This document shows, in pieces, positions 1-64,000 of a stretch of DNA of 64,000 nucleotides. Each line of letters starts with the position of its first letter. Position 1 is the first letter of the stretch. The translations under genes and the position numbers were made by a program. The notes beneath the pieces are model-generated. The model saw nothing but the letters and a program-made list of their open reading frames with translations. It did not search any database and was not told the origin of the DNA. Source of the stretch: Heteronotia binoei. Lineage: Eukaryota. The stretch is taken from positions 132,308,001-132,372,000 of the forward strand of contig NC_083226.1 in the NCBI RefSeq assembly GCF_032191835.1. The letters run 5' to 3'.

Positions 1-426
1 TTTTGCACTCATCCTCTAATCTTGGACACCAGAATGGGACATGAGACAAATCAGCGAACTCTTTCACCTGTATGGAATCCCATTTAAATGGTCTTCTGAA
101 ACTGCAAGTAGTAGAAGGTGTGGCTTAGTGAAAATCTTTCTATATTCATAACTAATTACATCATAAAAGTACCCTGGAAAAGTCAAGGGAGAAGGAAGTA
201 ACTGCCTGCAAAAGAGGAGTATTTTCATGATGCCTACTGATCCTACATTGGTTTGAACACTGTGTTCTAATAATCTGTCTTACTAAAAGTTTGGCTACTC
301 ATGTATTCTTCTGATAATCAAAGGGTAGCCACTAATCTCAATACAAAACCATGCCATGAGTTAGCCTTTATCTCAGCTTATGTCAAAATTAGAATTTGGC
401 AACTCTTTACCAACATTAAGTCTTAC

Positions 427-748
427 CAAAGCTGTTCTGTCGGCTGCAGGTTGCAAATACATTCACTCCAGACTTTTTGATTGATATGTCATTCAAACAA
501 TTACATCTTGAGCAACGAAAAACTGCTGTATCATGTTCTTCCCCTTTGTTTGGCAGCATAAAAAAACGGACATTTTTTCTTGCTGAGCCTTTTCGGGGCC
601 TGACAGGGTGCGCATTTACACCTTCTTGTTCATAAATATCATTCTGTCTTCTAACAAGTCCATTTCCCAGATCTCCACATGCCATGTCATCATCATCACC
701 TTCTGAAGCCTCTTCTGGATGGTTCTGTAATAAGATTGCTTCACTCAT
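427..748 (-). CDS. CCDC125: Coiled-coil domain-containing protein 125, first coding exon (gene continues beyond window start)
   Basis: ORF MSEAILL...DDDDMACGDLGNGLVRRQNDIYE...PNKGEEHDTAVFRCSR resembles the recalled human N-terminus (EEDDMTEGDLGYGLGRKPGGIYE...PRKGEERNEASFQYSK). Minus-strand donor TTTG|GTAAGA at 426/425 and acceptor TAG at 790-788. Synteny with AK6-RAD17-MARVELD2 fits. Confidence 0.85.
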
Positions 749-2624
749 TGGTAATGCAAATAGCTTCTTGTTTCTCGATGGATATGCCTATTTCCCCCAA
801 AAAAGTGTATTGAGAAAGCTGTGCTGAAAAACACAGTCATAATAATTAATATCAAGATAAATATATTTTAGTATTTTCTAGCATCTGAGACATCAGTAAA
901 AACTTCATTTCACATACCTAAGTAATCTTGTAGATAAGAAACCTGGTGACATCAATCATCCACAAGATTTAAGAATGTGAAACAACTATCATCAAAATTA
1001 AGCCAACATTAAGCACACATTTGTTTCAAATTAACAGAAAGGAAAATTTATTGCAAAGTAAGATCCCAAGAACATACAAGCATATTAGTGCAATCTTGTG
1101 CCTTGCTAGCAGAAACACACTTAGCCACAAAGTTTACTTTAAATGTAAAAAGAAAAGCAGTATTGTTTAGATTAGAACCCATCCCTTACAGAGTTTATAT
1201 CAAGATTTTTGTCAAACCAAAATCTGATGCAAATCATTCGCATATTATGGCTGCCCTTTCAAAGAAAATGAATATTTATAAATGTTTGATTAGCAAACAA
1301 TATCAACAGGAAACCAATATCTGCATTGTCTGAACACAGAAAAAAGGCCCTAGTATGAAATATATATATATTTAAAAATTACACATCAGCAACACTGAGG
1401 TATCACCTAAATTGCAAGAAGTGATAGCAGTTTATATAAAGACTGTATTAAAAATTCATGCCATTTAGAATTTGTTCACAAAAAATCTAATCTTTAATAG
1501 ACTCTACTGCAAACATTCACTTTATTAGTTTCAGTGTAACACTTAAGAACACAGTTCCAAAGATTATTCATTGAAGCAATATCAACTGTACTTCCCCTTT
1601 CCAATGCATATTTATCATGCAAAATAGGGATATTTTTGCTGTAAGCAGCAGAGTAATACTCATTTTGGTACTTTTTTATTCTTAATAATTCAAAATATTG
1701 TATAACAGGCTTTTAAAAGAGCTTATAAAATGGAAACAAAAAATATCTAATTGCCACATATAGCAGCTATTATACATACATACACAGTTCTGTAGGGAAC
1801 ATGATAAGCTTAATAGTTTTATACCTCAGAAATGAATTCAGAATCTTCAGATCTATTATTAAACCACATGTAAAGTTTTGTACAAATATTGATTATGCAG
1901 TATTTACATTTGCACACTCTCTACAAACCATGGTCAAACATGTTAACAGTCTTAGTAGTAAATTTGCATTATATCTGTTGAAGGATCTATGTATTTCTAC
2001 TAGGTAAAAACAGATAACCCTTCCTTTCAATTTTTTTCCTCTGGGTAATAAGGGGGAAGGACACACAATTCCCAATCCACCTGGTAGCTTCTTTCACGAG
2101 CTATCCAATCCTCCCAAACAATGGGAAGTTAATGCCAATTTATAGTTAATTATTCTAGAAGAAGTAAAGGTTATGTAAGGGAAACAAATTTCTTTTTCCT
2201 TATTAATGCAAACATCACTTTATGAAAATCAAGGTAATGAATAACTTATTGACTGAATGTACACATAAACATTAATAACAAGTTATTCTCCACACCACAA
2301 TTACAGCTAACTCCGTACATCTTACGTATATCTACTGTACAGGCGTATGACGCGATAGAAACAGCAAACAGAAAGTTACACGCCTATCAGCACAAAGATT
2401 TACTTGCTATTCATCGCTCGTAAGAGTAATACATTCTTATTTTTAAACATCCAAAACAAAATCCTTTATATTTGCGTGTGAGGTAGTATAACAGCACAGA
2501 TGGATGAAAACTTCTCTCGTAGCATTTGGTGAGGAATCGTAGATACTTACTGCCCTGTTAAAATACTCTGGGGATTCCCTTGCCACAACTACTTGAACGT
2601 CTCACGAACAAACAATACCTGATC

Positions 2625-2762
2625 CCCTCGTCTGATGAAGTGTGCTTAGAGAGCACACGAAAGCTTACGTTCTGAATAAAACTTGGTTGGTCTTAAAGGT
2701 GCAACTTGACTTCTACTTTGTTCAACTGCTTCAGACCAACACGGCTGCTCACCTGGATCTAT
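2625..2762 (+). mobile_element. Penelope-like element pseudo-LTR fragment carrying a hammerhead motif
   Basis: Hammerhead core followed by AATAAA and TTGGTTGGTCTTAAAGGTGC. Related tails occur reversed at about 15340, 30410 and 43040. Confidence 0.7.
2629..2669 (+). ncRNA. Minimal type I hammerhead ribozyme motif, intact core
   Basis: CGT-CTGATGA-A-GTGTGCT(TAGAG)AGCACAC-GAAA-GCTT-ACG: all core nucleotides present, 7-bp stem II, palindromic AGCT stem III, 3-bp stem I CGT/ACG. Confidence 0.8.
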
Positions 2763-2949
2763 CTACCAAGGAACTAATCCTTTTAACCATGCCATACATT
2801 TCTTCTAATGGGGATCGCCTCTTCGACAGGAGCAATTCTAATCCAACGCAGCTATCATCACTATCCTGCAGCTATGGATTTTCATTGTGCAACCAATTTT
2901 AAAGGCATTGCAAGCAGATAAAAGACAAAGAGCCAGCAAGTAAGGCCCC

Positions 2950-3560
2950 GATGAAAAACCTCTCAGACAATGTACAGGATGCCCCACTCTCCCAGATTGC
3001 CCCACCCCACAGAGACCTCTCACAGACTTGTTCCAACTACACCCTGCACATTGTCAGGGTTTTACGGAACTCAGACCCTTGGCCCCGCCGCCCGCCCCCC
3101 CCCCCCGACTTACAGTCTCTGCTCATAAGAAGCCACGTCCGCCAACGACAAGCTTTCCCCTCCTCCCACCCAGATGGCTCACGCGACTGCCACCGCTTCC
3201 TCTTTTATTAGTCCAGCAGCTCCTGTTTGCCGAGCCCGTCAGTCTGAATCCCTCCCTCGAGGGCAGGGCTTCACCTTTGCGCCCATCTGCCTGTCCCCAA
3301 GCCCGCCTTTTCCGTAGTTAGAGTAAAGAAACGTAACCATTGTTTACCTGGCCACCGGTTTGTCCTGAACGAATTCTCCCCCTCACACTGCACCGCCAAG
3401 AGACAGTAAAAGCAGAGGGAAAACACATTCACCTAGACTTGTCCTCTTGACTAGCCCTGCCCTTGCTTCAGGGTTCTCTTAAAATCAGTCAGGGAAACGG
3501 GGCAAGAACGACGGGACAATTACTTCCAAAGCTGGTAAAGATCGCTTATTTATATCCAAA
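2950..3560 (-). promoter_or_regulatory. CpG-rich putative promoter and non-coding first exon region of CCDC125
   Basis: Local GC/CpG rise with GC boxes (CCGCCC near 3090). Candidate minus-strand donors CCAG|GTAAAC (3347) and CTAG|GTGAAT (3432). Confidence 0.5.
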
Positions 3561-4094
3561 CAGCAAATGCTAGCTGATATCGTTACGGCACTTTCTGCAT
3601 TGTTTTTCTGGATAGTTCTGGGAGATCAAGTCAGCTTTGCAACTGATATTCCATAATAGATGTGGTGAGGCTTAAAATTCTCTGTAACTGAAGAGGTTTC
3701 CTAGATGTTAATTCCTCCCTTTCTTTGAGGAGCTCATAGTAATACACAAGGTTCTCCCCTATTCATTCATTTTATTGTTGTAACATCTCTATGAGGTACT
3801 TTAGGCAGAGGGAAACTAGCCCAAGCCACCCACAAAACTTCAGCATAATAAGGGTTTGATACTGATTCCCCCAGACTGATTTATTAGAAACTATAGTCAG
3901 CGGATTGCACCTTAGGAAGCTTATAGGCTATAAAATGAAGTGCTTTATCTCTAGTCCACCTCTTGCTCAGTGACTTTTGCTCCACAAGCTTTCTGCCAAG
4001 GAGATGATTTATACCAAGAAATTAGGTAACAGAATGGTAAGGTAGAAGGGACCACACCACTTAAAAAGTGCAAGGGAATATATACAACTACATT

Positions 4095-4193
4095 AAGGAT
4101 GCAATCCTAAAAACACTCTCCTGAAAGGCAAGCACCACTTTATAAATCAAAACTTACTTCAAAGTAGATGTGCTTGGGATTATACTTCAAGAT
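4095..4193. repeat. Short (~90 bp) palindromic MITE-like repeat
   Basis: Imperfect terminal inversion TGCAATCCTAA...TTGGGATTATA. Similar copies at 11887-11977 and 63728-63815. Confidence 0.45.
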
Positions 4194-4589
4194 TTAAATA
4201 ATCTTGACTATACTCCAGAAAGGAATTGCTCTCAGGTGCACAGCAAGTCTCAGGTACATAAGCAAATGGCCAAACTTGTTTAACATAAGAGTCACATAGA
4301 ATAAACGTCAGATGTCTGAGGGCCACAAGACATGAATGTCAGATGCTTGAGAGCCACAAGACAGGAAGGGTGGGAGTGAGGCAAATAGATGGGGGAGGGA
4401 GAGGTGGAAAGAAACAAAATTTAAATGCCTTTTCCAAGCCAGCTGACAGGGTAGTGGGGGCTTTGAGAACCACACAATATCTGTGAAAGAGCTATGTGGC
4501 CTCCCTCCCAAGCTGCAGTTTGGCCAACTGTTATATATTACCTTAAATTAGAATAAAATGTTTCTTAAGCAATTACATGTACAAGGTCT

Positions 4590-6575
4590 AGGGTTCAGTG
4601 GCAGAGCATCTGCTTTGCATACAGAAGGTTCTAGGTTCAATACTCAATTTAAATAATAATAATAATTATTATTATTTTATTTCTATCCCGCCCTCCCCGC
4701 CGAAGCAGGCTCAGGGCGGCTCACAACATAAAATGCACTGTACATCAGTTATACTTATAAAAACATGGTTAAAACAAATTATAGATTATTAAAATTAACA
4801 TTTAACAATGTGGCGTTATAAACATTAGATCTTCAGTGGAATTCAGTGACTAAAAGCATTTTCAGCAGCATTTCCTAGCTTTGTCACTAGTTGAAGGCCA
4901 TCTTGAAAAGGTGGGTCTTACAGGCCCTACGGAATTGATCTAAGCATCGTAGGGCCCGCACCTCCTCAGGGAGTTGATTCCACAGCAGTGGAGCTGCGAC
5001 AGAGAAGGCCCGATCCCGGGTGGCCTTCAATCTGGCCTCCCTTGGCCCAGGGACATTCAGCTGGTTTTTTCCAGCTGACCTCAGTGCTCTCTGGGGCTCA
5101 TATGGGGAGAGACGGTCCCTCAGGTAGGTAGGTCCTCGGCCATATAGGGCTTTAAAGGTGATGACCAGCACTTTATAGCGAACTCGGTATGCCACTGGCA
5201 GCCAGTGCAGTCCGCGTAGCCCCGGCTGTATGTGCTCCCACCTTGGGAGCCCAGCAACAGCCTAGCCGCCGCATTCTGCACCAGCTGCAGCCGCCGAGTT
5301 CGGCACAAGGGCAGCCCCATGTAGAGGGCGTTGCAGTAGTCCAGTCTCGAGGTGACCGTAGCATGGATCACCATTGCTAGGTCACGGCGCTCCGGGAAGG
5401 GGGCCAACTGCTTCGCCCGTCAAAGATGAAAGAACGCGGACTTGGCAGCGGCCACTATCTGTGCCTCCATTGATAATGAAGGCTCCAGAAGAACCCCCAG
5501 GCTCTTGACCTTATGGGCTGCTTTCAGCAGCACACCGTCAAAGACCGGCAAGGGGATTTCCCTTCCCAGGGCACCGCGACCCAAGCAAAGGACCTCTGTC
5601 TTCGTTGGATTCAACTTCAGCCCGCTCAGTCTGAGCCAACCTGCCACGGCTTGCAGTGCTAGGTCCAGGTTTTCTGGGACGGAGCCAGGCCGGCCGTCCA
5701 TTAGTAGATAGAGCTGGGTGTCATCAGCATATTGATGGCACCCAAGCCCAAACCTCCGGGCAATCTGGGCAAGGGGGCGCATATAGATGTTAAACAACAT
5801 CGGGGAGAGAACTGCCCCTTGTGGCACCCCGCACACTAGTGGATGCCTCCGGGACCGCTCTCCCCCAATGGCCACCCTTTGTCCCCGTCCATCAAGGAAG
5901 GAGGAAAGCCACTGTAAGGCCAATCCCCCAATCCCTGCGTCGGCGAGCCGGTGGGCCAGTAGCTGATGATCGACCGTATCAAATGCAGCCGACAGATCCA
6001 ACAGTATCAGCACCACCACGCCGCCTCGATCCAGATGCCATTGGAGGTCATCCACCAAGGCGACCAGCACTGTCTCCGTCCCATAACCCGGATGAAAGCC
6101 GGACTGGTGGGAGTCTAAGGCGGAAGTGTCATCCAAAAAACTCTGCAACTGTGACGCCACTGCCCTCTCTATAACCTTACCTAAGAATGGTAGGTTTGAG
6201 ACCGGTCGATAGTTTGCCAATTCGGCCGGATCTGCTGTACTCTTTTTTTAGGAGAGGGCGGACCATGGCCTCTTTCAAAGATGTTGGAAATTGCCCTTCC
6301 AAGAGGGATCTATTTATGATATCCCGCACAGGATATCTAAGCTCCCTCTGGCAAGATTTAATTAGCCAGGAGGGGCATGGGTCAAGGTCGCAAGTTGTAG
6401 GACGTACAGTTGAGAGGATTTCGTCGACTTCCCCAAGACTAAGCGCGTCGAAGTGATCCAAGATAACATCAGAAGACAGGCACGGAGCCCCGGTAGTATG
6501 TGATAAGGTAGTATGTGATAAGAAAAACTGCAAACTAAGACTCCAAAGAGCCACTGCCAGCCAGAGTAGTCTCAT
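4590..6575 (+). mobile_element. tRNA(Ala-like)-derived SINE split by an L2 insertion (head 4590-4648, body 6507-6575)
   Basis: Head has A-box/B-box-like GTGGCAGAGC...GGTTCAATACT. Body GAGCCACTGCCAGCCAGAGTAG matches the contiguous reversed copy at 54075-54292. Confidence 0.65.
4650..6506 (-). mobile_element. L2-type LINE, 5'-truncated, reverse transcriptase with frameshifts
   Basis: ORFs 6177-6707, 5420-6220, 5120-5407 and 4887-5195 give YRPVSNLPFLGKVIE, LLDLSAAFDTVDH, GVPQGAVLSPMLF and QYADDTQLY. The 3' tail ends in GGGCGGGATAGAAATAAAAT(AAT)n. CpGs are retained. Confidence 0.9.
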
Positions 6576-8807
6576 GACACTTTCATCAGCCACAATCACC
6601 ATGAGAACTGAACTTAACGATATCTTACCAAAGCAAGTGTCGGAAGAAACACATGGGTGACTGGAAGAGTTTGTAATGAACATCTGTCCCCTCTTTGTGC
6701 TCAACATGTCCCACTACCAAGGCTGAGGAGAGCAAAGCCAGGAGGTGCAGTAAATGTCATCAGCCTGTGTTCCTTTAACACCATCGCCAGCACCTGGTAT
6801 CTCAATAACAGACTGCTTGGAGACCAGGCTAATCTCTTTCTGCTTCCAAAACTAGCAGACCACTAAGAAAATACACTTAGATATATTTAAAAAAACTTTT
6901 ATCCTTACAACAATATTGTCCACCTACCAGCTTATTAACCACTCTGAAAACCACTATATATATTAAATTATCAAAATTGTTCTGGGATTGTTTTCTTATT
7001 TATATACTAAGGCAAGGAGTGTCATATCTCTGTACAGAATTTTGCCTAGAAAGTTGGATACATAAATAAGTACAGGATATTACAGGACATGCCGCCTTTT
7101 ACTGCATGAAGTCACTGCAGGGATAGACGACAACGTGCAATTACAACACTAGATCATCTAGCATTGTACCCTACTCTGAAATCACAGGGTCAAGAGATAA
7201 TGCACTGTGGTTTCCATGACAGGAGCATTCAAGACATGCAGTCTGAACTGAATGTGTCTTGCCGGATGCATTCCCAACTTACATGAGGAACAGTCTACTT
7301 CAATTTTTATGACCTCATTGTATTTTAAAACAATCCCTTGAAAACAAATTCCAGAGACTTCTTAAAAAAAAAAAAAGGTACAGAAGCTAATGTAATTTTG
7401 CAATTCGCAACATATTTTTCCTGGTTCAGGTGCTGTTGCATTTTATACAGAAACTTTTTTTAAAGATGTCAGAACTACTGGAAACAATTTTTTACAAGAA
7501 GAAAAATGCAGCTGTTTTCTAACACAAACTTTAAAAGGTTAATATAAACTGAGTTTTCCTAAATGAAAATCGTAAGATGCACTTCAAAACATACAGACAA
7601 GAATTAAATATTATTGTGTAAAGAAACTACACAGCCAATTTGAATTTAGTTTTTACAAGAAAGACTACAAATAAAACACATCATTTCTGTGTAAACAAAC
7701 CTTAAGACATACTTATATTTTGTCATATATGTGAGAAGCTGCATTCAAACTGGGGTTTCTTATTACATAAAACAGGTATATTAATACACCATATAGAATG
7801 ACAAGCACGTGGAAAAATACAATTTCCTTGAAGAAGTGATGTCTATGCAAGAAACCTGATTCATGAGGATCAGTTCTAAAACTTTCAGAACTTTAGGTTG
7901 TATTGTCCAAAGCTTCTCTGCTAGCCTTGAGGAGGATAAATCTACATTCAGGCAATAGCAAATAACTTCACCAAGCAAATATCTAGACTGATACAAGCAA
8001 TACCAACAACCGGTTTCTTATTTACTGCATTTATACAGGAAGAACATCCAAAGGTATTCTCCTGTTGCTAAATTCTGCAAAATACCACTAATGTTTCAGC
8101 ACCACAGAGGTCTGTTGATGAATAACACCAATGTGTAAAAAGAAAAAAGAGGGGGGGGGGATGAATGCTTCCATCTTTTTCTGACAGTAGAAAGTTGGCT
8201 AGGATCTACTTTTATGATTTATAAAACACAAAAATCCATTAAAGGTAAAAAATTAATTCAGTAAAAATTATCAGGATAACTTCTTCATAAGGTTTAAGTC
8301 GTGTGGTCCCCACTATTTTAAGCACGCTGATAAAAAAGTCAAGTTTTTTTGTGTTTTTTTTTAAAAAGATGCATACAGGGACAGAAATGTTGGCAGCTTC
8401 TAATTCAGAGAACTCAGTCAGGATTTGTTTAATCAGTTTTTTTACCCAAAACTGTCTTCAAGCATTCTTAATAGTGCAATATTATTGAGTTTATTCCAGC
8501 CTAAGCATATTAAAATAAAAAAATATATAAAAAAATAAAAATAAAATCAGTGGGCTTTGACATTAATAGGATTATACTATGAATGTTTGACCTCCAAAGT
8601 ACTATAACTTATGACTTCCAATGAAAGTGCAACACGAGTCTGAAAGTACAACATGAGTCTGTTGGGCCTCAGAAATCCATAATTTTCTTATTTTCTCAGA
8701 CAGTTAGCTATTATCATTTCGCCAATGACTGAAGCATTAGTTAATTTACCTACACAAAACCAAATCTTATTTCATAAGGTTTTTTTGAAGATTATTCTTA
8801 ATAATTT

Positions 8808-9053
<246 letters not shown>

Positions 9054-10039
9054 TCAGTAAGTGTCACAGATCTAGCAAAAAAGAACAAGCAGCAGTTGCT
9101 GAGCTTGGCTGGCAACATCAGCTGAACACTTCTGCAGACTACAATTGGCAACCAGCAAGTTTCAGTAAAATACAGTTCAATACTTGATATTCTTGTCAAA
9201 GAATACGTCTATACAATAAGTCAGTACAATCCTGAAGTAGAAGTTCAGAAGCTCATTTGATTTATATGAAGATGCAAGGAATACATTAAATGGACATTGT
9301 CCAGGTGAAAGGAGTAGCAGGAAAACGAGCACACACTTGATCAAGAAGAGAATAAATGTATAATTCAAAGACATGGTTTATTAATTAACAGCCAAAAGAC
9401 AATTATGTCCATGCCGAATCTACAATAGTTATTTCTTCTTATGCCAATAAAGGTAACTGAACTGAACTATAAACTGCTGTAATCACTGGAAACAATAAAA
9501 ATTGGTTAACATACTACACACATAACTACAGTGGATTTATCTGAGAATATACAGAAAATCTTGTAACATCCTGGAGTTTATAAGAATGTAAAGCCAATTA
9601 AATAAGGCAGCTAGGCAATAACAGAGAAAATTTAGATATGAAATAGTCTTTTAAAAACTCATGAGAAGTCTGCATTAAAAATAGGGCTTTTTCAATATTG
9701 AAGGTCCTCACCTTGTGTACCTAGGGTAAGCTGATTCATGAAAAACATTTATGTAGAATTTTTAAAATGTATGTAGAATTAAACTGTTAGAATTTTTATG
9801 TTGAATATTTTACAAGTGTGCCTATAACAGTGCTGTGCTATACCTGAAAAGAATCTAGAATCATTGTCAGGGTTCACCTTATGCCAATATGTTAATAACA
9901 ATGTATCTGGAAGCTGAATAACTTCTTAAGAAGTCTATAGCGTCTTAAGAACAATGCTTAACGCTGGTTAATTGGACAGAATACCATTGGGTGTAACGTA
10001 AGAACCCACAGCACAGAATTCCATTTACCACACCATTTA

Positions 10040-10186
<147 letters not shown>

Positions 10187-10240
10187 CTAAAGGGGAAAAA
10201 CATCAGATGAAGAAATTCTAAAAACATATTTTGGAATTTA

Positions 10241-10372
<132 letters not shown>

Positions 10373-11029
10373 TCATTAAAAACAGCTTTGGAACAAAGAA
10401 CTTGTTCAGGCTCAATATGCTCTCCAAGAAGCACATTCTGTGCATTTTTACTCAGAAGTGAGTCCCACTTAGTTTTTTTTATTTCTTTATTTTATTATTT
10501 AGACTTTTAGGCTCAGCAAGGCTTACATCAGAGTAAAAACACAACGATCTAAACAATATGAATTAAACATTAAAACACACTACAGTTCCAGATGACAAAT
10601 AAATTGAATTAAGATTGCAGCCGAGAGTGCCATATTGCTTGCTGTCCTGTCGCTGTCCTCATCCAAAGGCCTGGTGGAACATTCTCTGCCTTACATGCCC
10701 TGCAAAAAGGTAGCAAATCCTGCAGGGCACGATGTTATCTGGCAGAGTTCTACTAGGCAGTGGCCAGGGCAGAGAAGGACTAAATAGGACTAACTCTAAC
10801 TCAAGCGTATATAGGATTTTAACAAATTTTGTTTCATGAATTAACATCAAATGACACAGAGGTAGCTTTTCAATAAACAGTGGTTTACTTCCACAGTAAC
10901 TTTAGCAGTAGAGAACTTGGCATTTTTAACATTCATACCTCCTAACATAGCAGTTATTAAAAGGCAGTTTTTATTAAAGGAACATAATTAACGCAGCACG
11001 TTCTCTATATATAATTCAGATTACATTTA

Positions 11030-11251
<222 letters not shown>

Positions 11252-11293
11252 TTATATTACGGAATCAGAGAATTGATCCCCTTTTCTTCTTAC

Positions 11294-11321
11294 CAGTAAG
11301 CAAAATATTAGGTCTCCTCAT
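11294..11321 (-). CDS. AK6: Adenylate kinase 6, exon 1 (28 nt coding)
   Basis: ATG AGG AGA CCT AAT ATT TTG CTT ACT G|GTAAG gives MRRPNILLT. The five exons sum to 516 nt, or 171 aa plus stop. Confidence 0.93.
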
Positions 11322-11660
11322 AGTCACTTCGCCGACTCTACCCCAGTCCAGAAAGTTGTCACAGAGAAAGCACGTGCGACTTCTGAGAGGGCCTTCGCCA
11401 ACCCTGCTGAGACAGGCGCGTAGTAAGGACGTCACCAGTCTTCGCTCTTCTTTCTCCCTTCCGCTCGTAGGCACGGGCTGTGAATTGAGATTTACTTACG
11501 TGGTTGTTTGTTTTTTCGGCGAGCGGGGGGGAATTCCATTAAGTTTTTTTTCGGTGACCTTTGGGCGATTTCGGGGGGACTGAATTAAAGAGTGGATATG
11601 ATATTTATTACGGGCGGCTCGTGAAACCCTAAGGGCCGAGGTGTAAAGGAGGTCCCACTC
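11322..11660. promoter_or_regulatory. CpG-rich bidirectional promoter between AK6 (-) and RAD17 (+)
   Basis: CpG-dense stretch directly upstream of the AK6 ATG, with E-box CACGTG (11371-11376) and CRE-like GACGTCA (11428-11434). Head-to-head gene arrangement. Confidence 0.7.
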
Positions 11661-11886
11661 CTTGGAGAATCCTGAATGGCCTAAAACAGGAGGGGAAATA
11701 AAAGGTATTTTCCATTATAACTTAACATAACAGAAGGGTTAGGCCACAGCTGTAGCGTAGGAGAGAAACGCGGATAGCATCAAGGGAGCAGCGCTTGCAA
11801 GCTGTTGGATCATCGCACAGATAGAGCCACTCCGCTTTGGTCGCTAGCAGATTTTCTCCCACACCCAGACTGTCATAATTTATGCG

Positions 11887-11977
11887 CAGTGTAATCCTAA
11901 ACATATTCACTAAGCATATTTATCCACTGGGCCCTAATGGAGCTTGCACACCTAGAAGGCATGCTTAGCATTGCAGC
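11887..11977. repeat. Short palindromic MITE-like repeat
   Basis: GTGTAATCCTAAACAT ... ATGCTTAGCATTGCAG imperfect terminal inversion. Confidence 0.45.
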
Positions 11978-12803
11978 CACAGTCTCCTTTCTTCGCAAAG
12001 TGCTTGTTACCTTCCCTCGTGTTTATAAAAGAGAAAGGCGCTCCTTAGAAAGACCAGTCACTTTCCCCCAATGTCGTAAATTCTCTCCGTACTTCCTTCC
12101 CCCCCGCCGCGGACGGGCTGGACGATTCTGAAACAATATTTGTGTTCCATTATTTTAAACATGTTTTGCAGAACTGGGGTGTGCTTAAATTTTGTGTAAT
12201 CTGTAGTGAAGGTATTATAATTCTTTGTTTTGTTTTAATTTTGTTACACTTCTATCTGTAAATGTGCAAATTGCCCCAAATTTATTTTGCCTCTCTACAG
12301 TTTCTTAGAAATTGTCATATTTGCTAGCAATATTTAGTGGGTAAAAAGTTTCTGTGGTTATGTGAAGAGCTCCAAAGGGACTTCCACAAACTGGGTGAGT
12401 GGGTGATATTGCGGCAAATGAAGTCCAGTGTTAGTAATGCACTTCAGGGAAAATCCCCCCCCCCCCAACTTCAAATATAGGCTAATAAAGTCTGAACTTG
12501 CTGAAACTGTGAGGGGGAAAGATCTTGGGGTAGTAATGGATAACTCAATGGAAGTGTCAACTCAGTGTGCTGCATGTGAATAAGGCAAACTCGACGTTAG
12601 AGATTATCAGGAAAGGGACTGAGAATAAAACAGCCAATATTGTAATGCCCCTCTATAGATTTATGGTGCGGCCTCATTTGAAATACCGTGTACAGGTCTG
12701 GTCCCCCTATCTCAAAAAAGACATTGCAGAGGTGGAAGAAGTGCAAAGGAGGGCAACCAAGATGATTTGGGGGTTTGGAGCACTTTCCTATGAGAAAAGG
12801 TCG

Positions 12804-13440
12804 CAGCGGTGTCAAACTCATTTGTTATGAGGGCTGGCTCTGACACAAATGAGGCTTTGTTCAGCTGGGCCATGCTGGGCCAGGCCATGTGTGCACCTAT
12901 TCAAGATTAGGTAGCAGCAGATCTTGAATTCAGCAGGAGCTCACAGGAGCAGAGCTCCTGAACCTTTCTGATGGTTCCCCCCCTCCTCCCCACCTTGTCC
13001 ATTTAATAGTTGGTGCAGCTGCATAACAATCCCTGGATGAGCTCCACCACCTATTTTTCTACAAAACGACCTCTGGGTAGCGGAGATATACATTTTATAA
13101 AGAACACAGACAAACACAAATATGTTTTTTTTTAAACTTAAAACATGCTTAAAATGTTAGCACTCATTGGTATTAAAGATGCTTTCTTTATATTTCTCCC
13201 ATGGGATCCAGGGAATTGGGCAAAGGAAGCTCTGGCTTTTCCTTCCCCAGGGGACTGGGGGAGGGAGGAGGAGCCTCAGCCAATGGAGAGAATCGAGGTT
13301 TTGCTCTGTAGCTCCTGTGCAATTGAGCAAGCTGTTATGTGGAAGGAAGCAACATATAGGGAGAAGGAAGCAGATGATAGCCTGATAGGAGCCCTCTGGG
13401 GACCTGATTCGGCCCCCAAACTGCATGTTTGACTCCCCTG
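12804..13440. mobile_element. Non-autonomous hAT-type DNA transposon (MITE)
   Basis: Terminal inverted repeats CAGCGGTGTCAAAC / GTTTGACTCCCCTG. Same family as 45658-46076, in opposite orientation. Confidence 0.75.
12918..13075. mobile_element. Small MITE nested in the hAT MITE
   Basis: Flanked by 8-bp duplication GGTAGCAG (12910-12917) / GGTAGCGG (13076-13083). Absent from the sister copy near 45960. Confidence 0.7.
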
Positions 13441-13829
13441 GTCTAGGACTTGGGAATGTTCAATCTGGAGAAGAGGAGATGGGGGGGGGGCATTTGCTCT
13501 CTTTAAGTATTTGAAGGGCTGCCACTTAGAGGAGGGCAGGGAGCTGTTCCTGTTGGCAACAGAGGATAGGACTTGCAGTAATGGGTTTAAATTAAGAGTG
13601 GGGAAGTACCAGGTGGATATTAGGAAAAACTTTTTTACAGTAAGAGTTGTTCAACAGCAGAATCAGCTACCTAGGTCAGTGTGGTCATCTCCCCCTCACT
13701 GGCGGTCTTTAAGCAGCGGCTGGATGAATACTTGTCAGAGATGTTCTGGGCTGATCATGCACTAAGCAGGGGTTTGGACTCAATGGCCCGTATGACGCCT
13801 TCCAACTCTCCAATTCTTTGAGACAGTTA

Positions 13830-14250
13830 TCAGAGTCATTTTTCTCCTTCTCCCAAAATAGTAGAAATCAAGGATATCCAATGAAGCTGATTAGCAGTAT
13901 GTTCAGGACTGACAAAAGGAAATTCTACTTTACACAGAGAGTGATTAAAATGTGGAATTTTCTGCCAGAGGATACAGTGATGGCCACAGGGATAAATAGC
14001 TTTAAACCGGGATTAGATAGATTTATCTTCCATTAATGTATTAATGGATATTAACCATGGTGATTGAAGAGAAACTCCACATTCAGAGGCATTAAACCTC
14101 TGAATCTCAGAGCCAGGAGGCAATATCAGGGGATGGCTTCAGCTATGTTATTGTCTGTCCAGAGGAACTGGTTGGCCATTGTGTGAGACAGGATGCTGGA
14201 CTAGATGGGCCATTGGTTTGATCCAGCCGCGCTCTTCTTATGTTGTTATG
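13830..14250 (+). mobile_element. CR1 LINE 3' end fragment
   Basis: MKLISSMFRTDKRKFYFTQRVIKMWN followed by the CR1 3' tail GGACTAGATGGGCCATTGG...CTTCTTATGTT. Confidence 0.8.
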
Positions 14251-14344
14251 TGTGATGTCTTAAATATGAATCCTGAAACCTCTTCTCACAATGGGTTTAA
14301 ATAGAATCTTTAGCTGCTTGTATTAACAGTAACCTTAATTTGGA

Positions 14345-14935
14345 GTTTTTTGAATTAATCTAGGCTAGTAAATTGAACCTCAAAATTAACAAGACAGAAA
14401 TGCTACTGGTGTACAGCAGGACTAACCTGGGATTAAAGGTGTCATCTGTTCTGAAGGAAACTGCTCTCCCCTTGAAGGAATAGGCCTGTGATTTGGGAAT
14501 GCTCTAGGACCCAGGCCTACTGCTGGAAAAGCAGGTAATAGCAGTGGCCAGGAGTGCCTTTTCCCTGTTTTGATTGGTTATCTGATTGTAGCATTTCTTG
14601 GACAGACAAGACCTAGTCTAAGTGATGCATGACCTGATTTCATCTAGATTAGTTTATTACAATGTACTCTATGTGAGGCTGCCCTTGAAAGGTGCTCAGA
14701 AACATCTTGGTACAGAATGCTGCAGCCAGGATGTTGACTGGAGTGGAATTTGGTATCCAGGGAGACATGTTTGTCAACTTCTGTTGATGTTTTTTGCCAA
14801 TGGGTGAAGACTTTTTTGTTTTATCTGGCATTCCCTCAGTGATCCCTCTTTCCTGCCCTATGTTTTAATAGTTTTTATATTTTAGCTTTTGTTTTAATTC
14901 TGTGTTTTTGTTTGTTTTAAATTGTTATTAAACTA
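14345..14935 (+). mobile_element. Degenerate L2 LINE 3' fragment
   Basis: Decayed LNxxKTE and ISSRLVYYNVLYVRLPLK motifs matching the L2 at 4650-6506. Confidence 0.6.
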
Positions 14936-14940
14936 TTTTA

Positions 14941-15190
14941 AGTTTTGTGTAGTGATTAAGTGTTCTGATTCTAATCTCCTCTCCTCCACATGCGGTTGCT
15001 TGTGTGACCTTGGGTTAGTCACAAGTTCTTGCAGAGCTGTTCCCTCAAGAGCAGTTATAGAAAAGCTCTCTTCAGCTCCACCTACCTCACAGGGTGTTTG
15101 TTGGGGGGGAGGGAAAGGGAAAGGAGTTTGTAAACTGCTCTGAGACTCAGAGTGAAGGGCAGAGTATAAATCCAATCTCTTCTCCTTTTT
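14941..15190 (+). mobile_element. tRNA-derived SINE (abundant family in this window)
   Basis: GTGTAGTGATTAAG head, CACCTACCTCACAGGGTGTTTGTTGGGGG core and ATAAATCCAATCTCTTC tail shared with several other copies. Confidence 0.75.
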
Positions 15191-15335
15191 TAAGATGTTT
15201 TTATGATATACGTTTTTAATCTTTTAGCCACCTTAATGACTCTCATGAGGGTGGAAAGATGCGGTATAAATTTGTAAATAAATAAATAAATGAGATATTG
15301 TTGTCCATAAAATTATTGAAATATACTCTTAACTT

Positions 15336-15700
15336 TGAATCCAGTGGCACCTTTAAGATCAACAAAATTTTATTCAAAGCGTGAGCTTTCGTGTGCATGC
15401 ACACTTTCTCAGATCAATTAAGTGGAATTTACCAGTCCATAAATATAATGCAGAGGTTGAACAGCAAATTAGCATGCAACATAATGAAGATGTTTTAACA
15501 GATGCAAATAGGAATAACAAGCTAAGTTTGTAAGGTTACCATTGTTTGGTGGAGAGCTGTCCATGGTTAGTATTTTGATTGGGGGGGCCATCAAGGAAGA
15601 ATAGATTTGCTGTACAGAGGAAGGCAACAGCAAACTACCCCTGCTTGTTTCAAGCCTTGAAAACTTCATGAAGGGATAACTATAAGTCAGTTGTGACTTG
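15336..15700 (-). mobile_element. Penelope-like fragment with decayed hammerhead (15383-15414)
   Basis: Minus strand reads CTGAGAA-A-GTGTG(CATG)CACAC-GAAA-GCTC, with core G8 changed to A. Pseudo-LTR tail matches 2625-2762. Confidence 0.6.
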
Positions 15701-15949
15701 GCAGCACTTTATTATTATTGTGGAACTACACAGGTGGAATAATCTCTCTCCTCAACATAAAATACCATTTTTAAGGTTAGAAGAAGAAATAAAACTTGCT
15801 TCATTGTGGGGAAAGAATGGTATCAGCTAATGGAACAGGGAGTAAGGAGTTAGTTCCTCAGTAACTATGTGCAAATCTGTTCAAGTTGATTTAATCCTGT
15901 GAAGTTTATTTACAAAAGTATTTTCTTGTTTTTTTTCTTTAAAAGATCA

Positions 15950-16015
15950 ATGGTGATATGCTTCGGATGGAAACTACAAAGATTGATGATGTCAAAGAAA
16001 ACTTCCAAAAGAAAG
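15950..16015 (+). CDS. RAD17: RAD17, candidate first coding exon (ATG at 15950 or 15986)
   Basis: Polypyrimidine tract and AG at 15944-15945, donor AAG|GTAGCT. Open phase-0 frame (MVICFGWKLQRL)MMSKKTSKRK joins VVDWVEPSF, like the recalled human long isoform MSKTFLRPKVSSTK|VTDWVDPSF. Confidence 0.6.
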
Positions 16016-16409
16016 GTAGCTTCAGTTAAAGTGGGTGATATATATTAATAATGGTCTTTGGGTGTGACTCTTCTGCGTACAGATGTCCATGAGTGGACAG
16101 GGTTCATGCCTCTTATGCTTCTATAGAAGATTGTGACCTTGTGGGACTGAATGAACAGTACTTCACTGGCTGCTGAGCTGTGACTTGTAAACATCACTCA
16201 ACCTGCATTTTGTAAAGGTAGGATAAAATGGTCAGTCTTGCCCAACTGATTTGAGGCTATTGACATTAGAGTTCTATAGTATTGCATACTGAGCCTACTT
16301 ATGGGAAATAAGTTTGGTTGAATATGGTGTGACTTCATGCTAAATGAATATATTGAATTATCAAGGGACTGAAGAATGCTTTTGTTCTAAATGTTCATAA
16401 ACGGTTTCA

Positions 16410-17080
16410 TACATTTATTTATTTAATTTGTACCCCACACCCTTTTCCCACAGGGGACTCAGGGTTGTTTACATTATAAAATACAATAAATACAAATACA
16501 ATACAAATATATAGAAATGAAATGAATAGAACAATCAAAACATCAATTTAACAACAAGTTTCTTGGAGAATTAAAACAACTGGCCTCCACTCCAGTTTGT
16601 AACATTAACCAAAGGCCATGCAGAACAAAGCAGCCTCACATGCCCTATGGAAATCTAGAAGATCCCACTGGGCCTGGACTTCCCCAGGGAGCTGATTCCA
16701 CAGAAAATCCAGAAAGGGGCAACCACTGAAAATACTCTTGCCCTGGTGGTTGACAAGTGAGCAACTTGTGGGCCAGGAATCTGTAGAAGGCTCTTTGATG
16801 ATGAGGAAGCAAGGAGGATCATACTCAGAGTGACAGTCCTGTAGGCAGGATGGTCCCAAACCATTTAGGGCTTTTAGATCAAAACCAGCTCTTTTAATAT
16901 GGTGACTAGAAGCCAGTGCAGGTGCTGAAGTATTGATGTTATGCACATATAACATCAGGGGGACTCAGCCAGCAGTCTGGCTGTCACATTAGGTACTTCT
17001 TGAAGCGGCTGAAGTATCTTCAAAGGCAGCACTACATAGAATACATTTAATCTGCAAGTGCCTGTCATTTGGATCATAGT
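16410..17080 (-). mobile_element. Degenerate L2 LINE 3' fragment
   Basis: LKALNGLGPSCLQD...LWNQLPGEV and an (AAAT)n tail, like the L2 at 4650. Confidence 0.7.
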
Positions 17081-17221
17081 GTCAACAGGACAGATAGAGG
17101 GCAGCTGGTGGGCTTAGTGCAGGGCACATGTTTGGTGTAGTGACAGGGAGAGTGTAACCTGTGATGTCCATTTTGACAGGGAGAGTGTAACCTGTGATAT
17201 CCTTAATCCTTTCCAAAATTC

Positions 17222-17316
17222 GAGACCAAAATGATTTTAGTAAGTAAGTAAGTAAGTTTTATTCTTATATCCCGCCCTCCCCCGCCAAAGGCGGGCTCAG
17301 GGCGGCTCACAGACAT
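17222..17316 (-). mobile_element. Very short L2 3' tail inserted in the L1
   Basis: (TAAG)n followed by TATCCCGCCCTCCCCGCC..GGCTCAGGGCGGCTCACA, nearly identical to the tail at 4684-4725. Confidence 0.75.
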
Positions 17317-20210
17317 GACCATTGGACAGGACCACCAGCAGTGTATAAACAAATCATCTCCCCCACAATTCTTCCAGCATAAGGAAGAAGTATGCGGCAA
17401 AATATAGTGCAACCTTTTGAGCATCAAATACTACTGGAACAGAATTTTTTGAGTAATCAGGAATGAGCTAGGAATAGCTCTAAATAAAAATAAAAATTTC
17501 GGAAAAATGAAGGATTTAATAATTTGAATTTTCTCATTCCAAGGAATAAAAGAAGACTTCCTATTCTTTTGCAAGCTAATTATATCATTATTTAAAAGAT
17601 GGTGATTGATTTTAAAAAATATCACTCAAGTTTATGGGAATATTCACCTCTAAATATGTCCAAAACTTATCAATCTTCTTAAAATGATAATTAGAATAAA
17701 TAAAGTCTCGAACAGTGTTAGATATTACCATGGGATATAAGATGGACTTAGATGAATTAGATTTAAGCCCAGAAATAGAAGCAAACAAAGATAGTAAATT
17801 TGCTATAGCCGTTAGTGAAGAATCAGGATTGGTTACAAAAAGTATCAAGTCATCTGCAAACAAAGAAAGTTTAATATGCTGGTTATTATATGTACCCCCA
17901 CAAATTCAGGAATGTTACGGAGAGCATTGACAAGAGGCTCAATTGCCAGAGCAAAAAGGAGGGGGGAAAGGGGACAGCCTTGCCTGGTGTCACAGGATAA
18001 CTGAAATTCTTCTGAATCTAAATTGTTGACATGAATAATAGCAGACAGGGAGTGGTATAAAGCGCGAATAATTTTGATAAATACCGGACCAAATTCCATC
18101 TTTTCCAACAGTTTGATAAGGTAAGGGGCTTCAACAGAATCAAAGGATAAAATAAAAGAAGAGTCTACATTGAATTTCCTACAATATTGTATAATATTGA
18201 GAACCTTTCTGGTATTATCAGTTAGTTCACGGTTCAGGATAAACCCAGATTGGTCAGAGTGAATGTAAGTCCCAATAAAGGTATTAAGACGTGAAACTAT
18301 AGCCGCTGTAAAGATTTTATAATCGCAGTTGAGAAGCGAAATAGGCCTATAGGAACTAGGTTCCAACAAGTCTTTGCCTTTCTTAGGGAGAACTATAATT
18401 TTTGCTTGAGACCAAGTGGCAGAAAAATTATTCGAAGTTACAAATTGATTACAAAAATCAGCTAGAGTAGGGGCCAACAAAGTGCTAAAAAATTCATAAA
18501 ACTCAGGAATAAATCCATCTCTGCCAGGCGATTTGTTGGGTTTTAATTATTTAATGGTCTCTTGAATTTCAAGTGCCGTGAATGGTTGCTCCAAGAAGGA
18601 TTAAATTGCTGAAGAAAGCGGTTTAAGATAGGAGTGAGATTGGAGTGAGTATCTAAAAAAGATTTAATAAGTTCAGGTGAGGGATGCTGAGACAAATATA
18701 AAACAATAATATTGTTTAAAGACACCCACAATGTCTTTAGCTGAATATTTCAAGGAGCCAGATATAGTCCGAATAGAAGGGACCGTCATTGAGGTTAATC
18801 TCTTTTTTACTTTCCATGCAAGAAGTTTGAGAAATTGAGGGGTTCGGAACCAGTACTTTTGTTTGACAAATGCTATTTGTTTCTGAATCTTGGAGACCTC
18901 TAACGAATCTAATTTTTTCCATTCTATAAGAAGATTTGAGTATACTTTTTTACTTCCGAACTTCCAACTTTTTGATGTTGGACAGCAACTCAGATCTAAT
19001 TCTCTCTTTTTCTTTTCTATATGAAGAGGCAATAGCCATGAACCTGCCCCAAATAACAGCCTTGAAGGAGTCCCAAACAGTATGTTGGGGAACCCCACAC
19101 TCCAAATTAAATTGAAAAAATTCCTTAATATCTGCTTCAATAGAATCAGTAACAGATTTCATTGGGAGAAGTTATTTGTCTCCAAGCAAATGAAGTCGAA
19201 TTTTGGCCCATTATGTTCAAACCTCCTTCCACTCAAGCATGATCAGACCAGATCATAGGACCAATGTCTACTTGAGAAAAAAGTTAGAAATGGAATCAGA
19301 AACTAGAAGAAAATCAATCCTAGAATAAGTCTGGTGCCTAGAGGAAAAAAAGGCATAATCTCTCTTTGTTTGGTGCTTGAGTCTCCATATATCACAAAGA
19401 TTGTAAGATTGCAAAATATCATATAAAGTGTTATGAGACATCAATCCCTGGGGCTGAGAACAAGATTTACCTGGAGAGGGTAGGGAACAAGATTTACCTG
19501 GTGAGATCTGTCAAGAGAAGGATTAATTACGTAGTTGAGATCCCCTCCCAAAATAATAGGACCAGTATGAAAGTTCCTCAGTTTTGAAAAAGTATCCTCT
19601 AGAAACACGATCTGACCCTCATTGGGCGTATATACTGACGCCATTGTATATTGATGTCCATTAAAAATCCCATTGACAAAAACATAATGTCCGCTTGGGT
19701 CAATCAGCGTATTTTCTAAAACAAAACAAACTGATTTGCTAATCAAAATAGCCACTCCTCGTGCTTTAGAAGACCCCGGAGCCTGAATTTGGTAAACAAA
19801 AAAATTTAATTGAAAAACATTAAAATGATTATTCTTGAGATGCGTTTCTTGCAAAAAAACTACATCCGGTTTTTGACGAGAGATGGCAGAAGCAAAGCAC
19901 TTTTAAAAATTAAATTATTTAAACCATTGCAGTTCAAAGATAGAAATTTCAATTGACACTCGGCCATTTAAAAGGAGAACAATAAGAATATCACAAATCA
20001 TAACTCTTACACAGTAAGAATTCAGTAGCCTCATGTTGGCTGCCAAAAATATGCCTTTTAAATAACGCATGACCTTCGAAGTAGTTGAAAAGTCCATGAA
20101 GGACTTGCCACGTAAGCCCTTTCTGCCAGCAAAAAAAATAAAAAATGCACATGTAAGAATTAAGAAGCACCCCCATAAATATTCCAAAATGTTGCCATAA
20201 ACTCACACTG

Positions 20211-20803
20211 TGTCATGGGTGCTGGGGACCCTTCAGAGGAAGTTGAGTCTGATGAGGAAACTGTGCCCCTGCCACCTGCACCAGTGCCCCTGCCTCCTGC
20301 TGGAGAAGATCCTAGCCCCCCTGCCTCGCCCTCTCGGGTGGCTCGTGTGCGTGACCGCCTCCGGCAGGACCTCAGGGATCGGAGGAGGGCGGCACGCTCA
20401 CAAGCAAGACGCTCCCTGAGCCCTGAGTTCTGAGAGGATTCTGGCCCTTCTAAGAGCAAGGATGCTTGAGTGGTAACAGGATCCTGGCTGCCTCCCTGAG
20501 CCAGCAATTAGCCCAAACGGGCAACAGCCAGCAGAGGGCTATATAGCTGTGGGCTTTGGGAGGAAGCTTTGTGGAAGCAACTAGTCATCTCCCTGACATT
20601 CTAGCATCCACTCCGGCTTGACTTTGGTTCCTGACTCCCTGACTTTGGCTTTGGACTTCTGGACTCCCTGACCTCGGCTTCTGGACCTCAGACCTGCGAT
20701 ACTTCTACAGTGATTCGGATTTGGCGCCTCGGACCCTCCTGCTTACTGGCTACAGACCTCGGACTGCCTCTGGACTTTGCCTGACCCGGCCCCAGCCGTG
20801 ACA
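20211..20803 (+). repeat. 5' LTR (593 bp)
   Basis: TGTCATGG...CCGTGACA with TATATA at 20540-20545. No difference from the 3' LTR found by eye. Confidence 0.96.
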
Positions 20804-20805
20804 GA

Positions 20806-20815
20806 TTGCTTCCAC
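20806..20815 (+). promoter_or_regulatory. Self-priming primer binding site (non-tRNA)
   Basis: TTGCTTCCAC, 2 nt after the LTR, is the exact reverse complement of GTGGAAGCAA at 20571-20580, 31 nt downstream of the TATA start. No TGG-type tRNA PBS. Confidence 0.8.
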
Positions 20816-20837
20816 CGACAAACACCCACTCCACAGG

Positions 20838-21728
20838 ATGGATGCTGAAGCAAGTGAAACCACAGAACTACTGGCTGCGCTCCAAGCCCAGGTACAGCAG
20901 CTAACACAGGCAGTAGTGCACTTGCAGCAACAACCTGCGGCCAGTGCTCCAGCCAAGTGCCCAGTTCCCCCACCTGACAGATTTGGGGGTGCCGTGGAAG
21001 AATTTCCTGCCTTCCTAGCACAGTGTCGGCTGTACTTTGAACTGAGAGCACGGGACTTCCTCAATGACAAAACCAAGGTGTGTTTCGTCATCAGTCTGTT
21101 AAAGGGGCAGGCGGCCAAATGGGCCACACCCTTACTGGTCGCGTCCTCTCCCCTACTGACTGATTACCAGGGGTTTGAGGCCCACCTGTCTGCTGCTTTC
21201 TCAAACCCAGTCCAAGCAGCCACAGCCAACCGGAAGATCAGGGCACTGAAACAAGGCAACTCCTCGGTGGCTCAATATGCCACTGAATTCAAGCTCCTGA
21301 CCCAGGACTTGGCGTGGAATGAGGCTGCCCAGATGGACCAGTTTACTGAGGGGTTGGCAGAGGAGGTCCTGGATGAACTGGCCAGGGTGGAGCAGCCACC
21401 CACGCTCCAAGAACTTATCACCCTCTGCCTCCGCATCGATGGCCGCCTGGAAAGTCGCCGCCAAGCCAAGACCAGAGGGCGCCAGCTCCCTGCGCCGTGC
21501 TACCTGGCTCCTCGCCCGTCCCCAGCTAGTACCAGCACCAAGGATGAGCCTATGCAGCTTGGAGCTGCTCGACCCCGCCTGACCCCAGAGGAAAAGACCA
21601 GACGCCGCACGCAGAATCTGTGCCTCTACTGCGGCACGGCAGGCCACTATGCCTCTGGCTGCCCTGCTAAGCATCGGATACCTGGACCTTCGCTGCCACC
21701 GCTGCCAAAAGGGCAGCCCCAGGCGTAA
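20838..21728 (+). CDS. Gag (capsid plus CCHC zinc knuckle), 296 aa
   Basis: Open ORF with N-terminal coiled coil, PDRFGG...FLAQC capsid region and [14 protein letters not shown] knuckle. Confidence 0.95.
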
Positions 21729-24700
21729 GTGGACCCCCCAGCCTGGGGCGACTAGCTGGGTCCTCCGAACAGCGGGCTGATACCCCAGGGCCATTCCTGC
21801 TACCAGTCAAACTCCGTCTGCCTGACGAACGCTGGCTGTTCGTGTATGCCATGCTGGACTCGGGAGCGGCCCACTGCTTTATAGATGCCGCCTTTGTGAA
21901 GCAGCACCAGATCCCTGTGCAGACAAAAGGGATTCCGTCGCTGGTGGAGGCTATTGACGGGCGCCTCCTCCGTTCTGGCCCCGTCACCCAGGAGACCTGT
22001 CCCATCACCTTCCACGTCCAGCAGCACCAAGAACAGCTGCGGTTTGATGTCGCCCGCATGCCTCGCTTCCCGCTGATTCTAGGCCTTTCCTGGCTGAAGC
22101 TGCACAACCCCATCGTGGACTGGGCCCAGCAGGAACTACGCTTCCGAGACCCATGCCCCCATCTGACTCCTCCCACCACTCTAGCAGCTGGCATCCCGAG
22201 TGGTGGTCCTCAGCTCCCTCAGAAGTATGTGGACTTTGCTGATGTCTTCGAAGAGACAGGAGCTGATCAGCTTCCCCCTCACCGGCCCTACGACTGTGCC
22301 ATTGATTTGGTACCTGGGGCACCACTCCCGGTGGGGCGTCTGTACCCAATGTCGGAGCCGGAGTTGGCAGCTCTGCGAGACTTCCTGGACAAGAACCTGA
22401 AACGCGGATTCATCCGACCCTCAACCTCTCCCCTATCTGCTCCAGTGCTCTTCGTGAAGAAGAAAAGTGGGGAGCTCCGGCTGTGCAATGACTACCGGGC
22501 CCTGAACAAGATCACCATCCGCAACCGGTACCCTCTACCACTGATCCCTGAACTCTTGGATCGCCTAAAGGGGGCCCAAATCTACACCAAGCTGGACCTC
22601 CGTGGAGCGTACAATTTGGTGCGCATACGGCCCGGAGACGAATGGAAGACCGCGTTTGGGACCCGATACGGGCAGTACGAGCACCTGGTAATGCCCTTCG
22701 GACTGACCAATGCCCCCGCTGTCTTCCAGAGGTTCATGAATGACATATTCCGGGACCTGCTCGACCGCTTCGTGATCATATACCTGGATGACATCCTAAT
22801 TTACTCCCGCAATCCTGCCCAGCACGCCGAGCACGTCCGCCAGGTCCTGCAGCGCCTACGAGCCCATGGTCTCTACGCCAAGCTGGAGAAGTGCGACTTC
22901 GACCTGCGCTCCGTCGAGTTCCTTGGGCACATTGTGTCACCGCAGGGGATCCTCATGGACCCGAAAAAAGTAGAAGCGGTCCTGACCTGGCAGGCTCCTC
23001 AGAATCGCAAAGACCTGCAGCGGTTCCTCGGTTTTGCCAACTACTATCGGCAATTCATCCCGGCCTACGCATCCCTGACCACACCCCTGACTCAACTACT
23101 CCGCCCCAAAGAACCCTTCCACTGGTCCCCAGAGGCCGATAACGCCTTCTCCACCCTGAAGACTCGCTTTGCCACCGGGCCACTCCTGAGATACCCCGAC
23201 CCCCAGCTTCCCTTTACGGTGGAAGCTGATGCCTCCAACGTGGCCCTGGGAGCAGTCCTGTCCCAGCGCGAGGAGCCGTCCCAGCCACTGCAGCCCTGCG
23301 CCTATTACTCGCGGCAGCTCACTGCTGCAGAGAGGAACTATACCATCTGGGAGAGGGAGTTGCTCGCGATCAAGGCGGCGTTTGAGGTTTGGCGACATTA
23401 CCTCGAAGGGGCTCGCCACCCTGTTCAAGTGCTCACCGATCACCGGAACTTGGAACACCTCCAGACCACCCGCCGTCTCAACCAGCGCCAGATCCGGTGG
23501 TCCCTATTCTTCTCTCGCTTCGACTTCCGGATCTCCTACATCCCCCATACCCAGAACCGGAAAGCAGACGCGCTCTCCCGGAAACCGGAATACGCCCCTG
23601 CCTCAACTGAGACCGCGCCCGCTGCTCCAATCCTGCCGCCCTCAGTATTTGCAGCCACCTCCACTTCACCAGCACTCGTGGAGGACATTCGGGCTAGCCA
23701 GGCCAATGATCCCTGGGTCCAGCAACACCTCCAGGCTCTCCAAGATGACCCAACAGGGGAGTTCACGACTCGAGGCGGCCTCTTGCTACACCGCGAACGC
23801 CTCTATGTGCCGCCCGGGCCCTTGCGGGCAGAAGTGCTACGCCTGACCCACGACTCGTTACCCGCCGGGCACTTTGGACAGCATAAGACCACCCACTTGC
23901 TGACAAGGGAATTCTGGTGGCCACGAGTTCGCGCTGATGTTGCCCGCTATGTCAGCTCCTGTGACGTCTGCCGACGGGCCAAAGACATCCCAGCCAAACC
24001 CTCAGGGTTGCTGCAGCCCTTGCCCACATCTTCAGGACCCTGGGATACCATCTCGATGGACTTCATCACGGAACTTCCACGCTCCAAGGGTCAGACTTGT
24101 ATCTGGGTGGTCGTCGACCTATTTACCAAGATGGCCCACTTTGTTCCGTGCCCGAAACTCCCCACAGCTCAGGAGACGGCCCAGCTTTACCTGCAACACA
24201 TCTTTCGTCTGCATGGACTCCCAGCCCATCTGATCTCCGATCGGGGCCCTCAGTTCTCCTCTCGGTTCTGGCAAGCCCTCCATTCCAGCCTGGGTACTCG
24301 AGTGCACCTGTCCTCGGCCTACCACCCACAGACAGATGGCCAGACAGAGCGCACCAATGCCACGCTAGAGCAATATCTCCGCTGTTACACCTGTTACCAG
24401 CAGGATGACTGGACCACTCTATTGCCCCTAGCGGAGTTTGCATACAACAACGCGGTCCATTCATCCACCCAAATGACCCCGTTTGCTGCAACCTACGGGT
24501 ACCACCCTCGGTTCTTCCCAGCGATCCTACCACCCACGAATGTCCCCGCCGTCGATGCCTACCTGCAAGAACTCCGTGCCAGCCAAGACTTGCTCCGAGA
24601 GCAGCTACAGCAAGCCAAGGAGGCATATAAACGGGCTGCGGACCGAAAGAGGCAAGAAGGCCCTCCAGTGCAGCCGGGGGATCAGGTGTGGCTCTCAACT

Positions 24701-25357
24701 CGCTACCTGCGCCGGCCTGGTCGGTCTCACAAGCTGGATGCACGGTTCATTGGACCCTACCCCGTCGTTGAACAAATAAACCCCGTCGCCTTCAGGCTCC
24801 AGTTGCCACCCCACCTCCGCATTCACCCCGTGTTTCATCGCTCCCTCCTAGTTCCGGCTGCACCCCCTGACCCAGCTCGGACTCCTTCCCCACCGCCGCC
24901 ACCACCAGTGTTGGTGGATGACGAGGAAGAATATGAGGTGCGCCAGATCCTGGACTCCCGGTACCATCGTGGAGGCCTCCAGTACCTGGTGGACTGGGAG
25001 GGATACGGCCCAGAAGACCGGTCTTGGGAGCCCGAGGACAATCTTCATGCCCCGGACTTGGTGCACCAGTTCCACAACGACCACCCCGACCTTCCAGGTC
25101 CCTCGACGGAGGGGGGCCCTGGGGGGGGGGATAGTGTCATGGGTGCTGGGGACCCTTCAGAGGAAGTTGAGTCTGATGAGGAAACTGTGCCCCTGCCACC
25201 TGCACCAGTGCCCCTGCCTCCTGCTGGAGAAGATCCTAGCCCCCCTGCCTCGCCCTCTCGGGTGGCTCGTGTGCGTGACCGCCTCCGGCAGGACCTCAGG
25301 GATCGGAGGAGGGCGGCACGCTCACAAGCAAGACGCTCCCTGAGCCCTGAGTTCTGA
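21671..25357 (+). CDS. Pol polyprotein (protease, RT, RNase H, integrase, chromodomain), -1 frame relative to gag
   Basis: Frame open from 21671 (ORF track starts at 21842). Motifs [42 protein letters not shown] and [12 protein letters not shown]. Confidence 0.95.
25108..25134 (+). promoter_or_regulatory. Polypurine tract
   Basis: GGAGGGGGGCCCTGGGGGGGGGGATAG immediately before the 3' LTR. Confidence 0.8.
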
Positions 25358-25727
25358 GAGGATTCTGGCCCTTCTAAGAGCAAGGATGCTTGAGTGGTAA
25401 CAGGATCCTGGCTGCCTCCCTGAGCCAGCAATTAGCCCAAACGGGCAACAGCCAGCAGAGGGCTATATAGCTGTGGGCTTTGGGAGGAAGCTTTGTGGAA
25501 GCAACTAGTCATCTCCCTGACATTCTAGCATCCACTCCGGCTTGACTTTGGTTCCTGACTCCCTGACTTTGGCTTTGGACTTCTGGACTCCCTGACCTCG
25601 GCTTCTGGACCTCAGACCTGCGATACTTCTACAGTGATTCGGATTTGGCGCCTCGGACCCTCCTGCTTACTGGCTACAGACCTCGGACTGCCTCTGGACT
25701 TTGCCTGACCCGGCCCCAGCCGTGACA
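25135..25727 (+). repeat. 3' LTR (593 bp)
   Basis: Same sequence as 20211-20803, followed by CACTG. Confidence 0.96.
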
Positions 25728-26016
25728 CACTGCCCATAACTTGAACAAGTAAGAACCAATTCCAGTGGCTTAACATGAAAAGCCACCAACCACGAAAAAC
25801 ATCAACACTTTTTGCTAACCCCAGATAGGGAAAACAACAGTCAATATTTGTGAGTATGTATGTAATTGAGCATACAAAAAAGTAAAGACTCACTTCAAGA
25901 AGCTCCACTTAAAAATTAACAACAAAGTTATAAGAACAAAGCTATAAGAAAAGCCAAAAGTCAATGTACACAGGTATATTTAAATTTGAACTATAAAAAT
26001 ATAAAGACTTCATTAG

Positions 26017-26400
26017 GGTTTGTAGAATCTTTCGGGCTCAAGTGCTGTGTTCTACTGGAGAAAATTTTTCTTCCAGACGTTTCGTTCTCAGCTGCGGAGA
26101 ACATCCTCAGTGGCGTTGCAGCCGGAGCAGGCGCTCTGACCTTCTTGGCTGCTGTGCATTGAGTGGGGCCAAGGCTGCTGGAGAGCTGCTATTTCTAGGC
26201 TGGAGAGGGTGTGATTAAAGGGCAATTGGTTTGTGGATGTGCCCATTGTTTGGTGGAGCTTCCTGGAAGGGTAGTGATAAGGAAACTGGCTGTTGAATGT
26301 GACCATTGTTCTGTGTTAATTGCTGGGAGGGTTGGAAGGGGTGTGAAGATAAGGAAGATGGTTGTTGACTGTGCTGATTGTTCTGTGGAATGTGCTCGAC
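26017..26400 (-). mobile_element. Penelope-like element fragment inserted in the L1 inter-ORF spacer
   Basis: Contains the GAAACGTC-type hammerhead typical of Penelope pseudo-LTRs. Composition differs abruptly from the flanking L1. Boundaries approximate. Confidence 0.7.
26073..26113 (-). ncRNA. Minimal type I hammerhead ribozyme motif, intact core
   Basis: Minus strand: CCA-CTGAGGA-T-GTTCTC(CGCAGCT)GAGAAC-GAAA-CGTC-TGG. GUC cleavage triplet, palindromic ACGT stem III, stem I CCA/TGG. Confidence 0.82.
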
Positions 26401-28607
26401 TCAAACAGCAAAATGGAGCTATAAGAAAATCCGAAAGTCTCCGTTTCCCCTCCCTCCCATACCACAATATACAATTAATACAGATGTTATTTTTAACAGC
26501 CCAGCTTTTACACATTTTAAAGAAAAATATGCATAAATTTTAAACTGCCATCCCCCCCTTCCTTTAGCCGTGTGGACCTTTCATATAAAACCTTTTCCAA
26601 TTATAGAACATTTCCTTACATGAAGAAGCAAGAATCACACAACCAACCTCCCATTGCTAACATAGTTGGTCACAAACATCCATACAACAGCCTGAGTTTC
26701 AACAAGCCTATATATTTCCACAAGAAATTTCTAACCCCAACTGAGTTTATTGGCATAACCATACCCACCCACCTCAAAATTTCCAGAGATTTCATACAAG
26801 CTGAAAAGAAAATTCATCACACATCCAAACTCCTATTCTTACAGGTTTAAAACAAATTACCAGCATCCCAAACACTCTCTCTCTAGCATGCATACCAGAC
26901 AAATAAATAAGCAATCATAAATTTCATTATATTTCCAGACAAAACATTATCTCCTAACCATTTTTTCACACCACATAACATTAATTCCAAAGATTTCATA
27001 AAAGTTAAAAGAGAGTTCGACACACACCCAGACACACATTCTTCCAGAAGTAAATCAGAGTACCAATCACTCAGTCTCAACCAGCCATATCAGATAAATG
27101 AATAAACAATCCAAAATTTCATTGTATCTCCAGATAAAATAATATATCATAACCACTCTTTCACACCCCACATCATACATTTCTCATTCAAAACCACACC
27201 TCCAACAGTCATTCCTACAGCATCAGACAACATATTCATTTGACTTATATTACATAGTTAATACCATACATTTCTAGCCTCAATATACACAACACAGACA
27301 TAACGTACAAGGTACACCAAGAGAATTTGCTGTCATAATCACTCAGTTTAAGCATACCAGAGAACAAACTTGAAACATATATACCCAAACAAGCCAGCAA
27401 AAGTACATTCATAACTCTACCGTTGCATAATGTTTGAAGAGGAAGAGTCTTTATCTGACAAGAAAACAGATTCAACAGTTCAACTGCTAGGAATTGCAGG
27501 ACGAATAGGTCTATTCATAGGGACACGTCGCCATCTAGTGTTGAAAGACAGTGGGTGTTCCTGGGAGGCTGCTTCCAACAGTTCATCAGGAACGTGGAGT
27601 TTCAAGTTTCAAGTCATGTAGCAAGCCGATTCCAGATCCCAAGCCATAAATGTTTGATCTTGAATTATGACTTGCAATTTATAAAAAGCAATCCAGCGAT
27701 ACTGAATGTTCTCCTTATTCAGAATCTCAATAATTGGTTTCATAGTCCTAAGTCTCTGCAGAATTTCAGCTGACAAATCTTGCAAAATTTGCGTAGAAGC
27801 CTTGCGTAGAAGCTTGGCTTTAGTGGAAACGGTTGAAAAGTGGACTAGAATGTCTCACGGTTGAAAAGTGGACTAGAAGTCTTCTGCCTATGGATGGGGC
27901 CGATTCTATAAGCAGCTTCTAAAGTACCCAGTTCTAACTTGGAGAAGCCCAGCTCTTTTGATAGCCATTCATTAATAAGTCCTTTCAAGTCATTAGGAGA
28001 AGCTGAGTTCTCAGGGAGTCTGTGAATTTTAACGTTCCCCACTTTTAACTGGTTTTCAAGCATGATGATTTGTATCTGTAGCCCATTCTTCACGCTTGTA
28101 AAAATATTGTGTATCGTCTTGAGACATATTAAAAGCAGAGTCGGCCGTCTCCGCCACTTTTTCTAGAGAAGCTTGAAAAACTACCAGTTGGGCAGAAAGT
28201 GGCTGTATCATTGCAGATATTTTATCAGTCATATTAGTTTCCAAATTTTTAAAAGCTTTCATTACTTCTGATCGAAAAGCAGCAAGTTCATCTGACACAG
28301 TTTTCCCTCCTCCTGACGCCATTTTCTCAGATGAATTGGATGCCGCTCTCAGGGCCTTAGATCTGGGTCCTTTTGGAAAATAGTCCTTCACGGAGCCTTT
28401 TTGGTTTCTTTTTGCCTTTGCCTTTGCCTTTTGGCCTTCAGACGTTCCCATGCTATTTGCAAGTAAAAATCAGCGTAGCAGATGACGCTGGGCACTGTGG
28501 TGGTTAGGATTACAGGAGGCAAACGCGGAGCTTCGCTTTCAGGCGTCCATCTCCTAAGCCCGTGATGCCATGCCCCCCCACGAACCTTTTTTATTATTGT
28601 TGTGGAG

Positions 28608-28892
28608 GAGAGCCAGTTTGATGTAGTGGTTAAGCGTGCGGACTCTTATCTGGGAGAACCGGGTTTGATTCCCCACTTCTCCATTTGCAGCTGCTGGAAT
28701 GGCCTTGGGTTAGCCATGGCTTTCGCAAGAGTTGTCCTTGAAAGGGCAGCTTTTGTGAGAGCTCTCTCAGCCCCACCCACCTCACAGATTATCTATTGTG
28801 GGGGAGGAAGATATAGGAGATTGTAAGGCACTCTGAGGCTCTGATTCAGACAGAAGGGCAGGGTATGAATCTGAATTATTCTTCTTCTTCAC
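28608..28892 (+). mobile_element. tRNA-derived SINE
   Basis: GAGAGCCAGTTTGATGTAGTGGTTAAG...GGTTTGATTCCCC head and (CTT)n tail. Confidence 0.85.
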
Positions 28893-28928
28893 TAAGATGA
28901 GCAGTGAAATAATGCTTGCATTTTTCAG

Positions 28929-29183
28929 GTGGTTGACTGGGTGGAGCCATCTTTCACTGATTTCTGCAAGAGTACAAATTCCTCATCTAGTATCCTTCCC
29001 AAGAAGACGCCCACAGAAACTAATCTCCATCAGAAAAAAAAAGAGCATTTTTCTCGCCTGGAAAGCGGCAAGAGTGGGAGAAGAAAAGAGAAATCTTCTT
29101 CTAGAGATGAGAGAGATCACATTCCAAGACAGAATTGCAAAGAAATTGAACCATGGGTGGATAAATACAAACCAAAAACTCAG
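28929..29183 (+). CDS. RAD17: RAD17 exon (255 nt)
   Basis: VVDWVEPSF...EPWVDKYKPKTQ with TTTTCAG| and |GTGAAA. Confidence 0.93.
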
Positions 29184-30118
29184 GTGAAATTCAGTTTCTA
29201 ATTCCCTTTATAATACTAATTAAAAGTTACTTACTGAAGTGGCAACAAAACTCCCAGCTTATGAAGAATATTGTAAAGATATCTTACTGGTAAGAAGAAA
29301 ATGTTGTGTTTTGTGTCATGATTTAAGAGATCAGGATGGAAAAATGGAATTGAAATAAATTAGAATGGATTCAAAATATTATTCCTATTGTTGGAATGCA
29401 GATATTTGGAATGTTTTGCATTAAGCTGCTTTATTAATTTGTTACTAAAACATCACAACCTACAGTGAAATAAAATGGTTACCCTCACTTGCAATTTAGT
29501 AGTTTCTGATAGTTTAGAGGCTTAAATCATAGATAAGACCATTACTTAGTTTATTTACTGATGAAGGCATTTTATGAAGCCCTTTATTAGTGTTAGACAG
29601 GTGCAAATTATTCACACAAAGTCTGCACCATAAATGTTCAGGACTAATTGGATTATTTTCCTGGGTATTACTTGGAATTCTTGAACAATTAACCCAAATT
29701 CTAGGTTTGAGTCCAGATCAGATTGCTGTGCTGTGATCATAGCAGTGATATTAATTGCTGTAGATGTGAGCCTGCAACCATGGTCCTCCCTTCTACCAAG
29801 AAAAGTCAGGACGGTACAGTTTGTAGTTTAAAGGCTACAATTGGCTTCATATCCTGGACTTTGCTGAAAATGGTCACAAACTGGGGTTCTTCTGGGCCTC
29901 GATCAGTGTCAGGTGATCTGGGTGAATCTCAAATTGCTAGAATCCAGTCTAAACTGTTCCACATAGGTTAGGAACCCTGAATCTCATTATGAATTGAAAA
30001 CATCTATTTATTTAAAAAATTCAGGGCCTTTTGTAAAGTTCCATATTATATTTAACTATACAATTATGTCTTTTAATAATCAAATGTGCATACTTCTAAT
30101 GTTTTTCTTCTTTATTAG

Positions 30119-30202
30119 AATGAGCTTGCTGTACACAAGAAGAAAATTGAAGAAGTTGAAGTATGGTTAAAAGCTCAAGTATTTCAAAGGCAGACCAAGC
30201 AG
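30119..30202 (+). CDS. RAD17: RAD17 exon (84 nt)
   Basis: NELAVHKKKIEEVEVWLKAQVFQRQTKQ with AG/GT boundaries. Confidence 0.95.
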
Positions 30203-30404
30203 GTAGCATCTGATTTATCTTTAAACCTTCCAATGTTCATTTTGAAGGCTCTCTATTTTTTATAACTTACGGGCCATGGATTCCCATCTGTTAAAATAAA
30301 ACAATATATTTGAATAAATAATTATTCTTAAAAAGTTTGGACGAAATGAGTCATGAGAATAGCAGAATTCTGTAGGATATTTTAATTTTGTAGCAGAATA
30401 AAGT

Positions 30405-30680
30405 TAGAATACAGTAGCACCTTTAAAAACAACAGTTTTATTCAAGGAACAAGCTTTTGTGTGCATAAACACTTCTTCAGATAGAATGAAATGGAAGAAA
30501 ACCATTCAAATTTATAGACATGATGGAAAAGTAGATCAGCGTTATTTTTGCATAGGACAATAGTGCTATACCCAGTTTATAAATATAACACAGTGATCTG
30601 CTAAGAATTGATAGAAGAGAATGGAACACATATACTAAAAACAAAACTAATATGAACTTCATGTTGTCTAAGGTGGTACT
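30405..30680 (-). mobile_element. Penelope-like fragment with decayed hammerhead (30451-30483)
   Basis: Minus strand TAT-CTGAAGA-A-GTGT...CACAC-AAAA-GCTT, with core G12 changed to A. Confidence 0.55.
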
Positions 30681-30689
30681 GAGAAAAAT

Positions 30690-33600
30690 TCATTGTTTAA
30701 TGGCTTTTCTCCCTGCCCACCCTTAAACAGCTGGACATGCTTTTCTGCATTTGCTTTTTTCTAATGCAAAGATAAGGAATTCCCTCTTGGGATGGAACCA
30801 GAAAACAAAAGGTCGCTTGCATAGACCAATTACTGTAGTAACACAGGCAGCAGAGAGCTCTGGGATAGAGCTCTTTGCAGAGAGCTCTTTGTAGCAGAGA
30901 AGTGCTACAAGGGTGAGGTTTGTGGCTTAGCAGCTGGGGGAGTTGCTGAAAACTTCTGAGTTCGTGTGAAGGTGATTGTTGCTGATTGATTAGGAGTGAC
31001 TGTGTTCCCCACCCTCTTTGCATTATTAAGCTGCACCTTGCCAGAGGCGTGAGCCAAAGGGCGAGAGGTAAAGGGCTCTTGGCCTGTGGCTCTTAGCCTG
31101 GGGACCTATGTAAGAACTAGGAACCCAGATTCCTTGTGTTCCCAATAAGGTAAGCAGACTCTCCAGGCAGGGAGCCACATAAACAGGGTTTAAAAGAGGA
31201 ATGTATGTTTTTAAAAAGCTATCATGAAGGTAGAATGCCAGCAGGGGGTGGGGGCTTTCCAGTATTTTGCATTGAGTGTCGCATGTATGACTATCTGCTC
31301 ACAGGACAGAAGTCTTGGGTGTGTGCTTGATGCAAGGAGCTCCTGGTCCTCAGGTAACGAGTTCGTACCCTTGAGGCCGAGGTGACTGCCCTGGAGAAGC
31401 AGAGACAGTAAGACACTTGGAGAAGACTCTCGGGGACATGTTAGATGAGGCCCGCTCTAAACGTGGCAGCCCCGTTGCTGCCAGGGAGCATGAGGATCGA
31501 GAGGGAACAGGGCACCGGGCTGAGGATAAGGGGAATGCGCCCTCAGAAGGGACCTCTTCTTCAGTTGGTGAGCGGGAATCCTTTTGCGCCAAGGAACCAT
31601 CCCTGGGCAGGGAGAGAGGGGGGGTCTTGGTAGTTGGTGATTCGATCCTTAGGCAAGTAGAGAGCTGGGTGGCAAAACCGTGTACTGACCGTATGGTGAC
31701 TTGCCTGCCTGGTGCAAAGGTAGCGGACATTACGCGTGTAGTAGATAGGCTGATAGACAGTGCTGGCGAGGAGCCAGTGGTCGGGGTGCATGTTGGCACC
31801 AACTATGTGGGGAAATGCAGTGAGGTCCTGGAGGAAAAATTTAGGCTGCTAGGCGGGAGATTTAAGCCCAGGACCTCCAAAGTAGCCTTCTCAGAAGTGT
31901 TACCTGTTCCACGTGTAGGGCAGGAGAGACAGGCACAAATTAGAAGTCTCAATGTGTGGATGAGACGATGGCGTAAGAAGGAAGGTTTTAAGTTTGTTAG
32001 GCACTGGGATGCTTTCTGGAACAAGCGGGAGCTGTGCAAAAAAGATGGTCTCCACTTGTCCCTGGATGGAACCAGGCTGCTGGCGCTTAAAATCAAAAAG
32101 GTGGCAGAGCAGTTTTTAAACTAAATCTTGGGGGAAAGCCGACAGGAGATTAAATGTCTCTGGTTCGGGAGGACTCATCTCAAAGAGATGAAGGGTTAGC
32201 TGTTACTTTTCTACCAGGTAATGGACCAGAGTTGTCCACTGAGATGGTGACAAACAGAATGGACTGCCTGCCAGAGTCTCGAGGCGGCAGGAGGAAGGTG
32301 GCAGGCCTAGCTCGCCTGGGAAATTATAGATGTTTGTACACAAATGCTAGAAGTGTTCAAAGTAAAATTGGTGAGTTGGAATGTTTAGTGTTGGGAGAAA
32401 ACATAGACATTGTGGGAATTTCAGAAACTTGGTGGAATGAGGAGAATCAGTGGGACACGGTGATTCCTGGATATGAGTTATATCGGAAGGATAGGGAGGG
32501 AAGGGTTGGAGGTGGGGTGGCTCTGTATGTCAGAGAGGGCATACGGTCCAGTAAGACTGAGGTCAGAGAATTAGATTCCCTTCTAGAAATGCTTTGGGTT
32601 GAAATAGAGGGTCCAAAAGGAAATTTAACTATGGGAGTTTGTTATCGCCCACCAAATCAAAAGATAGAGGATGACTATAATATGATAGAAGGCTTAAAGA
32701 TAGTGTCGTCATAGGTGATTTTAACTACCCGCAGATTTATTTGGTCAATATGTGTTCTGGTCGAGAGAAAGAGATTGAATTTCTAGATGCTTTCAATGAC
32801 TGTGCTATGGAGCAGATGGTCTCTGAACCTACCAGGGGTGGGACGATCCTGGATTTGACCCTAAGTAATGCCCAAGACTTGGTGAGAGATGTAAAAGTGA
32901 TCGCCCCGCTTGGGAGCAGTGACCATAACGTTATTGATTTCACCATTTGTATAAATAGAGAGTTGCCCCAAAAGACCAGCACAACCACGTTTAACTTTAA
33001 AAGGGGTAAATTCTCTGAGATGAGGCATGTGAAGAGGAAACTGAAAGGAAAGGTAAATACGGTCAAAACCCTTGGGGAAGCTTGGAGGCTTTTTAAAACT
33101 ACAATCCTAGAAGCTCAGATAAAATATATACCACAAGTTAGGAAAGGCACAAACAGGTATAAGAGAAGGCCTGCATGGTTAACAAACAAAGTAATGGAAG
33201 CTGTAAAAGGACTCCTTTAAGCGGTGGAAAGCTAGTCCAAGTGAGATTAATAAAAGGGAACACAGGCAGTGGCAAATCAAATGCAAGACTGTGATCAGGC
33301 AGGCAAAAAGGGACTATGAGGAGCATATTGCAAAAAACATAAAGACCAACAATAAAAATTTCTTCAAATACATTAGAAGCAGGAAACCAGCCAGGGAGGC
33401 AGTGGGGCCCTTGGATGACCAAGGGGTCAAAGGATTACTGAAGGAGGATAGGGAAATGGCTGAGAAGCTGAATGCATTTTTTTTTTGCCTCCGTCTTCAC
33501 TGTGGAAGATGAGACGTGTTTCCCTCTCCAGAACCACTTATATTGGAAGGAGTGTTGAAAGACCTGAGTCAGATTGAGGTGACAAGAGAGGAGGTCCTAC

Positions 33601-35220
33601 AACTGATAGACAAATTAAAAACTAATAAGTCACCAGGTCCAGATGGCATACATCCAAGAGTTCTGAAAGCACTCAAAGTTGAACATGTGGATCTTCTGAC
33701 AAAAATATGTAATCTTTCATTGAAATCTGCCTCCATTCCTGAGGACTGGAAGGTAGCAAATGTCTCCCCCATCTTTAAAAAGGGTTCCAGAGGAGATCCG
33801 GGAAACTACAGACCAGTCAGTCTGACTTCAATACCGGAAAAGTTGGTAGAAACCATTATTATGGACAGAATGAGTAGGCACATTGATGAACACGAGTTAT
33901 TGAGGAAGACTCAGCATGGGTTTTCTAACTTGTTACATTTCTTTGAGGGGGTGAACAAACATGTGGACAAAGGAGACTCGATAGATATTGTTTACCTTGA
34001 CTTCCAGAAAGCTTTTGATAAAGTTCCTCATCAAAGGCTCCTTAGTAAGCTTGAGAATCATAGAATAAAAGGACAGGTCCTCTTATGGATCAAAAACTGG
34101 CTAATTAATAGGAGGCAGAGAGTGAATATGAATCGGCAGTCTTCGCAGTGGAGGACGGTAAGCAGTGGAGTGCCGCAGGGCTCAGTACTGGGTCCCATGC
34201 TCTTTAACTTGTTCATAAATGATTTAGAGTTGGGAGTGAACAGTGAAGTGGCCAAGTTTGCGGATGACACTAAATTGTTCAGGGTGGTGAGAACCAGAGA
34301 GGATTGTGAGGAACTCCAAAGGGATCTGTTGAGGCTGGGTGAGTGGGCGTCAACGTGGCAGATGTGGTTCAATGTGGCCAAGTGCAAAGTAATGCACATT
34401 GGGGCCAAGAATCCCAGCTACAAATACAAGTTGATGGGGTGTGAACTGGCAGAGACTGACCAAGAGAGAGATCTTGGGGTCCTGGTAAATAACTCATTGA
34501 AAATGTCAAGACAGTGTGCAATTGCAATAAAAAAAAAGCCAACACCACACTGGGAATTATTAGGAAGGGAATTGAAAATAAATCAGCCAGTATCATAATG
34601 CCCGTGTATAAATCGATGGTGCGGTCTCATTTGGAATACTGTGTGCAATTCTGGTCACCGCACCTCAAAAAGGATATTATAGCATTGGAAAAAGTGCAGA
34701 AAAGGGCAACTAGAATGATTTTAATGTTTGGAACACTTTCCCTATGAAGAAAGGATAAAACGTTTGGGGCTCTTTAGCTTGGAGAAACTTGGATTGCGGG
34801 GTGACATGATAGAGGTTTACAAAATTATGCATGGGATGGAGAAGGTAGAGAAAGAAGTCCTTTTCTCCCTTTCTCACAATACAAGAACTCGTGGGCATTC
34901 AATGAAATTGCTGAGCAGTCAGGTTAGAATGGATAAAAGGAGGTACTTCTTCACCCAAAGGGTGATTAACATGTGGAATTCACTGCCACAGGAGGTGGTG
35001 GCAGCTACAAGCATTGCCAGCTTCAAGAGGGGGTTAGATAAAAATATGGAGCAGTGGTCCATCAGTGGCTATTAGCCACAGTGTGTGTATATATATATAT
35101 GTGTGTGTGTGTGTATATATTTATATATATATAATTTTTTTGGCCACTGTGTGACACAGAGTGTTGGACTGGATGGGCCATTGGCCTGATCCAACATGGC
35201 TTCTCTTATGTTCTTATGAG
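30690..35220 (+). mobile_element. Near-full-length CR1 LINE with frameshifts and stops
   Basis: ORF1 has a CxxC...CxxC finger (from 31224) and SGNH esterase (VVGDSIL, HVGTN, DGLHL). ORF2 has endonuclease (YTNARS, CYRPP, SDHN), RT (YRPVSLTS, VPQGSVLGP, FADD) and the CR1 3' tail. 5' limit approximate. Confidence 0.9.
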
Positions 35221-35313
35221 AGATGTATTGGGTTGGATCCTAAAATGCACTTCTTTATGCAGAGGATATCTTCCACTCACAAAATGACAAATTGGTTTGG
35301 TATTTTGTTGCAG

Positions 35314-35470
35314 TGTGGCTCTATTTTATTATTAACTGGTCCCTCAGGCTGTGGAAAGTCTGCAACTTTGGAAATATTAGCTAAAGACCTTGGCATTCAA
35401 GTGCAAGAATGGATAAACCCTGTTTTAATGGACTTCAGAAAAGATGACTTCCAAGATGCGTTGAACAATG
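35314..35470 (+). CDS. RAD17: RAD17 exon (157 nt, Walker A)
   Basis: CGSILLLTGPSGCGKSATLEILAKDLGIQVQEWINP with AG/GT boundaries. Confidence 0.95.
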
Positions 35471-35651
35471 GTAAAATTTCTGTAGTTTCTCAATAGTTAA
35501 GCAATTAAAGAGTATTAAATATGTTCATATACTATCTTACTTGCAAGTGTTCAGAGAAGTCTGCCTCAATCATAAACTCCAGTTAACAATCAGATACAAA
35601 ATACAATGATAAAAGTAACAACACAGAAGCAAGCTAACCTGTTTTAATCAG

Positions 35652-35782
35652 ATTTTCAGGTATTGCCATATCAGAGCCAAACATCTCTCTTTCAAGATTT
35701 TCTGCTGAAAGCAAACAAATATACTAAGCTTCAGATGGTTGGTGACATTGTGAAAACTGACAAAAGACTTATTCTTGTGGAA
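35652..35782 (+). CDS. RAD17: RAD17 exon (131 nt)
   Basis: DFQVLPYQSQTSLFQDFLLKANKYTKLQMVGDIVKTDKRLILVE. Phase 1 in, donor |GTAAGT. Confidence 0.88.
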
Positions 35783-35924
35783 GTAAGTAGAAATGGTTGA
35801 CTTTAGCCCAGGATGTTTCTGTCTTTAATTATTCAAATTCTATCCTTCATTTCCTGATGTTTAAGTACTACTGAAACCGATGAATGAAACTTTTGCTTTT
35901 TGCTGTAATTATATTAGTTATTAA

Positions 35925-35998
35925 GATTATAAGAGAAGCCATGTTAGATCAGGCCAATGGCCCATCCAGTCCAACACTCTGTGTCACACAGTGGCAAA

Positions 35999-36060
<62 letters not shown>

Positions 36061-36100
36061 TCTGTGGGTAATAGCCACTGATGGACCTCTGCTCCATATT
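35925..36100 (-). mobile_element. CR1 3' tail with (TA)n(CA)n microsatellite (36002-36058)
   Basis: Reverse complement of the tail at 35040-35220. Confidence 0.8.
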
Positions 36101-36164
36101 TTTATCTAAACTCCAATCTAATATTTTTATCTAAACCCCAATTATTATTTAATTGTAATCCTTT

Positions 36165-36610
36165 AAACCCAGACTAGTTCAGACTAGTTAGTTGGAAGCT
36201 AAGCAGGGTAGCAGGATTTGATACCTTGGCTAGTGGGAGGGGGGAGGGGTGTTGTGGGGTTTTGTGGTGGGGGTTGGTGGGTTTTTTTTGCATTCTCTGT
36301 GTGTGTGCGCATGCACAAACGCACCTGTGCCTGGAAGTCATAGCATAGAGGACATTCAGAGAAGTGGCTTGATAGCCTGCCTCTGCCTTCTGAATCTGGT
36401 ATTCTCTGGAGGCCTCCCCTCTAAATACTTGCCAGGGTTGGGCCTGCCTAGTTTCCAAGATCTGATGAGATCAGGTTTACCTGGGCTATCAAAGTCAGGG
36501 GCAGCCTTGGTTGGTTTTTGGATGGGTGACCTTCAATGTATACCAGGGTTGTGATGAGAGGCAGGCAATAGTAAAGCACCTCTGAAATGTCTCTTGCCTT
36601 AAAAAACAAG
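36165..36610. mobile_element. Cluster of 5S rRNA-derived SINE pieces in alternating orientation
   Basis: GGAAGCTAAGCAGGG (+), CCAAGATCTGATGAGATCAGG (-) and CCTTGGTTGGTTTTTGGATGGGTGACC (+) resemble 5S rRNA internal sequence. Confidence 0.6.
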
Positions 36611-37965
36611 TCTAGCTCACCATCTAGTGGTGCATAATGTTAAAAGTGCTAGAACTTCTGGCTGCCAGACAATCATAGGATCTCCTGGCTATATTACACA
36701 TACTGCCGATACAATAATTATTAATTATTATCTGATCATATACTGGATCACCCACACACCTTGATTCTCAGGGCTGAATATTTTAAACTTTACTCACTTT
36801 CCCCTCCTTAAACTGACTTTTATTCTTAAGCTTTTAAAATGTCGATTTAATTTCACCTTGAAAATTTCAGATCCTTATCTAATGGTGTGTATTAAATCTC
36901 CATATTTATTTCACTGTACAGTGCTTTACTTTGCCTAAGGTAATGTCATTTGTGAATCTGACTGAAAGGAATTGGACTCCATTGATCCATCTTGTGTCTA
37001 ATCACCATGGCCAGGATCCAAATCATCATCAACATCATCTTTATATCTAGTTCTTAACATGACCGCATCTATAGATACTTAAGTCTGGAGATTGAGGCCA
37101 TAAATAGACAAGAGAGCTATTTCTACAAATCAGAAAAAAGCCCTAGGTTGGCAGAAACATGAATTTTTTAAACATTTTTTTAAATCTCCAAAATGATAGA
37201 AGCAGTCCCTGTAGCTTTAAGAAATGAATGCTCTTGGTGGCCATTGCCAGTCTTTAAGCCTGGGGTTTTGTCTATGGTTATTTTGGCCTTTGAAGGTGGG
37301 CTTATTGGGACCAAGCTTGCCAGCAACCATGAGGTCATGTAATATAATTCATGTTGCATGCATGATTTTCCAGGCCCAGCAACCACCCCACAAAAAAAGT
37401 GTGGTGAAAAAGTTAAGAGTTTCAGACGAAGATCTGGGAGACCAAGACTTGAATCTATTCTGTGTCTTTGGCCAGTTATACACTGTCAGCCTTGTTTGTT
37501 AGAATAAAATGTAGGACAGGAGAGTGGTGTTAAGCTGCTTTGGATGCTATTGTGGATAATGGGGAGGTGGGGGAGTAAAAGAAGTAAAGAAATAATAAAT
37601 AGCTGGAGATTGGGGGTAGATTAAAAACTGGTGGGTGAGTGGGAAGGAGAGAAGGAAGCAGAGATACGGCTGCTGCTAGAAGGAAGGAGAGAGGAAATCA
37701 CAACTGAACCCCAGCCTACCTGGCATGCTACAGCTGGGTCCATCTGGCACCACACAATTGGGCATAGCACAGTGACTGGCACTGTGCAACTTGACCAAAG
37801 TTTTCCTGGGGCCAAGCTGCTAGAGGGGAGGGAAGAAGGGAATGAAGCAAGAAAAGTGTAGAGGATAAGAGGGCTTTCAAGAAAGGGAAAGAGGAAATAT
37901 TAAGATGCATCCCCAAAAAGTCCTTGTGGTTTACCTGCATGTACTTAAACTGTTGCTCACTTCTC

Positions 37966-38810
37966 AAGAGCCAGTTTGGTAAAGTGGTTAAGTGCGCGGA
38001 CTCTTATCTGGGAGAACCGGGTTTGATTCCCCACTCCTCCACTTGCACCTGCTGGTATGGACTTGGGTCAGCCATAGCTCTGGCAGAGGTTGTCCTTGAA
38101 AGGGCAGCTGCTGTGAGAGTCCCCACCAGGCCTATAGCTACAGGGGGGCCTATGGCGGCCCTGCCCCCTGACTTACTGGTGAGGCTCTCTGACTCAGGGC
38201 CCCTGACCCACAGTCTTCCCTTCCTACTGCCTCTGCTGCTGCCTGGGAGGCAGGTGGGCAGATTTTGAGAGGTTTGTCCTCCCTTGCACCTGCTAGCATG
38301 GCCTTGGGTCAGCCATAGCTCTGGCAGAGGTTGTCCTTGAAAGGACAGCTGCTGTGAGAGCTCTCTCCAGCCCCACCCACCTCACAGGGTGTCTGTTGTG
38401 GGGGAGGAAGGTAAAGAAGATTGTGAGCTGCTCTGAGACTCTTCGGAGTGGAGGGCGGGATATAAATCCAATATCATCTTCTTCTGTTCAGAGACCGGGG
38501 GTGGGCGGGGGGGAGATGGCCCTTTGGAAAGTAAAGAAGCCCCACCTGTGGCTTGTTGCTGCCAAGGACGGTGTGGAAGAGGTCAGACAGAATGAGCATC
38601 AGTGCCCAGAAAGAATTAAATTAATTAAAGTGCCCCCTAAGAAATTTAAATGCTCCCCCCCAATATTTGAAATCCTGGCTACGGGCCTGGTCCTCACCCA
38701 CCTCACAGGGTGTCTGTTGTGGGGGAGGGAGATGAAGGAGATTGTGAACCTCTCTGAGACTCTGAATGAAGAGCGGAATATAAATCCAATGTCGTTGTCG
38801 TCTTCTTCTT
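37966..38810 (+). mobile_element. tRNA-derived SINE split by a MITE that itself contains a second SINE
   Basis: Outer SINE 37966-38126 and 38690-38810. Inner SINE about 38285-38485. Confidence 0.75.
38127..38689. mobile_element. hAT-type MITE
   Basis: Termini CAGGCCTATAGCTA / TGGCTACGGGCCTG with 8-bp duplication GTCCCCAC (38119-38126) / GTCCTCAC (38690-38697). Confidence 0.75.
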
Positions 38811-38923
38811 CTAAAATGAGTATTGTAATTTTGTACCATTGTAATTTTGATAGACTCTGCAGGCTGAAGATTGGTTTCTGTGCTATTTTGCTAAAATAAC
38901 CATATTGTGTTGTTTTTCAATAG

Positions 38924-38976
38924 GATATGCCAAACCATTTTTATCGTGATCCTAGCAGTTTACATGGAATTCTGAG
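38924..38976 (+). CDS. RAD17: RAD17 exon (53 nt)
   Basis: DMPNHFYRDPSSLHGILR. The leading D completes Walker B (LILVE|D). Confidence 0.93.
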
Positions 38977-39315
38977 GTGAGTATAAAAGTGCTCAAATTG
39001 ATAGCATGGGAGGGAAAGGCAGATTGACAGAGTAATCTTACACCTTTCCAAACCCTTCTAAACTTCAGCAGAGTGTAATTCTGTTTAGGACTGCACTGTG
39101 AGTCTTTAGTTGTCTGTCTCCAGAATAGCTTGCCATCCAAGACTACTCATCTAGTCTTCTGCTTTTGAGCTGGTAACTGGTGAGATAGAGTGACACATTA
39201 TATGGCTTAGTAGCAGCAGGTTTTGATACAAGACTCTCCAGCTTCTGATCTCCTGCTGTTCAGGCTCTTAAATTTGAGTTTGCAGCTCTCTGTAACTTTT
39301 TGCTTTCCATCCTAG

Positions 39316-39441
39316 GACATTTGTGCGGACGAGCAGATGCCCTCTTGTGTTTATAATATCAGATAGTGCAAATGCAACCAGCAGTCAAAGATCTCTCTTC
39401 TCAAAAGAAATTCATGAAGAGCTACATATAGATAATATTAG
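39316..39441 (+). CDS. RAD17: RAD17 exon (126 nt)
   Basis: TFVRTSRCPLVFIISDS...ELHIDNIS with AG/GT boundaries. Confidence 0.93.
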
Positions 39442-39530
39442 GTAAAGAGGTCATTAACAGCATTGATCATAATAAAAGATTTCACTATGAAATTAATCTT
39501 GATAATCTTTTCTTACCTTTTTTTTTTTAG

Positions 39531-39600
39531 TTTTAACCCAGTGGCTCCAACAATAATGCTGAAAGTTCTAAACCGAATAACTTCAATTGAAGCAAATACG
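39531..39600 (+). CDS. RAD17: RAD17 exon (70 nt)
   Basis: FNPVAPTIMLKVLNRITSIEANT with AG/GT boundaries. Confidence 0.95.
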
Positions 39601-39934
39601 GTAAGATAAAATTTAAAAGTTTTGTTGTGCTGATAGTATAGAAATTTGGGCAAAGTCTGTTTTTGAATTTTAAAAATTATGATTCTGATCCTTCCAAAAA
39701 TGGCCAAAACAAAATGGCAGTTTAGTTTGCTAACATACAGACTCTGATGTAGAAAGCTGTGGAGAGGTGTGCTTTTTTGGAAAGATTATATTCTTAAAGA
39801 CTTGAAGCTATAAAATCACATGATGATTTATAGTATAATTAGTGATAAAAGTTGACCCTCCCCAAACTAGCTGCATTGATTTTTGGCCAATAGTACAGTT
39901 TTGATTATTATGCAAACTAAATGTTTTCTTGTAG

Positions 39935-40046
39935 AATGGAGAAAAATTTGATGTTCCAGACAAATCCTCAATGGAATTGATTTGCAATGGATGTTCAGGT
40001 GATATTAGAAGTGCAATAAACAGTCTTCAGTTTTCTTCTTTGAAAG
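39935..40046 (+). CDS. RAD17: RAD17 exon (112 nt)
   Basis: NGEKFDVPDKSSMELICNGCSGDIRSAINSLQFSSLK. Confidence 0.95.
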
Positions 40047-40727
40047 GTAAATGCAGAATTTTTCGGCTGAAGTATGTTTGCCCCCTGAGAGAACAGTTTT
40101 GTTTCAATGCTGGTTGAGTAGTCATTCAGATAGTATAATAGTAAGCAACTGAAATGAAATAATACCTTGTTATACATGGAGTTTAATGTAATGGAGTTGT
40201 AATCCAAGTTAGAAAAAAAAATACAAGAGGAACTGCACACTCATTGCTGTGCTCCTAGAGCATTCTCTGCTCCTGCAAAACAGATGATTCTTGATGTCAT
40301 CTGAAACACTTCTGTTGCTTGCCTTTTCTGTCATTCGGGACATCAGCATTGACTGAAAGGACAGTATAGATGAGCAGTGTTCATATGTAATGCAAGAACA
40401 TCCCCACATGCGGGATGCAAAACTCTTTCTACAAAAAAATTTCTCTCACTAGCTTGATATAAAACTAGCAAGAGCTTGGCATTGGTGTGTTTTTCAATAT
40501 ACTTTATTGTAATAACTAAGGATAAAAAAGTGGCGATGACTGAATTCCTTTGACTAATAATTAGCTTATTCAGTGACAAAACTTTTTTTTAATCTATAAA
40601 GAAATACAGTAGTTTCTTTACCATGCTCTTAACCGTGTTACTATATAATCCCTAATTGTCTTCACAGTAAAATTTTAGACTTCCAACATGTGGGTAGTAT
40701 AATTCTCCCTAATTTGTTGCTGCTTGC

Positions 40728-41205
40728 CAGGGCTGGATCTGGAAGGGGGGGGGCAGAGGGAGCAGTAGCCCCATGCGCTGCCAGGGGGGGCCCAGAATTG
40801 GACCCTTCCCCAGGGAGGAAGATCAGCCATTTTTGCTGCCTCTCCACCTTACGGAGAGGTGGCAAAAGCAGCCCTGTGGTCCCCCCTCCAGCGGGGTCTT
40901 TAAATGGTGGGGAGGCAGATTGACTGCCTTTGCTGGCTCCTTGTAAAGCGAGAAGGTGGGAAAGGCAGCCCCAGGGGCTACCCTCCCCATTTAAACACCC
41001 CGGCAGGGTGTTTAAATGTGGAGGGGAAGGGAGACCACTTGTCTTTGCCATCTCCCCTCAAGGTGATGGCTTCCCTCCCCATCTCAACACCTGCCAGAGT
41101 GTTTACATGAGGAGAGGGAGGCAGATTGCCTGCCTCCCGTTTTTTGAGTGGGGATGCCTTTTTTTGGTTTTGCCCCCACTCAAAAAATATGTAGATTCAG
41201 CCCTG
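40728..41205. mobile_element. GC-rich MITE
   Basis: Terminal inverted repeats CAGGGCTGGATCT / AGATTCAGCCCTG (12 of 13 match). Internal 12-bp hairpin CATTTAAACACC/GGTGTTTAAATG. Confidence 0.7.
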
Positions 41206-42508
41206 CAGTATGCTGCTTCATAGTTTTATCTAACTGAAGGTGCTATGAACTGGTACGGCCTGTCCCTCTGCTAGAAAAAGTGATGAAAGTTCGTAGGAAA
41301 ATCTTGTTATTTTCCTGGTACAGAGAAACAAATCAGAGATAGATGTTCTCTATTTCCATTTTGCTATAATTAAGTGCTGTTTTTAGCTAATATGCTGTAT
41401 TTTCCTATTAGGAGTATATATCTTTAAGCTGAGTAGAAAGGATTGAAGACATGAGTAGGCCTTCTTTATAATATTAGTTTGCCAGTGTCAGACAACAGGA
41501 GCAAGTTAAGTGTAAAATAATAGCTTTATGAAGCTGGAAAATGAGGGAACAACAAGTTGCAAGCTTGCAGACAAAAGTGCATCCTGTAAAATATTTGAAT
41601 GTATAATTAATTATAATAGAGCAATTAAGAGCCAATAATAGAGTGGATTCATGTTTCTATTTAATATCAATGAGTTGTGAGTAAGGATGGGCACAGACTT
41701 TCAAGCATGCACATACTGTTAGTTTACACTGGCTCCATATTGCTTTTCAATTGGATTCTTTCAGACCACAGTAGGGAGGTACATAATTGTAAGACCAGCT
41801 GGATTATATGTATCTGATTTGGACACAAAGCAATACCTCAAGAGGCCTAAAACGTACCTCCATGCCTTGAGTCACTGATGTCAATCAGAACATAATTCTC
41901 ACTTGGTTCTATATTGTCTAATATTATTATTGCAATAATTGAACCTATGTGTAACGTTTGTGCTTGTCAACTGAAGAAGGCCAGTAGGCCAAAACACATC
42001 TGTTTTAGGGTTGAAATACTGTATTCTTATTGAAGCTATATTTGGGCCCATAACTATTTTTAAACCATTTTGTAATAAATATATGTATTTCTGTATAAGT
42101 TGCATTATTTATATATTGATGTTTTATACATTGAAATTAATATTGGGCTCCTTATTTTATATAGACTAGATTCACATTAGACATTGTTTCTTTTCAATAA
42201 AGCTTTCATCTTCTACATAACTGAATTCCATGTTTTGCATGAAGGTTTTCATATCAATGCTGTGACACCTTACTACTTAATAAAGCATTAGGATTATTCA
42301 CAGTGTTTCTGCTTTATGATTCATTTATTTTATTATATTGTATTCTAAAGATTTACATACATGTTCCCACATTATTGAACATGATAAACCTGATGTTAAA
42401 GGGTTGAAGTTCTTTGTAGCTAATCTTTGGCTTAACAAGCATGTTACGTTTTTTCTATTTAAGTAAGCACCATCTAATTCCATCGTGTCTCTGATTTTTA
42501 ATTGCTAG

Positions 42509-42694
42509 AGTGTCAATTGGAGAACAACTTGTGGTCACAGAGAAAACAGAATTCTACATATAAATGTGATTTATTATCTAAAGTGAAAAAGAAATTTGGT
42601 AATTCTTTAGAAGGCCAGGTGATACAAGCTGTCGGTGGCAAAGATGTATCCATCTTCCTTTTCCATGCTTTGGGAAAAATACTTTACTGCAAAA
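42509..42694 (+). CDS. RAD17: RAD17 exon (186 nt)
   Basis: CQLENNLWSQ...QAVGGKDVSIFLFHALGKILYCK with AG/GT boundaries. Confidence 0.92.
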
Positions 42695-43009
42695 GTAAGA
42701 AAAATGTAACTTATTGTTCTTTATTTTGGGGTGGAAGAAAAAAATCCTTATATAATTTGTTCTTAATTATTTCTGCCTGTGCTTGGAGCTGAATTAACTT
42801 GGTACATTGGCTACAGTAATATAAGAAGATGGTATCAGTGTATCAATTTCAGTTCTAATTTGGTTACATTGATGTTTTCTTGAATATCATATGCATATAA
42901 AATATTTTTATTTATTTGTTGTACTGTATCATTTCCTTGTAGCCTCAGCTTTTTTAGAAATTGTGCTGCATGTTTCTCTCACCTGTCATTTAGACAAGTT
43001 TCAGAGGTT

Positions 43010-43340
43010 AGCCGTGTTGATCTGCAGTAGAACGACTAGGCTGAAGTCCAGTAGCACCTCAGAGACCAACAAAGTTTTGAGGACGTAAGCTTTCAGGAGT
43101 CAAAGCTCCCTTTGTCAAATATGAGCTGGAAAGAGAGTCTTATACCTGTCAGAACTTGAGAGGGGTGTTGCAAAGAAGGAATTTGGGATGCAGAGGTAAC
43201 TATCCTGAGTTCCTTCTTTGCAACACCCTTTTGGGATATCAGGCCTCAGAGTTTTCCATTCCAGCTTCCAGGGAGCTTTGAATCTCAAAAGTTTATATCC
43301 TAAAAATCTTGTTGGTCCCTATGGTGCAACTGGACCTGAA
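43010..43340. mobile_element. Fold-back pair of Penelope-like pseudo-LTR fragments; decayed hammerhead on minus strand (43084-43121)
   Basis: Inverted arms share AGGGAGCTTTGA..TC..GAAAG and TTGTTGGTC..GGTGC.ACTGGAC. Minus-strand core reads TTGACAA instead of CTGACGA. Confidence 0.6.
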
Positions 43341-43439
43341 TCTAGTCCAGTAACACATCTCTCATTTAGCACTTCTATTTATCTTTCTGTTATTTTCAAA
43401 GGAACAGTGGTGGAGTGGGCTGTCAAGTTGCAGCCAACT

Positions 43440-43620
43440 TCTGGTGACCTCTGTAGGGTTTTCAAGGCAAGAGACTAACACAGGTGGTTTGCCATTGCCT
43501 GCCTCTACATAGCAACCCTAAACATCCTTGGTGATTTCCCATCCAAGTAGTAACCAGGGCTGACCCTACCTGGCTTCTAATGAGATTGGGCTAGGCTGGA
43601 CCATCTGAGTCAGGACTCCC
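43440..43620 (-). mobile_element. 5S rRNA-derived SINE
   Basis: Minus strand ...GGGTCAGCCCTGGTTACTACTTGGATGGGAAATCACC resembles 5S GGGTCGGGCCTGGTTAGTACTTGGATGGGAGACC, followed by a Sauria-like body. Confidence 0.65.
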
Positions 43621-44155
43621 AGATGAATATCTTTCTGCTAATTTCTTCATCTCCCCTCACGTAACCCAAGTATTCTGTCTAGTTATATCCTGGCCACTTA
43701 CCAGAGTTGGGGGCAAATTTATTAGCAGATTAATTCATTGCTCAGGAGTAAGATGGGTTTTTTTCTGCTTTCTACATGGTTTACATGATTTATCTGATAG
43801 GATGAGAATAAGCAGTGATCCACTTCTCCCAAATTAAAAAGCAGAAATTTAAAATTCTAATTTGTGAAGCTTGTAGACAGTAAAAAACCTCAGCAAATGG
43901 AATTGTGGGAAAACATCAACAAAATCTGGGAACAGCCCTTTTGAAATAGGAGAACCCACTGTTGTGTGAACAAACTGTATATTTCAGCTAGAAGCACAGG
44001 TAGTAGATACAAGCCATGTTAATCAACATAAACAAGGTTTCAGATGCAGCAAATGTCTTATCTTTATCCACTGTCTCACCCTTAATAAGCAAAGTAGTCA
44101 ACTTTTAGACATTTAATAATGTTGTTACATGCTGTTTACTGTTGTTCTTTGATAG

Positions 44156-44241
44156 GGGATCAAATAATGGAGTTGAGCTTTCCTTGCCTACCTCCTCATT
44201 TATCAGAACATGAACGAAGCTCCTTGCTTGTTCAACCTGAG
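44156..44241 (+). CDS. RAD17: RAD17 exon (86 nt)
   Basis: RDQIMELSFPCLPPHLSEHERSSLLVQPE. Confidence 0.92.
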
Positions 44242-44336
44242 GTAAAGGCCTGTTACTATTAGTACCTGTATGTGTGCAAGCTGGTCCCTCTGCCCCATGA
44301 TATGCAGTACTAATTATGTGTATTCTTTTTTATTAG

Positions 44337-44483
44337 GATGTCATAGAAAAATCACACATGCCTGGGGATTTATTTAATTTATACCTTCATCAAAACTATG
44401 TAGAATTTTTCTCTGATATAGAGGATCTTGTGAGAGCTAGTGAATATTTGAGTGCTGCTGACTTGCTTTGCAGTAACTGGGAT
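44337..44483 (+). CDS. RAD17: RAD17 exon (147 nt)
   Basis: DVIEKSHMPGDLFNLYLHQNYVEFFSDIEDLVRASEYLSAADLLCSNWD. Confidence 0.95.
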
Positions 44484-44569
44484 GTAAGTTTTTAAAATTA
44501 ATTCTGTTTGTTATACTCTAATTTATGAACACTCAAGTGTAAATCTCATGGAGTATAAATATTTTGAGC

Positions 44570-45245
44570 CAAGTAAAATTGCGTTTGCAATAAAAAAGGC
44601 CAATGCCATGCTGGGAATTATTAGGAAGGGAATTGAAAACAAATCAGCCAGTATCATAATGCCCCTGTATAAATCGATGGTGCGGTCTCATTTGGAGTAC
44701 TGTGTGCAGTTCTGGTCGCCGCACCTCAAAAAGGATATTATAGCTTTAGAGAAGGTGCAGAGAAGGGCAACTAGAATGATTAAAGGGCTGGAGCACTTTC
44801 CCTATGAAGAAAGGTTGAAACGCTTGGGACTCTTTAGCTTGGAGAAACGTCGACTGCGGGGTGACATGATAGAGGTTTACAAGATAATGCATGGAATGGA
44901 GAAAGTAGAGAAAGAAGTACTTTTCTCCCTTTCTCACAATACAAGAACTCGTGGGCATTCGATGAAATTGCTGAGCAGACAGGTTAAAACGGATAAAAGG
45001 AAGTACTTCTTCACCCAAAGGGTGATTAACATGTGGAATTCACTGCCACAGGAGGTGGTGGCGGCCACAAGTATAGCCACCTTCAAGAGGGGTTTAGATA
45101 AAAATATGGAGCAGAGGTCCATCAGTGGCTATTAGCCACAGTGTATGTGTGTATATAACATTTTTTGCCACTGTGTGACACAGAGTGTTGGACTTGATGG
45201 GCCGTTGGCCTGATCCAACATGGCTTCTCTTATGTTCTTATGAAA
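44570..45245 (+). mobile_element. CR1 LINE 3' fragment, little diverged
   Basis: Open 195-aa frame ANAMLGIIRKGIENK...EQRSISGY plus tail, nearly the same as 34530-35220. Confidence 0.92.
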
Positions 45246-45657
45246 ATGAGAATCTTTTGTATTTTCTACTTTTGTATTTTCTACTTGTATTTTCTACTCA
45301 CTGCTAATTTGTAGAATGCCTTGTATCTGTTTCTCAATTCAACTTGCTTTCTTATTCTTGCATGGTGTTTTTACATAACCTGTTTGCTATGTTACCCTGC
45401 CAATCCATTGTGTCCATTTAGAAAGTACATCCTGATTTGTTTTAGGTCTTGTCTGGTTTCCACATTCATTTTCAATATAATAAGAGGCGTTTTATTTCTT
45501 ACAAGTTCGTTTCCAGATGTTAACACACTACAGGTGGACTTGAATAAAAAGGCCACTTGATATGGTAAATCACGGTTGTCACATTGGGTGCTTTCACATG
45601 GTAACTTTTTGCAAGTGGATTTTGCTATTCTTACACAGTAGAAATCTAGTTGCAAAG

Positions 45658-46076
45658 CAGGGGTGTCAAACATCTGGCTCAGGGGCCAAATCAGGCCCCC
45701 AAGCAACTGGCTGTCATCTGCTTCCTTCTCCTTCTCTCTTGCTTCCTTCTGCGTAGCAGCTTGTTTTGCCTGGCTTGATCAATTGCACAGGAACTACAGA
45801 GCAAAACCTCTATTTTCTTCATTGACTGAGGCTCCTCTCCCACCTGGTCCCCTGGGGAGGGAAGGAAAGAGCCAGAACTTCCAATGAGTGCTAATGTTTT
45901 AAGCATGTTTTAAGTTTCTTTTTTAAAATCTTGTGTTTGTGTCCTTTATAAAGTTTACATCTCTGCTATCTAATCTTAAATAGGTACACATATGGCCCAG
46001 CCCAACATGGCATGACCCAACAAGTTCTCGTTTATCTCAGATCCGCCCCTCATAACAAATGAGTTCAACACCCCTG
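45658..46076. mobile_element. hAT-type MITE
   Basis: Termini CAGGGGTGTCAAAC / GTTCAACACCCCTG. Homologous to 12804-13440. Confidence 0.75.
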
Positions 46077-46964
46077 ACTTAGTGTGTGTGAACACATACC
46101 AATGTGTATGTACATATTATTAATATAGATCAATTAAAGTAATCATAACTTTCCTTTGTCAAAATTAACATAGCATTTGTAATATTACAATCAAATCTAT
46201 TCAGAGGTTTAAAATGTACATTTTATGTGTTAAAAATGTACACTTTATGTGAATAACAGTCAGGTTTGATCTCTTAAACTACACATTTTAGAGACTGGAT
46301 ATAATCCTGCCAAAAGGTGAAGCCTTGAAATATAGGTGCTCTGAAACTACAGAGTCTAGAACATGTGTGTGATATGTCCTGGGAAATCTTAGTAAAACAG
46401 AATTCCAATGTTACCTTAAAAAGTCAAATTTAATAAGCTCTTTTGTGAGTCACAGCTCATTTCGGATACATCTTGTCAGGCTATTTTATTCATATCCTAT
46501 TGCTGCTTTCCCTTCCTCATGTCATGTTCTGTCAAAATATTCAGATGAGAAAAGGAATTACCCTTTGTATCACTGGTCCCCACTTGTAAAGTATATTTAT
46601 GAGTTCAACACATAGGAGTAGTAGTAGTCCAAGATACACATTGATGTTCTGTTATCCTGATGTTCTGGTTTCAATTACATTGGTTCATTGAGATTGTCGG
46701 TGCTGTGGAATAATAGCCACCTCCCCTTAACTGTTGAAAGCGAGTTTGAACAGTTTGATCTAACACGGCCTGCGGAACTGTGGCAGGTCCCACAGGGCCC
46801 TGATGTTTTCGGGACAGGCATTCCACAGAGCGGGAGCTATTACTGAGAACGCTCTGGATCTGGTGGTGGATAATCTAGCTTCTTTCAGTACAGGGATCTT
46901 AAAATTTTAGGACCCTGAATGTAGTGCTATCTGGGGTACGTATGGGGAGAGGTGGTCCCGAAAG

Positions 46965-47235
46965 TAGAAGACATTGGATTTATATTCCGCCCTCCACTCA
47001 AGAGTCTCAGAGCGGCTCACAATCTCCTTTATCTCCCTCCCCCACAACAGACACCCTGTGAGGTGGGCGGGGCTGAGAGGACTCTCACAGCAGCTGCCCT
47101 TTCAAGGACAACCTCTGCCAGAGCTATGGCTGACCCAAGGCCATGCCAGCAGCTGCAAGTGGAGGAGTGGGGAATCAAACCTGGTTCTCCCAGATAAGAG
47201 TCCACACACTTAACCACTACACCAAACTGGCTCTC
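46965..47235 (-). mobile_element. tRNA-derived SINE
   Basis: Reverse complement of the family at 28608. Confidence 0.85.
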
Positions 47236-47239
47236 TGGT

Positions 47240-48290
47240 CAGTAGGCAGGTCCCAGGCCATATAGGACTTTAAACGTTGTGACCAGCACCTTGAAGCAAA
47301 TATGGAATGCCACAGACAGTCAGTGTAACGTTTCCAGCACAGGTTGAATGTGCTACCATACAGGTAGCTCCATTAACAACCTGGTTGTTGCGTTTTGCAC
47401 CAGTTGCAGCCTCCAGATTTGAGTCAAGGGCCTCCAAATTTGAGTCAAGGGCAGCCTTATGTAGAGGGCATTGCAGTAGTCTAGTCTTGAGATGGCCATC
47501 ACATGGATCACTGTTGCCAAGTCGTTGCACTCCAGGTATGGAACCAGCTGTCTTATCCGCCTAAGGTGGTGAAATGCGGATTTGGCAGTGGCTGCTACCT
47601 GGGTCTCCATTGTCAGCAAAGGCTCCAGGAACACCCCTAAGCTCTTGACCTTTGGAGCTGACACCAGTGGTGTCCCATCAAAGGCTGGCAGAAGGATCTG
47701 TCTATCCAGGCCGCTGCGACTTAGACATAGGACCTCTATCTTCACTGGATTCAATTTCAGCCAACTTTGCCTGACCCATTTCGCTACAGCTGGCAATGCC
47801 AGGTCCAGATCTTCCAGGGTGCAGCTGGACTGGTCTCCCATCAATAGATAGAGCTGGGTGACATCCACATACTGGTGACAACCCAGTCCTTATCTCTGGA
47901 CAATCTGGACAAGGGAGTGCATGCAGATGTTAACAACATCGGGGAGAGAACTGCCCCTTGAGGCACACCACATACAAGTGGGTGCCTCTGGGACGATTGC
48001 TCCCCTATAGTCACCCTTTGTCCCCGGCCTTGGATAAAAGAGGTAAGCCGTTGAAGGGCAGACCCTGAATCCCCGTGTCGGCGAGGCTGGTTGACTGTAT
48101 CAAACACAGCCGACAGATCTAACAACAACAGCACTGCCAAGCCGCCCTGATCCAGATGTCTCAAGAGATCATCCATGAGGGCAACCAGTACCATCTCCGT
48201 CCCATGGCCCAGATGGAAGTTGGACTGAAATGGGTCTAAGATGGAAGCGTCATCCAAAAATCCCTGTAACTATACTGCCACCGTGTAGTG
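47240..48290 (-). mobile_element. L2 LINE fragment
   Basis: LLLDLSAVFDTV, GVPQGAVLSPML, KLNPVKIE and SRLDYCNALY. Same family as 4650-6506 but more decayed. Confidence 0.85.
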
Positions 48291-48369
48291 TATTTGCATC
48301 TCTTTATGGTGATCTGTTTTTTTAATTACTGTATGCAGCTCTGCAACTTTTGTTTATTATGTCTTATAG

Positions 48370-48516
48370 GCACGACCTGTACTCCAGGAATATAGTGCAT
48401 CTGTGGTTGCAAGAGGCATGATGCATTCAAACAGAGCTAGAGCCTTTGCCCACAGCAAAGGCGGGATGGGTTTTCGACCCCTTCATAAACCACAGTGGTT
48501 CCTAATTAATAAGAAG
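48370..48516 (+). CDS. RAD17: RAD17 exon (147 nt)
   Basis: ARPVLQEYSASVVARGMMHSN...FRPLHKPQWFLINKK. Confidence 0.95.
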
Positions 48517-49044
48517 GTACTTATTTTGTGACTTGTGAAAATGTGCTTTTAAGTATTCAAGTTCAGATGTGACTCTCAGTACCCTCACTTTAAGAATAGA
48601 ACCAAATTGTGCAACGTCACTTTGATCAGATATATGAAATATTTGTGAAAAAGTCTCAATTACCCTTCCTCACCCTGCTTTTCCTGCTTATTGTGAGACA
48701 GTAATGCATATTATATGATTGCTTTGGTGCCATCTAATGTTATTTTAGCTGTTTTAACTGCTGGATTTAAAATTGTACAGTTCTGTTGTTAACTGCCCTG
48801 AGCTCTGTGAATTCAGAGAAGGGTGATATATAAATCTAAATTACAAATAAATAAACCAGACAATTCTCAGTAAGGATTGTCTTGTCTTATCAAGCAAAAA
48901 ATATATATTCTGGAGTGTCATCCCTGCAGTATCCACTGAGGTAGTTCAATTGTACAAGCATTCAAGAGGTAATACATTTCCAGACTATCACATCAGCAAC
49001 ATCTGTTCCAACAGATACACTACAGCATCCTCTGCAGTATTGCA

Positions 49045-49150
49045 GGGAATAAGAACATAAGAGAAGCCATGTTGGATCAGGCCAATGGCCCATCCAGTCC
49101 AACACTGTGTCACACAATGGCCAAAAAACCCAGATGCCATCAGTGGGGCC
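49045..49150 (-). mobile_element. CR1 3' tail fragment
   Basis: TAAGAACATAAGAGAAGCCATGTTGGATCAGGCC, reverse of the CR1 tail. Confidence 0.75.
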
Positions 49151-49545
49151 AGGATCCTGAAATGCATCTCTTGGATAGTGAAGGGTAACTGCATAGAGTA
49201 AAAACTGACTTGGGCCAGCCTTTGGCACTAGTTTTTATATGATTCCCCAAGAAAAACTGCAGTAAATTTTATTGGACTGAAGTTGGATTAGAAAGAAATT
49301 AGAGATTTTAAACTCTTGAAATTGCATGGTGGATAGTTAACACCACTTCTCAGTAGCTATTTTACAGAGCAGTTTTGCCAAGCTATTTAACAGAATAATT
49401 AAAATCAGGTTTTTTAACAATAAGGTAGGTTTAGGGGTGGGGTTTAAAGTCTATGTTGAATAACTATACTGATGTACAGAGGACAGGCAGAATACAGTTT
49501 GTGCTGTTTAAAGCATTTGAATGCAACATTTATTCTCCTTACTAG

Positions 49546-49666
49546 TATCAGGAAAACTGCATTGCTGCAAAATCCCTCTTCTCAACTTTCTGCTTACCAC
49601 CAACGTGCCTTCAGACCCAGCTATTACCTTATCTTGCCCTGTTGACAAATCCAATGAGAAACCAAG
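49546..49666 (+). CDS. RAD17: RAD17 exon (121 nt)
   Basis: YQENCIAAKSLFSTFCLPPTCLQTQLLPYLALLTNPMRNQ. Confidence 0.95.
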
Positions 49667-50754
49667 GTATGCTTAAAATGTTAAATTTCTGACAAAATAT
49701 GAATAAATAAAAGATAAACTTGGTCAGACAAATACTAGCTTTTTAAAAAAAAAAATCTCCATTGCTAATTCTGGCATGGTTTATACATAATGGCAAACTG
49801 TGATCTCCTGCTACCTAATTAAGATTGGTGATTCCTTGTGCTAGAACACTCATCAAGCAAAAGAAAATATTCTTCTCTCCTTTCTCTGTTCACATATGGT
49901 GGTTTTTTTGCAGCAAAAGTTTACCATTATGTCAAGCTCCATACTTTTCATGTTCCCTGCAAACTAGGAATATTCAAGGGGTAGAGTAATCTTGGTCTGC
50001 AGGCAGACTTTAGTTACACTGTCCTTGGGACTGTTTCATGACATCTGTGATATCCACAGGCAATATACAGTATGTTGGAGACAATCAGGAAGCTATATTA
50101 CTGATGTGATCTCACTATTAATGCTGGTGCTAGCAAGAGAAAAAATGGGCCAGAAAACTATTAAAAGTACGACCAAGAGTACATGCATAGGGACATCACT
50201 GTAAAATGCTATGTGCTTTATAGGCTAGAAACTGGTTGGAAAATTGTGATTCTGGGAAATCCAGGTTAAAATCTCCAGCTGCGTTTGGCAAACTGTTGCC
50301 TCTCATGTTATATCACAGATTTGCTTTGAGCACAAGGTGTGACAAATCTATCACAGAAACATGAATTGCTTAAGTGCTAAATCCTGTCTATCCTTTTTCT
50401 TGCTTAGCAATAAATGCTTTGCCTAGCAAAAAATACTTGTTATTCTACTCTTTTATTATTATTATGCAATCAATATATTATAACAGATCTATTGACAATA
50501 ATTTACATTCAAAATACTTTACGCATGTTTGCACCTTTGAAAAAACCAATAGTGTGAATTGTACAGGCACTGTATTATTAAGAGCACTTCTTATGAATAA
50601 CCACACTATATTTTATGTAAAATAAAAAAAAATTCTTGTGATTTCCAAGAATGATGTGCTGCTTTGTCAACCCTCTGATTTAAAAATGGAATTATTCTTC
50701 AATTCTAAGAAAACTTCAGTGACTCATATATACTTGCATAATTGTGCACTGTTT

Positions 50755-50940
50755 AAGAACTTAAGAGAAGCCACGTTGAATAAGGCCAATGTCCCGTCCA
50801 GTCCAACACTCTGTCACACAGTGGCCAAAAAAAACAGGTGCCATCAGGAGGTCTACCAGTGGGGACAGAACACTAGAAGCCCTTCCACTGTTGCTCCCCC
50901 AAGCACCAAGAATACAGAGCATCACTTGCCCCAGACAAAG
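50755..50940 (-). mobile_element. CR1 3' tail fragment
   Basis: Same tail family as 55300-55560, reversed. Confidence 0.75.
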
Positions 50941-51057
50941 AGTTTACTTTATACATCTAAGTTTCCTGGATAAAATTAGAATAGAAAGTATAGCAAAACC
51001 TCAAGTGAAATAAATAAAAAATGACATTTATGGAACAATTTTTGTTTTGTTTCTCAG

Positions 51058-51115
51058 GTCAGATTACTTTTATTCAGGATGTTGGAAGGCTCCCTTTAAA
51101 GAAACACTTCGGAAG
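51058..51115 (+). CDS. RAD17: RAD17 exon (58 nt)
   Basis: GQITFIQDVGRLPLKKHFGR. Confidence 0.95.
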
Positions 51116-51519
51116 GTGAATGTGTTAATATTGTTTTCTCAAAATGTTTTATAAAAGGAAAATGCCTGCTATGCCTCTTTTGCAAAACTGTGTCTGTCTT
51201 ACTTTACTATTAGTACTATTACGTCACTATTAGAATGTGATTTCATAAAACTTAGCATAATCACTCTTATGTCAAGATTACTGTGTATTCTGTAAAAATA
51301 CTGTTTTCATCAACAAGTGTGAAATCTTTGTAGCCAGCCACATCATTGAGAGTTCAAGGCAGCTATCAAAAGCATTAAATACCCACTGTGTCACATTGCA
51401 AAATGTGGACTTATTTTTTCCCAGTCTTTATGCAAAGTATATAAAATGTCTTGTGTTCTTCTCCATCCTTCTAAGCTTTCTAGATGGACTGTACCATTGA
51501 ACTTTTAATTATCTTAAAG

Positions 51520-52448
51520 CAGAGGTGTCAAACTTATGGCCTGTGGGCCGCACATGGCCCACCCAGGGCTTTAATCAGGCCTGAGGCTCTTTTCTCCTCC
51601 CCCCCCCCTTGTCCCTTACCCTTTGAAGCTCTGAAACTGCTGAAGTTCCCAGCTCCTTCTGCCTTGTCTTCACCTGCTTCAGCAGGAAGCTCTTCTGGAC
51701 TTGCAAATCTGCAAAGAAAATGCGGAATGGATTTTCCATTAAGGTCTCTGTGCCCAGATAGACTGCTCTGGGATTAGTCTTTCTGGGCCTAGAGACCTTA
51801 ATGGAAAATCCATTCCCTGTGTTTCCTTGCAGATTTGTGCTGCAATATATTTCAGTGGAGTGGAGCTCAAAGTAGTTTCACTTTCAGTGTTTGTATGGCC
51901 AGTTGAAGCTTTGGCTTGCTGAAGTGGTCTTCTTCCATATAAAGGCTTGATGCTTTGAGCCAGCTTGTCTCTGCTGAATGAACTTGGGAACTATTGCCTA
52001 ATGAGTACTCTAACTTGAGAACCCACAGCCAAAGTGGGATATTACACTGGAGAACCATTGCCAATCTGAGTAGACTTTTTTTTGTGGGGAGGTGGAAAGA
52101 AGCTTGCAATGCCCAGCCATTTCATGTTTTTCAAACTCAGATCATTTTATATTTTTAGTTTATATTTTTAGTTTCTGCTGTAATCGTGCTTTTTCTTGAT
52201 GTTTTATTTTTAAAAATCACATTGCCAAATACCACTACATCCCTGCCTTTCACTTTTAAACAAAATATCTCATGAGTTTTAATTATGTTTCAGCAAAAAA
52301 TAATAATATCCTTAATTGTGGTTGTCTGTATCCTTTATAAAGTATCTCTGGTACTTGGCATTACATTTTATTACATGCATGGCCCAACCCCACAAAGTCC
52401 CATTTATGTCAGATCTAGCCCTTGTAACAAATGAGTATGACACTCCTG
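51520..52448. mobile_element. hAT-type MITE with long internal palindrome
   Basis: Termini CAGAGGTGTCAAAC / GTATGACACTCCTG. 26-bp perfect inverted arms at 51724-51749 and 51791-51816. Confidence 0.7.
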
Positions 52449-52984
52449 CTTTCAGGCATATTGGTCCACAACTACACACCTATCCCTGACCATGTTAGTT
52501 ATCTCCTGGGTAAGCTGGAGAGGTCCACTGCAGTTCCAGCTGGATTGCAATATACTTCCATTACATGCTCATTCACCTAGTACTGCTAAACCTTGATTCC
52601 TTACTGTGTTGTTTGCAAATTGGGTATATAGTATTTGTTTCCTTTTTTCTGTTGTGGCCTACACACAGTTAGGCAATTTTAAAAGCACTGTTCTACTGTG
52701 TTGTCGTAATTGGGGTGGAAAGAGTATGTTTCTGAGCACACATGCATAGCACCAAACTCTACCTGTAAAAAAAAAATCATGGCCATAGACTGTTCCCTAG
52801 AACCATAGTAAAATGAGTTGTCAGAACTGATGGGGAATTAAGTTTTTGTGTTGTAAAACTTAGTATGGAGAAAGAATTTATATACTTGAATAGTGTATCT
52901 TCCGGTTGCTTTAGAGATTCTGTGTTTGTACACAAGAGATAAGATACTATGCTTCTACAATGTGCTGCTATTGTTGTTTCATAG

Positions 52985-53252
52985 GTTGAAGCTTGAAACT
53001 CTTAGTGATAAAGTTTCTGCCATTCAGCTCTTGAACAGTGATGATGAAAGTGATTTTTCTTGGATGCAGTCCACAAATACGATGATCCAACTGGAGAAAA
53101 ACAGTATTCGTGAAAAGAATGAGTCAGATGAATGTCTTTCTGCCAGCCAGGCTTTTGGAAATGAACTGTCGTACAGCCAACCTCAGCCTGTGACAGCACA
53201 AGCAATCATGGAGGAAGATGAACTAAACATAGAGGAATATGATAGTGACTGA
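52985..53252 (+). CDS. RAD17: RAD17 last coding exon (TGA at 53250-53252)
   Basis: RLKLETLSDK...SQPQPVTAQAIMEEDELNIEEYDSD*, matching the acidic C-terminal tail. All exon phases join without frameshift. Confidence 0.93.
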
Positions 53253-53639
53253 ACTCTGGAAATGGCAACACCAATGCTGTTTATTATAATTTTAGTTGAA
53301 TATTTTATTTTGCTTATCCAGAAAAGACTGTGAAAGCTCTTGATGAGCTGTTACTGATTTGCCATTCTTTCACATTTATTCTTTACATGGTTAAACCATT
53401 GCATCTATCAGGATGTTGCTCCTCTGATTTTATTTGAGTCTACTATGAAAACCCCTAACTATGTTAAATGTAGTCCAAGATTTTGTTCCCCAGCCACATG
53501 GGTATGTATATTTAGGTACTGGATTTCTGTCTACCAGATATTTAGGGAATTGTCAATAGTTCTATTAAGATTTCATACACTTAGCTCTAATGTGAGGTTA
53601 CAGAATTTAAATTCTGGATTGTGTACTATTTAAGATGTA

Positions 53640-53813
53640 AATAAACACCTAAGTGTTCAATTTGTTAATAAATAGTACTGTATGCAATTATAGATTTTTT
53701 ATTAACACACATGTACAGTATTTTACATAAATGGTCTTTTAAAATGTTTTGCTAATTTGCAGGAGAATTGAAGTCTTTCAATAATATCTAATTGCTTGCA
53801 AACACTGAATAAA
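53640..53813 (+). terminator. Candidate RAD17 polyadenylation signals
   Basis: AATAAA at 53640-53645 and 53808-53813 in an AT-rich 3' UTR. Confidence 0.5.
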
Positions 53814-54074
53814 AGTATAAATGCTTCTAACATATCAGTTATACACAAATCTAAAGCTTTAACGCCAATTTAGTAGAGTTAGATGATTAACATGAAAAAA
53901 GGTAATTAATACTGTAAACATTGCTGTAAGAAAAAATCACATCACTAAAAATTTGCGCTAACAGGATTCTTAAGAGTGCAGTGTTCCTGTCAAAAGCAAT
54001 GTGGGCTTAGGGAAGCCAACAGTTTTTCTGGGAACATGTGATTAAAGGAAGAGACAAAGGGGACCCAATATATG

Positions 54075-54292
54075 AATATATGAAGCTGCCTTATACTGAA
54101 TCAGACCCTTGATCCATCAAAGTCAGTATTGTCTACTCAGACTGGTAGTGGCTCTCCAGGGTCTCAAGCTAAGGTTTTTTATGTCTACTTGCCTGGACCA
54201 TTTTTAGTTGGAGCTGCCGGGGATTGAACCTGGGAGTGGACCTTCTGCTTACTAAGCAAATGCTCTACCACTGAACCACCAACCGTCCCTTA
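54075..54292 (-). mobile_element. tRNA-derived SINE, second family
   Basis: Minus strand GGTTCAGTGGTAGAGCATTTGC...GGTTCAATCCCCGGCAGCTCC head. Same family as the split copy at 4590. Confidence 0.75.
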
Positions 54293-54294
54293 AC

Positions 54295-55560
54295 AATAGA
54301 TGTTATTTACCTTGACTTACAGAAAACTCCTTAGTAAGCTAGAGAGTCATGGGGTAAAAGGACAAGTCCTCTTGTGGATCAAAACTGGCTAATTGATAGG
54401 AAACAAAGTGAGTATAAGTGGGCAATTTTCACAGTGGAAGATGGTAAGCAGTGGGGTGCCACAGGGCTCAGTACTGGGTCAGATGCTTTTTAATTTGTTC
54501 ATTAATGATTTGGAGTTGGGAGTAAGCAGTGAAGTGGCTAAGTTTGTGGATGACACTAAATTGTTCAGGGTGGTGAGAACCAGAGAGGATTGTGAGGCAC
54601 TCCAAAGGGATTTGTCGAGGCTGGGTGACTGTGTGTCAACATGGCAAATGAGGTTCAGTGTGACCAAGTGCAAAATAATGCACATTGGAACCAAAAATCC
54701 TGACTATAAATACAAGTTGATGGGATGTGAACTGGCAAAGACTGACCAAGAGAGAGATCTTGGGGTTGTGGTAGATAACTCACTGAAAATGTCAAGACAG
54801 TGTGTGACTGCAATAAAATGCAAGACAGTGTGTGACTGCTATGCTGGGAATTATTAGGAAGAGAATTGAAAACAAATCAGCCAGTTTCATAATGCCACTG
54901 TATAAATCGATGGTGCGGCCTCATTGGGAATACTGTGTACAATTCTAGTCACTGCATTTCAAAAAAGATATAGCATTGGAAAAAGTCCAGAAAAGGGCAA
55001 CTAGAATGATTAAAAGGTTGGAACATTTTCCCTATGAAGAAAGGTTAAAACACTTGGGGCTCTTTAGCTTGGAGAAACATCGACTGAAGGGTGACATGAC
55101 AGAAGTTTACAAAATTATGCATGGGATAGAGAAGGTAGAGAAAGAAATCCTTTTCTCCCTTTCACACAATATGAGAACTTGTGGACATTCAATGAAATTG
55201 CTGGGCAGTCACATTAGAACTGATAAAAGGAAGTGCTTCTTCACCCACATGGTGATTAACACATGCCACAGGAAGTGGTGGCGACTGCAAGCATAGACAT
55301 CTTCAAGAGGGGATTGGATAAACATGGAGCAGAGGTCCATCAGTGGCTATTAGCCACAGCATATTGTTGGAATTCTCTGGGGCAGTGATGCTCTGTATTC
55401 TTGGTGCTCTCTGGGGGGGGGGGCACAGTGGGAGGGCTTCTAGTGTCCTGACCCCACTGATGGACCTTCTGATGATGCTTGTTTTTTTGGCCACTGTGTG
55501 ACAGGGTTTTCGACTGGATGGGCCATTGGCCTGATCCAACATGGCTTCTCTTGTGTTCTT
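54295..55560 (+). mobile_element. CR1 LINE 3' fragment
   Basis: SGVPQGSVLGQMLFNLFINDL, FVDDTKLF and CR1 tail. Confidence 0.9.
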
Positions 55561-55952
55561 ATAGTTTAAGTTTTTTAAAAAGCACATCCTCCCCCCACCC
55601 CCGGACTGGGAGGTTATAACAGCCCTTTAGGCCATACTCCCTCACTCTGCAGAATTAATAGAATGTGTCTTCATGGATTTTTTGGCCTTGAAACTGCTAA
55701 GGCTAATGGTCTGACCAGCACCTGTGGCATCTTCCCACCTTCTGAAGCAATATTCAGCTTGACCTCAGTTCTCAGTCAGAAAGAAGCTTCCATGACTTTT
55801 TGCGTAGGCTTCAGCTGCCCTGAACCATTGTTTGAATTGATAAAAGAGACTGCTAAAAGAGACCAGTCTTTTGACAAGCTACTATGTTCATGCTACTCCT
55901 CATAGTCTGTCCAAGCCTTACATGTAAGAACATAGGCACAGCAGTGTCTGAC

Positions 55953-56235
55953 TTTGAAGAAGATATTGGATTTATATCCTGCTCTCCACTCAGAGTCTCA
56001 GAACAGCTCACAATCTCCTTTATCTTCTTCCCCCACAACAGACACCCTGTGAGGTGGGTGGGGCTGAGAGGACTCTCACAGCAGCTGCCCTTTCAAGGAC
56101 AACCTCTGCCAGAGCTATGGCTAACCCAAGGCTATTCCAGCAGGTGCAAGTGAAGGAATGCGGAATCAAACACGATTTTCCCAGATAAGAGTCTGCACAC
56201 TTAACCACTACACCAACCGGCTCACCAAACTGGCC
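55953..56235 (-). mobile_element. tRNA-derived SINE
   Basis: Reverse complement of the family at 28608. Confidence 0.85.
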
Positions 56236-56499
56236 TTGGGTTAGCCATTTGCTCTGCCAGGGTGGTGCATGGGCACTGTAATACCCATCTTCACCTTGCA
56301 AGAAGCATGGAAACAGTATTGTCTGTCTTGTCAGTCCAAATGTGGTGAGGCCAGGTGAGATGGAAGGTAAAGAGCCCTCAATCAAAAGGAGAAAGAGGTG
56401 GGCTTTGGTGATAACGCCTTCTCAAGATTTTTAAATTTCTAGTGTGCCATTCCTAACCCTCTATTAAAACTATTCAAACCCAATTGCTTTAGCCACTCA

Positions 56500-57250
56500 G
56501 ATCCCTATAGTTGACTGGCTGCCGCCAGCAGGGGTTCTAAGCGCCTGCAAGGTTGGGGGAAATTAGATCAAAGTTTCTGAGGCGGGGCGGAGGCACTTTC
56601 AGCAGAGAAAGTCTCGAGCGGAAGCAGCGGCATCTTTTTTCAGTCGGAGGGGGCGGTTCGGCAGGTGAGTCTCTACCTGTAGAGGGCGGGTGGGCGAGAT
56701 GAAGGCCTATCTAAGCACACAACTTGTGGAAGAGACGTTTATCGCCGGCAGGAAAAACCCTGCTGGGGGACTCTGCCTATTCCATAGGACGGCTTTCCTG
56801 CCGCCATTCCCTGGATATTTCATTTCATTTCATTTTGCCCTACCCCATTTCCTGAGCCGAGCTGAGACTGACGGACAGGAAGACTTCGTCCTGAACCAGC
56901 GCGGGCAAGGTTCACCTGGGTGAGAGCGAATCCTGCCCTTTTGTTTCGTACGGGGCGCCCGAAAGTGCGGCTTCCTCTCCGCTTCCTGAGGGAGGTGCCT
57001 GTCCGGGCATGGGGAAGAGAAGCGGGAAGGAAGCAAAGGGAGGGGGGAGAAATCTGGGCGTCCTTCTGCCTCCCGAAAAGGCCCGGGATTTGTAGTCTGG
57101 GACCCTAAATTTCCGCGAGGTATTTTGAGGTCTCTTTCTCCTTGACGGTATATCGGTAGCAAGTGCGTTTGCGACAAAGTTGCTGCCTTGTGTAGGAGAA
57201 GAAGTTACGGGGGAGCGGGCACTGTTTGTTTATTTGTGGCTTTTTTTTTT
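56500..57250 (+). promoter_or_regulatory. MARVELD2: MARVELD2 CpG-rich promoter and non-coding first exon(s)
   Basis: CpG-rich island with GC box GGGGCGG (56584-56590). Donors GCAG|GTGAGT (56664/56665) and CTGG|GTGAGA (56919/56920). Confidence 0.7.
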
Positions 57251-57621
57251 TTCTTTGCACGTCTGAATGCTGATTCAGTGCCAAAACAAAATCTTGTGAT
57301 TACTGGAAAAATCAGCCTCTGATACTGGGAATATGTAGGGCAAAGTGGAATTTACTGGTTGTTGAGGAAAAGGCAGTCTGTAAACGCTTTCCTTTTTGTT
57401 GCTGGGGGGGTGGGAGTGGGAATCTGGAATTGGACTATAAAAAGTTTTGTTTGGTTTAAACGTTTAGGCTTGGAGGCTGAAATCTTGGTTTTTTCTTTGT
57501 CGTTATGCTTGATTTTTTTTTCCTCTCCCCACCCTTGCCATTTGGCAGAAACCATACAAGGAACAGTAGTTTTCTATCTTACATTTTATTTTAATTTCTG
57601 AAACAGGGGGAGAGGTTGCAA

Positions 57622-58767
57622 ATGTCTTCAAGGAACACATCAGCTGAACGCAGACCAGGGCACCATGGTAGATCTGTTCATTATGATGAAGTGTATGTTG
57701 ATTCCCCTTCACAAGAAGATGCTGAAACAGATTTTCAGGATAGTGAACAAATACTGAATGGCGCTTCCTTTCCTCCACCACCTCTTCCATTGCAACCCCC
57801 GTTTGGACCTGAATTTTATCCAAGTGATAGTGAAGAACCAGCTGAGGTCTCTGATCTCAAACCAGTGAGAAAATTTGTTCCAGATTCGTGGAAGAACTTT
57901 TTCAAAGGGAAAAAAAATGACCCTGAATGGAATAAACCAGTATCTGCAATTTCTGATGGAGTTGAATGCTCTCCACCCTCATCACCCACACTTACTCCAA
58001 AGCAACCAGAACAAGCTTCAGTTCCTAGCTCTTATCAAGATCCATATGGAGGATCAGGGGGAACCTACAATTCACGCAAAGAAGCTGAAGCCATGATTCC
58101 ACATGATCTTTATGGATCTTTGGGGCGGCAAACTCAAACAGCTCTGACTTACAGTGAGAAAGTTGAAGCTTATAATCTGAGATACTCTTACATGAAATCA
58201 TGGGCAGGGCTGCTCAGAATCCTGGGTGTTGTTGAACTACTCTTAGGGGCAGCTGTGTTTGCTTGTGTCACAGCTTATATTCACAAAGACAATGAATGGT
58301 ACAATGCCTATGGCTTGTCGCAGTCGTATGGCTATGGGACAAGCAGCATGTATGGAGGCTACTATTACAGTGGACCTAAAACACCCTTTGTTCTTGTTGT
58401 AGCGGGACTTGCTTGGATTGTGACTATTATTCTTCTGGCACTTGGCATGTCAATGTACTATAGGACCATTCTCCTAGATTCCCACTGGTGGCCATTAACT
58501 GAATTTGGGATCAATGTTGCATTGTTTATTCTGTACATGTCAGCAGCTATAGTATATGTAAATGATGCTAATAGAGGAGGACTCTGCTACTACCCATTAT
58601 TTAACACACCAATGAATGCATCATTTTGCCGTATAGAAGGAGGACAGACAGCAGGAATTATTTTCCTATTTGTAACAACAATTATTTATCTTATTGGTGC
58701 AATTATTTGCCTAAAACTGTGGAGACATGAAAGTGCACGAAAACACAGGCAGTTTTTGGAACAAGAG
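57622..58767 (+). CDS. MARVELD2: Tricellulin (MARVEL domain-containing protein 2), first coding exon (1146 nt)
   Basis: PPPPLPLQPPFGPEFYPSD, PVRKFVPDSWKNFF, MARVEL helices YMKSWAGLLRILGVVELLLG. Acceptor ACAG| at 57606 and donor GAG|GTAAGT. Confidence 0.96.
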
Positions 58768-59789
58768 GTAAGTTTCAGAATATCCTATTTGTGATCCAAG
58801 ACTCAAACTGAAAATTACTGCCATTCATTCACTTATTTTCTTGGGTTTCTCTCCTCAAATAATACACACTTATCAGATTATTTAGGATCTATATATATCA
58901 TCAATTAACATTGGTATAATCACTGATGTTCAGTTGTGTGTAGTCTTGGCACTAGGTATTATTACTAGCATACTTGCAGCAAGTATTGTAGTTAAGTGAG
59001 GATCATATATTCACTCTCCTTTTGTGGACATGCATCTTTGTGCTATCAACCAGATATGGAAGTTTGCTCACCACAGAATAAGTAAAGTCCAGAGTTATCT
59101 TGCAGGCCCAATACATAGTTTTGGTTGGTGTCAATATGTGTTTGACAAGTGAGGAAAACCCACTGAGCCTTACTTGCATTATAAAAGGTTTCTGGTAAAT
59201 TGGAATGCTTGATTGTGCTAGTCTCCCTATCCCTGTTTTGAGTGAACTGTTTTTCATGATGTGAATGACTTTTTTAACTTGCCATTTTTCTTTCCAGTTA
59301 TGTGAGTATCAGGCTTTGTGCACCATCATTATTCCACTTCTAGCAGTAGTAACTGTTGTCATGCCTCACCCTGTTGTTGGGGGGGGGGAGTAGTGCGGTC
59401 AGCCAGACTGAAGACTGGGAGGCAAGGGCCAACCAGGGAGGACTGCTGTTGGGTAGAGTCAGGTGGCTTGGTGACCTGCCTCTCTGCCCTCTTGTCCATT
59501 GGCCCAGCTGGTGGGTGTCCCACTGAAATGCTTCTGGGGGAGAATGAAAGCACTGGCTCTCCATCAGGTCAGAGGGTGGAACCATTTTAAGGGCTGTTTT
59601 GGTCACCCAGTTTGCTTGCTGGATTACCATGAGGTGCCCTAGCAATTGTTTGCTGCCATAAATATTACTATAGATGTTTATTCAATGCTTTGGTATTGGG
59701 ATATGAAAATGTAAGGTTTTGTTGACAAATACTGTAACACCTAAAACTGTATACTACTTTTATCTAAAACTCTATATTCTATACTACTT

Positions 59790-60052
59790 GAGAGCCAATT
59801 TGGTGTTGTGGTTAAGTGCATGGACTCTAATCTGGGATAAGCAGTTTTGATTCCCCACTCCTTCACATAAAGCCAGCTAGGTGACCTTGGGTCAGTCCCA
59901 GTTCTCTCAAAGCTGTTCTCTCAAGAGCAGTTATCTGAGAGGTCTCTCAGCCCTACCTACCTCACAAGGTGTCTGTTGTGGGAAGAGGAAGGGAATAAGA
60001 TTGTAAATTGCTCTGAGTTAAGGGGAGGGTATAAATCCAATCTCTTCTTCTT
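59790..60052 (+). mobile_element. tRNA-derived SINE
   Basis: Same family as 28608. Confidence 0.8.
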
Positions 60053-60317
60053 TTAAAAAGTGAAAGATTTTGAGGATTTGAAAGATGCGTTGGAATCCAA
60101 CACCAAAATTTGGATTTGTGTTACGTGTTCAAAAATTACATGAACATAACCAAGATTTATTTCCTTATTCATCAGTACTAATAATTATCTGATTCCTCAT
60201 CTTATTAACTCAATACAGATAATCTTTTTAGAATTGCAATTTCATATATATTACATTTCAAGAACATTTGCTTTTGTATTGTACATGCTTAATGTTGATA
60301 TTTTATTTTTTTATTAG

Positions 60318-60350
60318 ATGAAGACAAAATCTTTCCAACCCAAAAGAATG
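60318..60350 (+). CDS. MARVELD2: Tricellulin short exon (33 nt)
   Basis: MKTKSFQPKRM. Strong TTTTTTATTAG| acceptor and |GTAAGA donor, phase 0. Confidence 0.75.
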
Positions 60351-61828
60351 GTAAGAATAGCATGTGTGTTTTCTTATATGCATATTCATAAATATATATG
60401 CAAAAATATATGAAGCTTATGAAGTCTGAGAAACCTTAGTTTCAGAATAACTGGGAAAACATGGGAAAGGTTTACATTCATAGAAAGTTTACACGCATAG
60501 CTTTTTCCAGTAGGAATCTACAAATTTGGTTTGACTTCCACCAACTATTCCTCTCAGAATATTTTCTCTCCCTCATGTTGTGCTTTTGCAGAAGTGGCAC
60601 CTCATCCTTGCTTATACTTCTGCAAAAGTCCAACTAAGTGAGAGAAAACATTCCTCCTGACCAACAAGGGGAGCTTGAGGAATGAGAGCTGATAAAGTAT
60701 CTCTCTTCTTGCTGGGCTTGAACAGGAAGTGCCAGCAGTGCCTGGCTGCTAATGCCATTTCCATCAGTGCCCCAGTGAGTAGGGGTTCTTTGTGCTGGGC
60801 ATCTAGAAAAAGCTGCAGTGCGAGCTGACAAAAAGGAGCCATGCTAAAGGATTTGTGAAATTCTGCTCTACAACTTATTGGTCAGTTATCCACTGCCATC
60901 TAGTAGTTGGTGAAAACTTTTTGATAGTTGGGTGGATCCTACCTTTTTCCTACCACTCCTCTGAGCAAAGTTTACCAATTTATTACAATATGCAACAATT
61001 TATTAAAATATTTATTTCCCCACCTTTCCTTCTGGCTTAAGTTCAAAGTCATCCGCCTGTATAAAGAGTCTTCCTCCAACTTGAGTGGCTTTTCAGTTGG
61101 AGGAAGGCTACTTAAAGGATTGTTGAATCTACCCCAGAATACTGTAGCACATGTACATCATGCCAGTATGATAAGAAGTATATGCAGAAAGTTGTTAACT
61201 GTTACTCTGGTGTCAATATTTTATCCACTTTCATTAATCTTTTCTGTTATCTGCAGAAGAAATCTACAAAAGAGAATAATGTCATCTTATTTAATTTTAT
61301 ATGTTGGACTTTGTCATCTTTGTAGATGTTAATTATTTAACTTTAGCATTATAAAAGTTATTGCTTAGGCTTTCACAGCAGCCTGATAGTCCCTTGTGGA
61401 ATCCATAATCCAAGTGTCAACTAAATATTTTTTGCATTTACCCATATGGAGCTGGATGCAGCAGGAGCTTGTTGAAGTTGTGGGGCAATTTCACCGATCT
61501 TCCCTCTTTACTGCAGTTTCAGAGAAGAACTTTAGTATGCGTACTAAGATGCTGAGTGGGGGAGATGGTGAGAGACAATGAAAGCTTTGCTCCACCAACT
61601 TGTTCCTTAGGTTTTCTGTGAGATTTCACTCAGAGTTCTTTCTGTTTTCTTCCCCCACTATCATAGTTACTCTTTCAATAAACCTTTTATTTACATTATG
61701 TTTAGAGTGTAACATCTTCTATACAATAATTCCATTACATCTGTGTTTTCCATACTATCAAATTAATGTAACTTAAGAAGTGTTAAATATGCCAGTCATT
61801 ATAGTAGTGGCTGGCCTGTGTGGATAAT

Positions 61829-62125
61829 AAAGGTAAAGGTAGTTTCCTGTGCAAGCACCTGTCATTTTCTCTGGGGTGACATCGCAGCATGATGTTTTCA
61901 CAGCAGACTTTTTACAGGGTGGTTTGCCATTGCCTTCTTCAGTCATCTATGCTCCCCCCCCCACCCCAACAAGCTATGGTACTCATTTTACTGTCCTCGG
62001 AAGGATGGAAGGCTGAGTCAATCTTGAGCTGGCTACCTGAACCCAGCTTCTGTCAGGATCGAACTCAGGTCGTGAGCAGTTTGGACTGCAATACTGCAGC
62101 TTACCACTGTGTACCACAGGGCTCC
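61829..62125 (-). mobile_element. Sauria-type SINE
   Basis: AAAGGTAAAGGT end and GGAAGGATGGAAGGCTGAGTCAATCTTGAG core recalled as typical of Sauria SINE. Confidence 0.75.
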
Positions 62126-62409
62126 TGTGTGGCTAATACCACAAGTATAATAGGGTCTCCTGCAAACAATGGTGAGGTTTCTGCATGCTTGGAAAATCCT
62201 CAGGTGTGCACCCAAAGACCATCTGTTCCTCATGGCCTGACAAGGATTGAAAATGCTTTATAAGCAATGGAATGTTGACAGCAAATGAAAAAATGGAGAG
62301 AAAAATCATCCTGCTCAAGGTCATAAGAGCATATAGAATGTATGCGTGTGTTGGGGGGGGGATGTTAAATGGTATCTTCCCCTTTCCAGCCATGATTCCT
62401 TGGTGGCCT

Positions 62410-62660
62410 ACAGTTTGGTATAGTAGTTAAGTGCACAGACTCTAATCTGGGAGAACTGAGTTTGATTCCCTACTTCACATGCAGCTGCTGATGTGACCTT
62501 GAGTCAGTCACAAGTTCTCACAGAGCTGTACTCTGCAGAACAGTTCTTGAAAGAGCTCTCTCAGCCCTACCTACTTCACAGGGGGAAGGGACTGGAAAGG
62601 AGACTGTAAACTACTCTGAGTGAAGGGTGGGATATAAATCTTGTTTTCTCTTCTCTTCTA
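62410..62660 (+). mobile_element. tRNA-derived SINE
   Basis: Same family as 28608. Confidence 0.8.
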
Positions 62661-63024
62661 CAGTTTGTATATTCCTGATTTTTTTTTTTTGGTCAAGTTG
62701 TTAGTTGGTGGAAACCACTCGGTGTGCCTCTTGGGTATTGGTGTATGGCAGAGAATAGTGAAGAGCCACCAAAATGTTCTTTCTCATAATTTGTGGAAGG
62801 TTAATATACTATTAATGCTGGTATTCTTGCATAATGCTGCTTAGTAGTTTCATCATCAATCCATTATTGTTTTATTACCCATTATTTGGTCCTTTATTAA
62901 TCCATTATTGTTTTGGAGATCAGCGGTTTGGAAATCATACATGAATTTCTGTCCATTAGCTATGTTGAGCAAAGCTATTTTAAAAATATATTGTGTTAAG
63001 ACCAAGCTTGATATTTTCATTTAG

Positions 63025-63164
63025 CATGAAGAGGAAGGCAATAGTCCCAAAGAAGCAAAAAACCAAAAGAAAAGTAAACCTTTGGAAATGAAACCTGAAC
63101 TGCTCAATGGCCATATACCAGTGGGACATATTCCCAAGCCTATAGTGATGCCAGATTACTTAGC
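63025..63164 (+). CDS. MARVELD2: Tricellulin exon (140 nt; gene continues beyond window)
   Basis: HEEEG...MKPELLNGHIPVGHIPKPIVMPDYLA with AG/GT boundaries. Confidence 0.93.
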
Positions 63165-63727
63165 GTAAGTGCCTCTGCAACATTCCTTATGAAATTTATT
63201 CTTGGTGTGGGATATTCTTTCCACCTTATAATGTCTTAGACTGATTAATTTGTCACTAAATTATGTTCATACATATTCATTATAATTTGAGTTGTTGTTT
63301 TAATGTACACAGTTATCAGTTTAAAAGAATTTTGCACTTGCCTTTTTTAGAAAGTTTGTTTTGTGCAGTGCAGTACAGTGCAGCAGAAGATGAATTCCTA
63401 TATGGATATTTCCTGTTTATCAAGAAAATATACTTTTAGACTTTGACTTTGAATTAGCTGCTATCAAGGAAATATGAAAGAATAACAAAATCGTGGAGCT
63501 GAAATTAACTAAGGAAGTCCATCACTCTGTTCTAAGGCCTGTGTTCATTATGCCAGATGAACACCATCCAGGCTACAAGAAGGCCTAAAATAAAATGTAC
63601 GAGGTGCACAATGACTTCCATTGACTGAGGGCCAGTGTGGTGCAGCAAACAGTGCTGGACTAGGACTGAGAGACTTCGTTCAAATTCCCACTCATCCCTG
63701 AAGCCTTCTTTACCTTGGGCCTTTTAA

Positions 63728-63815
63728 AGTGCAGTTCTAAGCAGAGTTACACATTTATAAGCACATTAATTTCAATGGATTTAGAAGGTATAATTATCTT
63801 CTGGATTACACTGTT
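63728..63815. repeat. Short palindromic MITE-like repeat inside a decayed SINE
   Basis: AGTGCAGTTCTAAG...TCTGGATTACACTG imperfect terminal inversion. Confidence 0.4.
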
Positions 63816-64000
63816 GGTCTTGCTTTCTGTTTTAGCCTTACCTACTACCACAAAGGGTTACTATGGGACTAAAATGAAATAAAAGACAGAATAAAAATGA
63901 CCTGGGGGAAATCTGAAAAATGATTCAGATGTCTGAATAAGCTGTTATTCTTTGCTGAAGATGGTGAAAACAGTTCAGGATGTGTATCCTTACTGATGCA

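Follow-up and report, generated by a model that had tools for sequence, protein, structure and literature searches.

Vertebrate chromoviruses of the Tf1/sushi group are said to include sushi-ichi of pufferfish, reportedly described by Butler and colleagues in 2001, and an Anolis element reportedly described by Piskurek and colleagues in 2009. The group gave rise to the mammalian PEG10 and RTL genes, and in Tf1-type self-priming the primer is cut from the element's own RNA. The mobile lineage has been lost in mammals, as an earlier note on this DNA had it and as the accessible part of PMC3670739 states. A Tf1/sushi primer produced by cleavage of the element's own RNA is described in the accessible part of PMC4600332.

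In this study, we examined a window of 64,000 nucleotides (the whole stretch analysed) from the gecko Heteronotia binoei, which carries at 20206-25732, duplications included, an intact, env-less Tf1/sushi-type chromovirus nested in a LINE. It resembles the vertebrate Tf1/sushi chromoviruses in its gag, its PR-RT-RH-IN-chromodomain order, the lack of env, a primer-binding site (PBS) complementary to the inferred RNA 5' end, and a PEG10-related capsid. By itself the element is one more of a type already known in reptiles; the rarity implied by the earlier note did not survive, since the genome holds hundreds of such copies and reptile chromoviruses of full length have already been described. We consider it highly probable that the element belongs to the Tf1/sushi group as an env-less Ty3/Gypsy chromovirus of autonomous type, and that it arrived recently, when several subfamilies were multiplying in a large burst; this is a joint judgment on class, burst, proposed cycle, and a U3-encoded tail under selection.

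Structure and classification of the element

The ends of the element and its chromodomain were located as follows (window positions):

20206..20210, unstranded: left target-site duplication CACTG
20211..20803, + strand: 5' LTR, 593 bp, TGTCA...TGACA
24929..25078, + strand: type I chromodomain, with Y, W, and Y at the three HP1 aromatic-cage positions
25111..25134, + strand: polypurine tract (PPT), read in frame by pol
25135..25727, + strand: 3' LTR, 593 bp, 100% identical to the 5' LTR
25728..25732, unstranded: right target-site duplication CACTG

The claim of LTRs without mismatch held (0 of 593 positions differ), a result that alone bounds the age below about 0.6 to 2.5 My under assumed rates. 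Ty3/Gypsy (Metaviridae) hallmarks are present in the TG...CA LTR ends and the short target-site duplication. The pol order is PR-RT-RH-IN, without env, the RT is closest to Ty3 (Ty3 Gag-Pol, E 5.5e-149), and a chromodomain lies at the integrase C terminus (PF00385, E 2.1e-14). In an HP1 alignment its Y, W, and Y fall on Y, W, and F of HP1, at what we take to be the aromatic-cage positions used to score the domain. Type I chromodomains are defined by their three aromatic-cage residues in the accessible part of PMC3059260. An RT-RNase H tree, which holds no sushi-ichi or Tf1 row and from which rows with short matches (including Rhineura P0115) were left out, groups the element with squamate, frog, and fish chromovirus proteins. 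The CpGs had been called undecayed, unlike those of neighboring repeats. The observed/expected ratio of 0.58, against 0.27 in the rest of the window, agrees with this, but two of the eight measured neighboring repeats are similarly rich (0.63 and 0.51).

Coding regions and expression signals

20540..20546, + strand: TATA box TATATAG of the inferred promoter; a like box with the same spacing occurs in the older gecko family
20571..20580, + strand: inferred RNA 5' end and self-primer segment, complementary to the PBS
20806..20815, + strand: PBS of self-priming type, without a TGG start
20838 (ATG)..21728 (stop), + strand: gag, 296 aa, with DUF4939, Retrotrans_gag/Ty3 capsid, and CCHC knuckle at 21621
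21671..25357, + strand: pol, 1228 aa stop to stop, with PR (21854), RT (YLDD at 22781), RNase H, IN, SH3/GPY, chromodomain, and U3-encoded tail
21704..21763, + strand: inferred -1 frameshift signal, with G_CCA_AAA, a 5-nt spacer, a 9-bp stem (21716-24/21741-49), and a possible second stem (21731-36/21758-63)

The reading of gag and pol as uninterrupted held in that both are open, but they occupy different frames, pol lying at -1 relative to gag. All catalytic motifs that had been claimed were found (PR DSG, RT YLDD, the RNase H acidic residues, IN HHCC and D-D(35)E), as was GPY, and the best solved relative of gag is PEG10 (E 5.7e-17). For variants common to at least three copies, omega is 0.11 in the pol core and 0.32 in gag, indicating coding selection within the family. 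No canonical X_XXY_YYZ slippery site lies within the gag/pol overlap, and the putative slippery heptamer G_CCA_AAA is non-canonical; Gag and Gag-Pol would be made from a single RNA via the -1 frameshift.

Pairing of the PBS with the predicted RNA 5' end, which was deduced from TATA spacing, would amount to Tf1-type self-priming, a feature missed at first reading. The 10-nt complement sits 31 nt after the TATA box, and 35 of 5,000 random internal 18-mers find such a complement anywhere in the LTR. The self-primer segment shows one variant among 95 copies and is unchanged in six of seven older-family LTRs, with one change in the seventh; the PBS carries no substitutions in 95 copies, 56 of which were chosen by a pattern that includes it. 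Compensatory changes linking the PBS to the primer segment were not observed, none of the seven older-family copies examined having both an intact 5' LTR and a PBS. The leader folds with no more than ordinary stability (z 0.26), and RNA reads, from libraries that behave as unstranded, show no start-site peak in the LTR. In the proposed cycle, Pol II would start ~30 nt past the TATA box, the RNA 5' end would fold back onto the PBS and prime reverse transcription without a tRNA, the PPT would prime the plus strand, and integrase would generate the 5-bp duplication at dispersed sites.

Insertion site within RAD17

15950..16015, + strand: RAD17 coding exon upstream of the insertion
17400..20205, - strand: host repeat, left part, a decayed L1-like LINE with an endonuclease domain at 19444-19902; limits approximate
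25733..27780, - strand: host repeat, right part, joined to the left part as one LINE in paralogs L163 and L164
28929..29183 (start approximate), + strand: RAD17 coding exon downstream of the insertion

As had been proposed, the element lies inside RAD17, in the intron between these coding exons and on the same strand as the gene. The host LINE appears to be an L1 by our reading of its domains. The perfect CACTG duplication is real, because L164, a copy of the flanking repeat, reads uninterrupted across the site with a single CACTG and no insert; the second paralog, L163, aligns to both flanks, and a motif search did not find the junction motif there. The RAD17 location is probably incidental, since the copy sits deep in the intron, inside an older LINE, with an LTR that lacks a canonical poly(A) signal (neither AATAAA nor ATTAAA is present in the 5' LTR). 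RNA reads aligned to 20804-29300 contain no empty allele of the locus among the matches listed, which are mostly a SINE and another repeat, and no chimeric element-RAD17 joints were found in RNA reads among the matches listed. The 40 scored flank matches include no second haplotype, only paralogous LINE copies.

Family size, age, and activity

Genome-wide, 707 exact LTR-PBS junctions, 1,071 exact PPT-LTR junctions, and 3,470 exact LTR-start matches were counted (controls, 0). Copy number and identity, which the earlier note had wished to see checked, spoke for youth and against rarity: there are hundreds of copies, and among those sampled by position LTRs are identical in 36 of 65, target-site duplications perfect in 63 of 65, and gag and the pol core open in 48 of 65. 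The window copy's subfamily, with a mean LTR divergence of 0.00065, accounts for 39 of the 65. Four subfamilies each contain LTR-identical members, the window copy belongs to a derived three-copy sub-lineage, and the mosaic make-up of subfamilies suggests template switching. The closest sister of the window copy, L031, is separated from it over 4,924 bp by two substitutions, both transitions at CpG sites, and one run-length difference. Because of this near-identity and the low subfamily divergence, besides the LTR pair itself, the sequences support the earlier proposal of a very recent insertion in this amniote genome. Along contig C1, 98 sites are evenly spread (gap CV 1.06); targeting of the centromere on C1 was ruled out, the sites being dispersed.

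Identical LTRs could also arise by assembly collapse or gene conversion in an old insertion, the refuting case that the earlier note had named. Homopolymer length differences suggest some sequencing error, and conversion could have acted on one copy, yet the interior of the element is no older than its LTRs, as the comparison with L031 shows, LTR-to-LTR divergence over the copies forms a continuum from 0 to 20 substitutions, and the host LINE is ~9% diverged from its paralogs whereas the insert is not. Collapse is unlikely because both LTRs of a copy share private, copy- or subfamily-specific variants, with up to 40 differences from the window LTR and none within a pair, and we regard an old insertion as scarcely credible. 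Another reading accepts the recent burst and holds that the family is now silenced, its copies intact merely because they are too young to decay. In RNA of two other samples, alleles of the window copy's subfamily are almost absent, which had gone unnoticed: at subfamily-diagnostic sites, reads carry the letter of other subfamilies in 68/68, 59/59, and 29/29 cases, although this subfamily makes up most of the sampled copies. The subfamily is therefore lineage-restricted or silenced. Silencing of the whole family would fit the two CpG transitions separating the window copy from L031 and the CpG transitions among LTR-to-LTR substitutions (63 of 139), as expected of methylated DNA. The same read pattern is, however, also expected if those animals are without the subfamily, and the LTR-identical members of four subfamilies, together with the derived sub-lineage, point to serial, continuing replication. 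We hold silencing possible, if on balance doubtful.

An integrase tail encoded in the U3 region

25133..25357, + strand: integrase tail, 74 codons, in U3 of the 3' LTR; acidic/Pro-rich half followed by an Arg-rich half, with RRAARSQA at 25307

Overlooked at first, pol crosses the PPT into U3 without a stop and gains a 74-residue, acidic-then-basic tail, so that the first 222 bp of U3 also serve as coding sequence. The tail is under coding constraint and kept by selection. Shared variants in the pol frame comprise 14 synonymous and 14 non-synonymous changes (omega 0.45, p 0.027), omega is ~1 in the remaining LTR, one subfamily has a 9-bp in-frame insertion in the tail, and identity to five copies of the older gecko family is ~0.6/0.7/0.34 by codon position. 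Taken by itself, the basic half has no significant surplus of synonymous changes in the family (4 synonymous, 5 non-synonymous, p 0.3). Chromoviruses of Podarcis and Anolis and one further relative have the same in-frame PPT-to-U3 read-through; the Anolis protein P0112 stops before the PPT. In 29 of 95 copies the tail lies outside the pol frame, and a lineage of four copies has a shifted state in common, so an element may be able to do without the tail or receive it in trans. Searches with the tail alone found no relatives in Pfam, the ESM atlas, a 90% protein set (39 to 126 aa), or 1.84 billion representatives.

The tails end in RRSARLKA in Podarcis and RRSARIAA in Anolis, of which the gecko RRAARSQA is a degenerate form. 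It aligns on the Podarcis motif (5 of 1,000 shuffles equally good); similarity between the Anolis tails and the gecko tail is not significant (167 and 706 of 1,000 shuffles score as well). The arginines at positions 1, 2, and 5 of RRSARLSA are kept in this gecko motif, Podarcis, and Anolis and not in the older gecko family, which has R-[HY]-E-A at the motif position and retains both the basic helix around it and the closing RSLSPEF. The full RRS-[AS]-R-[LI] core, missing from the window tail, occurs in 3 of 120 relatives, all squamate, and several other relatives have Arg-rich ends without acidic halves. The tail would most likely aid nuclear entry or chromatin tethering beside the chromodomain, and may itself grip chromatin.

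The tail might instead be incidental read-through into GC-rich, stop-poor DNA, conserved on account of promoter elements. Another frame in this stretch of U3 does stay open for ~69 codons, and the out-of-frame copies and the missing database matches would fit. Constraint on the DNA, however, predicts something other than what is seen between the two gecko families, where 11 to 15 of 17 to 23 identical tail residues are encoded by different codons and third positions agree at a nearly random level; the other two frames of the stretch have omega 2.7 and 1.2, and the register over the PPT-LTR junction is identical in four lineages. We therefore consider incidental read-through improbable and prefer a coding tail. 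That such a tail is a nuclear localization signal or generic nucleic-acid-binding helix, with no anchor for the nucleosome acidic patch, has close to an even chance: RRAARSQA is without two HMGN consensus residues, the older family has lost the motif and kept the helix and end, and Arg-rich ends recur without acidic halves. On the other side stand the alignment of the gecko motif on that of Podarcis and the Podarcis and Anolis motifs themselves, each sharing seven of eight residues with an acidic-patch binder or consensus in the accessible part of PMC13347269. Rather unlikely, to our minds, is the most specific reading, in which squamate LTRs would hold a second chromatin reader, the arginine anchor of the U3 tail mimicking HMGN and gripping the acidic patch, in a gecko family that is still expanding and whose largest subfamily is restricted to a single lineage of the species.

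Comparison with known systems

By RT-RNase H, the squamate chromoviruses Anolis P0109 and P0111, Podarcis P0104, and Gekko P0116 form one clade with the element (SH-aLRT 87, quick tree), with identities to it of 86% (Gekko), 73% (Podarcis), and 66% (Anolis). The six squamate rows are one group in this quick tree, without a sign of horizontal transfer. Most of the 110 relatives listed with a chromodomain end ~30 to 60 residues after it, and among the matches listed the long acidic-then-basic tail with an RRS-A-R motif occurs only in squamate proteins, where it has diverged; the HMGN-like motif is almost perfect in Podarcis and Anolis, and the gecko has a degenerate form of it. Literature searches turned up neither this gecko family and its burst nor any vertebrate chromovirus with a tail encoded in U3; a description may exist in Butler 2001, Piskurek 2009, Kordis 2009, or Repbase. 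With several hundred intact copies of identical LTRs in one lizard genome, the group becomes observable in an amniote, from insertion polymorphism and silencing to self-priming and frameshifting, and an LTR-encoded tail would show the LTR acting as promoter and coding sequence at once, across lizards.

In layout, the element is like the plant CRM group A centromeric chromoviruses, in which a CR motif stands in for the chromodomain and targets centromeres (PMC3059260, accessible part). It is not a member: in the gecko a complete type I chromodomain precedes the tail, and the C1 insertions are evenly spread. If the acidic-patch reading were true, the tail would be a vertebrate counterpart of the LTR-encoded CRM targeting motif and a case of a retrotransposon mimicking a chromatin motif of its host. 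The likeness to the acidic-patch motif of HMGN, Dot5, and Dsup is one of sequence only: Anolis RRSARIAA compares with Dot5 RRSARIAT and Podarcis RRSARLKA with HMGN RRSARLSA (PMC13347269, accessible part), whereas gecko RRAARSQA differs from the HMGN consensus at three of eight positions, with Arg 1, 2, and 5 kept, and the older gecko family breaks the motif. The domesticated PEG10/RTL (Mart/Sirh) genes of mammals have a capsid homologous to that of the element, and their gag and pol are joined by a -1 frameshift with downstream structure (PMC11299033, accessible part). They are single-copy host genes with GGGAAAC, whereas the element is multicopy, has LTRs, and carries G_CCA_AAA at the inferred site.

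Results

The element, a Tf1/sushi-type chromovirus (Ty3/Gypsy), and the RAD17 exons on either side of it comprise the following features.

20206-25732, whole element, bounded by the target-site duplication CACTG at both ends
20211-20803, 5' LTR, 593 bp, ends TGTCA...TGACA
20838-21728, + strand, gag, open from its ATG
21671-25357, + strand, pol, without stops, in the -1 frame relative to gag
25135-25727, 3' LTR, 593 bp, ends TGTCA...TGACA
15950-16015 and ~28929-29183, + strand, RAD17 exons flanking the element, from RAD17 protein mapping

Direct comparison revealed that the two LTRs are identical at every letter. Pfam domains comprise DUF4939, Retrotrans_gag, Ty3_capsid and a weak CCHC knuckle in gag, and protease, RT, RNase H, integrase, a Tf2-type SH3 and a chromodomain in pol. 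Every catalytic motif was found, with D-35-E spacing in the integrase, and alignment with HP1 showed aromatic residues at all three cage positions of the chromodomain. No additional env-sized ORF fits within the element in an ORF scan. This anatomy bears out the earlier note, which had described a Gypsy chromovirus with LTRs in which no mismatch was spotted by eye, a perfect CACTG duplication, uninterrupted gag and pol and all catalytic motifs. Its claim of undecayed CpGs unlike neighbouring repeats stood for the most part: CpG o/e is 0.58 in the element versus 0.27 in the remainder of the window, but 2 of 8 neighbouring repeat stretches measured reach 0.63 and 0.51.

One RAD17 exon of the window matches the Heteronotia binoei RAD17 protein at 100% identity, with other geckos next, and the protein maps by exon to 15950-53249 on the + strand. 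Both flanks of the element belong to one decayed - strand LINE with an endonuclease domain. A paralog of this LINE (L164) runs uninterrupted across the insertion site with a single CACTG, which proves the target duplication and shows that the LINE was in place before the chromovirus. The location in RAD17 looks incidental. A possible second splice donor lies 18 nt downstream of the first (16015-16033) and would add six residues (VASVK-like), an addition also found in the Eublepharis RAD17 protein. RNA-read depth over part of the host LINE (25916-26483) is 100-350x, far above its surroundings, with a common loose end at 26010, so related LINE copies are strongly transcribed. Elsewhere, 4887-6713 (-) is a CpG-rich repeat (CpG o/e 0.63) with reverse-transcriptase-like ORFs and a diverged copy near 47430-48281, and 54209-54286 (-) is a tRNA-Thr by ARAGORN that adjoins a LINE-like repeat and may be SINE-derived.

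The copy number and identity check suggested in the earlier note yielded at least 707 exact genome matches to the LTR-end/PBS junction, at least 1,071 to the PPT/LTR junction and at least 3,470 to the LTR start, with 0 for reversed-pattern controls; these counts are lower bounds, and one or more subfamilies (L142, L147) escape the LTR-end/PBS pattern. Of the 707 LTR-end/PBS sites, the first 72 on contig C1 were sampled, and 65 copies were left after dropping three tandem-array units, three for which the fetched range held no complete second LTR, and one duplicate. LTR substitutions were absent in 37 of the 65, and substitutions and indels alike in 36; 63 have a perfect 5-bp duplication. The gag and pol core is open in 48, and in 32 the tail (see below) is also in frame. 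Insertion sites are spread evenly along C1 (98 sites tested).

The window copy's subfamily accounts for 39 of the 65 (mean LTR divergence, 0.00065). Three other subfamilies lie 5-6% apart, each with LTR-identical members, and distances between subfamilies shift along the element, as expected of recombination during replication. Six derived variants are common to the window copy and two others (L031, L034); 2 substitutions and one run-length difference separate the window copy from L031. If substitutions are assumed to arise at 1-4e-9 per site per year, the subfamily mean corresponds to 0.08-0.3 My and the divergence from L031 to 0.05-0.2 My; from the LTR pair by itself, the insertion can be dated only to less than 0.6-2.5 My ago. 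All of these ages would be inflated by sequencing error. The very recent insertion claimed from the sequence is thereby upheld.

Among the first 100 LTR starts on C1, a hand count gave ~31 paired elements and ~37 unpaired LTRs, i.e., about one solo LTR per full element. At C1:26,944,000-26,960,000 (L065, L066), three internal units stand head-to-tail at 4,924-bp spacing with shared LTRs. Two of these units are distinguished by 5 sites, and in the outermost LTR the match starts only at position 64. Two further loci (L096, L097; C1:67.79 and 67.86 Mb) share target duplication and LTR differences and are therefore a local segmental duplication, not two insertions. Base preference in the duplication is weak and symmetric (C at position 1 in 36/92 copies, G at position 5 in 37/92).

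RNA data comprised one contig set and three raw runs (two samples; ~6% of every run was used), all under one species label. Coverage spans the entire element, is shallow and bidirectional, and shows no start-site peak in the runs or contig set. Of the 40 best-supported among 690 variant rows, 21 were checked. At sites separating the window copy's subfamily from all others, reads carried the other-subfamily letter in 68/68 (23029), 59/59 (24316), 29/29 (24214) and 41/43 (22041) cases; mixed sites also exist, e.g., 39/66 at 23440. The youngest subfamily is thus either silenced in the sampled tissues or missing from the sampled animals. In run X1, the contig for the RAD17 exon departs from the window at 3/257 bases, so at least this animal is somewhat diverged. 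No empty allele at the RAD17 site was seen in the RNA data examined.

The sequence 3' of the 5' LTR lacks a TGG start. Instead, ten bases (20806-20815) are complementary to 20571-20580, 31 nt past a TATA box at 20540; only 35 of 5,000 random internal 18-mers have a comparable complement anywhere in the LTR. A decayed older gecko family (L131-L136, L138; ~70-73% DNA identity) keeps the same primer segment at equal spacing from a TATA-like box with the intervening bases diverged, as well as a homologous U3 tail ending RSLSPEF. No compensatory change between PBS and primer segment was seen, and the leader fold as a whole is not unusually stable. Five older-family PPT-LTR junctions recur at ~30-kb spacing at 36.60-36.73 Mb on contig C6 (L133, L134), which suggests a tandem segmental repeat.

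A slippery heptamer of canonical type is absent from the gag/pol overlap, which contains G_CCA_AAA 5 nt upstream of a 9-bp stem and possible pseudoknot; across 95 copies, little variation was seen in either the heptamer or the stems.

Pol is stop-free up to the 3' LTR and for 74 codons further into U3, which encode an integrase tail that is acidic and rich in proline in its first half and rich in arginine in its second. In the pol frame, variants present in at least 3 of 95 copies comprise 14 synonymous and 14 non-synonymous changes (omega 0.45, p 0.027), versus omega 2.7 and 1.2 in the other two frames and ~1 in the rest of the LTR; singletons show no sign of constraint. One subfamily has an in-frame 9-bp insertion, and identity to five older-family copies at codon positions 1/2/3 is 0.53-0.63, 0.58-0.74 and 0.32-0.37 (last 38 aligned codons). 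Proteins from Podarcis (P0104) and Anolis (P0109/P0111) and a further relative (P0150) read across the PPT-LTR junction with an identical register (G-D-[SG]-V) and continue into acidic-then-basic tails, which, judging from this motif in the proteins, probably lie in their LTRs. Together, these patterns make it very probable that the tail is under coding constraint.

Its role may be considered from the motif RRSARLKA at the end of the Podarcis tail and RRSARIAA in Anolis, present in 3/120 relatives. The first matches the HMGN consensus RRSARLSA, and the second RRSARIAT of yeast Dot5, a shown acidic-patch binder in the accessible text of PMC13347269, each at 7/8 residues. Gecko RRAARSQA aligns on the Podarcis motif, a score equalled by 5/1,000 shuffles. 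Against a vital or HMGN-like role, the tail is out of frame in 29/95 copies through PPT run-length variation (a state common to one 4-copy lineage), its basic half alone shows no significant constraint within the family, the motif is broken in the older family, alignment of the Anolis tails with the gecko tail is not significant, and Anolis P0112 terminates upstream of the PPT. An acidic-patch anchor is possible, at somewhat below even chances, in some squamate lineage and unlikely in this gecko family.

Discussion

The window element is one among hundreds of copies from a group known to survive in reptiles. Three features set it apart: how large and how young the burst is, the subfamily's near-absence from RNA of other samples, and an LTR-encoded integrase tail that is conserved. 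For Anolis, a full-length chromodomain Gypsy element was reportedly published in 2009, in a paper cited by PMC9913427. RT-RNase H identity is 86% to Gekko, 73% to Podarcis and 66% to Anolis proteins, which group with the element in a quick tree of 102 rows (SH-aLRT 87). As Anolis protein clusters number 366 and 94 members, relatives that are multicopy and have open frames also occur outside this gecko. In the accessible text of PMC3670739, full-length Metaviridae including chromoviruses persist in reptiles, not in birds or mammals, in line with the claimed mammalian loss; the available part of PMC11011659 treats them as still active in reptiles. The portions available of PMC3601003, PMC5381603, PMC10379679, PMC2864245 and a Euleptes preprint served as background only. 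We found neither this gecko family nor a vertebrate chromovirus with a U3-encoded tail described in the literature covered; subscription papers, Repbase and supplements, outside this scope, may describe either.

The complementarity between PBS region and an LTR segment downstream of TATA resembles the self-priming layout that, in the accessible text of PMC4600332, is reported for Tf1, with vertebrate elements implicated as well, and the gecko element may likewise prime itself. Its heptamer-to-stem spacing equals the 5 nt reported for PEG10-type signals in the part of PMC11299033 available, consistent with putative -1 frameshifting at G_CCA_AAA. Coding sequence also runs on into the 3' LTR in plant CRM group A, where, according to the accessible text of PMC3059260, the motif encoded there replaces the chromodomain; in contrast, the gecko element has an intact-cage chromodomain besides its tail.

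Follow-up and report, generated by a model that had tools for sequence, protein, structure and literature searches.

The fission-yeast retrotransposon Tf1 begins its reverse transcription from the first 11 nt of its own RNA, which act as primer after RNase H cleavage (PMC7175516). Such self-priming is treated as a trait common to the Tf1/sushi chromoviruses, vertebrate members included, in PMC6317226, PMC10085805 and PMC4600332, which refer to Butler et al. 2001 (J Mol Evol 52:260); it is this work that PMC10085805 and PMC6317226 cite for the vertebrate Tf1/sushi elements. As far as we found, experimental demonstrations of self-priming come from fission-yeast elements only, and the case for vertebrates is a sequence-based proposal. 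Full-length chromoviruses have previously been reported from reptiles, Anolis and turtles included (PMC3670739), and our literature search found no paper that deals specifically with the architecture of priming in a reptile element.

Here we analyse a 64-kb stretch of gecko DNA (hereafter the window) in which one region is very probably the leader of a very recent Tf1/sushi chromovirus insertion that primes itself in the manner of Tf1, a reading based on its sequence and on that of its relatives. As self-priming has already been described as a property of this clade, it is the expected mode here, and the original prediction for the locus overstated its implied novelty given that both the mechanism in the group and full-length reptile chromoviruses (PMC3670739) were known. 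The general picture thus stays as it was: Specialists already expect self-priming of the group, and many intact copies exist in reptiles, frogs and fish.

An intact and very young sushi-type chromovirus

The element is an intact chromovirus of 5.5 kb (20211-25727) on the plus strand, and the finding reported here concerns the R-U5-PBS leader at its 5' end (Table 1). It had been announced as an intact amniote element, and indeed both LTRs, gag, pol and the target-site duplication are complete in this gecko genome. The LTRs show zero differences over 593 bp, so the insertion must be very young, with an estimated age below approximately 1 million years if typical vertebrate substitution rates apply. 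Identical LTRs, open gag and pol frames and the intact target-site duplication make it a plausible currently active amniote element.

Table 1. Features of the chromovirus and its leader in the 64-kb window.
Feature	Position	Strand	Remarks
5' target-site duplication CACTG	20206-20210	+	same 5 nt directly after 3' LTR
5' LTR, 593 bp, TGTCA...TGACA termini	20211-20803	+	100% identical to 25135-25727
TATA box (TATATAG) of LTR promoter	20540-20546	+	TATATA at 20540-20545; read from sequence
Predicted self-primer GTGGAAGCAA, first 10 nt of transcript, start of R	20571-20580	+	perfect PBS complement; predicted start site
Post-primer segment, possible 5' arm of second ("pretzel") duplex	20581-20588	+	RNAduplex
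U5 end and 2-nt spacer GA, possible 3' arm of second duplex	20798-20805	+	
PBS TTGCTTCCAC, complementary to own R start	20806-20815	+	
gag, 296 aa, PEG10/RTL-type capsid and CCHC knuckle	20838-21728	+	Pfam DUF4939, Retrotrans_gag, Ty3_capsid
pol frame: PR, RT, RNase H, IN, SH3_Tf2-1, chromodomain	21671-25357	+	-1 relative to gag
Probable -1 frameshift signal A_AAA_GGG with stem 21716-21725/21740-21749 and possible pseudoknot arm	21707-21764	+	
Purine-rich tract (ten-G run, then ATAG)	25110-25134	+	adjoins 3' LTR; read from sequence
3' LTR	25135-25727	+	holds second primer-sequence copy at 25495-25504
3' target-site duplication CACTG	25728-25732	+	copy of 20206-20210

The gag product has a sole PDB match, the PEG10 capsid (7LGA), and is 47-48% identical to marsupial PEG10. 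In pol, the Pfam domains RVP_2, RVT_1, RT_RNaseH, Integrase_H2C2, rve, SH3_Tf2-1 and Chromo follow the Ty3/gypsy order with a C-terminal chromodomain; its top PDB match is Ty3 Gag-Pol (7Q5B), and chromoviruses from squamates, fish, frog and fungi are among its matches with 44-63% identity. The LTR termini match the Sushi integrase motifs TGTYANR / CNTNACA (motifs from PMC3601003). Placed by its PEG10-type gag, its chromodomain, its SH3_Tf2-1 domain and the pairwise identities, the element is a sushi-type chromovirus of the Tf1/sushi group and may be viewed as an active relative that stands close to the ancestor of PEG10. The purine-rich tract next to the 3' LTR probably functions as its plus-strand primer.

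The pol frame runs for 223 nt into the 3' LTR (25135-25357, the same sequence as 20211-20433), and the first third of U3 codes for an acidic/proline-rich C-terminal tail beyond the chromodomain; a pol tail within the LTR is also found in four of the relatives introduced below (L002, L003, L008 and L009). Elsewhere in the window, a large exon of MARVELD2 (tricellulin) at 57616-58794 on the plus strand is 92% identical to that of Euleptes europaea, 90% to that of Sphaerodactylus townsendi and 78-86% to those of other squamates, which identifies the host as a gekkotan lizard and bears out the term amniote in the original prediction. The retrotransposon sits ca. 32 kb upstream of this exon on the same strand. 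Remains of non-LTR retrotransposons lie at 5420-6220 (minus strand), 17845-18480 (minus strand) and 31417-34598 (plus strand); two of them are reverse-transcriptase fragments, and one is longer, with GDSL-esterase-like, endonuclease and reverse-transcriptase frames that are broken up.

The gag-pol junction

Across the gag-pol overlap of the window element (21705-21771), no canonical X_XXY_YYZ slippery heptamer was found. The motif A_AAA_G(G/A)G is conserved at the corresponding place in four relatives (L002, 1705-1771; L003, 1460-1526; L004, 985-1051; L008, 9441-9507), and the 10-bp stem of the probable frameshift signal shows compensatory changes in four relatives. Beyond this stem, the loop GGACCC (21731-21736) could form a pseudoknot with GGGTCC (21759-21764). 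In three sister elements (L005, L006 and L009), the gag frame has G_GGA_AAC instead, which we take to be the slippery site of PEG10.

Complementarity between the R start and the PBS

The 5' LTR ends with A20803 (...GTGACA) and is followed by a 2-nt spacer, GA, and then by the PBS. Over its full length, this PBS, TTGCTTCCAC (20806-20815), is complementary to GTGGAAGCAA (20571-20580), whose first base lies 31 nt downstream of the first T of TATATA; these positions, as well as those of TATATA (20540-20545), GTCA (20584-20587) and TGAC (20799-20802), were all exact in the original prediction. This match is the longest complement between the LTR and the 27 nt that follow it (20804-20830). Over the entire 64-kb window, the 10-mer is found three times, as the PBS itself and, as complement, once per LTR, compared to 0.24 expected matches, and a count of three was reached in none of 100 shuffles. 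When the RNA is folded from 20571, its nt 1-10 are paired with the PBS in both the minimum-free-energy (MFE) and the centroid structure, with a predicted mean pair probability of 0.97.

Such a match could in principle be a product of chance without any function. In 5,000 dinucleotide shuffles of the LTR, a complement of at least 10 nt to the 30 nt after the LTR arose in 22 (0.0044), a figure that counts matches at any position within these 30 nt and ignores both the fixed position and the spacing from the TATA box. At 0.44% of shuffles, a match of this kind is not astronomically rare, and the window match on its own is uncommon, yet not decisive. The relatives of the element are what reduces a functionless coincidence to a practically negligible probability: The arrangement recurs at the same two positions in seven more elements with six more distinct primers, and a diverged stickleback copy retains both sites in an LTR that has otherwise diverged by ca. 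11-16%.

Compensatory changes among relatives

Searches with gag and pol found relatives that are mostly squamate (Gekko, Podarcis, Anolis, Phrynocephalus, snakes, tuatara), while a look-up of entries identical to the gag product of the window gave no match. We compared the DNA around ten of them (L001 to L010), and both R start and PBS are present in seven. Their primer/PBS pairs are GTGCTGGCAA / TTGCCAGCAC in L002 and, shared with it, in the full copy L008 of Gekko japonicus; GTGAACGCAA / TTGCGTTCAC in L003, which is from the same sequencing run as L002; GTGGGGGCAA / TTGCCCCCAC in L005; a 12-nt pair, GTCTTGGACAAA, in L007 of the snake Ahaetulla prasina; GAGGCAAACAA / TTGTTTGCCTC in L009, from the same sequencing run as L004; and GTGAGGTATT / AATACCTCAC in the stickleback element L010. 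The remaining three (L001, L004 and L006) show the PBS side only, in the same form as in the other elements. Among these, the Phrynocephalus element L001 was rejected as a matched pair since no R start corresponds to its PBS-like TTGCTCCCAC, and its 5' LTR is apparently truncated or decayed.

The layout of the window element recurs in all seven relatives, each of which has a perfect complement of 10 to 12 nt that starts at a G, in agreement with the 10-nt primer that had been predicted for the window. A TATA-like box precedes the primer by 31-32 nt in six of the seven (seven of eight elements with the window), the exception being L003, where we looked for a TATA box and recognised none. In 8/8 elements, the PBS begins 1-2 nt past the terminal CA of the LTR, and the distance from primer to PBS is 214-383 nt. 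The boundaries of the complementarity are sharp: In all eight, a T precedes the primer and a C follows the PBS, so that this T x C mismatch leaves no upstream extension of the pairing, and on the far side the pairing likewise ends after 10-12 nt, with the exception of one G.U neighbour in L007.

The primers themselves differ among elements, ranging from variants of the form GTG-NNNN-CAA to quite different primers of 11-12 nt, and each difference is compensated in the element's own PBS. Among the seven distinct primer/PBS sequences (L002 being identical to L008), the PBS differs at 2-7 of 10 positions; primer and PBS of the same element pair at 10/10 positions throughout compared to a mean of 5.4/10 across elements. 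Unconstrained RNAalifold analysis of six aligned leaders gave the primer-PBS helix as its sole prediction, with two-sided changes in four of the ten pairs. This alignment was made without L007 because MAFFT placed the snake primer on a nearby near-repeat, and the breaks that the helix shows for L010 are an artefact of gap placement, the element's own pairing being perfect. With the RNA starting at the proposed +1, the predicted primer-PBS pair probability is 0.93-0.98.

Covariation across the family had been set as a test of the prediction, and its outcome is positive, with fully compensated differences in eight elements from gecko to stickleback. Chance is therefore excluded as the source of the complementarity across the family; the counts of own versus cross pairing and the RNAalifold covariation effectively refute it. 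The position of the complement and the compensated changes in relatives argue for the original reading as self-priming of the Tf1 type, and the compensatory changes lend comparative support to the self-priming proposal for vertebrates.

At the stickleback locus of L010, the LTRs of one copy (8770-13872) are 427 bp long and 100% identical, and adjacent to this copy lies a second one (15669-18552) that is partial and ca. 10% diverged. In this second copy, whose LTR is ca. 11-16% diverged, both sites are unchanged. The NCBI gene model P0038 at this locus (4001-18901) takes in both copies.

Host RNAs as a possible alternative primer

A host RNA, be it a tRNA or a half or fragment of one, might prime at 20806-20815. 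In that case the match to the R start would have another role, e.g., to circularise the leader for packaging, to allow dimerisation or to control translation. Retroviral leaders do contain long-range pairings that have functions other than priming, and the PBS has been compared directly with a single tRNA-like gene, to which it shows no complement of 6 nt or more. This gene is a tRNA-Thr(AGT)-like sequence found by ARAGORN at 54209-54286 on the minus strand, its Rfam score (29 bits, E = 0.059) just equals the threshold for tRNA, and it may be a decayed tRNA gene or the head of a tRNA-derived SINE. The trinucleotide TGG, complement of the CCA-3' end of tRNAs, is absent between LTR end and gag ATG in the window and was not found after the LTR in any of the eight elements. 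Support for the claim that the element has no tRNA-complementary PBS comes from the missing TGG and, as a direct check of matches, from the one tRNA-like gene.

The comparison of relatives bears on the same question. Elements of the same sequencing run (L002 and L003; L004 and L009) carry different PBSs, and since each fits its own LTR, a single conserved host primer is very unlikely. More generally, the PBSs differ at 2-7/10 positions, same-run pairs included, and each fits only the R start of its own element or of one with the same primer. The duplex moreover ends at the exact position where DNA synthesis would give the LTR end plus 1-2 nt, and the family is described as self-priming in PMC10085805 and PMC6317226. 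On the sequence data of the family, which argue strongly against a conserved host tRNA primer, we give very little credence to priming by a host RNA.

The proposed mechanism and its start site

Beyond the complementarity, we infer a start site, a cleavage and a priming step that would together make up the following cycle of Tf1-type self-priming. RNA polymerase II would start at G20571, 31 nt after the TATA box, and nt 1-10 of the RNA are predicted to fold back onto their exact complement, the PBS at 20806-20815. Cleavage after nt 10 by the RNase H that the element itself encodes would follow, on the model of Tf1 RNA, which is cut between nt 11 and nt 12. From the 3'-OH freed in this way, the minus strand would be primed through the GA spacer and then U5 and R, followed by transfer to the 3' R, and the purine tract at 25110-25134 would prime the plus strand. 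The GA spacer would supply two extra bases past the CA, to be trimmed by integrase. Priming requires a spacer of 1-2 nt because synthesis from there gives an LTR end with extra bases after the CA, and a purely structural role would not demand it.

In the general retroviral scheme, the attached RNA primer is copied by plus-strand strong-stop DNA. A changed R start could in this way overwrite the PBS within one cycle, and such copying of the primer into the PBS may account for the lockstep change of both sites between families. A self-primed PBS would need to fit nothing but its own R start, and by drifting freely the pair might become an "address code" specific to its lineage, different between sushi-type families resident in one squamate genome, a scenario that we regard as rather unlikely. 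If it were true, co-resident families could avoid cross-priming each other and possibly escape from defences that read fixed tRNA-type PBSs (repression by tRNA fragments or zinc-finger proteins).

Self-priming might also proceed with a different geometry, the RNA starting upstream of 20571 or at multiple sites and the primer being internal (released by two cuts) or 5'-tailed. We give little credence to this variant, which draws on the predicted nature of the start at 20571, on the missing TATA box of L003 and on the alternative start sites that regulate related fission-yeast elements (PMC5341516) but is at odds with the conserved 31-32 nt from TATA-like box to primer in seven of eight elements and with a complementarity whose end, set by the T x C mismatch of all elements, coincides with the proposed +1. 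Folding predictions point in the same direction: With 20 nt added at the 5' end, the primer-PBS probability is 0.32 instead of 0.97 in the window, 0.001 instead of 0.94 in L008 and 0.16 instead of 0.97 in L010 (segments 20551-20580, 8184-8213 and 8891-8920, respectively), with no effect in L002, L003, L005 and L007. These lower probabilities with an upstream start arise because U3 sequence competes for the primer, in L008 in the shape of an inverted repeat (TTGCCAGCAG...GTGCTGGCAA). The U3 sequence just upstream of +1 may be a switch that masks the primer depending on the start site, or its pairing may be due to chance.

Flanking duplexes and leader folding

The original prediction had extended the pairing past a small internal loop to GTCA and TGAC. 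RNAduplex does give such a second duplex for the window, an interrupted helix of 7 bp (C20581-G20804, U20582-A20803, a bulged A20583 and G20584..U20588 with G20798..C20802), so the pairing exists, but it is no better than in shuffled sequence (p = 0.27). GUCA is part of a local hairpin in the full-length MFE fold, where its partner is UGAC at 20594-20597 and not TGAC at 20799-20802, and TGACA is also under constraint as the integrase end of the LTR.

Over the eight elements, pairing of the post-primer segment with the pre-PBS segment is significant (Fisher p = 4e-4), with the strongest duplexes in L009 (13 bp, p = 0.0005), L002 (p = 0.012) and L008 (p = 0.038). At the family level, there is therefore support for a second duplex, the counterpart of a flanking duplex in the Tf1 "pretzel", which has two of them (PMC10085805). 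When RNAduplex was used to look for the third "pretzel" duplex, or for second duplexes over long range, the results were no better than those of shuffled controls, and no element supports the third. The whole leader folds no better than shuffled sequence (z = 0.38), and an Rfam search of the element returned no known RNA family.

Polyadenylation signals and repeats in the LTR

None of 13 polyadenylation hexamers (AATAAA and 12 variants) occurs in the window LTR (20211-20803, 25135-25727), and none of six hexamers checked was found in the R-U5 of L002, L003, L005 and L008. AATAAA is present ca. 65 nt before the LTR end in L007 and L010, and GATAAA in L009. An LTR that lacks a poly(A) hexamer leaves the R/U5 boundary, which is needed for strand transfer, undefined, and this counts against the self-priming model.

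The R-U5 of the window (20581-20803) is rich in the short repeats CTGAC, TGACC, GGACT, GACCT and TGGAC, at ca. 10 times the level of shuffled sequence, and these motifs are present in six to seven of the eight elements (window, L002, L003, L005 and L007-L010). TGACCT is the complement of the nuclear-receptor half-site AGGTCA. The repeats could be nuclear-receptor half-sites or, equally, an RNA packaging signal.

Comparison with known systems

Tf1 and Tf2 of Schizosaccharomyces pombe, Tj1, Tosmo1-3 and Tcry1 are, like the element in the window, chromodomain-bearing Ty3/gypsy elements that have a post-LTR PBS complementary to the 5' end of their own mRNA, an end that is predicted in the case of the window. 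They have no tRNA-type PBS (PMC7175516, PMC10085805 and PMC4600332), and no TGG follows the LTR in the gecko element. The primer of Tf1 has 11 nt compared to the 10 nt predicted here. While gag and pol of the fission-yeast elements form a single open reading frame or are divided by an in-frame stop (PMC10085805, PMC4600332), those of the gecko element are in separate frames with a -1 shift. Of the three duplexes that form the "pretzel" of Tf1 (PMC10085805), the window shows a clear central duplex, with the second at chance level and the third unsupported.

Vertebrate Tf1/sushi elements such as sushi-ichi of Takifugu belong to the same clade with the same predicted self-priming, the host being a squamate in our case. 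The stickleback element L010 has a layout identical to that of the window, with a 10-nt primer that follows the TATA box at 31 nt. Sushi LTRs carry AATAAA near their 3' end (PMC3601003), as do L007 and L010, whereas the subfamily of the window element does not.

PEG10, a domesticated sushi-type gag-pol gene of therians, shares the -1 gag/pol frameshift and a gag with 47-48% identity. To our knowledge, PEG10 has no LTRs, PBS, reverse transcriptase or integrase and does not transpose, whereas the window element has all four parts and looks active. Ty3/gypsy elements primed by tRNAs, e.g., Ty3, which is the top structure match of pol, have the same order of pol domains. Their PBS begins with TGG and matches the 3' end of a tRNA, whereas the PBS of the gecko element instead matches its own R.
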